Shown here one piece after another: positions 1 to 64,000 of a stretch of 64,000 nt of DNA. Source of the DNA: Nemertoderma westbladi (lineage: Eukaryota > Animalia > Xenacoelomorpha). The notes beneath the pieces were generated by a model. The model did no database searches and was not told the origin of the DNA. It worked only from the letters and a program-made list of their open reading frames with translations. Within the stretch, counting starts at the first letter, position 1. Every line of letters starts with the position of its first letter. The stretch is from the NCBI GenBank assembly GCA_032718475.1, contig JAUCBJ010005043.1, forward strand, positions 1 through 64,000. The letters run 5' to 3'. The translations under genes and the position numbers were made by a program.

Positions 1-47
1 GGCGCCTATCCACGGACCAACAGGGATATAAGCTGCAGACATCGCTT

Positions 48-2672
48 ATGCACAGATTTGACGGACTGAGGACGACAACATACGGGACGAGGCCACTCCT
101 GAAGGCGTGTCGCGACAACCTACGCTACATTAAAGTGGGAAACGAGCGATCACTAGGGGTTCCTGTAGAACCCGGAGATGAGCCAAGGGGATACTGGAGG
201 CGCTTCGTGGAGGACGTCAGAGAACTGGGATACCTGGGAGTTGACACAGAGGGACAAGCCCAGGCACCCCCCACCGCCATCCCTGACCGGGATACGGATG
301 GGAACCTGACGCTGATTGGGCCGAAGCATCGAAAGCGGAGGCGGAGGATCAATCAGGAGGAAGCCAGGGCGAAACAAGGAATGGTGTCGAGGCCTTACGT
401 AGCTCCGGCACTGGAGACTTTAGACACCGTACTACACCTCGTATCGCCCGGAGGTTTAGTTATCGCCGTCGCGTACCCCTTAAAGGACGGCGAGAGGATC
501 TGGAATAAAATTCCAAAGGCGATGACAGACATATTATTGGACGAGAAGAACTACAAGGTAGGGTCGGCAATTCAAACCGACCTGACGGCTATAGGGGCGC
601 CGGCGGACATCGAACCGATAGCGGACACCGCACTCCAGTTCCAGGCGATGGCATCGCCAAACACCGACGCATTGTATGCGCCGCCGAACAACGCCTTTGG
701 GCTGGGTTCCTTTGCCCGAGAGACCGGGCTGGTCAACTTCAAACCCATGTCCAGAGAGAAGTACGACCGACAGGCAGGGGCCACACGACTGACAACGGAA
801 CAGTTTAAGGCGAGGCCCAGATGGCCCCCACGACTGTATACTTTCCCATCGAGGAACCGACGACTAGACGCGGTTCAAGAACAATACATCCTACAGGAGG
901 ATTACGCAGCGGCGTCAATCCCCCTCCTATTGACAGCCCACATGGTGGGCCTGGTTCCCCGAGCCTTCCGCGATAGTGGAGGCAGGATCCTCTCGGACCG
1001 AGAGGCTATCCGTAGGGTATTGTGGCCCCTTGTGGACTTCCCAAGGGATCAGAACCGGACCGAGGTCATTTATAACGCCAACTACCTGATGGATAAAGAA
1101 ACCACACCGTCTCCCCGGCAAATCGACAGAATTCGCCGCCTAGGGGAGAGTAAAGTACCACGGGAGGAGACAAATCCACAGACGGGAAAGGGACCCGACA
1201 GTACCTACGAGGGAGGCTACTCCCTACAACCAGCTCCGGACGTCGAGACCCATAGCGACGACGAAGGTAGCGGCCAAATCCCGGCAGCCAAGATGGCGGC
1301 TTACGACGACTGGGATTACCGATACGAGCCGAAAAGAGTCTGCCGAAGAGGACAGGACGACCGAGCACAGCCATCTACCAGCTCCAAAGTCTGGGATGGA
1401 CGTGAGGGCGGGGACCAACCCCAGCCACAGTTCGAGGAGGAGTGGGGGTTCCAAGAGGAACGAGGACACCAACTGACCTCGGGCGCCACCCACTTCCGAT
1501 ACGGAGCGGCTACCGGGAGCCGTGGCAACCGCGGGTCTTTGGGGAAGAGCCGTAGAAGGATCTCCCGCGGGACGGCTTTGGTGGCGGGACATATACGGGA
1601 CCAGAGGAGACCGTTTGACCAGGCGGTGGAGAGGATGGTCGTAGACGGGAGAACACGGGACTGGGTTGTGTACTCCGGAGAGACGATGGACCGAAGGAAC
1701 TCACCCGTCCGTAGTACTCGGGGGCTCCTCGCCCAGGGTCGCGGGGGGCGTCGCCCAACGGGGGGACCGTCGAGGATGCTGGGGCGTCGGCCGGGGGAAC
1801 TACGTCGCCCATACACAGGACGAACGAGTGCCAACGCCGAAAATGACAGCGGGCAGGAGGAACGCGATAACTTCGGGGGAGAAATGCCGCCCCTGGAACA
1901 AATAAGGAGACCGGCACAAAGGGAGACGCGGTCTGCAGTCAGGAGACAGGTGGATCGCCGGGAAGAACCTACCATCCAAGAACAGCCGTTGCAGGCGGAC
2001 GGACTTACGAAGGATCAGGGCGCATCAAACGTGGTGAGGGAGAGGAAACACGTTTACTACGTGAAACGTAGACCGATACAGGACAATGCTGGGTACGAAT
2101 TTCAGCTACCGGCCTGTTATACCTGTGGAGCCCTGAGTCATATCCAGGACAGGTGTACGTTCGGCCCCCCGGACAAACTTCTCGGGGATCCGTGCTCGTA
2201 CTGCGGCGAACGGGGACACTTCCTGGCGGCCTGCCAGGTACTGCACCGACTGTGCGGACGGTGCGGCTTCCGGGGACACCGGAACAGTGACTGTGACCAG
2301 AGGGAGCCGAGGGGGCACTTAGAGCGATTCGAGTGCAACGCCAACATGGGGGTGGAGACCAGGCGTCGCCTCCTCAGGCGGGGGATTGCCATGGGTTTCT
2401 TCCGCATGAAGCCGGATTTCGTGCTCGCGATATCGAGGCGCGAGGAAACCGTGCAATACACCCATATCCTGCACGTCGCCATGACAATAGGCGTGCAGAG
2501 GATACAGGACAGACTAGACGAGTGGCGGCCGGGACACCCGGGACACCTCGAAGGGTTCCTGGACCACTACACCGGGACCTACTACCTCGAACACGTGGTA
2601 AAATACCACAGGGAGGTGGAGGACCAGAAGGAGGAGGATATCAATGACCGTAAAAGACGGCGAATTAAGTAG
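48..2672 (+). CDS. DEDDy/RNase D-like 3'-5' exonuclease fused to three CCHC zinc knuckles; probably retroelement-borne and possibly 5'-incomplete
   Basis: ExoI-like YLGVDTEG, ExoII-like KVGSAIQTDL, ExoIII-like QYILQED. Three CX2CX4HX4C knuckles (CYTCGALSHIQDRC, CSYCGERGHFLAAC, CGRCGFRGHRNSDC). Intronless and GC-rich relative to the host; the frame is open from base 3. Confidence 0.7.
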   Translation: MHRFDGLRTTTYGTRPLLKACRDNLRYIKVGNERSLGVPVEPGDEPRGYWRRFVEDVRELGYLGVDTEGQAQAPPTAIPDRDTDGNLTLIGPKHRKRRRRINQEEARAKQGMVSRPYVAPALETLDTVLHLVSPGGLVIAVAYPLKDGERIWNKIPKAMTDILLDEKNYKVGSAIQTDLTAIGAPADIEPIADTALQFQAMASPNTDALYAPPNNAFGLGSFARETGLVNFKPMSREKYDRQAGATRLTTEQFKARPRWPPRLYTFPSRNRRLDAVQEQYILQEDYAAASIPLLLTAHMVGLVPRAFRDSGGRILSDREAIRRVLWPLVDFPRDQNRTEVIYNANYLMDKETTPSPRQIDRIRRLGESKVPREETNPQTGKGPDSTYEGGYSLQPAPDVETHSDDEGSGQIPAAKMAAYDDWDYRYEPKRVCRRGQDDRAQPSTSSKVWDGREGGDQPQPQFEEEWGFQEERGHQLTSGATHFRYGAATGSRGNRGSLGKSRRRISRGTALVAGHIRDQRRPFDQAVERMVVDGRTRDWVVYSGETMDRRNSPVRSTRGLLAQGRGGRRPTGGPSRMLGRRPGELRRPYTGRTSANAENDSGQEERDNFGGEMPPLEQIRRPAQRETRSAVRRQVDRREEPTIQEQPLQADGLTKDQGASNVVRERKHVYYVKRRPIQDNAGYEFQLPACYTCGALSHIQDRCTFGPPDKLLGDPCSYCGERGHFLAACQVLHRLCGRCGFRGHRNSDCDQREPRGHLERFECNANMGVETRRRLLRRGIAMGFFRMKPDFVLAISRREETVQYTHILHVAMTIGVQRIQDRLDEWRPGHPGHLEGFLDHYTGTYYLEHVVKYHREVEDQKEEDINDRKRRRIK

Positions 2673-2673
2673 G

Positions 2674-2853
2674 ACTGCACGTTACGAGAGTTATTTGACT
2701 GCACCTTACGGGAGATTTAACTGCACGTTACGAGAGTTATTTGACTGCACCTCACGGGAGATTTAACTGCATTTTTACGAGAGTTATTTGACTGCACCTT
2801 ACGGGAGATTTAACTGTATTTTACGAGAGTTATTTGACTGCACCTTACGAGAG
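2674..2853 (+). repeat. Tandem repeat, ~46-bp dimeric unit (24+22 bp), ~4 copies
   Basis: Alternating actgcacgttacgagagttatttg and actgcaccttacgggagattta directly after the stop codon. Confidence 0.9.
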
Positions 2854-3057
2854 AACCGAGACTATACGTCACGCTGTACATATTTACAAGCCACACCTTG
2901 CAATGCCCGATGCAATACTTGCATTTTTTTGTTCCATTTGATCCATGTAGGTACGCACCACCGAATGATTACAATGTTTATGGAGTAAACCGTCTATAAG
3001 TATCCACCACTGGCTGTCTCGGGGAGCTCACGGGGGAGGGGGGGGGGGGGGGGGGGG

Positions 3058-5108
3058 TGTGCGAGTGTGTATGCGTTATTACGGGTGGATAGTTCAACAC
3101 AGTTTACAGAGCGGTGTGATTTGGTTAACCTAGTATTTAGAGTGTATGTGTGTACGTACGTGTGTATGAAAGTTACGTATAACAGTCACACAGCAGTGGG
3201 TGAAGCAGAAGATGCCACCCACGAGTGGGGTTCGTCGCTGTGGACGCTCCCATTCACAACTTACGGTACCGAACAAGTAGGTACCACCAATGGGGCCCAC
3301 CTACCTTATCACAGGTACGTGCGCACATTGGGGGTGGCCCGATACGGACGGCCACAACAATTTGAGGTTGTTTGGAATGAGATAGCACCGTGTGCAGTGA
3401 TTGAGACAGGAATGAGAATGTAAGTTGGAAGTTAACGAATGACACAGAGTAGCTGGTTGGAGCGCAGCTGGGCGGATGGGTAGCACCCTGGGTTGGCCAG
3501 GATGCAGGGGGTCGATCCCACATTTGGGGGCTCGCCATGCCATAGAGCCGGACCTGGAGAAAGTAACCGATAGCGCGTTCGGAGAGATTATAAATATTTA
3601 AATGGGTGCCCAAAGGATCGTAAAAAACGTCAGAGAGCGTAGCGATGTGGTGTCCATGGGTGTGCCCATCACCAATAAGTGGTGCAGGGGTCACCCAAAG
3701 TACATACGAGTGAATGAGTGTGTGTGCGTGGCACAACGAACAAATGTGTTTTTTAATTAATTTATTTACATTATTTCGTATCATGAATCCTTTATGGTGT
3801 GATACCATTGCCTACATCCGAGAGTGGATGGCACTGAACAGCGCGTTACGGGGCTTAAACCGTTTCACGATATCAACACGATGGGTGTTGATGTCAATCG
3901 TCTGTAGGGTCAGCGGAAACTCGTCTAGTGTGCTGACTCACGGCGAATTGGTAAAGGGACTATCAACTCCCGTTTTTTTTTAAAACCATACTCAGGGTCA
4001 ACAGTACCCACCATTATTTTTTATTCATTTTTTTACCACAATTTTTTACCGACAACCGACGGATTGTTTAGGAGTCGCCTACCTTTCCTGACGTTCACAG
4101 GGTGTCTACTGGCTCGTGCCTTTAGATATGGGAGTGTAAATCATTTACACTCCCAAGGGGGAGTGTGTCCGACAACCGGAACCTTACCCTTCCCAAACCC
4201 ACACATATATTATACGAGTACCACGGGTTTCCCACCCAAGCCTAATGTTTGTACTGTAGGGGTAATTACTGTAGCGTTTGTACTGTAGGTGTAGGTAAGA
4301 TCACGGACTGACTAGTTACAGGGCACACGGGGGGGGGGGGGGGGGACTGGGCTGCAGTGATTTCCAGGAATGTTAGTATTAGGTTACTACGTACGCCTTC
4401 CACCAAGTCAACCCTCAAGGTATCAATACAGACATGGGACTAGGTGGATTACAAACGAGGTATACAAAGAGCACGTGATTGGGGATAGGTTGGCCGCCAG
4501 GCCACACCTGTAGCAAGACATAGGTAGCAGGGAGATGGGATATTAGCCTTGCCAGAGATAGGAATGTACAATTAGGCGGTCAATATGTACTACATTATGT
4601 AGTACGTATTTATTGTTATATTGGGGGGGTTTCAGTAGGTTTTAGTTTTAGGTAGTAGGATTATGTACTTAATTAGGGTTTTTGCTACGTACGGGTGCCA
4701 GGCTGGGGTCTTAAACCCCAGTCTGGCTCATTACTAGGGAATATTCATCCGCGCTACCGGGGTACATTAGACACAGATTAGCAATATTGGTTCAGTTGGT
4801 TTGGTGACAAGAGTGGAAGGTGATATCGTTGTTTTATGGCACAGTTCTTTAGTAGTACAGATTCCTTATTCATTTTACGTATTCACTTATATTACTTTAT
4901 CTTTTGTAAATGCATCTGATTTATTGTTTGTTATCTGTTTATATTCTGTCTATATTCTGTATTACTATGGTGCTGTGTAGGGATCGGCCTGCACAGACAC
5001 CACACTGGAGCGTTTAGTTATCAGTTTCCTTTCCACCGGACGGGCGGGTTACCTGATTTGGGCGGTTCAGTGGGGAACTCATCATTACGTGATATTTACG
5101 CCACTACA
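3058..5108 (+). mobile_element. Candidate 3' LTR of a large LTR retrotransposon
   Basis: A polypurine G-tract (3032-3057, preceded by gagctc as in the PPT at 57006-57020) is followed directly by TGT. The GC-richer sequence ends at ...cactACA (5108), where AT-rich DNA starts. No partner LTR is in the window. Confidence 0.35.
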
Positions 5109-5411
5109 CCAACCCAGTATAGTATATGTATATGTAGTATATATTTTTAAGCATAAAATAATAAATAAATAAAATATTATTTTAAATTAACCTAGGTCGA
5201 CCTCAGAAAAAATATGTATATGTAGTATATATAGTATATAATCTTGGGATTAACAAAGTATATTTTTGACAGACCAATATCAAGCAATTAAAATTAATTG
5301 GAAACAAAGAAACAACATGTTCCTATCTGTTCAACCGTATCTCTATGACCATCAATGTCTACTGTATACAGAAGATCTTAACAAGCTCATACATATGACC
5401 ATCAGTGACTG

Positions 5412-7890
5412 GTGTTAGACCTTAACAAAGTTCCTGAATACAAGCACCAGTACTAGTGTTAGACCTTAACAAAGTTCCTGAATACAAGCACCAGTACTAG
5501 TGTTAGACCTTAACAAAGTTCCTAAATATAATGTACAAGCACCAGTACTAGTGTTAGACCTTAACAAAGCTCCTAAATATACTGTACAAGCACCAGTACT
5601 GGTGGTAGACCTTAACAAAGTTCCTAAATATAATGTACAAGCACCAGTACTAGTGTTAGACCTTAACAAAGTTCCTGAATACAAGCACCAGTACTAGTGT
5701 TAGACCTTAACAAAGTTCCTAAATATAATGTACAAGCACCAGTACTAGTGTTAGACCTTAACAAAGCTCCTAAATATACTGTACAAGCACCAGTACTGGT
5801 GGTAGACCTTAACAAAGTTCCTAAATATAATGTACAAGCACAAGTACTAGTGTTAGACCTTAACAAAGTTCCTGAATACAAGCACCAGTACTAGTGTTAG
5901 ACCTTAACAAAGTTCCTGAATACAAGCACCAGTACTAGTGTTAGACCTTAACAATGCTCCTAAATATACTGTACAAGCACCAGTACTAGTGTTAGACCTT
6001 AACAAAGCTCCTAAATATACTGTACAAGCACCAGTACTAGTGTTAGACCTTAACAAAGCTCCTAAATACAAGCACCAGTACTAGTGTTAGACCTTAACAA
6101 AGTTCCTGAATACAAGCACCAGCACTAGTGTTAGACCTTAACAAAGTTCCTAAATATACTGTACAAGCACCAGTACTAGTGTTAGACCTTAACAAATTTC
6201 CTGAATACAAGCACCAGTACTAGTGTTAGACCTTAACAAAGTTCCTAAATATACTGTACAAGCACCAGTACTAGTGTTAGACCTTAACAAAGTTCCTAAA
6301 TATACTGTACAAGCACCAGTACTAGTGTTAGACCTTAACAAAGCTCCTAAATATACTGTACAAGCACAAGTACTAGTGTTAGACCTTAACAAAGCTCCTA
6401 AATATACTGTACAAGCACCAGTACTAGTGTTAGACCTTAACAAAGCTCCTAAATATACTGTACAAGCACCAGTACTAGTGTTAGACCTTAACAAAGTTCC
6501 TGAATACAAGCACCAGTACTAGTGTTAGACCTTAACAAAGTTCCTAAATATAATGTACAAGCACCAGTACTAGTGTTAGACCTTAACAAAGCTCCTAAAT
6601 ATACTGTACAAGCACAAGTACTAGTGTTAGACCTTAACAAAGCTCCTAAATATACTGTACAAGCACCAGTACTAGTGTTAGACCTTAACAAAGCTCCTAA
6701 ATATACTGTACAAGCACCAGTACTAGTGTTAGACCTTAACAAAGTTCCTGAATACAAGCACCAGTACTAGTGTTAGACCTTAACAAAGTTCCTAAATATA
6801 ATGTACAAGCACCAGTACTAGTGTTAGACCTTAACAAAGTTCCTAAATATACTGTACAAGCACCAGTACTAGTGTTAGACCTTAACAAAGTTCCTGAATA
6901 CAAGCACCAGTACTAGTGTTAGACCTTAACAAAGTTCCTAAATATAATGTACAAGCACCAGTACTAGTGTTAGACCTTAACAAAGCTCCTAAATATACTG
7001 TACAAGCACAAGTACTAGTGTTAGACCTTAACAAAGCTCCTAAATATACTGTACAAGCACCAGTACTAGTGTTAGACCTTAACAAAGTTCCTAAATATAC
7101 TGTACAAGCACCAGTACTAGTGTTAGACCTTAACAAAGTTCCTGAATACAAGCACCAGTACTAGTGTTAGACCTTAACAAAGTTCCTAAATATAATGTAC
7201 AAGCACCAGTACTAGTGTTAGACCTTAACAAAGCTCCTAAATATACTGTACAAGCACAAGTACTAGTGTTAGACCTTAACAAAGCTCCTAAATATACTGT
7301 ACAAGCACCAGTACTAGTGTTAGACCTTAACAAAGCTCCTAAATATACTGTACAAGCACCAGTACTAGTGTTAGACCTTAACAAAGCTCCTAAATATACT
7401 GTACAAGCACCAGTACTAGTGTTAGACCTTAACAAAGTTCCTGAATACAAGCACCAGTACTAGTGTTAGACCTTAACAAAGCTCCTAAATATACTGTACA
7501 AGCACCAGTACTAGTGTTAGACCTTAACAAAGCTCCTAAATATACTGTACAACCACCAGTACTAGTGTTAGACCTTAACAAAGCTCCTAAATATACTGTA
7601 CAAGCACCAGTACTAGTGTTAGACCTTAACAAAGCTCCTAAATATACTGTACAAGCACCAGTACTAGTGTTATACCTTAACAAAGCTCCTAAATATACTG
7701 TACAAGCACCAGTACTAGTGTTAGACCTTAACAAAGCTCCTAAATATACTGTACAAGCACCAGTACTAGTGTTAGACCTTAACAAAGCTCCTAAATATAC
7801 TGTACAAGCACCAGTACTAGTGGTAGACCTTAACAAAGCTCCTAAATATACTGTACAAGCACCAGTACTAGTGTTAGACCTTAACAAGCT
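5412..7890. repeat. Minisatellite array of interspersed 51-bp and 44-bp units (~50 copies)
   Basis: Units gtgttagaccttaacaaagctcctaaatatactgtacaagcaccagtacta (51) and gtgttagaccttaacaaagttcctgaatacaagcaccagtacta (44); no unique spacers. Confidence 0.97.
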
Positions 7891-7952
7891 CATAACTACT
7901 GTATGACCCCCTTTAATAATCTCACCCCAAACATTGCTGTTAAAAAACTCAC

Positions 7953-8157
7953 CTCTATGGCCTGTAGACGTCTACTGTTAGATGATCTCTCGCCATTAAC
8001 ATATTTGTATAACTCAGTAAGATTGCTTACTGACGCAGCTCGAGGTTTTACCCCTGGAATCTCCCCCTTTCTCGTTTTCTGGTCTTCCAAGGCGAATGTG
8101 TGACTGTATCGTTTGGAGTCTAGGGCGCCAGGAGGACCACATTGTCGTTCAGTTCGT
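7953..8157 (-). CDS. Possible internal exon of an unidentified host gene
   Basis: On the minus strand: ttgttttgccgttatccAG acceptor, 205-nt open frame (RTERQ...LQAIE), AG|GTGAG donor. No recognisable domain. Confidence 0.3.
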
Positions 8158-10908
8158 CTGGATAACGGCAAAACAATTATATTCTCACAAAATTAATTAC
8201 AAATTAACACTGCTAGTAATTGATCGTATGTAACTCTATTTCTCTTTAGTAGCGATAAGTAATATTCCGTTCCAAACAAATCCATCTGGACAAAGAATTA
8301 CGAATTTACGAGTTGTTCCTCTTTTGAAAATGGAAGTACTACAGTATTATGGAGGGATAAAACAGATTTGGCTGAGGTAAGAGTAAAAGAATACTGTGAA
8401 AACGGACAGTCAGAGTGTCAAAGAATTAAAGCACCCTCCTCGCCTCAAACACATCACACAAACCGAAATTTAAAAAACCGAATATTATACCCCATTTACG
8501 AAGCGTATCTTTAAGTAACGACAACATTTACACCCAATCAAATTAATAACTCCTTTATACGAAAACACATACTTATATCGAAAACACTACACAACTACAC
8601 CCAAATTACTAGGCATCTATCTGGTCGGTTTCAAAACTAAGATGGAAAACACAACATCCCTCAATCTTCTTGAAAATCTTTTAGAAATTGCGCTATATTT
8701 TTCCTTTATACATTCTCAGGACACTTTACTTCTCCCTAATTCACCCATACACATAAACCACGACATTACTCGATGGGGCTGCTCCGATAAACCGATAAAT
8801 CAAACCTGTACGCATTAAAACATAAAAAATGAAAACATGCGCTCTCTACATCCTATTAGTTTGGGGGGAGGTTTCACAACATCAAAATAACCAACGACTT
8901 CGCGATTCAGTGTCTATAACACACCCCCCACCCTAACTATGTTGTATACTAACTTTATAAAGGTTACAAATGACGCTTCATCTTCTGGTCCCTTATGTTT
9001 CTGAGTTCCCGACGCTTCTGTTTGGGGTCGTTCTAGATGGGAATATCTGGCCTTGCCTTTAGGCGACCTCCCAAACTGCAGTAGGACCATTGCACTAGCA
9101 GGTACACAGACACCAGACGGTTTGCAGCAAAACTAATGTGATAAGTGTTCGGATTATTAATCACGTTATATAGAATGCGGTAGGTATGGTTTACAGTACC
9201 GGTCTCTATCAATTAAGTTTAACCACTTAAATCAAAGTTTAATTAAATAGTAGACCTATAGCAAATGTTGTCGCTGACGCGTTGTTATTAACACCTTGGT
9301 TGTGATAGAATCAGTGGAAAATGAAATACTTTATTTCCCTGAATGTTTGTTTCCCGGGTGGGGGGGGGGGGGGGGGGGGGACTTTCGACTCTCACCACTC
9401 CAGGGGAAAATCAACGCATATTGCAGCTGATAACTTCTAAAAATAAAACTGTAACCTGTTCTATTGTGTTTAGTTTATTGTTTTGGTTAGAATAACGTGC
9501 CACTGTAACCTGCTCCTTTCCATAAATTGAGAATTTAACATTGAGACGAAATATTAATCCAAGATGGGGTTTCGTGAAGTTTTCCCCGTCTTCAGTTTCC
9601 TAAAGTTCCAAACAAATGATAATGGTGTAGATGTCAAGGTTTGTAGCCTAATGAGTAAATTAACAAAAATATATTTGTAATGCATATATACCAGATGTTC
9701 TATGCATGCGCTTTTGTTCAAACAACTATGCATAACGTCTTATTAATAAATTAATTAATTTAACGTTTGAAAAAATGAATTTAACGGGGACTTATATAAT
9801 TATTAAAGAAAATACAGTAGAAGCAGATAATCTGTATTTGAGCGAGGGTTTTACGGTTAAACCTTTGGTTTAACCATTATAATTATTCTTAATAAACCGC
9901 CTAAAAAACATTAACTTAACGCATTATAATTTAATAATTATTTAATATCAGCCTAATCAATAACGATTTTATGTGATTAGTAGAAATACACTGTAATTAC
10001 AATTCAGGTGGAGGAACATAACATCCATATTTAATATGATTTCAATTGGCCCAGTGATTTCAGCGAATCAGAAAGGGAGCGTTCTCTTTGCTAAGCGACG
10101 GTAAATAAATTATATCACTAGCCAATAGCACACTGGACTTTACGTTAAATCTCTACTTAATGCTAATTTAAAATAACTGGTTTATAATATCAAACACAAT
10201 AGACTATTTAGTTTGGCATGGATTGCGTTATTGTATTATTCTTTTAGGATTGCAAGAAATCAATATTATAGATACTGTATACTGAAGTACAGCATAAAAG
10301 TCCACAAGAAGTCAGGTGGGGCATAAGGTAATTAGCATGATAAGGAGTACATGTTATTCTAAGGAATGAATCAATGTGATTTTATTCATTGTATTTCATG
10401 TCGACATTCTGAATGTGTGTCTGAACATCTGTTGCTTGCTTATCGGTCATTTATAATTGTTGTGAAATGAGGCACAATATAATTTCATTTAACACGGGCC
10501 AAAATTCACAAATTAATGTCTGTATCCGTCTGTGTCAGAAGTCGTCAGATGTCTGACAGATCTGTCAAACGTCTGAGTCAGGCTGTAACAGACTTTTCCT
10601 CCACGTCTGTGACAGACGTACAGACGTCTGTCTGTTCACGCTTTTAAAACGGTTTAACTTTTTTTGCGTCTTCAAGGCAATTTTGAATATGTTGGATACG
10701 GATTGGCCAAAAATTGTGTTATAGAATTTAGAAAATAGGCCAGAATAAATTGGCTTCCAGCGCACAATTGAATTGAATTGGCTGAATTGAATCGCCACTA
10801 GCTAAGTAACGTGGAGTTAATTATAGTGAAAGACGTTCACCAGGACCTACATAGTAACGATGAGTTATGGCTTCTTTAATATGATTGGTTGAATTAAGCA
10901 GATTTCAA

Positions 10909-11110
10909 GCAGCAGCTTGGTCTAGTGGTGCATTACTGTGCTTCCGATTAGGGAGCCCGCGTTCGATCCGTACATAGATGGGGCAGCACTGTTTGGGCAT
11001 AGTGCTTTAAATGCTGCAGCCTAGCCCAACCACGGCTTTCATCCTTCAGTGGTCGATAAATGGGAACCAAGGTAACTTGAGAAACAGAGTGGAAGGGTTT
11101 ACTGTGGAAG
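10909..11110 (+). mobile_element. tRNA-derived SINE with a Deu/Nin-like core
   Basis: A box TGGTCTAGTGG (10918), B box GTTCGATCC (10961), then ggctttcatccttcagtggtcgataaatgggaacc, which resembles the conserved Deu/Nin SINE domain. Confidence 0.65.
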
Positions 11111-13358
11111 ATCGCGACATTAATCTATTTTTTGATGGGCAGATCAGCACTAGATGGAAATTATTTGGATTTTTTGTCAGTTCACTGTAAAGTGTTACCG
11201 GTACTAGTGTTGCCCGTGTCACCATTATTCTGCTTTTCATAAGAGCTGTTTTTGGTTTGACATCCAAAAATATCAAAATACCAAAAAAATACCAAAACAT
11301 AATGTTTTGGGCTATTGGTTTATGTTCTTGACATATTGTGGAGAGTTACATGTGAAAAAAAACGTTTTAAAGAAAATGAAAACAAATGTTTGTGGTAGCT
11401 AGTGTTTTCAATGGTATGTACTGTTTTAATAATGTAGCTAGTGTTTTTATAAAATACCACAAAATCTTTTTTTGACGCCATTTCAGATGCCATTAAACCA
11501 ACGCATGTGGTAGAAGTAAAATGTCCAACATCAAAACATGCCATTCAAAAATCTTATCTTTCACAATCGAATATGGCACAAATTCAACTTCAAATGTTTC
11601 GTTGCAATAAACAATGGGCCTTGTTTTGCGTCGCAGATCCATCTTTTGAAATAAACGGCGAAGTGAAAATAGTTGAAGTCTGAAGTCATTTGATTCCATA
11701 CACATGCAAAGTTTACTGAAAAGTAATCTGGAAGGAATATATATTTCCCAAAATTGTGAAAAATAGATAATTAAAAAATGTAAATTATAGTTATACTGTA
11801 GTTCAACTAAATTCTGATTAATGCTGATTGTATTGAGATGGCAGCTGAAGATATTTTTACTACGTCATCAATTACAGGGATTATCTGTAAAGGAATCACT
11901 GAATGGGGTTCCAACATCTTGTATTCCCTTATACATCTTATTAACCTTTCCACATGGACTAACTATCAATGCTATTTGGAATTCATTAATTTAACTTGTA
12001 TAAAAATAATTGCATTCGAAAAAGTGCGAATCCACAATCTAATCGAAAGTAATCTAAGTTTTGAAGCTTAATAAAACATCAATAAACTAATGGATTTCTA
12101 CCACCTGGCAGTTTTAGCTACAAAATATGTTTTATTTTTATAGCTAACAACTGTATACTGTAGTTTGGGATAAATAAATATTATTCTGGAATAAATTATC
12201 TGGAATAATTAACTTGTTATGAATCAATTTCCGCCAGAAAGATATCAAATAATGTATTCTTAACACAACAAAAAAACACACCACATAAATATTAGCTACA
12301 TTATTTATTTGAGTTACTAAGAGATTTATATTGTATAGTAACCAATGAACATTTACTGCTGCACTAGTGACGTCACTCGTGCAGTTTTATGAAATGGCCT
12401 GATTTTTCGATGTTGCTAATTTTGCGTTTTAAAATCGCTATAACTCGGCCAATGTTATATTTTTTTAAGGACAGTAATATTGCTCACTGGGGTTTATTCA
12501 CATGCTCTTTCACATGAAACCAACGAAAACTCGAAAAAAATATCCGAGTCGTCTACCCCATTAAGAGTTTGGTTCGAGGTTTCATAATAAAACATAAATT
12601 GTATATTCTATAATCTACTGAAAATCGAAATACTACAATATTAATTAATGTAAAAGTAAAATATTACTGTACATACAGCGCAATAAATAATGAAAGATAG
12701 TTTATTGACGTGAAGCAAATGAGCTGTTATACTTTTATTGTTTTATAGTTCATTCTACTCCTTTCGTACGTTCCACTTACATTAATGTTTAATATCGTTT
12801 AGGCAAGGACTACTGAAGGGGCTTCAGTAGACTTTGAGTTTAGGGCATAAAGAAAGCTAATGCTTTATGGAACCCGTACACACCAAAAGAAATACCAAAC
12901 TGAAAGTAATTACAGTAGTACCGGTAAGAAATTAAGCATTTGCGACCAATACCGACCATATTATAAAACAATGACAAAAACATTATATAAAACAATTGAA
13001 ACATATAAAAAAACAAGGCATGATAATTAAATAGTTAAAATATATCAGTGTTCTTCCTACTTGTAAGTTGATTATCTACTCGTATGTTGATAAGTACAGT
13101 ATCTCGCGTACCATTCATTACCATACATACAGCAGATACCGGTAGGCCTACTGCAGTACTGCACTGCTGCTATTGCTATTATAGCTGTAGTCAAGGAAAG
13201 GACTACCGGTACTTCAGTACAGCAGTACTGCAGTAAGTACTCTGGTACTTGGCTGTGCTGTAGTGTACATGGCTTTGTTTGTAATTACTGCATTAGCCTG
13301 TTAAGGACCGCATCCAGCCAGCATCGGACAATCGGAGTGCTGCAAAAAAGTAAAAGAA

Positions 13359-14240
13359 ATGTCACGTCTCACGCCGGCTGGTGTTGGCGAGATTATCAGA
13401 TGCGACGAGAAAGATTCCAGGGTTGTTTTAAAACTCTCAAACTCTCTTTCGGATATCCTTTCCGTTATCCCTGGGTTAAATGATAAAATAACGACTGACA
13501 TTGTCAACATCAACAAGGTCATTCAGGAGTTTAGCCATTTCATCTATATCATGGCGACAACCTATATGGGTTGCCAAACTGTTGGAGAGGAGTATTGCAA
13601 CATGCTTTGTGTTGATCGCAGTCGCAAAAAGATTCCCTCAAAATGGCGGATCTTGGCGATGAGTTTCCTTCGAACTATCCCGGGTTATTTAATACAGTGG
13701 ATTATCTCCGATATGGAAAAACGCCTTGAAACAAACAACTTATCTTCTTATTTAATTCCACACAGGAAAAGTCTCCCAAAACTCATTCCTCTGGCTAGGA
13801 AACTCGTAATACTTTTGAGCGGAATTCATCTCGTGATGTTCTATTTACGGGGAAGATTTAAAAACTTATCGAATCGCATCACCAGAGTTAATTATATATT
13901 AATTAACAACGACTTGTTAAACACACAATTAGAAGCTGCTTACAGACTGTTGGGTTACATTGGGCTAATTACTAGTATTATATATTTCGGAGAGTTTCTT
14001 TACGAATGGAAGATAAATGAGCGTACCACGGATTCAGTATCTCTTGCGATATCCTCTAGTCGGTATCAGTGCGCCATATGTCTGGGGCCGTTAGCCGCAC
14101 CCTCCGTCGTGGCGTGCTGCAACCAGGTATTCTGTTGGGGTTGTCTCATGCAGCAACTGCAGACAAATTCATCTCGTTGTCCAATGTGTCGCGTACATTG
14201 CCATCCCAAACATGTTGTTCGATTAGTTAATTTTAATTAG
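13359..14240 (+). CDS. PEX10: Peroxisome biogenesis factor 10 (RING E3 ligase), intronless
   Basis: Pex2/Pex12 N-terminal domain with QTVGEEYC (TLGEEY motif), IHLVMFYLRG, LSNRITRVNY; C-terminal RING CAIC...FCWGC...CPMCR; 293 aa. Confidence 0.88.
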   Translation: MSRLTPAGVGEIIRCDEKDSRVVLKLSNSLSDILSVIPGLNDKITTDIVNINKVIQEFSHFIYIMATTYMGCQTVGEEYCNMLCVDRSRKKIPSKWRILAMSFLRTIPGYLIQWIISDMEKRLETNNLSSYLIPHRKSLPKLIPLARKLVILLSGIHLVMFYLRGRFKNLSNRITRVNYILINNDLLNTQLEAAYRLLGYIGLITSIIYFGEFLYEWKINERTTDSVSLAISSSRYQCAICLGPLAAPSVVACCNQVFCWGCLMQQLQTNSSRCPMCRVHCHPKHVVRLVNFN

Positions 14241-14288
14241 AAGCCTTAATTTTAACTAGACAATGGTAAATAATCTAGAGGAGCAAGT

Positions 14289-14610
14289 GAAAACGTACCC
14301 AAGTTCAAACGTACGGAACCCGTTAAAACGTACCCAAGTTAAAACGTACCCATGTTAAAACGTACCCAAGTTAAAACGTACCCATGTTAAAACGTACCCA
14401 AGTTAAAACGTACCCGTTAAAACGTACCCAAGTTGCACCATACCCAAGTTAAAACGTACCCAAGTTAAAACGTACCCAAGTTAAAACGTACCCAAGTTGA
14501 AACGTACCCAAGTTAAAGCCTACCCGTTAAAACGTACCCAAGTTAAAACGTAACCAAGTTACAACATACCTAAGTTGAAACGTACCCAAGTTAAAGCGCA
14601 CCCTGGTTAA
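14289..14610. repeat. 16-bp tandem repeat (aaaacgtacccaagtt)n, ~20 copies
   Basis: Read directly from the sequence; short 13-bp variants are interspersed. Confidence 0.93.
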
Positions 14611-14952
14611 AATACAATCTTATAATTCGGTACGTTTACGTTAACAATCCCACTTTATTGGAAAAGTTCGTATCTGTAACCTGCTTCTTTAAATTCAGTT
14701 GAGGCGTCAATATTAAGGCGTTTCAGTAAAAATCCAGTTTAATAATAAATATAATTTGATTTTAAACACATAATTTGCAGCTTTCGGAATTCTTAGTGAA
14801 AGATTTTTTTGAAAAATTATGATGTATTACATGTGTTCAACAAACCCCATGTTCGGTCACGAATTAATAGTTGATTGTCTGGAGGTATTGAACTTGACGC
14901 AAATCCCATCTCAACGAATTCATCTCGCCTCAGTGTAAAAATTATCAATTAA

Positions 14953-15020
14953 GGGAAAGGAGCTGGTTATACAGAGGTGCGTTATTCTAACCAAAACAAT
15001 AATTAAAAGTCAATAGAACA
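14953..15020 (-). repeat. Dispersed repeat; inverted diverged copy of 9450-9521
   Basis: ggaaaggagctggtta...gttattctaaccaaaacaata...aatagaaca is the reverse complement of tgttctatt...tattgttttggttagaataac...taacctgctcctttcc. Confidence 0.7.
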
Positions 15021-16733
15021 TGTCAATAAAACGTTCAAAGTGTCCCCCCACCCCCTTAGCTACCTATAAAATATAAGCTACCCACAAACGCCTCACTTAA
15101 TAAAACAACTCAAGATTTATCACCTCCAAAAACTCTATGCAACGAATTTAAGCTGTGGAATTTCGCGGAAAATTTTGGAGGCGTGAAATATTTATTTACT
15201 ACGGTTGTTTTCAATATGTATGTGGTGGCAGTAATTATTATTAACAACTAAGGGTAGAACCAGCCAGGTTAGAATGGTGAGAACAATTAGAGCTCGAGGT
15301 ACACTAAAAAACGCAACCCAAATCTGATAATAATTCAATACATAAAAATGGTTATATTACAATCACCGAATATAATAAATATTGTATGTCTATCGAACTA
15401 TCTACATAATTATGCACAAGAAGGATGATAATGATATGAGAATTACATAAAATTAAAGAAAATTAGATAAAGATACATTACAATATGCGAAAAAAATTGC
15501 CAGTGAGTGATAAAACACACATGTTTGCATTGTGATAAAAATATTTACTCATTCCAAATGTACGTTAGACCTTATAGAGTTGTATTTATGAATACAGTGA
15601 AAAGGAGAATTCATTGTGAGGCAATAAATGAGAAATTTGTACCTAGTTAAATTAACTGCACATATCAGGGTAAACATAAAAAGTGGGTTTTTTCGCGCCC
15701 TGGCCCACATCAAACTACCTATTTTTTTGTTTGAAGAATGAAAATTATCACTGCAAGAACTTGCTGAAAGTAAGAACTTACAACCTAGCAGTCAAGCACT
15801 GAATTGTAGTTAGGAGTATTTAATTATTGTAATAACATGTATGAAGTAGGTTTCTGTAGGTATGGTGTGGTGGCCAATTTGCCATACAAATCCATCTTAA
15901 AAACCCTACCGGTAAGTAATATTTACAGTAATTAAACAGATCTAATTATGAAAATGATTATGAAACATATATAAATCCCATATAAATTTTAAATTTTTGT
16001 TAACATTAATTAATATTTAAATCAAATTTTCAAAAATTGAGTAAAAAAGCAACGTAATGTAAGAAGGTTCCATCCGAATATAAATAATTATTGATTAAGA
16101 TGTAAATATTAATAACAAAATAAGTTGGGTGTAACAAAAGGGCTGAATCTAACCAAAACAATAAACTAATTTGTACACGTTATAAAATTGAAATAAAAAT
16201 TCGACTGAAAAGTGAAATTCTGCTGTGAAATGCGCCTGCTTTTCTTCACATGGGCGGTAGTTTCGGATTGCATAAAATAAAAAGTATTACAATAATGATG
16301 TGGTAAAAATATGTATGTTAAAAATTTAAAGAGTTGGTGATATTGCAAATGGGTTTCGTTTGTACAATTAGTAATACTGGCAATAATAGAGACGTTATAG
16401 TCAGCCGCCATTGGGTGACGTAAATTACTAAATGTAAGTGCGACGAAGCAAAAAAACTGGTTTTTCAACCTAAATCAAATTACAAAATTTCCAAAACGGC
16501 ACTGCTTCTGCGGGTAAACATGACAAGACAATGCATAAGTAATGTACAGCGCTATAAACAGCCTTACCTACAATTACTGCTTCTTGCTGGTGGAACCTGT
16601 ACCTCAATACCGGGAACTATTATTATTATTACAGTATTAGTAGCCATACACTGCAGCACTGAGACTGCACGAATTCGGGATATTTCAACTTTATGGAAAT
16701 ATCGCTCCGAAGACCTAATTTATATTCAGAGAT

Positions 16734-17153
16734 TTATGGCGCTTTGCTGATCTTCTCTATAACGTCTTGCGGATCGAGTTCCTCGAAATCATTGCATTGC
16801 ATTTCTACGTTGATGCCCTGCAATGGTTTCCGTAAAACTTCTTTACTCGCTGAATACGTAAGCTTGTGTTTAACTTTCGAAGCTTCGGGGGCCCAAAAAT
16901 AAAAGACCAACTTATTGCGTAAACCCCTGTCGCCTAGATCAACGTGCCAATCAAACACACCCCATCTGCAGTCGTCTACGGGTAACGCTCTGCAGAAATC
17001 TTCGTAGGTTTCGCTTGGATTTCCGTATTTATCGATCACTATCGTATCGAACGCGTCGTTAATTCGAAACAACATATACTTGTAGGTGCTTTTGAGTTTC
17101 ATTTTATTAAATTCCTCGATAATATTCGAAGCCATTTGCATTCCAGACGACAT
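16734..17153 (-). CDS. Actin-depolymerising factor / cofilin, intronless
   Basis: MSSG N-terminus, YKYMLFRI, DDCRWGVFD, KLVFYFWAPEASKVKHKLTYSASK, MQCNDFEEL; 139 aa ADF-H fold. Confidence 0.95.
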   Translation of the reverse strand: MSSGMQMASNIIEEFNKMKLKSTYKYMLFRINDAFDTIVIDKYGNPSETYEDFCRALPVDDCRWGVFDWHVDLGDRGLRNKLVFYFWAPEASKVKHKLTYSASKEVLRKPLQGINVEMQCNDFEELDPQDVIEKISKAP

Positions 17154-17799
17154 GTTTCAGTATTTGTGGGATTCCAGCTTCTAAGACAAGCGGTAGCCGC
17201 CTAGCCGGAACCGGTAAACACTCCACTGTACAGCTGTAGGCCTACTGCTACTGCTGTACTGTATTTCAGTATTTATTTGGAAACAGGAAATCTGGAAATT
17301 GCAAACTAGACGCTTGTAGCCAGCCCTTTACAGCCTTGCCTTAGTCATTAGTCTTTGTCTTGTTTTGAGTCAGCAATCATCAGACAGTTAATTTAAACAA
17401 ACTGTTACTGCAGTTTATATTGGCTGTAGTTTAGTTCTTACGATACAGTAGTTGTTTTAAGTGATTAAAAAAAGTACACCTTGGTATTACTTGCTCATAA
17501 ATACTTATTAAAGTTGTGTTGATTACCGATATGTAATTCGAAGGGCGCTGTAACACTACAAGTACAATGTCTTGAAATTCATTAGGAGTTTGCTCCGTTT
17601 ACATACTATATGTACTTCTTTCATGCCCAAAAGTGCCTTTTTACGCCAATGGCTATTTTTCTCTATCATTTATGACTGTATGACGTGTTAAATTTTTGTC
17701 GAAATTTTGGACTATAAGTTCAGAAGACCCCTGCATTCCAATGCAAAAAAAAGGACTGGGCCCAGTTTAGAACAAAAAGGCACACTTAATGGCTATTTC

Positions 17800-19036
17800 A
17801 TTTTTCCTTTAATGACTCATTCAATGTCTCCAATGGTGTCCGACAGGGATCTGTCGCCAGCCCTGTTTTGTTTTGTCTAGTTATGAATGTGTTGGTCCAT
17901 TCCCTGAGGTCATCTCGAATTGGTTGCACAATAGGGTCGTTCTACTACGGAATCTTTGTATACGCCGACGACATCCTTCTTTTATGTCCATCAATTTCCG
18001 GTTTGCAGTACATGGTTGACATCTGCCATAGATTTGCGTCCGACAATAAGTTAAAAAAAAATCAGCACTAATCCCATTCCGACAAAATCGAAATCGAAAT
18101 GCGTTCCGTTTGCCTCAGCATGGTCTGAGCCGGCAGCTAAAATATCCCTCAATGGATCGCCATTACCCTGGGTAAAAGAGGCGCTCCATTTGGGAAACCT
18201 ATTAGATTACAAATGTAATTTGGTGTCAGATACAATTAGGAAGCGGGGACAATTTATTGGTAAAATTAACAGTTTGCGTCAGGAATTTGATTTTGCGGAC
18301 CCTTAGGATATATTTGAAATTCAACGCATTTATGCGACTGCGTTTTACAGTAGTAGTATATTGGATTTATTTTCGGATATGTGTAATATAATTTTTACAG
18401 CTTGGAACATCAATGTTAGGCTTATTTTTGGTTTACCCTTTAATTCACATCGTTATTTAGTTGATAATCAATTAAAATTTAGGCATCCTATGATAATGTT
18501 ACTATCTCGTTATTTTCAGTTTATTAGTAACTTGTTTAAATCCTGTAAATCTAGTTTACTTTTCTTAACTGAGTTATGTTATTCAGACTGTTAAACAGGT
18601 ACAGGTTCTAATTTAAGGAACATAGCTAATTCTTGTGGTATCTCGTGCTTAAATAATCTTTCACCCAGTATAATAAACGCTCAAAGTTACGCACCGTTAT
18701 TACCTGGTAATAAATGGAAACTCGATTTTTGTAGGGAACTTATAGATATTCGAATTGGTAAATTGGAAGTTGATTATTTAGATACGGATGAGCTGTCAGA
18801 CATTTTGAAATATATATCTACCAGTTAAAAGTTAAAAGTGCTATAAAATTAATATCTATATAATTTCATATTTACTTAGTACTTTCCTGTTATATACAGT
18901 TTACGGTTAATTAATACTTTACCAGTCGTACCTTATATCTTATCCTCCTTACCTTACCTTTATTACTTGTGTTTATTCTATACTATAATTTGTCTTACTT
19001 ATCTTCTGATAACGTATGATAATAATAATAATAATA
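17800..19036 (+). mobile_element. 5'-truncated, decayed non-LTR retrotransposon (RT C-terminal half, RTE-X-like) with (AAT)n tail
   Basis: NGVRQGSVASPVLF, GIFVYADDILLL, GLQYMVDIC and AWNINVRLIFGLP in broken frames; AAT repeats at 19019-19035. Confidence 0.85.
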
Positions 19037-19818
19037 TTTTTGGCCCTTTTTGATCTAAAAAGGCTCCTGGGTATTTTTTGCAATATTTGTTCAGAAGATT
19101 TATTGACAAAGGTATTCTGAACAAGTGATCCAAATCTCAACCCTGTTCAGTAAAAATTCGCGGAGAAACTGTTTTTTTCAGGAAAAAAAGGTCATTCCTT
19201 CATAAAGTATTTATTTAACCTTTCCGCTATTTTCAGACATTGTTTCCATTTGTCTTTTGTTCAACAATAATTTTGTCACAAATAAATTAAATTCAACGAA
19301 AAATATCGTGAGACACACTGCTCGAAGGCTTGTCAAAACGCTCTTACGTTTTGGCTAATACATAACTCGAGTTTTAGTAAAGATTTTGAAAGATTTGCAA
19401 AGGCTCAGAGTCTGCATTAAATTGGCACATGATACAGGATTACCTTTTTTGACAAATTCCGAAATGGGGGGGGGGTCCCTCCTATCCCCGCCCCTTTAAA
19501 AATAATCTTGATAGACAGAGCAAGTATTCGGTCACTCTCTGTATCTGTATTTATCAATTGCTGTGGATTTCTTATTTTACCATAACAGTGACGCCAACCT
19601 CGCCTCGCCCCATACACTATCCTTAATTCCAAACATTCGACATCTGTCATTGTATTCAATGTATTGTAACAATGATAACCCATAAAACCCTAAAGGGAAC
19701 CTCAACCAACGCGCACGCGTCAAAAGCAATAAGAATAGAGGGGGAGTGGGATCTTATTCCTTATCCTTATCTACAGTATTTACTGTAATATTACAGTAAC
19801 TCAACCTAGCATTCCAGC

Positions 19819-20878
19819 CAAGGTGTTCTAAATAACAGGTCATGCAGCGAGCGGATTGCTGAAATTAGCGGAGGCCGATCTTTTCCCTATTTATGGCTCT
19901 ATTTTCATTAATTTTCAGTAGGAACTTATTTTATGCTACTTTTCTTAGGTGGATATGATGACTAGGGAGGGTTCATAGAAATGTAATCAAGTGTCTTTCT
20001 GGAATTTTTATATTGTTGTTATCAAGGTAACCGTGTACAAAGTTCAATCTTTGCGTGTCTGTAATTCAAGACGATGGGGGATTCTGTTCTTGAGATTTGG
20101 CAGGTGAGTAAAGGAAATAAAAGTCTTATCAAAATATTTGAAAGATATATTTTTTTCAATCCCGTTTCCATGGTAATGGGTGTAACGATAATTTTACATT
20201 ATGACCGCCAGGTAGAAATTGGGCTACTATTTTCTATTTATATCATTTGCAACTGACGTCCCTGGGACCTGTTCTTTTTTTCTAATAATTGCTAACCAAA
20301 ATTTAATATTCTGGAATCTTAAAATCATGCTATCACAGGTCTTGCCCTCTAATTGGACAGTTTTGTTTGTTGGCACTTTATGACCCTTACAATTAAGATT
20401 CACAATTGACGATTGATAAAATGTAATGTTGGTATTTTTAACTTAATATTAAGACTGACAAACCGAATAAAAATGGTGTTTTATAGAATTGGTTGACAAT
20501 TATTCAAATTGTTCATTATACATATTACCATGGCAACGGGATTGAAAAAATATTTAAATATAGAATATTTTGATAAACTTTTATTCCCATTACTCACCTG
20601 CCAAATCTCAAGAACAGAATCCCTCGTCGTCTTGAATTACAGACGGGCAAAGTTTGAACTTTGTACCCGGTTACCTTGACAACAACAATATAACAATTCC
20701 AGAAACACATTTTATTACATTGCTATGAATCCTAGTCCTCATATCCACCTAAGAAAAGTAGCACATAAGAAGTTTCTAAGGAAATATTATGAAAATAGAG
20801 CCATAAATAGGGAAAAGATCGGCCTCCGCTAATTTCAGCAATCCGCTCGCTGCATGACCTGTTATTTAGTACACCTTG
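19819..20878. mobile_element. Non-autonomous foldback/MITE DNA transposon with ~360-bp TIRs (P or hAT superfamily)
   Basis: Termini CAAGGTGT...ACACCTTG; perfect 8-bp TSD ATTCCAGC (19811-19818, 20879-20886); 19819 to ~20180 is inverted at ~20524-20878. Confidence 0.93.
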
Positions 20879-23082
20879 ATTCCAGCGCACAAAGTCCACT
20901 GCAGACTGCACTGTACTAACTGTAGGCCTACTGTAGTTTATACTGTATAATACACAATAATTTTCATTATTATTTTGCTCAGTATAATTAATTGTACAGT
21001 TACTGTATATTAATACTGTACATACAGTAGGTTATTACTATTCGATATTGGCTTTAACGCGTCCGCATGGGTTTGGGCTCCCCCTATTGGCACAGAGACG
21101 TGGACATAACCAGTACTTCTGGAAAATCAATAAATCTCGCTTTTTATTCTCTACAAGATGAAAAATATACTCCATATTATTATTTTTATATCCTGTGCGA
21201 TTTAATTAAGGATAAGGATATAAATGAATGAAGGTTATAAATTGATTTGTACTCACTTGGATTTTGGAGACACAGTCTAAAAGTACTGTACCCTTATCAT
21301 GCATTCCAATATATTTAATTTCAACATTCAACAAACAGATTTAAAATAATTATTTAGCGTTGCTGGTATCATTAATAAAATACATGAAGATAATTACTTC
21401 CATTCTCCATCATTCACTAGAAATATAGTCTAGGTCTTGGTCGTTGGTATACTGTATATGATAAAAAATTATTGTGATAGCCGTTGGTCTTTACTGTACT
21501 GTAGTTACATACAGTACGTCACTGTTATGTCCTCAGTGGGGGTTACTGTAGGCCTACAGTATGCCTAAAGCTTAATAGGCCATTGATTATCCTAGATAAT
21601 CAAGTTCGTATCCGCTTATACAGTATTTATTTACCATTATACAGTACTTTCTTCGCCAATTTCCTGTTTCATACTGTATGATGGTATGTTATTACATTTA
21701 CGTTACTTACTGCAGCAGGAAGATATAATTGTCACCAATTATGGAAAATTATGACTCGTACTCCTGTTGGGAAAATTATTCTTAGGACTACTGTGGGCGA
21801 AATGAGTAGGCCTAAAATGTTTTAGTGGGTTTTGCAGTAGGCCCCTACTATAACAAAATAACTAGTGGTGAAAGTCTATTAAGATTATATATAAGACTAG
21901 TCTATAGACTAGTCTTATTAAATTAATATTCGCCCATGTGAAAAATATCAGGTTCTCACTCCTTTTCCTTCCTTCCAGTGGTTGTTTTCTAAATTGCATT
22001 AGAGAAATTTATAAATTAAAATCGCTTTCTATTGCAAATCAATTTCTAAAACTAAAAATTGAAAATAGCAAGTTTAAAAATTTGAAATTCAAACATACAT
22101 AAAATTCAAAATTTAGTATTACCAACACCCTTAAAATTCTAAAATGTTAGGGCATACTACAGCTTCATTCCATCGCTGTAACAATAAATACGAAATACAC
22201 TCATTTTTGGGTGGTGTTACACAACAACTGATATTTAAATAGCAATAATTTTATACAAAAATTAAGAAATAAAGAAGCAAACGCTGTACACAGCAGTACC
22301 GGTACCTAATGCATTGCCTACAATTTTCACTTTTCAAAATTGACCCTTTTAATTCGTTTTTGGGCACATTTTTTGTTTGATAAACAAAATTGAGATTTCC
22401 ATCCAAACTAAAGGAATCCTAAAAAAAGTAACAACATAATTTTGGAAAGCGGCCATAGTATAATTCGAATTGTTCACTGATGGCTCTCAGTTTTCCAGCC
22501 CACATAACCTCATTGCACGCACACCCACGTAGGAGGGTAACCTGGCAACTATTCCAAACAATAATAATCATTTAGAGTTTGGTTAGGCATACTGGGCATT
22601 ACAGCATTATGCAGTACAGCAGTACCGGTATTCTTATGCAACCTTATCGATAACACTGTCTGATTAATATCTTTCTTAATATTATTATTATCTTATTTAT
22701 ATTATTTCTAATTATTAGGTTAAAATAATAAGGTAGAGTTAGGTATTACCGTACCAAATACTGTACCGGTACTTTTTATTTTACCGGTAGGCCTATGCTA
22801 TGCACAATCACGATGCAAAATTGACTTATTGTTATAAAATTAATATTTTAATAATCAACAATTAATATTTTGTACCGGGACGGTAGTTAATTTGGAACTT
22901 TTAAAATACAAATATATGTGTTGAGCTCTGATTATTTTATATTCATTTATTTATTATTTATAATTCGTAAAACTAATTCACAAAAAATAATCTAAAAACT
23001 TTGACTTAACAGAATTGCATTCGTAGCGACTCCTATCGCGAGACTGACTTTATTGGTTCTTGCTCCGGTTTTGTTAATCGCA

Positions 23083-23799
23083 ATGCCTCATTTAAAGCAA
23101 ACTGAACACGTCGAGCCGCTGTGGAAAGAATGGGACAGAAAGGCCAACAAAGCGGGACTCCACCACAGCGTCTACTGGGCAAACGGAAACCAGTACATCG
23201 GCGACTGGAAATCGAACCTGAAACACGGCAAGGGAACTCAGAAGTGGACGGACGGGACGATGTACGATGGGGACTGGATGACGGGGCAACGCTCGGGATT
23301 CGGAACGTTGAGTGTTCGCGATCGGTCGGGGGGATACGAGCGAGTGTACACGGGCGGGTGGAAACGGGATAGACGCCACGGATTCGGTACCCTGTTTTAC
23401 GAGTCTCCGGGTGAGTACTACGAGGGTGAGTGGTACCAAGGGAAGCGGTCCGGCTGGGGGAGAATGTACTACCGAGACGATAGTTTATACGAGGGGGAAT
23501 GGAAGAACGATGAGCGTAACGGACAGGGAATGTTGAGACTCTCAAACGACAACCGGTATGAAGGAAGTTTTCGTAACGATGTTAAACACGGCGAAGGTCG
23601 TTTCTTTTTCCTCGATAAAGGCCAGTTGATGGACGGGTTCTGGGTGGAGGGCATTCCCAAATGTTCTACGATTGTCGACTTTAATAGAGACGCCGCCACC
23701 GAACCGACTAAATACCCTTTACCCGAAGTAACATTGGAACAGCCTCAGTTCGTTTTACAAGAAGCTAAAGAATTTCACATGAGTAACACATTAGACTAA
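23083..23799 (+). CDS. MORN3: MORN repeat-containing protein 3, intronless
   Basis: Seven YxGxW/F...GxG MORN repeats; N-terminal PLWKEWDRKANKAG and C-terminal PTKYPLP typical of MORN3; first ATG at 23083. Confidence 0.88.
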   Translation: MPHLKQTEHVEPLWKEWDRKANKAGLHHSVYWANGNQYIGDWKSNLKHGKGTQKWTDGTMYDGDWMTGQRSGFGTLSVRDRSGGYERVYTGGWKRDRRHGFGTLFYESPGEYYEGEWYQGKRSGWGRMYYRDDSLYEGEWKNDERNGQGMLRLSNDNRYEGSFRNDVKHGEGRFFFLDKGQLMDGFWVEGIPKCSTIVDFNRDAATEPTKYPLPEVTLEQPQFVLQEAKEFHMSNTLD

Positions 23800-25029
23800 A
23801 TTTTATTATTGTTTCCTTTTTGTCACGTATTTATTGTTAATTTAATTTTTACGAAGTTATTAAAACACAATTTTTATAACCAGTTTCTTTCTGCCTCGAT
23901 TAATATGGAGCTTTTCTTGAGCTTTTAAAGGAAATCTACGGTGTTAATAAAACACAACAGAATGTTCCAAAGTTACATTAATCCGAATCCAAATTCCCGT
24001 AAAACATTTTCGACCACCACCGATTTAAACCTACAACCAATGGACATTAGGACATACTAGAATTCATTATGTACCACCTTGCCTTTGTGTAGCGGTTGCA
24101 TTGAATTCACGCATTTCATTGCATTAATATAAGTCAATCAGTAAGGCCCGGGTCACACATAAGCTTTCAACTTTCAAATAACTAAGTCCCGGTTCACACA
24201 TAAACATTAAACTTTCAGCTCATAAAAATTATAGTATATATTGCTTAGACCAGATATAAAGGGTTGAACAATTTTCAGTTGGCAGTTATTGTTACCCCGC
24301 TTTGGAATAAGAAAAGATAAGGATCTGAACCAATGCATCGAGAATGAAAACGCGTGGCATGGCTGTAAAATCTGTACCCTCATCATCACCTCTCTCGTAT
24401 GGCAAACACTCTGCACACCATCAATCCTATATGGTGTATCTAGCGTACACAACCAGACAATCACAGACGGTCTTGCGTAAACATAGGGTAGGCATTGAGA
24501 TCCCTTCTTTACTCGGGTAATGTTCTATTCACTTTTTTTAATTGACACGACTTTGAGACTTAGGTGACTCATTCGAAATGCCACAGCATCTATGCGGCCT
24601 TCAACTGTACTAATAATAAAATCACTTATTTTTTCACCTATCTCTTGGAGAAGAATATGGTTGGTTTAGAACTAGATGACCATGACCTCTATAATGAGTA
24701 CTCCATCGGGGCTTGGAAACTGGGACTACCCATCCTGGCTGGATTGTTTACACACCAGTACAGAATAAAGCATGTCCTTCGGAGTAAAAACGGTTTGGAA
24801 TTATCATTTCATGATGAATTCTCATATTGCTATCTGCAACAATCTCGACCAACACATCTCTCATAAAAAGAGTGTTGTACTGGATTACTACAGCCAAAGA
24901 TGGTCATCTTCATGATGTTAGACAAAATATTTTTTGACAAACTACACCCAATCACCTCTCTTGTATATATTTACTTCTTTGGTGTATAACCATCAGAAAG
25001 AAGTGTGGGGCGAGCCACGTTAAGTCCAG

Positions 25030-25535
25030 GTGAACCTTAGCGTTTAGCGTAGGCGTATAATTAGTGGACCCGTCTGTCGTCCTGTCTTCGTCGACGTCGT
25101 AAATGTTTCAACGCTAGTAAGTCGGTCAATCATGGATGAAATGGAACCAAACTTGGTACACATGTAGTCTACCAAAAGTTTCGAAATTTTGCAGAGAGAT
25201 AGACCTATGTAGTTCATCTGTCTGCTTCTATGGGGTGAATTGACAGAAACGTAAAAGTAGCTGTAATTATAGAACCAACCATCAGATTCATCTGAAATTT
25301 GGAAGGAGTGACCTACTGGCATTGCTTAATTAATTAAATAAATTGGAGATGAGCTGTTGCAGCTGAGCTGAGCTGAGCTTAATTACATCATTGCTTAATT
25401 ATACATTCTACACACAGACAGACTTTTACAGTTTATCTGTCAACCGCTAGGAGGCGAATGACTAGGTCCACTAATTGTACCTCCACGCAAAAGGCTCCTC
25501 TGGCCTTACGTGCTGCGCGAAGTCCCCACGTACGT
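25030..25535 (+). mobile_element. Possible non-autonomous Helitron/Helentron-type fragment
   Basis: ctgtc-type microsatellite remnant, accaaacttggtacac core and ccgctaggaggcg motif, similar in style to the Helitron at 43849. Ends are not resolved. Confidence 0.3.
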
Positions 25536-25541
25536 GTATAT

Positions 25542-26160
25542 TGTAATAGACTGGCCCTTCCTAGGCCCAATCATCTAGGTCGTCATATAGATATATTAGC
25601 TGGATGGACTGCCTGCAATGGACTATATGCGCGCGCATGGCTTATTATTACAGTCTATTATACATACTAGCCAGTTACTACTAGGATCGGCATGCTGCAT
25701 TGCAGCTGCATTTTTAAGAATGCTGTGCCGGCTTATCGACAAAATTGCACCGCCACAACTCCCTATCACCCATGACATTTGCTAGATCATCCGCATCTTC
25801 AAGGCCAGTGTCCTTTAAGATGAGTCTCAAGAAAGTCATGGGCTGTCCACCATGCTTATTCACTCCATGAGGCTGCCAAAGTACAAGATTATGCACTGGC
25901 TGGTCCTCACGGCGGAGGCAATGTCCTGCACTAGCCAGTTAGTGACTAGGTATGAATCATCAGGGACTACGCCCTGACACTGACTTAGGAGTATTCAGTC
26001 TACCGGTACTCATCAGCTTATGCAGTTATTATGGCTGCTGTGTATTATCTGCTATGCTGCTTTATATGTAATACATATATGAACTAGATTAGTTCCCCTT
26101 ATGTTTTTACATGATTGACACTATCTCTTTGTGTTTGTAGTGGTCTCCAACAGCACTACA
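25542..26160 (+). repeat. 5' LTR (interrupted by a LINE fragment)
   Basis: tgtaatagactggcccttcctaggccca...ccaacagcactaca matches 57021-57344. Confidence 0.95.
25678..25929 (-). mobile_element. 5'-truncated RTE-like LINE (252 bp) inserted in the 5' LTR
   Basis: Absent from the 3' LTR; 12-bp TSD ACTAGCCAGTTA (25666-25677, 25930-25941); minus frame reads (A)GHCLRREDQPVHNLVLWQPHG...GDRELWR, an RTE ORF2 C-terminal pattern. Confidence 0.85.
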
Positions 26161-26276
26161 TGGCGCATATTATACGTTCTTCTATGAACATTGAACCTAT
26201 TTAGGTCTACTGCAGTACAGCATTGGCCACACCTGGACTTTCTACATCCAGCCGGACTGGTATTCTTAGACCAATC

Positions 26277-26519
26277 ATGGCCAGTGGTACACGGGGAAAC
26301 AAACGTGACTCCTCTCCTGTAGAGTCAGATGATGCGCTCCAGCCTGGCGGTGTTGACGGACCCACTCCCGTTCCTGCCATCCCACCACATCATCCGGACC
26401 ATCCACCCCGTCGCAGAGTCATTGATGTATCTGATGTGGAGAAAATCGACAATGACATCGATTTCCAAGCATTCCGTAAGTGGCGGGAGGCATGGGGTGT
26501 CCACGCCCAACGCCACCAA
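26277..26519 (+). pseudogene. gag: Gypsy gag, N-terminal part (split by the Maverick)
   Basis: DIDFQAFRKWREAWGVHAQRHQ rejoins in frame with VELYPQKDQVYAL (54557 onward) when the Maverick and one TSD copy are removed. Confidence 0.8.
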
Positions 26520-26706
26520 AGTAGTAGGAGAAGCATAGCCCTCACCATACTCCTCCCTAGCTTGGGCTACGGGCTGCATCTCGGAGGGCTATTAAAAAGG
26601 TGCTAAATCGCGATGTTTAATGACCATCTGTCACCAACAGTATTGATTCGCGTCGTTGCCTTGCCTTCAACCAATCGTTGCTTATTCACCTACGCGTAGC
26701 CTAACC
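26520..26706 (+). repeat. Maverick left TIR (187 bp; degenerate extension to ~27030)
   Basis: Reverse complement of 54364-54550 with one mismatch seen; patchy similarity continues between 26890-27030 and 54130-54320. Confidence 0.97.
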
Positions 26707-27263
26707 ACGCGATGTCTGCCTTACTTCACCATATGTCACCATCAGCAGTTGCCATCAACCAATCGTAGCGTAGCCTAACCTCACGATGCCCGCCTTACTC
26801 GACTGACTGACTAACCCTAATGTTATTCACCTTTTCACCACGTTACCACCACCACCACGTTACCACCACCACTGTATACTGTATATGGTAACGACGTGGC
26901 CATCTACACGCATCATGCATATATTATATTATATTGATTGCCAACTCCACGACTGCTGTCACCAAATCAACAAACCAACCAGTATGATACATAGATTCCG
27001 TCACGTTCCAGCTACGCGTATACGAGCATTAGTGATTATTATTATTACGCAATAATTTTTTTGTTTATACAGTAGTTCCCTACCAGCTAATCAACCAATC
27101 AATAAACTGAATTTAGGCTATTTCTCAGTTTAAGACCTGTATTATTTTTGAAAATATCTTATATATATAATCTCTTGCTTTAATCACAATTAATCATTTG
27201 TAATGGTTTTAGTTTAAAAGTTTTTACTTTGTTTGTTTGATTTACAATAAAATAAATTAAATA

Positions 27264-27707
27264 ATGTCTTCTGATTCCGATATGGTTATGCCAATAGTAA
27301 GGCATTCATTTTTTGCTGAAGATGGTCAAGCCTATATTGTTATTGATTATACAATTTACCGTCAGGGAGATGATAAATATAAAATTGAGTTTTCTGAAAA
27401 AGCCAGGAAAGTTTTAAGCTCAATTGATATTGATGCTTCTGATAATAGTATTCATCTCTTAGATTACAACCTGAAAGTTGAGCATGAGGGAAAATTAATC
27501 AACATCTTACTATTATCCATGATAGAGGGGTTTATTGTTATTACACAATACAACGAAGCTGGTGAAAAGTTTGAAATACGGCTAAATCGGCATAGCCCCT
27601 ACGAAATTATGTCTTTCTTTATTGTAATGATTTCAAAAGAATCCTTTGTCGAAACTGAAGAATCAACGGATAATGTTGAATATGTTGATAATATCATTGA
27701 TTCTTGA
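27264..27707 (+). CDS. Maverick hypothetical protein (147 aa, acidic)
   Basis: Intact ATG ORF in very AT-rich DNA with a TAATG start context; no motif recognised. Confidence 0.7.
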   Translation: MSSDSDMVMPIVRHSFFAEDGQAYIVIDYTIYRQGDDKYKIEFSEKARKVLSSIDIDASDNSIHLLDYNLKVEHEGKLINILLLSMIEGFIVITQYNEAGEKFEIRLNRHSPYEIMSFFIVMISKESFVETEESTDNVEYVDNIIDS

Positions 27708-27872
27708 CTTTTCCCTCTATATTATAAATATTTTATGATTATATATAAAATTTTGATGTTTTTAAATAATCGAAAATTGTAGTAGTATTTGTATATACAG
27801 TATAACAGTTTTGTTTGTTGTTGTTGTTGTGTATTGTGGTAATTATTTTCAATTTACTTTAAAATTTGGAAA

Positions 27873-28325
27873 ATGGATATTTTAAATGAAAAATGTCCAG
27901 TTTGCTATTCTAAGTTATTGCAACAACATCGAGATTATTATAAATGTGAAAATAAACATGCAACTTGCGTACAATGTATTGTACAATATTCCGAAATGAA
28001 TAATTATTGTTCTAAAATTTGTCCTATTTGTCGCGCACCCATATCTAAGTTTAATATAAAGTTGGCAAGTTATCAACCCTATTATTGGAAAGAGCTTCGC
28101 AATATAACTTATATTTCTGCGGAAAGTAATGATCCAGGAGATTTATTTACAATATTGGAGAATATTTTTTATAGAAATGTAGTACGACGCTGTTGCTACT
28201 ATATTCCTTATTTTTTTAGCAGCGAACATAAAAAAATCATTAGCGCGAAATTTTCGGGAAGTGATTTCCAAACCGCCGATGTTACCTATCATTATTTCGC
28301 GTATAAAGATGCTCACCATGCTTGA
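27873..28325 (+). CDS. Maverick RING-finger protein (putative E3 ligase)
   Basis: CPVC-x12-CENKH-ATCVQC...CPICR, C3HC4 pattern. Confidence 0.85.
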   Translation: MDILNEKCPVCYSKLLQQHRDYYKCENKHATCVQCIVQYSEMNNYCSKICPICRAPISKFNIKLASYQPYYWKELRNITYISAESNDPGDLFTILENIFYRNVVRRCCYYIPYFFSSEHKKIISAKFSGSDFQTADVTYHYFAYKDAHHA

Positions 28326-28541
28326 AATTACATCAGTCTATACTATAATTGGAAATAGCACCTTTTGTTGCAGCGAGCGTCACATACTGTAGCGGCGTCA
28401 TATGTTAATTAAATATACAGTACTCTAATATTGTAGTTGCATCAATTATTGTTATATACATAGTAATGGTGATGGATTATTGATATTGATATTGATATTA
28501 TATTATATTGTGTTGTTGATATATCTTAATAATAATAATAA

Positions 28542-29225
28542 ATGGCTGACTTTAATTCAGGTCCATATAATTTAAACTTTCAAATGGGAACGAGTATGAT
28601 AATTTCTGGGCCATCTGGTTCTGGAAAGTCAACCTTTGTAAGCAATTTAATTAAACACAAGAATGGTTGTTTCAACGAAGCCCCCTTGCGAGTATTGTAT
28701 TGTTACGGGAGCAATCCCCCGACTATTCCCGGTATTACTCACCTTTACAAAGGTTTGCCCGAAAATATAGATAGTTTAGTGAATAGTCTAGATTTATTAA
28801 TTATAGATGATTTGTTAACAGAAACTGAGTCCAGTACAGCATTAACTGTATTGTTTACTAAGGTAGCTCATCATTCCAATATATTTATTTGTTTTATAAC
28901 GCAAAACATGTTTTACGGTGGGAAGCATAACCGCACAAGATCAATTAATAGCCATACTTTAGTATTAATGAAAAATCCGAGAGACAGTTTATCGGTTTTA
29001 AATTTCGCGAAGCAGATGTTACCAGGGCAGACCAAATTTTTAGTTGATTCCTATCAAGATGCGACAATTCAACCATTTTCACATTTCTTAATTGATTTAC
29101 GACAGGAAACACCCGAACATTTACGATTTAGATCTGATATATTTCGTAATCATAATTGTTACATTAAAAATTACACTGACTATAAACGTAGCGCAAATAA
29201 TAATAATAATAATAATGATAAATAA
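28542..29225 (+). CDS. A32/FtsK-like genome-packaging ATPase
   Basis: Walker A GPSGSGKS, Walker B LLIIDD, ITQN, RSINSH and KNPRD motifs of Polinton ATPases. Confidence 0.95.
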   Translation: MADFNSGPYNLNFQMGTSMIISGPSGSGKSTFVSNLIKHKNGCFNEAPLRVLYCYGSNPPTIPGITHLYKGLPENIDSLVNSLDLLIIDDLLTETESSTALTVLFTKVAHHSNIFICFITQNMFYGGKHNRTRSINSHTLVLMKNPRDSLSVLNFAKQMLPGQTKFLVDSYQDATIQPFSHFLIDLRQETPEHLRFRSDIFRNHNCYIKNYTDYKRSANNNNNNNDK

Positions 29226-29262
29226 TTAATATTTTGTAACAATTTTCAATAATGTTGCAACA

Positions 29263-29646
29263 ATGAATAGACTTGTGCAGAAATATCGTAACGAACTGGA
29301 ATTTCTACGCAGCGCTACCCCTCAACAAAGAACTTATTTTATTAACCATACCGTGAGTAACGAATTAATACGGCTCATTGTAAATACTGCATTAAATGTT
29401 CTAAAAGGTAATGTACAATTAACCCCTCATTCATTTAGAAATATTCGCCGCTATAAGAAGGTATTGAAATCACTCAACCGTAAAACAAAAAATATATCAA
29501 GTTACAGAAAAAAGTTAAGCAATCAATCTGGAGGTATACTACCGTTTCTAATACCCTTACTCGGCATTGGTGCGAAACTCCCCGCGAGTGCCGGTGCCAC
29601 CGCCGCTGGAGCAGCTATTGCGAAAAAAATTAACCGTGGACGGTAA
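29263..29646 (+). CDS. Basic virion core protein with an adenovirus pX-like C-terminus
   Basis: K/R-rich; NVLKGNVQL; QSGG|ILPFLIPLLG resembles adenovirus pX MRGG|ILPLLIPLIA, an adenain site followed by a hydrophobic helix. Confidence 0.75.
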   Translation: MNRLVQKYRNELEFLRSATPQQRTYFINHTVSNELIRLIVNTALNVLKGNVQLTPHSFRNIRRYKKVLKSLNRKTKNISSYRKKLSNQSGGILPFLIPLLGIGAKLPASAGATAAGAAIAKKINRGR

Positions 29647-29648
29647 TA

Positions 29649-30892
29649 ATGGTTAAAACAGGAGTAACATTTAGAAAATTATATTTAGTATCGAGTAAAC
29701 CGTTAGCTACTGATTTAAAACCTCAAGATATACCTAGAGTAAATACTACAAAAAGAAAACCCTTTAAAACATCAACTTCAACTTCAACTTCGGTTGTCGA
29801 AAAGATGCCTCGCAAGATGAAACCGATTTTAAGCCGAAGCTTAGACAAAAAACTGTTAAGAATTTATTTAGATCCTTCATCCCCTGCGGGATTTGCAAGT
29901 GTTGCAAAATTAGCAAAAGCTGCAAACATCAACCAGCACAAGCCCAGAAATGGCTGAGCGGGCAAAAGACATACACCCTTCACGCTCCACGTAGACATCA
30001 TTATCCAACATCTAAAATATTTACGGGAGGCATAAAAGATATATATATGATAGATTTGGTGGATATGCAGCAATATAAATCGCAAAATAATAATTATAAC
30101 TATATATTAACATGTATTGATGCCTTTAGCAGGCTTGCTTTTGGCTATGGTATGAAAACAAAAAAGGGTATTGAAATTATTAGTATATTGCAAAAAATAT
30201 TCCAGAAAGGAAAACCAAACAGAATCGCCACGGATCAAGGTTCTGAGTTTCTAAATAAATCTGTAAGGAAATATTTAGATACATTAGGTATACAGTATTA
30301 CGTAATGTACTCTGTGAATAAGGCGGCTATTGTCGAGAGATTCAATAGAACATTAAAAACAAAGATGTTCAAAATTTTTACACAACGGGGAAATAATGTT
30401 TGGATAAAAATTTTACCTAAGCTTATCTCAGCTTATAATAGGTCATAACATAGGACAATACAAATGACTCCCATTGAAGTTAATAAATTTAATGAAACTG
30501 AATTAATGAATAGATTATATGGGAAATGTAGACAGATTAATCACAAGAAAATAAAATTTAAAGTTGGAGATACAGTACGATTATCTATCGCTCGTACTGC
30601 TTTTGCTAAAGGCTATCGAGAACAATGGACACGTGAATTATTTATTATTCATCGTGTCAGGTTGGATAGAGTACCTGCTGTAATGTTCGATATTAAGGAC
30701 AGCGCTGGAGCTATAATAAATGGCTCATTTTATTCTCACGAACTCCAAAAGGTCCACCCGAATATTAATATTTATCTAGCAATTGACAAAAATATTGGCA
30801 AACTTAAAGAACGTGTACGCAATGGGAAGAAAGAATATTTAGTCCGATTCATTGGATCCAAGAAACAGTCGTGGGTACAGCATATTCAATAA
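29649..30892 (+). pseudogene. Maverick retroviral-like (c-int) integrase with chromodomain-like tail; one frameshift and one stop
   Basis: IYLDPSSPAGF, frameshift near 29940 into KWLSGQKTYTLH, D-D-E motifs (IDLVDM, TDQGSEF, VERFNRTLK), in-frame TAA at 30446-30448, then FKVGDTVR...WTRELF...EYLVRFIG. Confidence 0.93.
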
Positions 30893-31142
30893 GCTCAGGT
30901 TTATACTGTATATTAATTCATTTTGGTCGCATATGACCGTAATTAATCAATATTAACTCGAATGATATTACTATATCTATAGTTCATCTGCTTTAAATAA
31001 AGCCAGTAAAATATTGATCCCTCGCATATACTGTAGAAGATGCGACAATGAACGTGGTCACAGATGTCTATAATTTAACATTATACTGTACTGTATGTAC
31101 AATGGAGTCAAGTAGAGAGAGCGAGCTTAAATAATAATAATA

Positions 31143-32016
31143 ATGGCCACAGATACATATATCACTCTACTTTCAGATAGCTCATTAAACACTTACCCCA
31201 ATAATAATCCTAGTGAGTTTACTGTTGATTTAGCCGAAGAATTATATATTGGTCCAAACGCTAAAATTGGGCTTGCCGAGCTTCAATACCAAGCAACATA
31301 CAGTAATATTACGCTGCAAACTCAAATCTCGCTGTCAATCGGGGTAGATGCAAAAGATGCCAAATTATATAGTTTATTTCCTGGTATGCATAACTCTATT
31401 CAAGTCATTATTGATGATATAAATAAACTGTTTAATTCTGAAGCGAAATATAGAGATTTCGAATTCATTTTTAATACAAATAATTCTAGAATTAAATTTA
31501 AATTTCCTAAAAAGTTGAAAAAAATACAATTAAGTCTACGTGGTGATTTAATACAAATTCTAGGCTTAAAACCGTTATTGGATCGGAATCATCCAGATAT
31601 TCCGAATTGGGATATATACAGTACCACTACAGTAGATGAATTAAGCAATATAGAACAGCCGATATTAATTTTAAATTATAGTGGGGCCAAAAATTTCGGA
31701 AATTGGCATTTTAGATTTTCCAGCTCCCACGAATATAACACGTAATAAAGATACAATTTTCATATACACAGATATTATTAAGAGCTCATTTGTTGGTGAC
31801 GCTTTAGCTCCGCTCTTAAGAACCTGCCCTTTAACGCAATTAAATCGAAAATATATTAATCACGAATACGAGAGCATTTGCTATTACCCGTTGTTGAATA
31901 AAAAACTAAAAACAATCTTAATTACTTTACGTGATGGGTAAGGCGAATTAATTAACTTCAGCGGAGGTCGTACTGTTATAACACTTAAGTTAATACGGGG
32001 TGGCAGTGATGGATGA
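31143..32016 (+). pseudogene. Minor capsid protein (penton) 1, disrupted
   Basis: YITLLSDSSLNTYPNNNPSEF, IGLAEL; frameshift near 31690 into IFIYTDIIKSSFVGDALAPLLR; in-frame TAA at 31939-31941, then GELINFSGGRTVITL. Confidence 0.88.
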
Positions 32017-32855
32017 ATTCTACGTAAGACTACCGAGTAACTCCTGTCCAATTGATTTTCCCCGCAATAGCGCTAGTAATTATCAGATAAATTTCCACGG
32101 CGCCTTACCTATAAATCCAAACGAAAACTGGGTGGTAGGTATAAAAAGTATATTTTACTTAGCAACGTTACCGTCCATGTATAACAATGTAGAGAATGTT
32201 ATTTTATTAAAAAAAGGGAAAAAAAATTTTGAGGATACACTTCCATCTGGTTTGTTCTACAGTATCAATGACATTATAGATTATTTTAACATGGGGACGT
32301 TGAAAGATAAATTACAAATAGTTGAAAATACTCAGCAAAATAGGTTGCAATTTATTTTAGGGAAAACTGTGCGAGAGTTATTTATAGGTCAACAATTAGC
32401 CTATTATTTTGGAATTACTGAAAATAATCTCGGCGCGAATTTAAATCCAAATTTTAAAATTATTTTGAAGACGAAAAATAATATAAAGGGTTATTTAATA
32501 AAGGTTATCGGAAATGAAGAAAAAGCTTACCAGATGGTATTTTTATGCCCTCAATCACCCAATTCTATTCCAGAACCTAAGTCGAACATGTACGTGACTA
32601 CTAATATAATTGAAAATCAATATATTAACGATTTTGGTTTAGCTTTACTTCGTCGTGTCGCGATACCTGATGATGTGAAATATGGTAGCGTAATAAATAA
32701 AGAATTTGTCAAGGATACAATTCATTATATCCCTGTAAAAAAAATCATATAAGATAACATACATTCATATTGAAATAACAGACAAAGAAGGAAAAGATTT
32801 GAATTTTGAATATGGGACAACATCTATTACATTACACTTTAAACGAATAAATTAA
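32009..32855 (+). pseudogene. Minor capsid protein (penton) 2, frameshifted near the C-terminus
   Basis: FYVRLPSNS...FPRNSASNY, WVVGI, YVTTNIIENQYIND...LLR; shift in the A-run at ~32740 into IHIEITDKEGKDLNFEYGTTSITLHFK. Confidence 0.88.
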
Positions 32856-32856
32856 A

Positions 32857-33417
32857 ATGGATTCTGATTTATTTCAAAGATACAGTAAACCTCAATATGG
32901 TGGTTCAGACTCTAATCTTGCTGTTTTTAAAGGTGGTAGAAGTACCAGAGGTTCGACGCAAGTTCCTGTTTTTCAAGGTGGTTCATATATTGACCCTTAC
33001 GGTCAACAAATTGGTGCATTTGGTCCAAACTTAAAACAACGTCGTTTTCAGCGTTATCGTAGAGGTATGCAGGCAAATCAAGATGGAGAAGGTATATTTA
33101 CAGATGCTTTATCAACATTGAAAAAATTTGGTAAGCCATTAGCTAAAAAAGTTTTACAAAAAGCTTTACCATTTACCACAAAATTTATGAGACAACATGT
33201 AATACCAAAAGGTAAGCGGGTCTTACATCAGCAGGCTAATACGGTTATTAATAAAGCATTAAATAAAATGAAACCGTCAACAAGGTCAGTTGTAGAAAAA
33301 GTTTATAGAGATTTAAAGCGACCTGCTAGACCAATGTCTATGAACATACATCATCGACGTAGTAAAAAGAGAAATATAAAAGGCAAACTGAAACACTGCG
33401 AAAAAAGTATTTTTTAA
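32857..33417 (+). CDS. Arg/Lys-rich virion core protein with protease-site-like motifs
   Basis: QYGG, FKGG, FQGG, QIGAFG and QDGEGIF motifs; very basic; lies between penton and MCP as in Polintons. Confidence 0.75.
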   Translation: MDSDLFQRYSKPQYGGSDSNLAVFKGGRSTRGSTQVPVFQGGSYIDPYGQQIGAFGPNLKQRRFQRYRRGMQANQDGEGIFTDALSTLKKFGKPLAKKVLQKALPFTTKFMRQHVIPKGKRVLHQQANTVINKALNKMKPSTRSVVEKVYRDLKRPARPMSMNIHHRRSKKRNIKGKLKHCEKSIF

Positions 33418-33419
33418 TA

Positions 33420-34679
33420 ATGTCAATTATTAAGGAATTAGATTTATTTTCTACACAGCCAATACAGACTGAATTTAAAGCAAAGCATTATGAAACAATT
33501 TACCCCGTATCTAATCTCAGAAGTGAATCTAGGGAGGTTACGTTCCTTGTACCGAGATCCAATGAATTCTATACGAAACTGCAAGACGCGTTATTAATTA
33601 CAAAATGTACTGTACGCTGGGATAGACGACTTGAAAACTCCCATATTTATATGTTGAATTACCCCGCTGAAACTATGTGGAGTGATATTAAAATAGACCT
33701 TAATGAGAAGCAGGTTGAAAATAGCAATAACCATTATTTCTACAAGTCGTACTTATCCAATTTATTATTTACAACTTACGAGGATAAAAATGGGCTACTG
33801 GGTGCGGGTGGCTTTCATCAACCTTTATCTGAACACGGAAATGAAATTAATGCCGGCGCGCATCCTATTGACGAGGCCTTTAGTAAACAAATGCAATTTG
33901 TAAGTGGATTGACGATTGATTTTGATACTGAAAGCAAAATAATACAACCCGGGTATGATTTAAGAATGCATTTTAGAAAAGTATCAAATTCGTTTATTTT
34001 TAAAATCACTCCAAACGCAAACGCGGTGACAAATCTTCGGCTAGAATTAGATGAAATAAAGATCCTAATCCCTAGAATGGAGGTTAATCCGGTAATAGAA
34101 AGCAGTCACCTAAAAGGTTTAGAGAGTTACGATATTGAATATCAATTCCAAAAAAAGGAGGTGACAACATTTACTATTCCCGCTCAAACCACAAATGACA
34201 CCCAAACAAACATATTTGATGGTAAAAAACCCAAATTAGTTATTATCGGCTTCATAACAAATAATGCTTATTCGGGAGAATTAATTAGCAATCCCTTGAA
34301 ATTCGAACATTTTAACCTTAGACGCGCGGAACTGATTGTAGACGGTCTTCCAGTAGGGGGTGTAATATACGAGCCTAATTTTACAGATGGAACATACATT
34401 TTTGAGTATACTCAATTAATGAAAAACATTAATACATATATTAACGGTTATGGGGGTAATAATATAGACCATGAAACCTACTTAGGTAATTGTCCCCTCC
34501 TATCCTGGGACCTAACCGCCGACGGCTATGTTAGAGATCCGCAACCATCAATATATACTAACGGCCAATTAAAATTAAGATTTCCTGAACCGTTGGTTGA
34601 AACCATAAATGTAATCGTTTTTAATATTTATGATCAATCATTAAGTTTAAATAGCAGGAAAGAAATACATATCGATTAA
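33420..34679 (+). CDS. Double jelly-roll major capsid protein
   Basis: ELDLFSTQPIQT, YETIYPV, YFYKSYL, KPKLVIIGF, GELISNPLKFEHFNL, WDLTAD, GQLKLRF; intact 419 aa. Confidence 0.93.
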   Translation: MSIIKELDLFSTQPIQTEFKAKHYETIYPVSNLRSESREVTFLVPRSNEFYTKLQDALLITKCTVRWDRRLENSHIYMLNYPAETMWSDIKIDLNEKQVENSNNHYFYKSYLSNLLFTTYEDKNGLLGAGGFHQPLSEHGNEINAGAHPIDEAFSKQMQFVSGLTIDFDTESKIIQPGYDLRMHFRKVSNSFIFKITPNANAVTNLRLELDEIKILIPRMEVNPVIESSHLKGLESYDIEYQFQKKEVTTFTIPAQTTNDTQTNIFDGKKPKLVIIGFITNNAYSGELISNPLKFEHFNLRRAELIVDGLPVGGVIYEPNFTDGTYIFEYTQLMKNINTYINGYGGNNIDHETYLGNCPLLSWDLTADGYVRDPQPSIYTNGQLKLRFPEPLVETINVIVFNIYDQSLSLNSRKEIHID

Positions 34680-34681
34680 GT

Positions 34682-35134
34682 ATGTTATCTACAGAGGACC
34701 TTGATATGTTTCCAGTGGGTGGTCACTATTTGGGAGCGTTTCCAGCTAACAAATTACCTAAATTAGATAATAATAAGCGGAAAGATTATGGGTTGATAGT
34801 AAATACCGATAAAGAGCATCTTCCTGGGATTCATTGGATCGCAATATATATACGAGATAATGAGGCCGAAGTATTTGACTCGTTTGGACCAAAATATCCA
34901 AACAGATGCATCGAAAAATGGCTTGAGAAAAATTCCGCAAGGTGGCGTACTACTCGCAAACAATTTCAAGACCCTAGGCGGACCACATGCGGTCTGTACT
35001 GTCTTTATTATTTGGTAAATCGTATTCACACAATCTATCCAATGAGAGCGTTTACAAATAATGTGGAAATAAATGAAATAATATTATATAAATGGCTTGT
35101 TAATTATTATAAAATAAACCAACAAGCGTTGTAA
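34682..35134 (+). CDS. Adenain-like cysteine maturation protease
   Basis: VNTD, GIHW (His), FDSFG (Asp), Q-x6-CGLYC (Gln/Cys). Confidence 0.95.
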   Translation: MLSTEDLDMFPVGGHYLGAFPANKLPKLDNNKRKDYGLIVNTDKEHLPGIHWIAIYIRDNEAEVFDSFGPKYPNRCIEKWLEKNSARWRTTRKQFQDPRRTTCGLYCLYYLVNRIHTIYPMRAFTNNVEINEIILYKWLVNYYKINQQAL

Positions 35135-35165
35135 TTAATCATTTAACTTTTGTTTATCAGATAAA

Positions 35166-35765
35166 ATGGATAATATTATTTTTGTTGATTTTCAATATTA
35201 TAAGATAGACAATAACGAGTATCCGGTAGTATTTAAAGAATTTGCTATATTCGATTCTAATTACACCAAAACTAATATAAAGACGTTTTTAATTAAAGGC
35301 CCACCAAATATTAAGTTATCAGCATTAGATGCAGCCCACGTAAACAATTTACGGGATATGACTTCTCACTTGCCCTGGGACTACGGGGACATTTCGCAAG
35401 ATGACTTTAAAAAATATATGAAGAGACATTTAAAATATAAAAAAAATATTCATGTATTTGGGTTGATGAAGCAGGCAATATTAGTTTCCCAACTCGATGT
35501 TCTCGCGCCAAATTCGGTGGAGAAATTGGGAATATATAAGCAATATCATGATTATTTAACCCCTTGTCGGTTTCACGACCGATTTACTACAGTAGAAAAT
35601 AAATGTGCGTTCCACTTAAACATAAGGGATAACTGTCTGCGATACTGCTCAGCAAAATGCGTTGGGGGGTATGAGATGCTACACTTTTTCATGAGAAAGC
35701 GTTTAACTGCGACTGATGATGATGATAAACAGAAAGAAATAACTGCGGTGGAAGATGTTCTGTAG
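35166..35765 (+). CDS. Maverick accessory protein, DEDD/RNase H-fold-like with Cys/His tail
   Basis: IFVDFQ...FKEFAI...LPWDYGDI...IHVFG, CRFH...CSAKC; a pattern I recognise from Polinton accessory nuclease-like proteins. Confidence 0.6.
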   Translation: MDNIIFVDFQYYKIDNNEYPVVFKEFAIFDSNYTKTNIKTFLIKGPPNIKLSALDAAHVNNLRDMTSHLPWDYGDISQDDFKKYMKRHLKYKKNIHVFGLMKQAILVSQLDVLAPNSVEKLGIYKQYHDYLTPCRFHDRFTTVENKCAFHLNIRDNCLRYCSAKCVGGYEMLHFFMRKRLTATDDDDKQKEITAVEDVL

Positions 35766-36386
35766 GTTTACTCTAAGCATGTAATGTGATGGGATAATAT
35801 AATTGTTTTAATGTCAATAAAAATAATAAAAACATTAAAATCTATTTTTTATATCTCAGTTTGACTAAAGGTGTAGGGCTTAAGTTTACACTCACAAACA
35901 CACCGTACCTACCGGTAGCCGGCTGTTGTATCAGAGTTTAACTACCAGTAGCTGACTTTACACACATACCGACAGATACCAACAACGCTAAACTGTAGAA
36001 CGGCAGAATGGCACCGACAGCAACCACAGCGATTTAGCGTTACCGTACTTACTAATAATAAAATTAAATTAACTCGACATGGGGGTTCGTGAATGCAGCA
36101 TTAGAGGGACCCCCATAACAATAGGCCTACTGGTACCGGCACTGTAGCACTCTTGTAACTGTATCAAGTATACAGGTTTCTTCGATTTAAGGATTAGGCT
36201 ATTACACTTGAATGCTTCCAATTTTCTGTTTACAACTTTAATTGGTCTAATACAGCTATAGTTAACTTTATGCAGGGCCCTTTTTCGCATGTTGACCCAA
36301 TATGGTTTATGGTTAACCTTTAGTACTCGCGGATAGGTAAGGTGCACTTTCATTCGGTTAGGCCTATAGGCCTAATGACTAGCTCT

Positions 36387-36416
36387 CACACACACACACA
36401 CACACACACACACCCC

Positions 36417-36462
<46 letters not shown>
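36387..36462. repeat. (CA)n microsatellite
   Basis: Read directly from the sequence; interrupted by a short C-run. Confidence 0.95.
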
Positions 36463-36464
<2 letters not shown>

Positions 36465-36932
36465 AGGTGTGGTTAGGTAGCGCTATTGGACCTATAAAAT
36501 CCCCTCGCACTCTCTGTTACTAACTTTCAACATTCACTTTATGTTGTATGCTATACCGTTAACTTTTAGTCAGGAACCCCATCATTCAACCAGTCATATA
36601 ATGGCTCCACGCGGATACAATAGGTGTGGCTCGCAGTATACCTAACTAAGCCTATATAAAATCCACCACATTCACTTCATGTTGTAGGCCTATATAAAAC
36701 ATAGTTAGTTTATTTATGTATTCGCTTTTTTTTTAAATTAGATATAAAATAGACTGATAACATTTTAATGAGTTGAAATTTGAAGTTCTCTCCAACTGTT
36801 ACAATCAGACAGGAACACTGGTCACAATTTGACAAATTTAGTAGGTACCGGTAGGGGCTAATTAAGACAGTAACTAACATTCAATAGGTCAGTCAGTCAG
36901 TTCAGTTAGTCAGTATCGATAAATCTCTCTCA

Positions 36933-37325
36933 TTAATAGTACCATTTATAAATTGGTTGCTGTTGCTGTTCCGGTTCCGGTTGCGGTTGTGGTTGTGAAT
37001 GTGTCACAACAACATCATTATCATCATCTTCCCATGGGTTGTTTGGGGGTAACATTGGATTTGTTATACCATCCTCCCAATTTTCTTGAGAAATTATACC
37101 GCCTGTATGAATTTTGCTATCGCTGGGTTGAATTCTCACATTTAATGTGAAATTTTTCATTGTTTTAAAATCTGTTATTTCGTTTCCTCTGTTATTTTTA
37201 ATTTCCATATGGAATTTGCCATCTTCAAGTTTCATACTAATGTCGACTATATTTGCCGCTTGAAGGTATACATCACCAGCTTCAAGATCGAATTTCATAG
37301 AACAACTTGTCACACTTGCTGTCAT
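36933..37325 (-). CDS. Maverick hypothetical protein (130 aa) with QP/Q-rich tail
   Basis: Intact ATG ORF, TATA-like sequence upstream; no family recognised. Confidence 0.6.
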   Translation of the reverse strand: MTASVTSCSMKFDLEAGDVYLQAANIVDISMKLEDGKFHMEIKNNRGNEITDFKTMKNFTLNVRIQPSDSKIHTGGIISQENWEDGITNPMLPPNNPWEDDDNDVVVTHSQPQPQPEPEQQQQPIYKWYY

Positions 37326-38003
37326 TTTACTGTTACAGGTTGGTTATATATAGTACAGTAGTATAGTTTAAGCTAGAGTATACCGGTATTTGTTTTTTCT
37401 TATTTTGGTTAACAAAATTATAGTTCACTGTTAGAAAAATTGAGTTTATATATATTTTTGTAGAGGGTCGCAGATGTGTACATTACAAAATTCACATAGT
37501 TAACAAAATGCACAACATAAACCTTTCCCATGAGGATTAGCGATATATGCTCTGTTCATTGTTCTATTCTGAATGTAGGGAGATGCATAGCGGATGTTTT
37601 AATGATATGTACCGGTATACAGACTAGTAACAGATAGGATGGCATTGTCTTTGACTATGAATACCAGCACATACCCCTAATCTTTTCTCACCGAGCTTAG
37701 CGTTGCCCACCGCACTCACGCACACTCATAAGTAACAGATGCGCTATTGTGGCTCACTCGTGAGCAACAATGCCAAGTTAGCTAGCTAGCTAGCCGCGGC
37801 TGCTGAGTATACTATGTCTACTTGAGTGTTACAAGAAACAATCGCTCTACTGAAGTTAATTTCCCCCCTCAAACTAGTTGTTGATTTTAAAAAAATATTC
37901 ATAAATTTCTTCTCCCTTCAATTTAATATATATATTTTACAGTAAAAATCTCCACCACCAAACAGCAACAACAACAATAAATTTCACTCGTACTAATTAT
38001 ATT

Positions 38004-38546
38004 TTACATCAAAAACCCCACACCAAACAATAATAAATTATTAACCAGCTTGTTGAAAATAGGATAATATATATGAAATTTAAACGGGGAACACATTAAT
38101 GTACATTTACCAGTGTAGAAACAGCAAACAACAACAATATTATTTATTCTGACTTTACAGTTATTGAATATTTCAGGGTCGTATGAAATTTCTAGTTTAA
38201 CATTATCAAATATAACATAAAACCCGATATTATTTATAAGTAACCTATAAATTACAGTATCGATACTAAAAATATAAGTACACAAATTGATTGATTTAGA
38301 AATCAAATTAATGTTTGTTTTTTCTAATATATGTTTTTTCACTTTATTAAAATTATATTTTCTACCGAGAATTGTTATTCGTCCATTTGTAAACATTAAT
38401 ATGGTTGCACCAAATACCTTATATATAAACTGATTAGGTTTGAGTACAATTTTACCATTCAATTGCTTTTTTAATTCTTTTAAATTAAGTCCATAAATGA
38501 TCTGCTTACAACTTATATTTTTATTTACTATTTGATAATTCATCAT
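38004..38546 (-). CDS. Divergent TATA-binding-protein (TBP)-like protein
   Basis: Two-repeat TBP pattern: YQIVNKNISC...LNLKEL...QFIYK...ATILMFTNGRITILG, then KSINLCTYIF...YDPEIFNNCKVRI...VCCFYTGKCTLM (compare TBP YEPELFPGLIYRM...LIFVSGKVVLTG). Start taken at ATG 38546; ~180 aa. Confidence 0.78.
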   Translation of the reverse strand: MMNYQIVNKNISCKQIIYGLNLKELKKQLNGKIVLKPNQFIYKVFGATILMFTNGRITILGRKYNFNKVKKHILEKTNINLISKSINLCTYIFSIDTVIYRLLINNIGFYVIFDNVKLEISYDPEIFNNCKVRINNIVVVCCFYTGKCTLMCSPFKFHIYYPIFNKLVNNLLLFGVGFLM

Positions 38547-41500
38547 CAACACCGTCGTCTTTTGGTTCTTCATAAATTGGTATATTTGATATTTTTATAG
38601 GTTTTTTGAGGTTTGTTTTATAGTGCCCCCAAGGAAGCGATTGATTTTTATTAAGCCAATAAAGTTTATCATCAAAGCTACTGAGTGCAAATTTATTTTG
38701 CTTTAAGGTATAAATACGATGTAATTTAGATTGAAATCTGTGTATGTTTTTTTTTATTTCTTCATTTGAGTTATATGCTTTTAAATATTCTTCATGTGTA
38801 ATATTCGTTTCCACAACAGCTCTTGTAATACCTTTTGCTCTACGAATATTTTTATTATTCCATTCCAAAATTGAATATAATTTTGGTCTTAAAAATACTG
38901 CCTGTTTAATTTCAAGTGAGGCTAGTTCGTCTTTACAGTAATAGAGTCTGGATTTATTTTTATCACTGTAGAGTGGGTGATCCTTAGGGTAATTGGATGT
39001 ATCTAAAATATTATTTTTAATTAATGCTTTTAAAAAATTATTCTGCGATGTATTATAGTAACAACCTATCAATGAGTCAGTGTCTGATGCAGCAATTTCA
39101 ATACGGCAGTTTAATTCTTTCTCAATAGGTAGCAATTTATTGTAATACAGCTCATACATATCCAATTTAGCCAAGTCCAACACAGTGCTACCAATAAATA
39201 TAGGCTTATCGAGAGTTACAGAGTCTTTCACTAATAAATGTTCCGATAATGTATTATTGTATATTATAAATTGTTCATGATTAATACGATTTACCAATTG
39301 ATCGCATTTATCGTTGCTATTTGCGATACGAAAGTTATATCGATCTCTTATCTTTTCTATTGATTTGCCAAACAGCGAATTATTGAGCAATTTCGCGACA
39401 GCTGTTTCAATATAACTTTTTGCCAGTCACCTTTGATTAATATTAAAATCGATGTAATTTTTAAATACAAATTCTTGTTGAAAAGAATATAATTTATGTA
39501 GTTTAGTAACAATTAATCCATGTTTTATATAAAATTTTAACAGTTTCAAATGTAAATGATAAAACTCTTTATCAAATTGTGTCAGCATGAGTTTTGGTAT
39601 AGACATTCTATATTTACGGGTGGTACCTCTTTGTATTGACAAGTTATTAAATTGTTCCCGCATATAAGGTGAAAGCATTGATTCATTTATACTTAAATGC
39701 TCGGGGGCTAACGGTAATTGTAATGTTTGATCGTGAATAGCCTTGGGATAATTTAAATCACATATTAAAAAATATCCAGTAGATCAATGTCCATCAATGT
39801 CTAAATCTACCAAGTACTCGATTAGTTTTTCTGGAATTGCATTCTCTAAATGTTTAATACTTACTTCTTTAAATTGTGAGGTGGGTAGTTTTTTACTTAA
39901 ATTCCCAGAATATAAAGAGTTGAAATCAATATTAAAAATATGGCATTCTTCCTTAGTAGAATCATATGTACTTGTACCTGGTATATTTGATTCTATATAA
40001 TGTTTTTGACAAAATGAAACACCACCCCTAATTGATTTTTCAAAATCTCTATATGTCTGATAATCCTTTATTAATTCTATTTTACATTTATTATATTTTA
40101 GCGCGCAATCATAGGTAAATGACGCGATACTACAGTAAAAAACCGCTTCTAAATCGTAATTTTGTTTACAAACATTCCTAAAATTCTCAAATATATCGGC
40201 AAGCAAACAAACATCGAGTTTTAAATAGGCTAAAAGATAATCTTTGAGATTCACACAGTCGAATTCTACCCATGATATTCCCGCAAACCTATAATCTTCA
40301 ATTGTGCATGTTTTTTGACTTAAGTTACTAAAAAAATTATTTATAGACGGTAAACCAGTATCATTAAATTTATTAATATCTGTCAAGTACTCGTATGGAA
40401 ATACTCCTTTCCATTTAATTGTTGAGTTATTCAAGTTTGGATAAAAATGTTTCATTTCTTGTAGAGTAATAGGTAAAATTGAGCTTATATCATGACTGGC
40501 TACATCCTTTGTTGAACACTCAACTAAATTACTTAAAGAAAAGCTTAAAAATTGATATGTGTCTAAGAAACGTAACTCAATTTTCTTAGAAGTATTTTTA
40601 ATTGGGATAAACGCACTCAGTGAAATATATCGTTCTGTATTTCTCGGTATAACCTTTATATCCCAATCTGTGTATTTCTTATCTCTAAATCCGCTTTGTA
40701 ATATACAATGTATATCGTAATTGTTGGAATTATGGCCACAAAGTACATACAGGTATCGTTTCAATGATAAACTTCGGTTACAACTATTACAGGCTGCCGC
40801 AATATATTTACCTGTAATATGTGAATGGTGTCTGTTTTTCCCTACATTATTATTTAAAGTAACATTACAATAAAAACAAAATTTTGCTTGTTCAAAATTT
40901 ACAAAATCAATATTAGTAAATGACATAGTTTTATGAGTGTATATTTCTGACCAACAACATAATTCAGTTAAATCAGTATATAATGAATCTAAGAAATCTT
41001 GAATACAATTATTATTATTTGACTTTACGAATGTTTTCAAATGACATTTTGGAGCATCAATTAATTCAGTATTGGGAACAATTAAATAACTCACAGCACA
41101 CGGTATATGCTCCTGTATAATTTGATTATTAACTGTCGGTTGTAAGATACATTCTATATCAAAGTAGGTGACAAACAATGGGGATAAGGTTCTATCTAAA
41201 TTTGTAAAACTAATGTGTGTTCTTTTTTTATTAGGTAGTTTCTCGCGCTGACTTCTTCCTTGGTAGCAGGCGAGACAGTGTTGATAAAGAACTTCCGCTC
41301 GAAAAAAATGAGCCAAACACCTTTCGCAATATTTCCTATTCCTGATATGAAGTGTTCTCGTATTCAGCAATCGATTCAAGTTAGTTATGCAAACATAATG
41401 ATTCAGTTTAGGTACATTGTTATTTTTTACTACAAGTAATATATTTAATAACTGTTTATCAGGTGTAATTTTACTAAACGGAGGTTGTCTTAATATAGAT

Positions 41501-42585
41501 ACCGGGGTGCGTTTGTTGTCGTTATTCCAACATAGTAAATTAATTATATATTTTGAATTTTGTTTTTCAAAAAGTTTAATCGCTAACTGCCACTCTGTTG
41601 GATAATCTTTGTTCCCATTGTCAAAAATGAAATGAGTCATATAATTTTTGTACGATGAAGTATGGTTTTTATTATTTTTCACTTTGCTACCAAATTTTGC
41701 GGATATAATAGCCCATTTGAAACAATCATTATCAGCCGTTTGTATATTTATTGTACATTTTTTAGCTGATAAAGCCTTAGGTAATTCCATATATCCATGC
41801 CCCTTATATAGTAACGATCTACACTTAGATTCAGCTAATTTAATTTCAACCCTTAATAAAGATTTAATACGCCACCCAGAACCACGTGTGTTAAAGATGG
41901 CTATTTTTTGTAATATATTTTCCACAACATACTCAAACCATGTGTCAAAACTTTGCGGTGAATCTACAGTATTAATAGCACCACCGGAAGAATTAAAATA
42001 AAAGGTTTCCAATTGCTCACCTTCTGAAAAATGTGACCTGTACATTAATACATTTAGACCTAACCACAGTCTAAGAACATTCATTTCTTTCAATCTGTCT
42101 AATATTAACTGAAGAATATTACCTCGAATTTGTGTTAATGCTGTTTCTACATCGGGATAATCTCTAGAAGTTGGGAGGTCGTGGACATAAATTTCAAGAC
42201 GATTATCGTGAGCTTCTTGTTCCCGCGTAAAAATTATTGCGCATGTACCAAGAGCCACCCTTAAGTTTTTTCTAGATAATATATTTTTATGTTGCGGAGA
42301 TTTACGCTTTCTTGTGTAGTAACATTTCAAGTGACAATCGTGTCGTAAATAATTGTCATATGTATACTCTTTATTACAGGTAGAACAAGTCAATTGATAG
42401 GTGCGGAACTCCATTTCTTTACAACCAGTAGTTGATTCAAGTCGTTTACAAATTTCGCTGCATGAAGTCACGACATGACACTTTAAACAAGAATAACTTT
42501 CAAAATGTGACCGTAGGTGGCGTAAATAATTATGTCTAGTTACATTCATATGACAGAATGAACAACATATTGTTATTTTATCCAT
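38521..42585 (-). pseudogene. Protein-primed family B DNA polymerase (~1354 aa) with N-terminal Zn fingers and an HNH/EndoVII insert; two in-frame TGA stops
   Basis: One reading frame with TGA at 39784-39786 and 39427-39429. GSGW, CFKWA, exonuclease motifs YFDIEC/HNSNNYD/FLDT/YLKLDV, HNH-like CFYC...RHHSHITGKY...CNSCN, polymerase motifs DFNSLY, KLLNNSLFGK, SDTDS, PKLY, RAKG. Confidence 0.96.
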
Positions 42586-42781
42586 GTTGAAGTTTGTTTA
42601 GATAAATAATAATAATAATAATAATAAAATATCTCCAAAGATTAAAATAAAATGAAATGATATGATATTGACTACATCTAAACATTTATATGCTAGCGAG
42701 TGAAATAATTTTAAACCAATCACCAATCACCAATCGCTTATGACTATTGGAAACCGCAAAGAGTTTAACTTGTGATTAGGC

Positions 42782-43846
42782 TTACATGTTAGGATAATAA
42801 TCTGGTTTCCATGGAGAATTAGTAACAGGCTCTACTAGAACTGGGTTACTGACAACTTTCTGTTTCTTTGCAGGTGATGCGTTGGTAAATTTACTCGATG
42901 ATCTTGGCTTCCGAGGTAATATTTCAGGAAAGACCTGTTGCGGTTGAGAGCAACTCTCTTCAACATCCGGATTAGGTGATGGGATCTCTACGAAAGCTTT
43001 AGGTTTATCCAAAAGGACAAAACCGTCAACATGGGCTTCAGTAAGAGAAACGCCATCCATCGATTCTTTGAGAAAACTAATATGGGCTTTATCATTCAAG
43101 TAATGCAACTCGATAGAATTTCCGCCGGCACCTACTTCAGTAGAATTATCGGTGTTGGTGATAATAATTTTTTTATTATTGGTTTTAATCATTTTGAGAC
43201 GGTCTGATAATTGAATGATATTTTTATCAAAAAGATGCTTGTCTGTTTCATCGACTTGGTTGTCCCACTCTCGCAACAAAACGGTTAGTTCCTGTTTTGA
43301 CAAATTGAAACCTGTATAATAGTTAAAACCAACACTATCAGCGTATCTGAGGCTGATTTTCCATAAGCCAACATAGTTGGTTCCTTTAAAAGCTGTTACA
43401 AATCCAATAAACTCTGGATTTGATAATTCAATGTAGAATTGATCGCTAATAATCTCTAGCGGTGGAGAGAGAAATTGCAATAATTTCCCTCTGTATTGAA
43501 TTAGAACTTCAATAAAAGCTTTGTTGAGAACTTTACATTTGCCTTGTTTCTGAACGTAAACATCACCCGATGTGGGGTTGATGGAAATATTCAAATTTCC
43601 CCGCGCAAAACGAAGAGTGGGATATATCCTACCTGGTATAATTGCTGGTCTGTATTGATGTTGGTTGTTGTTGGTTGTTTCTAGAATGTCTAACAAATAG
43701 CGGGTATCTTGATGGGAAAAACAAATTGATTCGTTGTCCTCCTGAGATTCCACAATAAAATACTTGCTGTGAACGACGGTACAAGTATATTTATTGTAAG
43801 TAAATTTCCAGCTATTTGTTGCTCCGGTTTTTTGCGTTAAGGCCAT
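42782..43846 (-). CDS. Maverick protein with a PC4-like ssDNA-binding/coactivator domain
   Basis: FVTAFKGTNYVGLWK...YTGFNLSKQELTVL matches the PC4 pattern V..FKG...IDIR...GISL...QW..L; NLS-like PAKKQK at the C-terminus. Confidence 0.6.
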   Translation of the reverse strand: MALTQKTGATNSWKFTYNKYTCTVVHSKYFIVESQEDNESICFSHQDTRYLLDILETTNNNQHQYRPAIIPGRIYPTLRFARGNLNISINPTSGDVYVQKQGKCKVLNKAFIEVLIQYRGKLLQFLSPPLEIISDQFYIELSNPEFIGFVTAFKGTNYVGLWKISLRYADSVGFNYYTGFNLSKQELTVLLREWDNQVDETDKHLFDKNIIQLSDRLKMIKTNNKKIIITNTDNSTEVGAGGNSIELHYLNDKAHISFLKESMDGVSLTEAHVDGFVLLDKPKAFVEIPSPNPDVEESCSQPQQVFPEILPRKPRSSSKFTNASPAKKQKVVSNPVLVEPVTNSPWKPDYYPNM

Positions 43847-46043
43847 AATCTAATATATATAAATCTCGATTGTCTGTGTGTTTGTCATCGGCTATACAAT
43901 CGAACCCATCTCGATGAAATCTCGCTTGCTATAGCTCGTTAGAAAGGTCTCGCCCTAACTCGTTGCAACGTAATACTCAGAGTCGTCTGAAGTTCGCCCG
44001 TCTGCCGCTAGAGGGCGATTTTCGTGATTTTCGGGCGAAATTTATCGAATTATTTCGGTTCTTCTATCGGTAATTAATGATTTAGAGGGCTAACATTTAT
44101 CCCACCTGGTATAAAATTAACATGGGTAGATTCGCCGTGTCCCATTCTCACAAAGTATTTATTTTATTCGAGTGTTTAATATAAATATGTATGATTATTT
44201 ATTGATTAAAAAACAAATAGTGTATAAATATGTCATATTCGCCAAGCACGATCGAATTGGCCTATTGTTATTGAATAGGGAAGGATTGTTTTCTGTAGCA
44301 ACCTTAAGGTAATTATTGAACTCGCAGCTAGCTGGCTGGGCACAGATAAGGAGCAAGCAGGCTGGAGTGTTGATTGGGGTGGGTTTGGGTTGTAGTAATT
44401 CTGCTTTCTCAATCATTGGCTGCATGGAAGGAGAGGTTTATAACATTTTTGTTTTACTGTTATGAATATTAAAAGTAAAAATAATTATTTCTATAGGCCT
44501 ATACTTACTGTATTATTATGTTATCTAATATTATACATCTAATCTCGATGAAATCTCGCTTACTATAGCTCGTTAGATAGGTCTCGCCCTAACTCGTTGC
44601 AACGTAATACTCAGAGCCGTCTGAAGTTCCCCCGTCTGCCGCTAGAGGGCGAATTATCCGATAGTGAAAACCTGATCTTATTGGGTTGTTTTTAATGCTT
44701 TTGAGCTGAAACTTGGTAGCTATATACTGCAGCATAGGCTGTATATTTCCGGAGTCACTGGGTGGTCTACAGTTCCCCAGTCTACCGTTAGAGTGCTAAA
44801 TGTCTGAGAGATAACATCTTCTCCAACTTTATTATTTACAATCCGTTTTGACTGAAACTTGGTAGGCATCTACTACAGCATAGGCTGAATCTTTACTGAG
44901 TCGCAGAGTCGTCTACAATTTCCCAGTCTACCGCTAGAGGGCGAAATGTCTGCAAGTTAACATCTTCTCCAACTTTGTTATTTATAATCCATTTAGACTG
45001 AACTTGGTAGGCATCTACTACAGCATAGGCTATATCTTTACTGAGTCGCGCAGAGTTGTCTACAGTACCCGCGTCTGCCGCTAGAGGGCGAAATGTATGA
45101 AAGTTAACATCTGCTCCAACTTTGTTATTTACAATCCTTTTAGACTGAAACTTGGTAGGCATCTACTATAGCATAGGCTATATCTTTGCGGAGTAGTAGA
45201 GTCGTCTACAGTTCCACAGTCAGACGCAAGAGGGCGAATTGTCTGATAGTGAAAACCTCATCCCATTTGGTTCTTTTTAATCCTTTTGAGCTGAAACTTG
45301 GCAGGTATCTACTACATCCTAGGCTCTATCTTTACGGAGTTGCAGAGTCCTATACACTTCCCCAGTCTACCGCTAGAGGGTGAAATGTCTGAAAATTAAC
45401 ATCTTCTCCAACTTTGTTATTTACAAACGGTTTAGACTGAAACTTGGTAGGCATCTACTACAGCATAGGCTCTACCTTTACGGAGTCGCAGAGTTGTATA
45501 CAGTTCCCCTATCTGCCGCTAGAGGGCGAATTGTCTGATAGTGAACACCTCATCCCAATTGGTTCTCTTTAATCCCTTTGAGCTGAAACTTGGCAGGAAT
45601 CTACTGCAGCATATTCTGTATCTTTACGGAGTCCCAGAGTCGTCTACAGTTCTTCAGTCTACCGCTAGAAGTCTGAATGTGAACATCTACACCAATTTTG
45701 TTATTTACAATCTGTTTAAGCTGAAACTTGAAAGGCAGGCATTTTACTTCACCATAAACCCCACCTTTACCAAACTGCAGCGCCGTCTGCATTTCACCAG
45801 TCCGCAGGTAGAGGGTGGATCTGAAAGTGATCATTTTCTGGAAATTTTGTTATTTACAATCTGACTAAAGTTGAAACTTGACAGTTATCTCTTATGGGGG
45901 TGGTGTTTTATTTAATGATGGTGTCTGTTCCGTATGCAGTTCTCCAATCTCCCACACATATTCATATATCATCTGCACGTGCACTAGAAAGCTGTGGCCC
46001 GAAGGGCCACAGGCTTTCTAGTCTAATATATATAAATATCGAT

Positions 46044-46075
<32 letters not shown>

Positions 46076-48282
46076 ATCAGCTATACAATCGAACCCATCT
46101 TGATGAAATCTCGCTTGCTATAGCTCGTTAGAAAGGTCTCGCTCTAACTCGTTGCAACGTAATACTCAGAGTCGTCTGAAGTTCACCCGTCTGCCGCTAG
46201 AGGGCGATTTTCGTGATTTTCGGGCGAAATTTATCGAATTATTTCGGTTCTTCTATCGGTAATTAATTATTTAGAGGGCTAACATTTATCCCATCTGGTA
46301 TAAAATTAACATGAGTAGATTCGCCGTGTCCCATTCTCACAAAGTTTTTATTTTATTCGAGTGTTTAATATAAATATGTATGATTATTTATTGATTAAAC
46401 ACCAAATAGTGTATAAATATGTCATATTCGCCAAGCACGATCGAATTGGCCTATTGGTATTGAATAAGGAAGGATTGTTTTCTGTATCATAGCAACGTTA
46501 AGGTAATTATTGAACTCGCAGCTAGCTGGCTGGGCACAGATAAGGAGCAAGCAGGCTGGAGTGTTGATTGGGGTGGGTTTGGGTTGTCTATTGCGAATTG
46601 CTCAGAGTAATTCTGTTTTCTCAATCATTGGCTGCATGGAAGGAGAGGTTTATAACATTTTTGTTTTACTGTTATGAATACCGGTATTAAAAGTAAAATA
46701 ATTATTATTTCTGTAGGCCTATACTTACTGTATTATTATTTTATCTAATATTATACATCTAATCTCGATGAAATCTCGCTTACTATAGCTCGTTAGATAG
46801 GTCTCGCCCTAACTCGTTGCAACGTAATACTCAGAGCCGTCTGAAGTTCCCCCGTCTGCCGCTAGAGGGCGAATTGTCCGATATTGAAAACCTGATCTCA
46901 TTGGGTTGTTTTTAATGCTTTTGAGTTGAAACTCTGTAGCTATATACTGCAGCATAGGCTGTATATTTCCGGAGTCACTGAGTTGTCTACAGTTCCCCAG
47001 TCTACCGTTAGAGGGCTAAATGTCTGAGAGTTAACATCTTCTCCAACTTTGTTATTTATAATCCGTTTAGACTGAACTTGGTAGGCATCTACTACAGCAT
47101 AGGCTATATCTTTACTGAGTCGCGCAGAGTTGTCTACAGTACCCGCGTCTGCCGCTAGAGGGTGAAATGTATGAAAGTAAACATATTTTCCAACTTTGTT
47201 ATTTACAATCCTTTTATACTGGAACTTGGTAGGCATCTACTATAGCATAGGCTATATCTTTGCGGAGTAGTAGAGTCGTCTACAATTCCCCAGTCTACCG
47301 CTAGAGGGCGAAATGTCTGAAAGTTAACATCTTCTCCAACTTTGTTATTTATAATCCATTTAGACTGAACTTGGTAGGCATCTACTACAGCATAGGCCAT
47401 ATCTTTACTGAGTCCCGCAGAGTTGTCTACATTACCCGCGTCTGCCGCTAGAGGGCGAAATGTATGAAAGTTAACATCTCCTCCAACTTTGTTATTTACA
47501 ATCCTTTTAGACTGAATCTTGGTAGGCATCTACTATAGCATAGGCTATATCTTTGCAGAGTAGTAGAGTCGTCTACAGTTCCACAGTCAGCCGCTAGAGG
47601 GCGAATTGTCTGATAGTGAAAACCTCATCCCATTTGGTTCTTTTTAATCATTTTGAGCTGAAAATTGGTAGGCATCTACTACAGCATAGGCTGTACCTTT
47701 ACGGAGTCGCAGAGTTGTATACAGTCCCCCCCCCCATATGCCGCTAGAGGGCGAAATATCTGATAGTGAACACCTCATCCTATTTGGTTCTTTTTAATCC
47801 TATTGAGCTGGAACTTGGCAGGAATCTACTACAGCATATTCTGTATCTTTACGGAGCCCCAGAGTCGTCTACAGTTCTTCAGTCTACCGCTAGAGGGTGA
47901 AATGTCTGAATGTAAACATCTACACCAATTTTGTTATTTACAATCTGTTTAAGCTGAAACTTGAAAGGCAGGCATTTTACTTCACCATAAACCCCATCTT
48001 TACCAAACTGCAGCGCCGTCTGCATTTCACCAGTCCGCAGGTAGAGGGTGGATCTGAAAGTGATCATTTTTCTGGAAATTTTGTTATTTACAATCTGCCT
48101 AAAGTTGAAACTTGACAGTTATCTCTTATGGCGGTGGCGTTTTATTTAATGATGGTGTCTGTTCCGTATGCAGTTCTCAAATCTCAAACACATATTCATA
48201 TATCATCTGCACTGCACGTGCACTAGAAAGCTGTGGCCCGAAGGGCCACAGGCTTTCTAGTCTAATATATATAAATCTCGAT

Positions 48283-48314
<32 letters not shown>

Positions 48315-49204
48315 ATCAGCTATACAATCGAACCCATCTCGATGAAATCTCGCTTGCTATAGCTCGTTAGAAAGGTCTCGCTCTAACTCGTTGCAACGTA
48401 ATACTCAGAGTCGTCTGAAGTTCACCCGTCTGCCGCTAGAGGGCGATTTTCGTGATTTTCGGGCGAAATTTATCGAATTATTTCGGTTCTTCTATCGGTA
48501 ATTAATTATTTAGAGGGCTAACATTTATCCCATCTGGTATAAAATTAACATGAGTAGATTCGCCGTGTCCCATTCTCACAAAGTTTTTATTTTATTCGAG
48601 TGTTTAATATAAATATGTATGATTATTTATTGATTAAAAACCAAATAGTGTATAAATATGTCATATTCGCCAAGCACGATCGAATTGGCCTATTGGTATT
48701 GAATAGGGAAGGATTGTTTTCTGTATCATAGCAACGTTAAGGTAATTATTGAACTCGCAGCTAGCTGGCTGGGCACAGATAAGGAGCAAGCAGGCTGGAG
48801 TGTTGATTGGGGTGGGTTTGGGTTGTCTGTTGCGAATTGCTCAGAGTAATTCTGCTTTCTCAATCATTGGCTGCATGGAAAAGGAGAGGTTTATAACATT
48901 TTTGTTTTACTGTTATGAATATTAAAAGTAAAATAATTATTTCTGTAGGCCTATACTTACTGTATTATTATTTTATCTAATATTATACATCTAATCTCGA
49001 TGAAATCTCGCTTACTATAGCTCGTTAGATAGGTCTTGCCCTAACTTGTTGCAACGTAATACTCAGAGCCGTCTGAAGTTCCACCGTCTGCCGCTAGAGG
49101 GCGAATTGTTCGATACTGAAAACCTGATCTCATTGGGTTGTTTTTAATGCTTTTGAGCTGAAACTTGGTTGCTATATACTGCAGCAGCAGCATAGGCTGT
49201 ATAT

Positions 49205-50440
49205 TTCCGGAGTCACTGAGTTGTCCACAGTTCCCCAGTCTACCGTTAGAGGGCTAAATGTCTGAGAGTTAACATCTTCTCCAACTTTGTTATTTACAAT
49301 CCGTTTAGACTGAAACTTGGTAGGCATCTACTACAGCAATGGCTGTATCTTTACTGAGTCGCAGAGTCGTCTACAATTCCCCAGTCTACCGCTAGAGGGC
49401 GAAATGTCTGAAAGTTAACATCTTCTCCAACTTTGTTATTTACAATCCGTTTAGACTGAAACTTGGTAGGCATCTACTACAGCAAAGGCTGTATCTTTAC
49501 TGAGTCGCAGAGTCGTCTACAATTCCCCAGTCTACCGTTAGAGGGCTAAATGTCTGAGAGATAACATCTTCTCCAACTTTGTTATTTACAATCCGTTTAG
49601 ACTGAAACTTGGTAGGCATCTACTACAGCAAAGGCTGTATCTTTACTGAGTCGCAGAGTCGTCTACAATTCCCCAGTCTACCGCTAGAGGGCGAAATGTC
49701 TGAAAGTTAACATCTTCTCCAACTTTGTTATTTACAATCCGTTTAGACTGAAACTTGGTAGGCATCTACTACAGCAAAGGCTGTATCTTTACTGAGTCGC
49801 AGAGTCGTCTACAATTCCCCAGTCTACCGTTAGAGGGCTAAATGTCTGAGAGTTAACATCTTCTCCAACTTTGTTATTTACAATCCGTTTAGACTGAAAC
49901 TTGGTAGGCATCTACTACAGCAAAGGCTGTATCTTTACTGAGTCGCAGAGTCGTCTACAATTCCCCAGTCTACCGCTAGAGGGCGAAATGTCTGAGAGTT
50001 AACATCTTCTCCAACTTTGTTATTTACAATCCGTTTAGACTGAAACTTGGTAGGCATCTACTACAGCAAAGGCTGTATCTTTACTGAGTCACAGAGTCGT
50101 CTACAATTCCCCAGTCTACCGCTAGAGGGCTAAATGTCTGAGAGTTAACATCTTCTCCAACTTTGTTATTTACAATCCGTTTAGACTGAAACTTGGTAGG
50201 CATCTACTACAGCAAAGGCTGTATCTTTACTGAGTCGCAGAGTCGTCTACAATTCCCCAGTCTACCGCTAGAGGGCGAAATGTCTGAAAGTTAACATCTC
50301 CTCCAACTTTGTTATTTACAATCCTTTTAGACTGAAACTTGGTAGGCATCTACTATAGCATAGGCTATATCTTTGCGGAGTAGTAGAGTCATCTACAGTT
50401 CCACAGTCAGCCGCTAGAGGGCGAATTGTCTGATAGTGAA
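49205..50440 (+). repeat. Homogeneous 146-bp tandem repeat expansion within Helitron unit 3
   Basis: ccg(c/t)tagagggc motif recurring at ~49389, 49535, 49681, 49827, 49973, 50119, 50265 and 50411. Confidence 0.93.
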
Positions 50441-50681
50441 AACCTCATCCCATTTGGTTCTTTTTAATCATTTTGAGCTGAAACTTGGTTGGTATCTACT
50501 ACATCATAGGCTGTATCTTTACGGGGTTGCAGAATCCTATTCACTTCCCCAGTCTACCGCTAGAGGGTGAAATGTCTGAAAGTTAACATCTTCTCCAACT
50601 TGTTATTTACTAACGGTTTAGACTGAAACTTGGTAGGCTTCTACTACAGCATAGGCTGTACCTTTTCGGAGTCACAGAGTT

Positions 50682-50743
50682 CTAAGTGGTTAGCATAACT
50701 GAACGTTTTTCGGGAGACGCGGGTTCGATCCCCGCTGGTGGCA
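50682..50743 (+). other. tRNA-like fragment captured in Helitron unit 3
   Basis: agtggttagca (partial A box) and gcgggttcgatccccgc (T arm/B box); absent from the equivalent repeat in the other units. Confidence 0.7.
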
Positions 50744-53700
50744 GTCCATATCTGCCGCTAGAGGGCGAAATATCTGATAGTGAACACCTCATCCCATTTG
50801 GTTCTTTTTAATCCTATTGAGCTGGAACTTGGCAGGAGTCTACTACAGCATATTCTGTATCTTTACGGAGTCCCAGAGTCGTCTACAGTTCTTCAGTCTA
50901 CCGCTAGAGGGTGAAATGTCTGAATGTGAACATCTACACCAATTTTGTTATTTACAATCTGTTTAAGCTGAAACTTGAAAGGCAGGCATTTTACTTCACC
51001 ATAAACCCAATCTTTACCAAACTGCAGCGCCGTCTGCATTTCACCAGTCCGCAGGTAGAGGGTGGATCTGAAAGTGATCATTTTCTGGAAATTTTGTTAT
51101 TTACAATCTGCCTAAAGTTGAAACTTGACAGTTATCTCTTATGGGGGTGGTGTTTTATTTAATGATGGTGTCTGTTCCGTATGCAGTTCTCAAATCTCCC
51201 ACACATATTCATATATCATCTGCACGTGCACTAGAAAGCTGTGGCCCGAAGGGCCACAGGCTTTCTAGTCTAATATATATAAATATCGATTGTCTGTCTG
51301 TCTGTCTGTCTGTTTGTCATCAGCTATACAATCGAACCCATCTCGATGAAATCTCGCTTGCTATAGCTCGTTAGAAAGGTCTCGCCCTAACTCGTTGCAA
51401 CGTAATACTCAGAGCCGTCTGAAGTTCGCCCGTCTGCCGCTAGAGGGCGATTTTCTTGATTTTCGGGCGAAATTTATCGAATTATTTATGTTCTTCTATC
51501 GGTAATTAATGATTTAGAAGGCTAACATTTATCCCACCTGGTATAAAATTAACATGGGTAGATTCGCCGTGTCCCATTCTCACAAAGTTTTTATTTTATG
51601 TCACGCATGTTTATCGCCAAGCACGATCGAATTGGCCTATTGCTATTGAATAGGGAAGGATTGTTTTCTGTATCATAGCAACGTTAGGTAATTATTGAAC
51701 TCGCAGCTAGCTGGCTGGGCACAGATAAGGAGCAAGCAGGCTGGAGTGTTGATTGGGGTGGGTTTGGGTTGTCTATTGCGAATTGCTCAAGAGTAATTAA
51801 TTCTGCTTTCTCAATCATTGGCTGCATGGAAGGAGAGGTTTATAAGATTTTTGTTTTACTGTTATGAATACCGGTATTAAAAGTAAAATAATTATTATTT
51901 CTGTAGGCCTATACTTACTGTATTATTATTTTATCTAATATTATACATCTAATCTCGATGAAATCTCGCTTACTATAGCTCGTTAGATAGGTCTCGCCCT
52001 AACTCGTTGCAACGTAATACTCAGAGCCGTCTGAAGTTCCCCCGTCTGCCGCTAGAGGGCGAATTGTCCGATATTGAAAACCTGATCTCATTGGGTTGTT
52101 TTTAATGCTTTTGAGTTGAAACTCTGTAGCTATATACTGCAGCATAGGCTGTATATTTCCGGAGTCACTGAGTTGTCTACAGTTCCCCAGTCTACCGTTA
52201 GAGGGCTAAATGTCTGAGAGTTAACATCTTCTCCAACTTTGTTATTTATAATCCGTTTAGACTGAACTTGGTAGGCATCTACTACAGCATAGGCTATATC
52301 TTTACTGAGTCGCGCAGAGTTGTCTACAGTACCCGCGTCTGCCGCTAGAGGGTGAAATGTATGAAAGTAAACATATTTTCCAACTTTGTTATTTACAATC
52401 CTTTTATACTGGAACTTGGTAGGCATCTACTATAGCATAGGCTATATCTTTGCGGAGTAGTAGAGTCGTCTACAATTCCCCAGTCTACCGCTAGAGGGCG
52501 AAATGTCTGAAAGTTAACATCTTCTCCAACTTTGTTATTTATAATCCATTTAGACTGAACTTGGTAGGCATCTACTACAGCATAGGCCATATCTTTACTG
52601 AGTCCCGCAGAGTTGTCTACATTACCCGCGTCTGCCGCTAGAGGGCGAAATGTATGAAAGTTAACATCTCCTCCAACTTTGTTATTTACAATCCTTTTAG
52701 ACTGAATCTTGGTAGGCATCTACTATAGCATAGGCTATATCTTTGCGGAGTAGTAGAGTCGTCTACAGTTCCACAGTCAGCCGCTAGAGGGCGAATTGTC
52801 TGATAGTGAAAACCTCATCCCATTTGGTTCTTTTTAATCATTTTGAGCTGAAAATTGGTAGGCATCTACTACAGCATAGGCTGTACCTTTACGGAGTCGC
52901 AGAGTTGTATACAGTCCCCCCCCCATATGCCGCTAGAGGGCGAAATATCTGATAGTGAACACCTCATCCTATTTGGTTCTTTTTAATCCTATTGAGCTGG
53001 AACTTGGCAGGAATCTACTACAGCATATTCTGTATCTTTACGGAGCCCCAGAGTCGTCTACAGTTCTTCAGTCTACCGCTAGAGGGTGAAATGTCTGAAT
53101 GTAAACATCTACACCAATTTTGTTATTTACAATCTGTTTAAGCTGAAACTTGAAAGGCAGGCATTTTACTTCACCATAAACCCCATCTTTACCAAACTGC
53201 AGCGCCGTCTGCATTTCACCAGTCCGCAGGTAGAGGGTGGATCTGCTGGTGGATGAGCTGAAACTTGGCAGGAATCTACTACTGTACAGCATATTCTGTA
53301 TCTTTACTGAGTCCCAGAGTCGTCTACAGTTCTTCAGTCTACCGCTACTGTAGAAGTCTGAATGTGAACATCTACACCAATTTTGTTATTTACAATCTGA
53401 CTAAAGTTGAAACTTGACAGTTATCTCTTATGAGGGTGGTGTTTTATTTAATGATGGTGTCTGTTCCGTATGCAGTTCTCAAATCTCCCACACATATTCA
53501 TATATCATCTGCACGTGCACTAGAAAGCTGTGGCCCGAAGGGCCACAGGCTTTCTAGTAATAATAATAAATACGAAAAATATTACAAGTGATAAATTTTA
53601 AACCGTATCGCTGTAATAAATTGACACCATAGTTCTCACTCTAAAATTGTGATGATATTCGTTTCATTCCATTCTAAAATTGAATATAATTTTAGAATGG

Positions 53701-54363
53701 AATGAATCAAATATACAACGAGTAAGATAATGAAGAAATTATTAAGGAAAAAAACACAATGTCAGAGTGAGAACAAAAAATTAGATATGGTATCAATATA
53801 TTACCATGAAGATTACAAGTGATGAATTGTATTTAAAACATTCAGTTATATATATATAAATTTGCGATGTGGCATAGTCAACGAAGAAGAGATGGGACGT
53901 GTCATAATCATCGACGAATAAGAAAAGAGATAGAGTGCAACGTGGATGAATAGCTGGCTGGTTGATTGCGTGGATAGGAAATACGTGAAAGAATATGAAT
54001 CATAGGGTTGTGTGTAATAATAATCAATAATTATTATAATAAAAAACGCACTGTATAATGTTAGTGGTGGTGGTAGCCTTTCAATATGGCACAGATGCTG
54101 TGGGATTGGTTAGGTTGAGTAACTATGGAAATGTTCGTATACGTGTAGCTGGAACGTGGCGGAATTTCACGTATCATGCGTTGGACTGGTAGGCTGCTTG
54201 GTTGGTTGGTTTGGCAACAGCCGTCGAAGAGTAGCACTGGCTAGCGGTGGTGAGTTGGCAATCGATATAATATCGGGTGGGGTATATGTGTGGTGATGCA
54301 TGTAGATGGCCACGTCGTCGTTAGTAGTGTTAACAGCATTCAGTCGGTCGATCGGTGGATCGA

Positions 54364-54550
54364 GGTTAGGCTACGCGTAGGTGAATAAGCAACGATTGGT
54401 TGAAGGCAAGGCAATGACGCGAATCAATACTGTTGGTGACAGATGGTCATTAAACATCGCGATTTAGCACCTTTTTAATAGCCCTCCGAGATGCAGCCCG
54501 TAGCCCAAGCTAGGGAGGAGTATGGTGAGGGCTATGCTTCTCCTACTACT
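54364..54550 (-). repeat. Maverick right TIR
   Basis: Reverse complement of 26520-26706. Confidence 0.97.
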
Positions 54551-56944
54551 CACCAAGTTGAGTTGTATCCACAGAAGGATCAGGTGTATGCGCTGATAGA
54601 TGCACTTGGAAAGGACATCCAGCAAACTCTTCGCATGACACTAAACATAAACCGGGACGCTCCTTATACGACCATCGAATCTATACTCGATGCCTTCCAA
54701 ACTCACGATTGAAACGTAGTCTCGCTGTGGATGCAATAAAGTTCCACAAACGACATCAGGGTCCATATGCGATTGTATACAATATATATCAGGATCAGCA
54801 CCTTCCTGCAGCGCTGTCGTGAGCATTATATTTGCTTACACCCAAACAAAACCCAATTCGCACAACGAGAGGTACGATTTTCTGGGTTTATCATTGGGGC
54901 TGATGGAATCCATGCTGATCCAGCAAAGCTACGTGCAATCTCGGCATTCCCCAGACCAACAAATATCACAGATCTTCGGAGTTTTGTTGGTCTGGTCGAG
55001 CAGTTAGCTCCATTTACCAGCGAGATCTCGTCTGTAATGGCCCCTCTAAGTCCACTCCTCAGTTCCAGAAATCATTTCCTGTGGAACCCTGACCATGAGA
55101 GAGCCTTTGATGCCACTAAATCACTTCTCACATCTGCACCAGTTCTTGCGCCATTAGATCCAATGAAAGAGACCAGGCTAGAAACAGATGCCTCTCGCCG
55201 ACACAGGCTCGGGTATGCTCTTTTACAACGACGTGGCGATGACTGACGACTGGTAGAGTGTGGCTCAAGGTTCATCAGTGAAACAGAGGCAAGGTATGCC
55301 ACTGTGGAGCTGGAGTTGCTCGAAGTGGTATGGGCAACTACAAAATGCCGTCTCTACCTCCTTGGCCTCCCAACATACACTCTGGTGGTAGACCACCAGG
55401 CTCTAGTCTCCATCATCGATCGGCAGACGTTGGACTCGGTGGAAAATCCACATTTGCAACGGCTTAAATCAAGACTGTCTCCATACTCATTCACTACAGT
55501 GTGGCAGAAGGGTCGCTCCCATCGCATCCCAGATGCTTTATCTCTGGCACCAGTCGATGATCCCACACCGACAGATAGCATGGAGGATGGTGAGATCGCT
55601 CACTATGTGCGCTCAATTACCTTGGAAACAGTGGCAGCTATCGATGAAACTGCAATTGATGGCTCCACACACCTTCCAGATCCAGTGCTAGAGGATCTTG
55701 CGCACACTGCATGCAATGACGAATCCTATAGCACTCATCGAGCAGTCCAATCAGGATTTCCGGACAGCTCACGCAATGACCCCTTAGTTAATCAGCTGTG
55801 GTCATGTAAAGACGAACTGAACTTGTGCTCTTTGGACACCGATTAATAATCCCTATGGCATTATCTCCGCAAAGAAATCCTCTGCCACCTGCATGCACCT
55901 CATCAGGGTGTAGAGAAATCCCTATCGTGCCCGGCAGACGGTATATTGGCCAGGCCTCACCAACGATATTCACACAAGCGTTGGGGCCTGTGACGCCTGC
56001 ATTAGGTTCCGCCCAGCTCACCAGAAGGAGCCACTCATCTCTGAATCCCAACCAATGAGGCCATTCGAGGATATATCTGGGGACTACTTCGTACTCAATG
56101 GAAAAGACTTTCTAATGTCGTTGACCGCTACTCGGGGTGGCCCGAAGTTTTTGGGCACCAATCACCACCAAATGCTGCTTCCCTAACTAAGCACCTACGC
56201 GATGTTTTTACTCACTTTGGTATCCCAACACGTCTGCGATCTGATGGTGGTCCTCAATTTACCGCAGTGTCCATGAATACCTTTCTCAAAATATGGGGTG
56301 TCAATCTGGTGACCTCCTCCCCCACATATGCCCAATCGAATGGCCATGCCGAGGCGGCAGTCAAAGCCACAAAGGCCTTACTCACCAAGACAGGTGGTAA
56401 GTTACTCTCGGACGAATTCCTTGAGGGTTTACTTGAGTTCCGTAATTCACCACGGGCTACAGGCCTCTCACCCGCTGAGATTCTATTTGGGCATCCAATC
56501 CGCACCAGGGTACCTGCCCACAGTCGGGCTTTCAAGGCCACTCACCAGTCCACGCGCGGCCAGCTTGAGGTTACGACCCCACAGCAACAACAGCGTGCCC
56601 AACAAGACTATAACAGGGGCGCCAAAAATCTCTCTCCACTGCCCTTGGGAACACCAGTGCGCATCAGAAACCCAACCACAAAACGTTGGGACCGCACTGG
56701 GACCATTGTCGAAGTTGGCCCTCATCGACGCTACCGTGTAAAGACACAGTCAGGACGGTGCCTTTCAAGTAATCGCAGGTTCCTCCTACATGACACCACG
56801 GTCAATGCCACCTTGGACCCAAATCCCATCGGGGAACCCCCACCACGACAAGTCTCCTGGGACAAGAATCTCGTTGAGACAAAACGCATTCCCACACGTA
56901 AGACGTACCCTAAAAGACAATGCCAGGCACCGCATCGTCTTTAA
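54551..56944 (+). pseudogene. pol: Gypsy gag remainder and pol (RT C-terminus, RNase H, integrase); protease and most of RT deleted, multiple stops/frameshifts
   Basis: KTQFAQREVRFSG, LRSFVGL, LETDAS, RYATVELE, DHQAL, HQG, SDGGPQF, QSNGHAEAAVK, FRNSP...SPAEILFG, NRRFL. Confidence 0.92.
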
Positions 56945-57020
56945 ACTCAAGTGCATCACATGGGAAAACTGTCGAATATTATATAGTAGCTCTTCACTTC
57001 ATTAAGAGCTCGTGAGGGGG

Positions 57021-57344
57021 TGTAATAGACTGGCCCTTCCTAGGCCCATCTAGGTCGTTATATAGACATATTAGCTGGATGGACTGCCTGCAATGGACTA
57101 TATGCGCATGGCTTATTATTACAGTCTATTATACATACTAGACAGTTAGTGACTAGGTATGAATCATCAGGGACTACGCCCTGACACTGACTTAGGAGTA
57201 TTCAGTCTACCGGTACTCATCAGCTTATGCAGTTATTATGGCTGCTGTGTATTATCTGCTATGCTGCTATGTATGTAATACATATATGAACTAGATTAGT
57301 TCCCCTTATGTTTTTACATAGTAGTGATCTCCAACAGCACTACA
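57021..57344 (+). repeat. 3' LTR (324 bp)
   Basis: TG...CA, preceded by the PPT and followed by TSD TATAT. Confidence 0.95.
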
Positions 57345-58590
57345 TATATATTATTGTATATTATCCTAGTTATCTACGGCTGATATGATATTTAGACATC
57401 ACAATCAAAACATCATGTGCCAAACTCATCAATTTCTTATCTTTTATATTTACTTGATGGGAAATATTGTAAAGGCTGGCGAATGTTTTAAAAAGCGGAA
57501 GACCTATGTTTGTTTTATCGGTTTGTTTTACTAATCAATTATTTTATCTTTTGTGATAACTTGGCCATGTATATTGTATGAATTTGCTATTGTATATATT
57601 GTATATTGTATGTATTGTATATTGTATATTGTATATATATGCATGCTTTAAACTGTTAGCAACTCCCAATTCGAATTATATTGTATAGTGATCATATTAT
57701 TATATTTATTATTTCGTGTAAACTATTTATTACGTAAATTATTTTAAGTGCAGTCACAATCGTATGCTGTTGTTCTTGGCCTTGTGGCGGATTGAATTGA
57801 ATGAATGAATGAAAGGGAAGTTTATCATTCTTCTATCTTCTCTTAGATAGACAAGCTTGACAGCCGAGAGCTCGCCCATGTGAAGAATACCAGGATTTCA
57901 CTTTTCGGTCGACTTTTTATTGGAATTTTATATATGAAGATTTTTTATTTTTTTTAATTTATCTTTATTATTAAGTGTTTTATAGCGCTTATTTCTGTCT
58001 TATAACCTGTACATATACTAATTCGTTTATTGCTTTGGTTAGATTCAGCCCTTATGTAACCTGTGTTATTGGTGAAAACCTGGTATTCTTCACATGGGGG
58101 TAACTGCAAAGTGAAATATAACGGCAGAAAGTTTGGTATACTTCACATGGGCCCGAGAGCTGGTGGACGGATCCATTGCTACCAATATTGTTGTAATAAT
58201 ATACGCGCCTATGCAGGGCAGCCTAATAACGAAAAACTCAAAATGAAACATTGGGCGAAGTATACAATAGTAGTATATTGTATATTAAAAATCACTGTTT
58301 GCAGGAATTATATCTTCTCCTAATCCTGAACGAATTAAAGCGAAATTTCGCATAAAACATGTCCAATAGGTGCTCCCTATGGAATGTCGACATAATTTTG
58401 ATTGAGTGAATTCTACGATTTTGATCGGTCATTCTAGAATAAATTTTACTGTAGCTAGGCGAACAACAGGTCCCTCGCAACCAAAACTTTGCATACACAA
58501 CTAGGTCCGATAATGAACCTATCATCAAAGTTTCATCCAATTCCGTCAACAACATTAAGTGCAATAAGTTGTGTGTACAAACAAACAAAC

Positions 58591-58959
58591 ATAAATATTT
58601 ATGATGAGTAAGGGTCTTGAGCCACGGCTAATATAAAATATGTTAGTTTACCAGCTATTTCACGCTTCCCGCGCGTCTTCAGTGGTATATTATTAAACAC
58701 AATATTAATAAAATTTAACTAAAAAAAGAGAATGATTGAGTGTTAAGATAATTAAATTGATTGAATTGAATTAATTGATTAAAAATGATTAAGTGTACAC
58801 TTAATCATTCTGCTTTGAATTGTTTTTTTAGTTAAATTTTATTAATATTGTGTTTAATAATATACCACTTAAGACGCGCGGGAAGCGTGAAATAGCTGGT
58901 AAACTAACATATTTTATATTAGCCGTGGCTCAAGACCCTTACTCGTCATAAATATTTAT
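58591..58959. mobile_element. Inverted repeat with ~135-bp arms; Penelope-like pLTR remnant with a hammerhead-like core
   Basis: 58591-58728 is inverted at 58824-58959; (acaa)n tracts flank the insertion at ~58577-58590 and ~59016-59030. Confidence 0.7.
58650..58686 (-). ncRNA. Minimal type I hammerhead-like motif
   Basis: ACCA-CUGAAGA-C-GCGC(gggaa)GCGU-GAAA-uagc-UGGU. The plus-strand copy at 58864-58900 has CUUAAGA (core mutated). Stem III and the cleavage triplet are non-canonical. Confidence 0.5.
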
Positions 58960-59686
58960 AATTTAAGTATACTCACGCCACAAAAGGCATCGTTCCATTA
59001 CATTAACTCGCTTGAAACAAACAAACAAACTTATGTGACTTAGTTATGTTACTTGGTCACAAATACAATACTAGTACTGTACTATGCTAACCTAAAACCA
59101 ATATAAAACGTAATTACACTAAGTACAACTTTACTGAGAGCGTAACAATGCCCGACTCAACGATAAAGATGTAGCTTTATGTACAGCACAATTTATTAAC
59201 GTACAACTTTATCAAGAGCGATACAATACCCTCGGACTCAACGATAAAGATGTGGCTGAGGCAATTACAAAAGTATAAGTGTCATGCGGTAAGTGTTCTA
59301 GGTAATAGACTGTTAAATTATTACTGTAGAACCATTGATTCAAATACTGTAGTTACCAAATGTAGTATATTGAGAAGCTTTAAAATCGCCAATTACCACA
59401 CAGTAAGATGTTTTCAGCACAATCTATAATAGAGCTAATATCTCCTAAGGTTTCTAAATACTCATTTTTATTATCCGGACATTGATATGGTAAATAAACA
59501 TTTACAATTAGCAAAAAATTGCATTTTGCAACTTTAATTAAACATTATATTCTATTGTGATTTAAAGAAACACATTCAACTGAGCTGCTTTACTTTTGCG
59601 GTACAAAATACCCAACCCCCATTTTAATTTACCAGTTAACAATCCAGTAGATGTACTGCGGGGGCGACTAGCGTAAAATCTGTTGT

Positions 59687-59771
59687 CTATTGGGGCTCGA
59701 ACCCGGTACCTAGGTTTCAAACTTCTGATTATCATCAGCCGGGTGAGTGTACTGAGCTACTAGGCCGGATG
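59687..59771 (-). ncRNA. tRNA-like (Pol III A/B box) element with an embedded minimal hammerhead ribozyme
   Basis: tagtagctcagt (A box)...ACCCGG-CUGAUGA-13 nt-GAAA-CCUAGG-UA-CCGGGU-tcgagccc (B box); second diverged copy at 60693-60777 (+). Confidence 0.65.
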
Positions 59772-59829
59772 TACTTTCCTTTGAGTGATTAGTTGGCCTA
59801 ATAAAGTCATTCCAAAATTGATGAAAATT

Positions 59830-60625
59830 TCACCAAAAAAAATTATATTACACCAAATTAAATATTGCGACCCCAAAAAAATTATTCAGCACCAAATAAA
59901 ATAAAGTCACCCCAAATTACATTTTTTAATCACCAAAATTAATTTTTCAACACCAAAAACAATTATTCAACACCAAAACCAATTATTCGCACCAAAATAA
60001 ATGACAAAACCCAAAATAAATACATTTTCCCCCAAAATAATTACAAATTTTCCAAGACAAATACATTTTCGCCCAAAATAAATCCATTTTCCCCCAAAAC
60101 AAATACATTTTCGCCCAAAACAAATACATTTTCGCCCAAAATAAATACATTTTCCACCAAAACAACTACATTTTCGCCCAAAACAAATACATTTTTGCCC
60201 AAAATAAATACATAATCACCCAAAATAAATACATAATCCCCCAAAATAAATACTGCTGCAGCAATAGGCCTACTGTAGCACTTCCTGGAAGGCCGACAAA
60301 GGCGAAAAAGTCATTTACAACTCAGTGACTCCAAAATATACAGTTTAGGCCTATAAACAGACTCAGTTACAGACTATCAGCTTGGTATAAATGTAGACCC
60401 CCTATAATATGATTAAACATTTTGTTTGATTAAGTGGAAATAAATATAATAAATTAATATTTTGCAAAAATAAATTTTCCATAAAATATTTGGTGCTGGA
60501 ATAATTTATTTTGGTTGACAAGTAATTATTTTTGAGGGATGAATAATTATTTCTGGCATTGGGGATATGAATTGGTGCTCCAAAAAATATATTTGGTGCA
60601 AAATACTGTAATTTATTTTGGTGTT
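59830..60625. repeat. AT-rich foldback-like arrays of ~21-bp units (ccaaaataaat on the left, atttattttgg on the right)
   Basis: Left array 59830-60250; inverted degenerate array 60485-60625. Confidence 0.7.
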
Positions 60626-60692
60626 ATATCATCTAATTTGGGGTGGCATTCAATTAGTGGCGAATATGATATCCCACTCCATAGCGAAATTC

Positions 60693-60777
60693 CATCCGGC
60701 CTGGAAGCTCAGTACACTCACCCGGCAGATGATTACCAGAAGTTTGAAACCTAGGTAGCGGGTTCGAGCCCCAATAG
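60693..60777 (+). repeat. Second (inverted, core-mutated) copy of the tRNA-hammerhead element
   Basis: catccggcctggaagctcagtacactcacccggcAgatga...gaaacctaggtagcgggttcgagccccaatag. Confidence 0.75.
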
Positions 60778-62707
60778 GGCCGGTTGATATTTTTCGCTAT
60801 GGAGAGCATTATCATATTGCCTCTTTACATTATATATTTAAAATATCTTCTTTTGCAAGATTAATACGCTCTTGAAGTAAAATAACATCATCATTAAATA
60901 ATCCTGTTAGAGTGGCAGAAGCTCTCGTCGACCTAACAGAATTACAATTATATGAGGGTGGCCATATTATTAGTGTTAAGAAATCCTTAAAAAAACATAT
61001 ATAAAATACATATAAATATACAATATAAATATACATGCATATAAATACAGGGAAAACTCAATAATAAAAAAATACAGATGTGTCAATGAAATTTAGGCCC
61101 TATATACCTTTCATTGTGAGTAGGCCTAGGCCTACTGAGTACCGGTACAATACTTAAACTGCAAGGCTCTCACTGTTTCCTGATGCTTCATACTGATTTT
61201 TATTACTATCATCGTTTCCAGTATAGGCCCCTATGGTGTTCGTCATTCCCACCTTTTTTATACGCATCCAGGAAATATGCCTGGGCTTTTGCCTCTCCGG
61301 TAAAAATCATTCTCTGTTAGACGAACTAACTTTGTATGATTTGCTTTTCTTTAGATTCATTCTCTTTACAAAGGTGCACCCAATTTATTATTTCTTTTCA
61401 CCCATTTTATAATTATTTTTTGTAAGATGGCTTCACTAGATATCGTAAGTAATACTGAATCTTCGATAAAAAGAAGCCAAGTAAACTATTCAAACTTTAA
61501 AGAACACTTTTTCCCGAAGAATTAGGAAGGTGAGCTATTGTGTCTTTATCGTTAAGTTGAGTTTACTAAACTTTACAAGTCTTCGTTTCATTAAATTTAT
61601 CCTAGGCGTCCGTCGCCCAGCGGGCATTTACATATTTATCCACATACTGGATTCAAGCACAAGTGGGTGTATAAGTTTTTTAAAGCCTTAAGCCTTGCCT
61701 CCATCTTTCGGCTTACCATATTTGGGCAATGAACCATTGCAACGGCTTTCGTCCACCCACCCACGCACAAGCACGTTGTTTGTAAGCTATTGCCTATAGT
61801 TCGTTGAAAATAGTATCTAAAATGTTTTTAGCCAATCACAGTGGAGAAAACTTTTTAATGAATGAATCGAGAAGTTGCTTTCGAGGCACTAGAACCTATC
61901 AGAACGCGTCACTATAATCATTTCGCGTCCTCATAGGTTCAGTAATAGGTATTTTTTTATAAGTTAGGAGGTAATAGCTGAACATACTTCATATTAAACT
62001 TAAATCAATAAATGGCCTACTTAACTTCAGTGAACAGTTAACACAAATGATTGCCTTCATGTTGTTACACACAGCAGATTGGCTGGTTCTACTTGTACAG
62101 TAGCAATGTGCTGGTATTGTTTAATTGAACCTGCCATGAAGGAAACCTATATCCCTGGTAAACTATTGAAGGCTTAATATTAGTTTTGTAGATTATTTTA
62201 ATCATGTGTGGTGTTTCTGTCTGTGGCTGTTTATGGTGGGTTTATTCAAGAAGATTGATTGACTGGTTCGTAATATTTGTAAATATATATTATAGTTAAA
62301 ATTGTAATGTTGGTTGTTGGTGTTTAGGTCATGTGCTGGATGGTTATTGTTTGAGGCACGCCGTTGGCCGTTATCGCATGTTTCGCTAATTACAATATAA
62401 ATCTAACCCTAAATCTTGACCCTCTAATTTTTTGAAATCGCGTACATTAACAGACATTCTGGCCAATAATGGCAATAACGTCCGAAATTCCACAAAATTT
62501 GACTACATTAAGCACTGGTGTACTTTGTGGAGGAGTTCTTTACTTTACACCCTATCCTGCTCAATAAATTACTAATGCGTGCAAAAGTGAATTATTTACA
62601 ATCATTCCGCTTCAATATATATAATGAATATGGTTACATATTTTTAAAATTAATTTAAATATTTTATTATTTTATATTTGAATTTCGGCCGAAAACAAAA
62701 TCCTCAG

Positions 62708-62982
62708 TGCTATAGGAACTGACTGGGTATGTTGCTATAGGAACTGACTGGGTATGTTGCTATAGGAACTGACTGGGTATGTTGCTATAGGAACTGACTG
62801 GGTATGTTGCTATAGGAACTGACTGGGTATGTTGCTATAGGAACTGACTGGGTATGTTGCTATAGGAACTGACTGGGTATGTTGCTATAGGAACTGACTG
62901 GGTATGTTGCTATAGGAACTGACTGGGTATGTTGCTATAGGAACTGACTGGGTATGTTGCCATAGGAACTGACTGGGTATGT
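62708..62982. repeat. 25-bp minisatellite, 11 near-identical copies
   Basis: (tgctataggaactgactgggtatgt)11 with one substitution in the last copy. Confidence 0.97.
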
Positions 62983-63339
62983 TTGAACTTTTGTTTAAAA
63001 TTCTATAATAGCACATTTATTTTTATAAAATGACAGACATAGATTTTGTAAGAGTCCGAGTCCTATTAGACAAACCTATAGAAAGGAGCGATTAAAGTCC
63101 AATAACTTTCTAGATAAGATCGCTATATTTTTCTCCTGTGAGCTATTAACGCCATTGTGTATTACCATAACAAACAGACGTCACTATTATATTTATTTAA
63201 TGCCATTATTGCTATAAAAAATCCCTTATTAAATTCCTTAATACCGGTAATTATAATAATTGATTTACTTTATTAATGCAACTTCATATGTAATAAGCAA
63301 CTTGTAATAATTTATTGTTGAACTCCCTAATCTATCATC

Positions 63340-63505
63340 ATGCAACTATACGGACCGTCTTCTACTGTTTATTTGCTGGGTATATTATTCGTCGCCTTTA
63401 TGTCGCCTACATTACAGTTGAACAACGAAACCACCTCAGATTCAACGACTACTTCAGAAACAGTATCATCTACTACAACGGCTCTGTTAGAGTCAACGAT
63501 ACATG
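63340..63505 (+). CDS. Probable first coding exon of a secreted or membrane mucin-like protein
   Basis: ATG frame MQLYGPSSTVYLLGILFVAFMSPTLQ (signal-like), then NET sequon and S/T-rich TTSDSTTTSETVSSTTT, ending at a G|GTAGGT phase-1 donor. Confidence 0.55.
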
Positions 63506-64000
63506 GTAGGTCTAACTAGGCGTTAACACTACAAAATCAAAAGACAAAATAACTATATACGTCATTGTTCATAAAATAGCACTTTATAGCGTTACGGCAT
63601 GGCACGAGTGATTTTGTTTAATTATTATTAACTATTATTATTTATTATATTATTAATTAATTTATTAAAGAATAGAACGAGGGCCGTAAAAGCTTTAAAT
63701 GTGCTAATTATAAACAATGGCGAATCTAATTATATTTATTTGTGGGGAAATTATTTGTAGTTTTGCACTTAAACTTTCTAGAACGCACCAATAATGACGC
63801 GGTGACATACTGGAAGGACATAGTAAAATGTATGGCGTTGGGACCTACTGAGAAATAATGTCCCACTGCGATGTAAAGTTAGGAAATAATGTCGCCCTGG
63901 CGATTTGGTAGTGCGAAATTAATTCCGTACAAATACACCATGACACGTAGGTAATACAGTGTCATTTTCTGATGACACGGACCCCCCCCCCCCCCCCCCC

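Follow-up and report, generated by a model that had tools for sequence, protein, structure and literature searches.

Within the 64,000-nucleotide stretch of Nemertoderma westbladi DNA analysed here (the window), a DNA polymerase gene is flanked on the minus strand by two ORFs that an earlier note had labelled TBP-like and PC4-like. The question was whether their products form a minimal viral transcription module that switches on the structural genes of the opposite strand, or whether the two proteins serve different processes.

A Maverick with two convergent gene blocks

The ORFs lie in a Maverick/Polinton (Table 1) with the hallmarks of such elements: terminal inverted repeats (190 nt, 99%; 26520-26709 and 54361-54550), AGT/ACT ends, and a 6-bp target duplication, CACCAA, at 26514-26519 and 54551-54556, flanking the element ends. 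The gene set was also that of a Maverick (pPolB, integrase, ATPase, protease and capsid genes), with pPolB and the integrase broken here; the capsid labels rest on similarity to the ORFs of relatives and on Maverick gene order. The positions of the ORFs agreed with the gene order noted earlier (354-aa ORF, pPolB, TBP-like ORF and 130-aa ORF, all on the minus strand), and this block (36933-43846) converges with the plus-strand block (27264-35765). The terminal inverted repeats, the AGTAGT/ACTACT ends, the two convergent blocks and the pPolB, integrase, ATPase, protease and capsid-like genes are common to the Mavericks/Polintons (adintoviruses) described in the accessible parts of Starrett et al. 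(2021, PMC8502044) and Barreat and Katzourakis (2021, PMC8097293), from which the window element differs by the long branch of its pPolB and by a repeat array of about 10 kb inside the element.

Table 1. Features of the element, in window coordinates
Feature	Position	Strand	Basis or remark
Whole Maverick/Polinton	26520..54550	.	28.0 kb, AGTAGT...ACTACT ends
147-aa ORF of no assigned function and RING-finger ORF	27264..28325	+	ORF calling, Pfam
Packaging ATPase	28542..29225	+	P-loop, weak Pox_A32 matches; ATPase-like ORF of related locus L059 matched at E 7e-50
127-aa conserved ORF and retroviral-type integrase	29263..30892	+	rve E 2e-11; integrase in pieces
Two minor-capsid-like ORFs, 186-aa basic ORF and major-capsid-like ORF	31143..34679	+	resemble matching ORFs of related elements
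Major-capsid-like ORF	33420-34679	+	name inferred from Maverick gene order
Adenain-type protease and 199-aa ORF	34682..35765	+	Peptidase_C5 E 1.4e-5; 199-aa ORF weakly related to ORFs of other Mavericks
130-aa ORF, acidic Gln/Pro-rich tail	36933..37325	-	ORF calling
Minimal TBP-like protein, 189-aa ORF	38004..38573	-	about 180 aa if read from 38546, the likely start
Protein-primed family B DNA polymerase (pPolB)	38521..42585	-	one frame, two in-frame stops
354-aa ORF	42782..43846	-	three (perhaps four) predicted beta4-alpha units, possibly PC4/PUR-like
146-bp repeat array	43871..53560	.	internal to the element; lies upstream of the minus-strand ORFs

The pPolB frame is interrupted by stops at 39784-39786 and 39427-39429 and the copy is therefore defective; as the integrase region is also split into three ORF pieces, neither a full polymerase nor a full integrase can be made from it. 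A search with the polymerase gave 426 homologues at E<=0.001, and those that carried a name came from arthropods and cnidarians; in a quick tree the window sequence formed a long branch nearest to those of two related loci, L036 and L034, with no supported grouping. When the C-terminal piece of pPolB and the ATPase were used as single-protein queries against viral contigs, no matches were obtained. The 130-aa ORF matched no family at the cut-off in Pfam and further family searches; its cover was thin or zero in some runs, and such cover cannot rank genes. The repeat array carries 33 same-strand words that resemble the CTCF consensus.

A divergent member of the TBP family

The first ATG of the TBP-like ORF falls within the 3' end of the polymerase, and the ATG pair at 38546/38543 is the likelier start, because the similarity to TBP begins there. 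The TBP label held up, as Pfam PF00352 matched the ORF in two stretches above the cut-off (E 5.6e-6, 26.6-27.0 bits against 22.9). In the ESM-Atlas search 29 of the 30 matches fell in TBP clusters (best 0.95), at a recognition score of 1703 that lies below the mark of the tool and is weak taken alone. A homologue was found in the related Maverick L034 (14633-15139; E 2.7e-5 among 3,600 ORFs, 23% identity over 131 aa), and this protein itself matched Pfam TBP at E 2e-15 as well as 35 PDB TBP sequences. The fold search, performed with a model built from the single sequence (pLDDT 34), placed archaeal and yeast TBP at ranks 1 and 2 with low Z-scores of 4.0 and 3.7, and the alignments covered 48 and 47 residues of the N-lobe only (rmsd 2.7 and 2.0). 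A single-sequence search of the PDB gave no match, and two large homologue searches returned no homologue. The 37 differences listed between family copies inside the ORF were distributed as 25 third, 9 first and 3 second codon positions (P 2e-5); 20 further rows of the comparison lie outside this count. Judged by its sequence, the ORF belongs to the TBP family, and the codon pattern indicates that it is conserved across copies.

Signature residues were read from the window-L034 and L034-yeast alignments and compared with the signatures given in the accessible part of PMC7221094. Both central L5.1 phenylalanines (F52 and F143) are kept, and so are both acidic positions of the C-lobe loop that contacts TFIIB (C.L3.2 and C.L3.4; D123 and E125 in YDPEIF, which reads YEPELF in cellular TBP). 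The protein resembles cellular TBP (PF00352; yeast 1ytb, archaeal 1mp9) also in having two lobes by Pfam, but it has no N-terminal extension and no clear fourth phenylalanine, its first long helix is shorter and its C-lobe carries an insertion. The N-lobe stirrup is about 5 residues shorter both here and in L034, as read from alignments of unsure exact register, with the helix still basic; the whole protein is strongly basic (23 K+R, 7 D+E).

As far as the accessible part of PMC7221094 goes, the TBP-like proteins of large DNA viruses likewise keep the DNA-contact residues and have changed N-lobe regulatory features. These proteins and the herpesvirus BcRF1/ORF24/UL87 (PMC4893493, in part) are virus-encoded TBPs with a likely late-gene role, a role that is predicted here. 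Most large DNA viruses with a TBP also encode TFIIB according to the same part of PMC7221094, whereas the 28-kb element showed neither a TFIIB gene nor a polymerase subunit; viral TBPs are argued there to mostly avoid host TFIIB. In the account of PMC4893493 available to us, the herpesviruses rely on a complex of six proteins and on a TATT box, whereas no special box was detected in the window element.

The 354-aa protein and its possible relation to PC4

The PC4-like label of the 354-aa protein was not borne out by sequence, as every sequence test against PC4 was negative. Pfam, PDB and Atlas gave no match to the ORF, PHROG none of use, and no homologue was obtained; the PC4 profile (PF02229) matched neither the whole protein nor three slices of it up to E 10; a profile of the PC4 repeats encoded by the related loci L008 and L060 scored -0.9 bits; and hand-cut repeat units scored against PC4 repeats inside the range of shuffled controls. 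Structure prediction as a single chain gave beta4-alpha units at about residues 12-57, 79-116 and 136-195, but at low confidence (mean pLDDT 37, 28-63 in the units); a PC4-like fold, in which such units pair by helix swapping, is only tentative. The protein also has a Pro/Ser/Lys-rich tail with the basic stretch PAKKQK. In the structure search the top rows were KhtT, Csm1, Mediator and polo-box domains, and the Pur-alpha, MoSub1 and MRP1/2 rows (Z 3.8-4.1) stood among unrelated folds (Pur-alpha 3n8b, Z 4.1, rank 23; MoSub1 4bhm, Z 3.8, rank 50). Foldseek placed human PURA I-II at rank 7 (E 6e-3, poor geometry), and the viral structure library yielded only rows of poor geometry.

These negative tests and the identity of the top rows would suit some other repeated beta-sheet protein, unrelated to PC4 and with no ssDNA-binding role, which would fit either reading of the TBP-like protein. 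This is quite possible but somewhat doubtful, since the three successive beta4-alpha units of the model have the topology described for PC4 in the accessible part of PMC7549692, the stretches FKGTNYV and GFNLSKQEL look PC4-like by eye, a PURA row was obtained, and tandem PC4 is encoded by related Mavericks. Compared with the PC4-like superfamily of that source (PC4/Sub1, Pur-alpha, Whirly, MRP1/2, phage T5 4bg7), the predicted repeated topology is alike, whereas similarity in sequence was not detected and the units number three or four instead of one or two.

Proteins of the PC4 family are encoded in L008 (Pfam E 0.0034) and in L060 (1e-14, with PC4 doubled); their alignment matched PDB PC4 at E 6e-5, and no TBP was seen in either locus; L034 has the TBP, and no PC4 was seen across 19 kb of its 23-kb contig. 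The pairing of the two genes had been expected to recur in related elements. In a Pfam survey of 52 related loci, TBP was present in one and clear tandem PC4 in two, so that 3/52 had one of the two and 0/52 both, a weak count given Pfam misses and loci that are mostly partial and in many cases distant. Neither PF00352 nor PF02229 matched in any of seven virus records, and two 150-aa paralogues of L034 gave no DUF2738 match and no family at the cut-off.

Joint action of the two proteins at promoters, with the PC4-like protein stabilising the opened DNA and the structural block being switched on, remains unsupported, and we regard it as unlikely. Both genes lie on one strand and flank pPolB, and PC4 in cells is a transcription cofactor (PMC7549692, in part); yet the PC4 fold is unproven, the survey of loci, within the limits given above, showed the pair in none, and a place beside the polymerase suits replication equally. 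Complex prediction for the TBP-like protein with residues 1-288 scored 0.00, with the alignment unused and the partner fold uncertain, and is evidence neither way. The PC4 homologue of phage T5 is a replication factor according to the same part of PMC7549692. The alternative raised in the earlier note, an SSB for strand-displacement replication, fits better than the joint module. The 354-aa protein is a probable ssDNA-binding replication helper, which would cover the strand that pPolB displaces.

Promoter words and the role of the TBP-like protein

No shared promoter word was found upstream of the 11 plus-strand ORFs of the window element. The motif search upstream of its structural genes scored 72.8, where shuffled sequences averaged 70.8, the k-mer search of these regions gave nothing above the shuffled best, and TATA formed no positional cluster. 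Two candidate words were rejected: TACWGTA, with 74 of 107 window copies outside the element and many in one satellite, and TTAAATA, present in 6 of the 11 upstream regions, a number reached in 44 of 200 shuffles. In L034 the motif score reached 91.4, above the 84.3 that was the highest value among shuffles, and the TATA-like word CATAAAC stands before most genes. It is strand-specific (12:0); 9 copies precede the next ORF by 11-168 nt, and 4 of all copies overlap the stop codon of the preceding gene. The proposal that a TBP of the element drives the structural block remains plausible, with partial support.

The missing word, the very basic composition and the strong divergence would also be expected of a repurposed DNA-binding protein or decoy, which would tag the terminal repeats or AT-rich DNA of the element, or sequester host TFIIB, without starting element transcripts. 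Such a role appears improbable to us, as the loop whose acidic residues contact TFIIB is retained together with both central phenylalanines, and the TBP-bearing relative has its word before most genes.

We favour, with a probability of about one half, the reading that the conserved minimal TBP likely binds element promoters and recruits host TFIIB and Pol II, and that a role of the 354-aa protein as a repeated PC4/PUR-type ssDNA-binding helper of the polymerase is likelier than one as a partner of the TBP. The TBP saddle would grip the AT-rich minor groove via F52, F127 and F143, and the acidic loop (D123/E125) would dock TFIIB of the host, whose use we infer because the element yielded no TFIIB gene of its own. 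The shortened N-lobe may weaken control by TFIIA, TAF1 and Mot1, and the virion block could be favoured once replication has started. A more far-reaching version, which we consider quite speculative, is the smallest viral late-gene switch, in which a rewired TBP keeps the dock for host TFIIB and sheds N-lobe control, a PC4/PUR-fold protein of three or four units couples strand-displacement replication to promoter opening, and the CTCF-like array acts as an insulator.

The element bears on the timing of capsid genes in animal Mavericks and on the identity of their SSB. A literature search, with most subscription papers outside its reach, gave no paper tying PC4 or an SSB to Mavericks and, for Maverick TBP, one figure label only; in the accessible main texts, PC4 is absent from PMC8502044 and PMC8097293, and the TBP of a related virus is a figure label in PMC8502044, with no analysis in the text. 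If true, a solo TBP borrowing host TFIIB would reduce to one protein what takes several in herpesviruses and giant viruses. The 180-aa TBP-like ORF is intact in this copy and hence easily tested.

Layout and condition of the element

The Maverick/Polinton in the window is delimited by 190-nt inverted ends (99%), by AGTAGT...ACTACT termini and by a perfect 6-bp target duplication, CACCAA. Its insertion splits the degenerate remains of an LTR-retrotransposon-like region, in which traces of RT and RNase H are left (26277-26519 and 54557-56944). The order of the minus-strand genes was the same as in an earlier note on this DNA. The pPolB gene was found as a single frame with two internal stops, and since both stop sites vary among the family copies in the contigs compared, the window element is a decayed copy of its family, which is present in five runs from four studies. 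The pPolB homologues with names were from arthropods and cnidarians, which makes an animal host likely.

Coordinates of the element and its gene blocks (pPolB, protein-primed family B DNA polymerase)
Feature	Positions	Strand	Basis or content
Maverick/Polinton element	26520-54550		inverted ends, termini, target duplication
Plus block	27264-35765	+	RING ORF, ATPase, integrase in pieces, capsid-like ORFs, adenain protease
Minus block		-	354-aa ORF, pPolB, TBP-like ORF, 130-aa ORF
354-aa ORF	42782-43846	-	
pPolB	42585-38521	-	
TBP-like ORF	38004-38573	-	
130-aa ORF	36933-37325	-	

The TBP-like gene and its possible promoters

The TBP-like identity proposed in the earlier note was borne out by a Pfam TBP match over the cut-off (26.6-27.0 bits in two stretches; cut-off 22.9) and by a homologue in L034, a related pPolB-bearing locus. 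In the Atlas search, 29 of 30 matches fell in TBP clusters (best 0.95), with a recognition value under the tool's mark. Because two very large sequence searches returned no relative of this ORF, we collected 113 pPolB-bearing loci with 3,600 ORFs via a 40-sequence alignment; the sole match below E 0.001 was L034:14633-15139 (E 2.7e-5), a clear TBP in another Maverick (Pfam E 2e-15; 35 PDB TBP sequences). The single-sequence model was poor (pLDDT 34); the fold search with it placed archaeal and yeast TBP at ranks 1 and 2 of 48,161 chains, over the N-lobe and with low Z. Within the ORF, differences among family copies were distributed 25:9:3 over third, first and second codon positions (P 2e-5; 37 listed sites, with 20 rows outside the count), and this accumulation at third positions points to purifying selection. 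Judged by its sequence, the TBP-like gene is real. A TBP-like gene is also labelled in MELD viruses in the available part of Starrett et al. (PMC8502044; preprint 10.1101/697771), and the main text of PMC8097293 names neither TBP nor PC4.

Signature residues were placed via the window-L034 and L034-yeast alignments, against the signatures in the accessible sections of PMC7221094. In this alignment reading, the window protein keeps F127, the L5.1 phenylalanine of each lobe (F52 and F143) and the two acidic positions that contact TFIIB (D123 and E125), and both it and the L034 protein appear to have an N-lobe stirrup shortened by about five residues. Because of this shortening the fourth phenylalanine (F99 in yeast) has no clear counterpart in the Maverick TBPs. 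Most large DNA viruses having TBP also have their own TFIIB, according to the same sections of PMC7221094; none was found among the 19 element ORFs scanned. We infer that the TBP-like protein would dock host TFIIB and evade N-lobe regulators.

If TBP reads the element's promoters, a shared word ahead of the structural genes might be expected. In the window element, neither exact words nor a motif search exceeded the controls, and the same held for positional clustering and strand bias; TACWGTA was rejected as a promoter word, being common in flanking DNA too. The same motif search in L034 returned CATAAAC (score 91.4; the best of 25 shuffles reached 84.3). All 12 copies are on the same strand; nine lie 11-168 nt upstream of the next ORF, and four overlap the stop codon of the preceding gene. 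The motif search gave none in two other related loci, L059 and L008 (PC4, no TBP seen). The mechanism of TBP-read promoters is supported in the relative L034 but not in the window copy; that copy has decayed, has a high AT content and may rely on ordinary TATA boxes. L034 is the cleaner test case. That the TBP-like protein is non-transcriptional or a decoy appears improbable. Herpesviruses are established users of TBP mimics and TATT boxes, as stated in the part of PMC4893493 consulted.

The TBP-bearing Maverick L034:11153-18137, with CATAAAC(A/G) ahead of most genes, also encodes KilA-N, a PLA2-like protein and two paralogous 150-aa ORFs without family match, which could be SSBs. In another related element there is a gene for a late transcription factor resembling poxvirus VLTF3 (L049:5447-6085; Pfam E 1e-16), a potential alternative path to late gene control.

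The 354-aa protein and its relation to TBP

The PC4-like label given to the 354-aa protein was not confirmed by sequence; a possible PC4-like topology comes from a low-confidence model. In this single-sequence model of residues 1-288 (pLDDT 37), three beta4-alpha units follow one another and are joined by a fourth sheet, a predicted PC4-like topology. Pfam (whole protein and three slices), PDB and Atlas gave no link to PC4, nor did pairwise or profile comparison when the PC4 proteins of L008 and of a further relative, L060, were used. Members of the PC4-like topology are often without sequence similarity, as noted in the available text of PMC7549692. Structure searches with the model retrieved Pur-alpha, MoSub1, MRP1/2 and PURA, low-ranked amid unrelated folds; by eye, a resemblance to PC4 is seen in unit 3 (FKGTNYV...GFNLSKQEL) and around GVSLTE. 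We consider a PC4/PUR-type fold more probable than not; a non-PC4 identity, compatible with any TBP reading, is less likely.

Co-occurrence was assessed in 52 loci of at least 7.5 kb, some being duplicates of one element, from which 410 ORFs of 100-420 aa were reduced to 271 by removal of core genes and near-duplicates, and all 271 were scanned. In these loci, most of them truncated or distant, TBP was found in L034 only and PC4 in L008 and L060, with both in none; the scan is Pfam-based and misses the window's own PC4 candidate, and 4 kb of the L034 contig lie outside the view. As a weak test, it shows only that either gene may be encountered where the other is not in view. The joint TBP-PC4 module suggested by the earlier note is unlikely. 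In the most likely reading, at roughly even odds (about 0.5), the early block would carry the two genes as independent accessories: a TBP-like protein serving on its own in transcription of the element, and the 354-aa protein acting as an ssDNA-binding helper in strand displacement, similar to the replication role of the phage T5 PC4 homologue (available text of PMC7549692).

The PC4-family proteins of two Mavericks, at L060:6229-6849 and L008:11376-11885, are doubled, with a C-terminal Cys/His motif; a member of the Bcl-2 family is encoded in L060 as well (4778-5224).

Repeat array and other features of the window

Upstream of the minus block, about 10 kb of the element is a 146-bp repeat array arranged in four larger units (43871-53560). 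A word resembling the CTCF consensus (CGCCCTCTAGCGG, allowing one mismatch) occurs in it 33 times, all on one strand, and these copies are not independent; the array is possibly an insulator. Contigs of one sequencing run, X4, skip 41380-42379, 41380-42873 and 42522-42873. The skipped stretches are bounded by GT..AG and have good pyrimidine tracts, likely reflecting a putative transcript that is spliced and runs antisense to both pPolB and the 354-aa ORF (within 41379-42874, plus strand). Several consecutive plus-strand ORFs at 29646-34682 are separated by 2-nt gaps (TAATAATG, TAAGTATG). This spacing is a hint that their translation is coupled or that their promoters overlap. The host DNA contains an uninterrupted Pex2/Pex12-type RING ORF of 293 aa (13359-14240).

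Follow-up and report, generated by a model that had tools for sequence, protein, structure and literature searches.

The 64,000-nucleotide stretch of DNA analysed here (the window) contains an integrated Polinton that occupies positions 26520-54550 (28.0 kb) and is bounded by terminal inverted repeats (TIRs) of 190 nt that are 99% complementary. The left TIR (26520-26709, forward strand) begins with AGTAGT and has CACCAA just before it at 26514-26519, and the right TIR (54361-54550, reverse strand) is directly followed by the same six letters at 54551-54556; both the 6-bp target duplication on the two flanks and the AGT-type ends are those by which Polintons/Mavericks are recognized. The insertion interrupts an LTR retrotransposon within its gag-like frame (26205-26519 and 54551-55246), a frame that continues past the right TIR and then into reverse-transcriptase sequence, and the target duplication encodes His-Gln at either side of it. 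The initial annotation had taken the element to be about 18 kb long, which is not its actual span but corresponds to what is left after removal of an internally duplicated block of 146-bp tandem repeats, about 9.7 kb in length (43850-53600, no strand assigned, ends approximate, with loose ends near 43850-44020). This block is probably a secondary insertion and is reminiscent of helitron-type elements with amplified central repeats, to which it may be akin. Its duplicated blocks carry TGTC microsatellites, and it starts just ahead of the start of a 354-aa ORF.

The forward strand of the Polinton carries a RING-finger-like ORF near the left end (27873-28325; weak Pfam RING matches), a packaging ATPase-like ORF with a P-loop (28542-29225; Pox_A32 E 0.003, below cut-off), a retroviral-type integrase with one frameshift and one stop (29649-30892; rve E 4.7e-11), two putative minor capsid genes (31143-31941, frameshifted and labelled from its position and resemblance, and 32009-32752, likewise inferred), a basic 186-aa ORF that may encode a core protein (32857-33417), the major capsid protein (33420-34679), an adenovirus-type maturation protease (34682-35134; Peptidase_C5 E 1.4e-5, above cut-off) and a 199-aa ORF (35166-35765) whose start looks DEDD-exonuclease-like by eye and for which Pfam and PHROG searches were blank. 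The major capsid protein has 43 relatives among 3,679 candidates, two of them named capsid proteins of Porites lobata at 24-25% identity. Integrase, ATPase, capsid and protease, genes by which a Polinton is recognized, are all present, with the ATPase below family cut-offs. The reverse strand carries a 130-aa ORF of unassigned family (36933-37325; no match above cut-off in Pfam or PHROGs), the ORF that is the subject of this report, a polymerase gene (38521-42585) that occupies a single frame with in-frame stops at 39784-39786 and 39427-39429, and, upstream of the polymerase, the 354-aa ORF (42782-43846), also of unassigned family and with no usable match in Pfam, PHROGs or other libraries. 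A PC4-like pattern seen by eye at residues 150-195 of the latter had no library support and was set aside. We take the polymerase to be a protein-primed DNA polymerase B (pPolB) from family-B and exonuclease motifs seen by eye, a label for which Pfam, PHROGs and two further library searches gave no support. Searches of viral contigs with the capsid and the polymerase came back without relatives, Rfam gave no match, and a Pfam scan of 18 element ORFs or pieces, limited in sensitivity, recognized neither a TFIIB nor an RNA polymerase subunit. The polymerase, the integrase and one minor-capsid-like gene are broken; this copy is decayed, and its own activity therefore cannot be assumed.

Between the 130-aa ORF and the polymerase lies a two-lobed, divergent ORF resembling the TATA-binding protein (TBP), at 38004-38573 on the reverse strand, which encodes 189 aa from its first methionine or 180 aa from Met10 (38546). 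The initial annotation had described an ORF of about 180 aa inside the TIRs, overlapping the pPolB 3' end by 26 nt and containing both TBP half-repeat motifs; the open frame is there, the start at 38546 being Met10, the overlap is exact when counted from that codon to the polymerase stop at 38521 (it is 53 nt from Met1), and both motifs are found in the translation. The encoded protein is basic, with 23 Lys and Arg residues and 7 Asp and Glu. To our knowledge, TBP is not among the Polinton hallmark genes.

Homology to TBP, as had been proposed, was borne out by profile comparison. The Pfam TBP family (PF00352) matches the ORF at 26.6 bits, above the cut-off of 22.9 bits (E 5.6e-6), in two stretches, and a profile made from archaeal TBPs (32 sequences at <72% identity, retained from the 60 that 120 loci yielded) scores it at 17.0 bits, with residues 18-157 collinear over the full profile and both lobes aligned. 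Against the archaeal profile the best of 2,000 shuffled sequences, 1,837 of which were reported, reached 8.7 bits, and the next best of the 230 ORFs in the window 3.1 bits. In the ESM Atlas, TBP appeared in 29 of 30 matches (top value 0.95), although the recognition value of 1703 lies below the guide value of 2300. As a single-sequence query, on the other hand, the ORF retrieved nothing from the PDB (phmmer), 0 of 168 candidates and none of 1.84 billion representatives, and single-sequence queries of viral contigs, plasmids and PHROGs likewise returned nothing. Such blank searches are what a mere chance likeness to TBP would give, and recent capture of a host TBP or TRF2 draws some room from the fact that the tree described below includes neither eukaryotic TBP nor TRF2. 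Both ideas are largely refuted, and we regard them as very improbable. Together with the selection described below, this makes the ORF a real Polinton gene of the TBP family, under selection and very divergent.

Closer relatives were reached through the capsid. Searching with an alignment of capsids brought up 14 metagenomic loci, one of which (L140) is another Polinton, covered over 11.6 of 23 kb, with a capsid 22% identical to that of the present element and a 169-aa TBP at 3154-3663, just before the ATPase. The L140 protein matches yeast TBP at E 1e-11 and is 23% identical to our ORF over 131 residues; the other 13 loci gave no TBP match, but as fragments of 1.0-5.3 kb they are no test of absence. 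L140 also encodes a KilA-N gene (304-1164) and a phospholipase A2-like gene (2248-2649). A two-sequence profile then drew 81 proteins, mostly of 165-175 aa, from 451 candidates, and among the 82 members of this short-TBP family the genomic context is known for one, L140. A profile of 58 family sequences (L140 together with 57 selected from the 81 on length and rank, the query ORF being left out) scores the ORF at 32.9 bits, with shuffles reaching up to 11.2 bits, and hhalign gives 94.8%; the comparison profiles gave 19.1 bits (10 large-virus TBPs) and 17.0 bits (archaea).

The family has a shortened N-lobe stirrup without the first phenylalanine, and several marks recur in it that are also present in our ORF. 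Pro (57/58) and Gln (56/58) stand at fixed distances before the N-lobe Phe, forming a K-P-x-Q stirrup; N-x-N/H occurs in the first strand (58/58; N-x-N in the ORF); and a basic residue is found four positions after the C-lobe Phe (52/55). Each mark is absent from the archaeal TBPs (0/32, or 0/31), and among large-virus TBPs Pro was seen in 1/11, Gln and N-x-N in 0/11 and the basic residue in 0/8. Phe at the canonical first N-lobe position shows the reverse distribution: 0/58 in the family, 32/32 in archaea and 9/11 in large viruses. Because these marks were picked by eye from an alignment containing the query, they are descriptive more than a test. In a tree of 51 rows (20 family, 4 weak-match, 10 large-virus and 16 archaeal sequences), the query joins the short-TBP family at 100/98, with warnings over composition and over a long branch (4.34, flagged unsure). 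Judged by profile scores and residues, the ORF is closer to the short-TBP family than to archaeal or large-virus TBPs. It is nevertheless a far outlier, lacking the equivalents of the C-lobe Pro191 (after F136) and Gly216, both of which the family retains, and carrying about 8 extra C-lobe residues, and L140 is the cleaner test case. The family alignment matched one large-virus locus only (L148), where a cell-like TBP (9956-10516) lies directly before the major capsid gene.

The degree of divergence makes it necessary to consider that the ORF is a fading remnant, a family TBP inherited with a relaxed or lost role. The very long branch, the extra residues, the lost Pro and Gly, the low confidence of the predicted C-lobe and the failure to find a promoter motif are all in keeping with such a fate, and given five breaks in about 13.7 kb of coding DNA a 570-nt ORF would escape disruption by chance in about 4 of 5 cases, so the intact frame of this copy says little. 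Sister copies speak against it. Contigs from four sequencing runs span the region with many variants, which indicates that the element is a multi-copy family, and one sister contig is 81% identical to the ORF, gapless over 38200-38488, with 54 differences. The comparison used 40 of 56 variant rows, of which 36 were assigned to the contig by depth, and covers residues 29-125 only. Of the 36 listed differences, third codon positions account for 24 (p 4e-5). Silent and replacing changes number 18 each against a background of 20% silent sites, which gives a rough, uncorrected replacement/silent ratio of about 0.25. Two indels are listed in the ORF, an in-frame one close to its start and a single-base variant, at about 1/5 of the depth, that lies a few codons upstream of the stop; no frame-breaking indel or stop is listed in the ORF body across the four runs. 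Conservation in sister copies, on which the first reading had made its case depend, thus holds as purifying selection relative to one sister contig over those residues, and decay of the gene's role appears improbable to us.

Structure prediction placed TBPs first, as loose matches. From the single sequence the fold was uninformative (pLDDT 34), and a model built on a 55-row alignment reached pLDDT 67 and pTM 0.55, with a confident N-lobe and residues 93-112 below pLDDT 50. Foldseek returned TBP-containing entries in every listed row to rank 43, 11 of them with E up to 0.001, as loose matches (TM 0.33-0.42, rmsd 8.6-11.6 A); a wide structure search placed TBPs first (Z 8.7, 8.4 and 7.1, the next fold being at 5.9), with alignments of 141-150 residues spanning 4-175 of 180 at rmsd 5.6-6.4 and TM <0.45; and among viral structures, proteins named as TBP-like were matched at E 0.002 or weaker. 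Because the model was folded with TBP-family rows, it is not independent evidence of fold. As to the saddle fold named in the initial annotation, TBPs match first, but a clean saddle was not reproduced and the C-lobe is of low confidence.

The residues of the two functional surfaces have diverged to different extents. Mapped by eye onto the yeast TBP positions listed in PMC12529657 (Table 1), 5 of 16 DNA-facing residues are identical, N69, L114, F116, F190 and F207 corresponding to N17, L59, F61, F136 and F152; this agrees with the divergence of the DNA-contacting strands that had been noted. Three of the four intercalating phenylalanines are kept (F61, F136 and F152), and the first-lobe Phe position is taken by P46/N47. 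In the family register an equivalent of F99 is absent, whereas the archaeal-profile register alternatively puts F49 there; the predicted model places F49 in the following strand. According to PMC3142196, the Phe pair that includes F99 introduces the kink at the TATA box's 3' end. On the other surface, the acidic pair of the C-lobe stirrup is kept, as D132/E134 in the ORF and in 54 of 55 family members, and both acid positions contact TFIIB as described in PMC7221094. We infer that the lost kinking Phe and the polar DNA-face residues would give the protein an altered DNA specificity.

This pattern bears on two further roles that the protein may have. It could act as a decoy or repressor, binding host TFIIB or occupying TATA boxes unproductively and so damping host or element transcription. 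TFIIB acids retained while most DNA-facing positions have changed would suit such a protein, as would its size of only 180 aa without the extra Pol II-recruiting domain of the herpesvirus protein ORF24, and a cognate box was not found in this element. The changes on the DNA face are, however, fixed family-wide and not scattered, and the family member L140 carries a strand-specific upstream box; recognition therefore fits better, and we consider a decoy rather unlikely. Alternatively, the protein might bend DNA outside transcription, for instance at the terminal repeats in protein-primed replication, in integration or in packaging, as could be suggested by its basic charge and by a gene that overlaps the polymerase end and sits in the replication arm. 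The L140 homologue, however, precedes the ATPase and not the polymerase, and a DNA-bending protein would have no need to keep the TFIIB acids, so to this role we assign only a small probability.

The box just mentioned is the heptamer YATAAAC, which was first spotted by eye in L140. There the coding strand has 15 copies and the other strand 0, and 7 of the 15 lie 15-80 nt before a start, a zone covering 8% of the total length (p 7e-5, calculated post hoc). The box precedes 7 of 8 structural-block genes (starts 3732, 4389, 5101, 6195, 6698, 8224 and 9992) and does not precede the TBP gene; motif sampling gave 8.48 bits as compared with at most 7.81 in 15 shuffles, which were run with fewer restarts. 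Another upstream word in L140, ATTTTCA, is common to the KilA, 150-aa, 102-aa and 133-aa ORFs and the TBP gene and may be either splice-acceptor-like or an early-gene signal. In the present element, the 9 structural-block genes share no upstream motif (7.20 bits versus a shuffled mean of 7.14 and a maximum of 7.80), and YATAAAC stands before only 2 of 16 starts. The idea of a cognate box thus holds for the relative L140 and is unsupported in this element, for which a private-promoter role is weaker because no shared upstream box was found; this element may instead rely on a single long transcript or on another signal, or may have no such signal. Two other candidates were dropped: TACWGTA is common throughout the window, with 107 occurrences versus 13 expected, some of them in a 51-bp array at 6250-7900 and others dispersed, and TATAAAA occurs 53 and 76 nt ahead of Met10, but both copies fall within the polymerase coding sequence, 9 such sites being present in 15.4 kb.

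We lean, if only slightly, towards the view that the TBP-like protein is the promoter-recognition factor of the element and works with host TFIIB and Pol II, counting in its favour the purifying selection, the homology across both lobes, the position behind the polymerase gene, the retained phenylalanines and acids, the box of L140 and the precedent of KSHV ORF24. The protein would be made with or after the polymerase and would bind an altered AT-rich, TATA-type box in the minor groove, through its intact stirrup it would draw host TFIIB and Pol II to virion genes, and the outcome would be an early-to-late switch. The suggestion that the element redirects host polymerase to its own promoters accordingly stands as the best reading, with a box in L140 but none in this element. 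A broader proposal, to which we give somewhat less than an even chance, is that a widespread Polinton lineage possesses the smallest known private switch, in which a bare, rewired TBP and a lineage box would be combined with host TFIIB and Pol II and would co-evolve, the signal of this member being different. The private-promoter idea is best tested in L140, with its less diverged TBP and its strand-specific YATAAAC, and the short-TBP family as a whole offers natural TBP variants without one kinking Phe. If true, a one-protein TBP switch bears on how polymerase-less Polintons turn on their virion genes and marks these Polintons as viruses with a timed programme.

Viral use of TBP has been hinted at in this group before. 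TBP is a label in figure legends for MELD viruses with an adintovirus-like PolB (PMC8502044, Fig. 5; bioRxiv 10.1101/697771, Figs 5-6), so that there, too, a virus of the Polinton group, mid-sized and with linear dsDNA, has a TBP-like gene (Starrett 2021); that label belongs to the section on non-animal datasets, where no analysis accompanies it, whereas the ORF described here lies in an integrated element with TIRs and a target duplication. One supplement of PMC8502044 contains neither TBP nor TATA as a whole word, and within the literature searched, from which most subscription journals fell outside, a TBP gene in this virus group was found only in Starrett et al. The statement that no characterized example is known is therefore right in that none was found, but a TBP gene had already been labelled in MELD viruses; the Polinton TBP is a variant form of viral TBP use at which print has hinted and which the searched literature does not characterize.

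Among known systems, the element itself is like Polintons/Mavericks (adintoviruses) in its TIRs, 6-bp duplication, integrase, ATPase, capsid, protease and pPolB-like gene, and is unlike others in accessory ORFs that match no known family. Its TBP-like protein shares with cellular TBP (PF00352; 1ytb, 1cdw, 1mp9) the order of the lobes, the five conserved DNA-facing residues and the acidic C-lobe stirrup. Unlike cellular TBP, it is only 15-20% identical, has no N-terminal extension, an N-lobe stirrup 3-4 residues shorter and a shorter helix H2, and besides the missing F99 the equivalents of N159, P191, V71, V122, T124, L205, V213 and T215 are changed. KSHV ORF24, a beta/gamma-herpesvirus vTBP, is described in PMC12529657 as a protein of 752 aa that has viral partners and a Pol II-binding domain of its own, keeps all four phenylalanines and lacks the TFIIB acids. 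It resembles our ORF in its polar DNA face and in belonging to a virus without its own RNA polymerase that uses the vTBP for late promoters, whereas the Polinton protein, in contrast to herpesvirus vTBPs (ORF24/BcRF1/UL87) as portrayed there, is a bare core of about 180 aa with the acids kept and one Phe missing. The TBP-like proteins of nucleocytoviruses, as presented in PMC7221094, are also virus-encoded, divergent and two-lobed, with the L5.1 Phe in both lobes, and those viruses that have a TBP nearly always encode their own TFIIB; in this Polinton no TFIIB was recognized, and the 11 large-virus TBPs compared here lack the N-x-N and the basic residue. If the preferred reading is true, the Polinton switch would therefore differ both from the multi-protein herpesvirus mimic that bypasses TFIIB and from the nucleocytovirus arrangement of a TBP with its own TFIIB.
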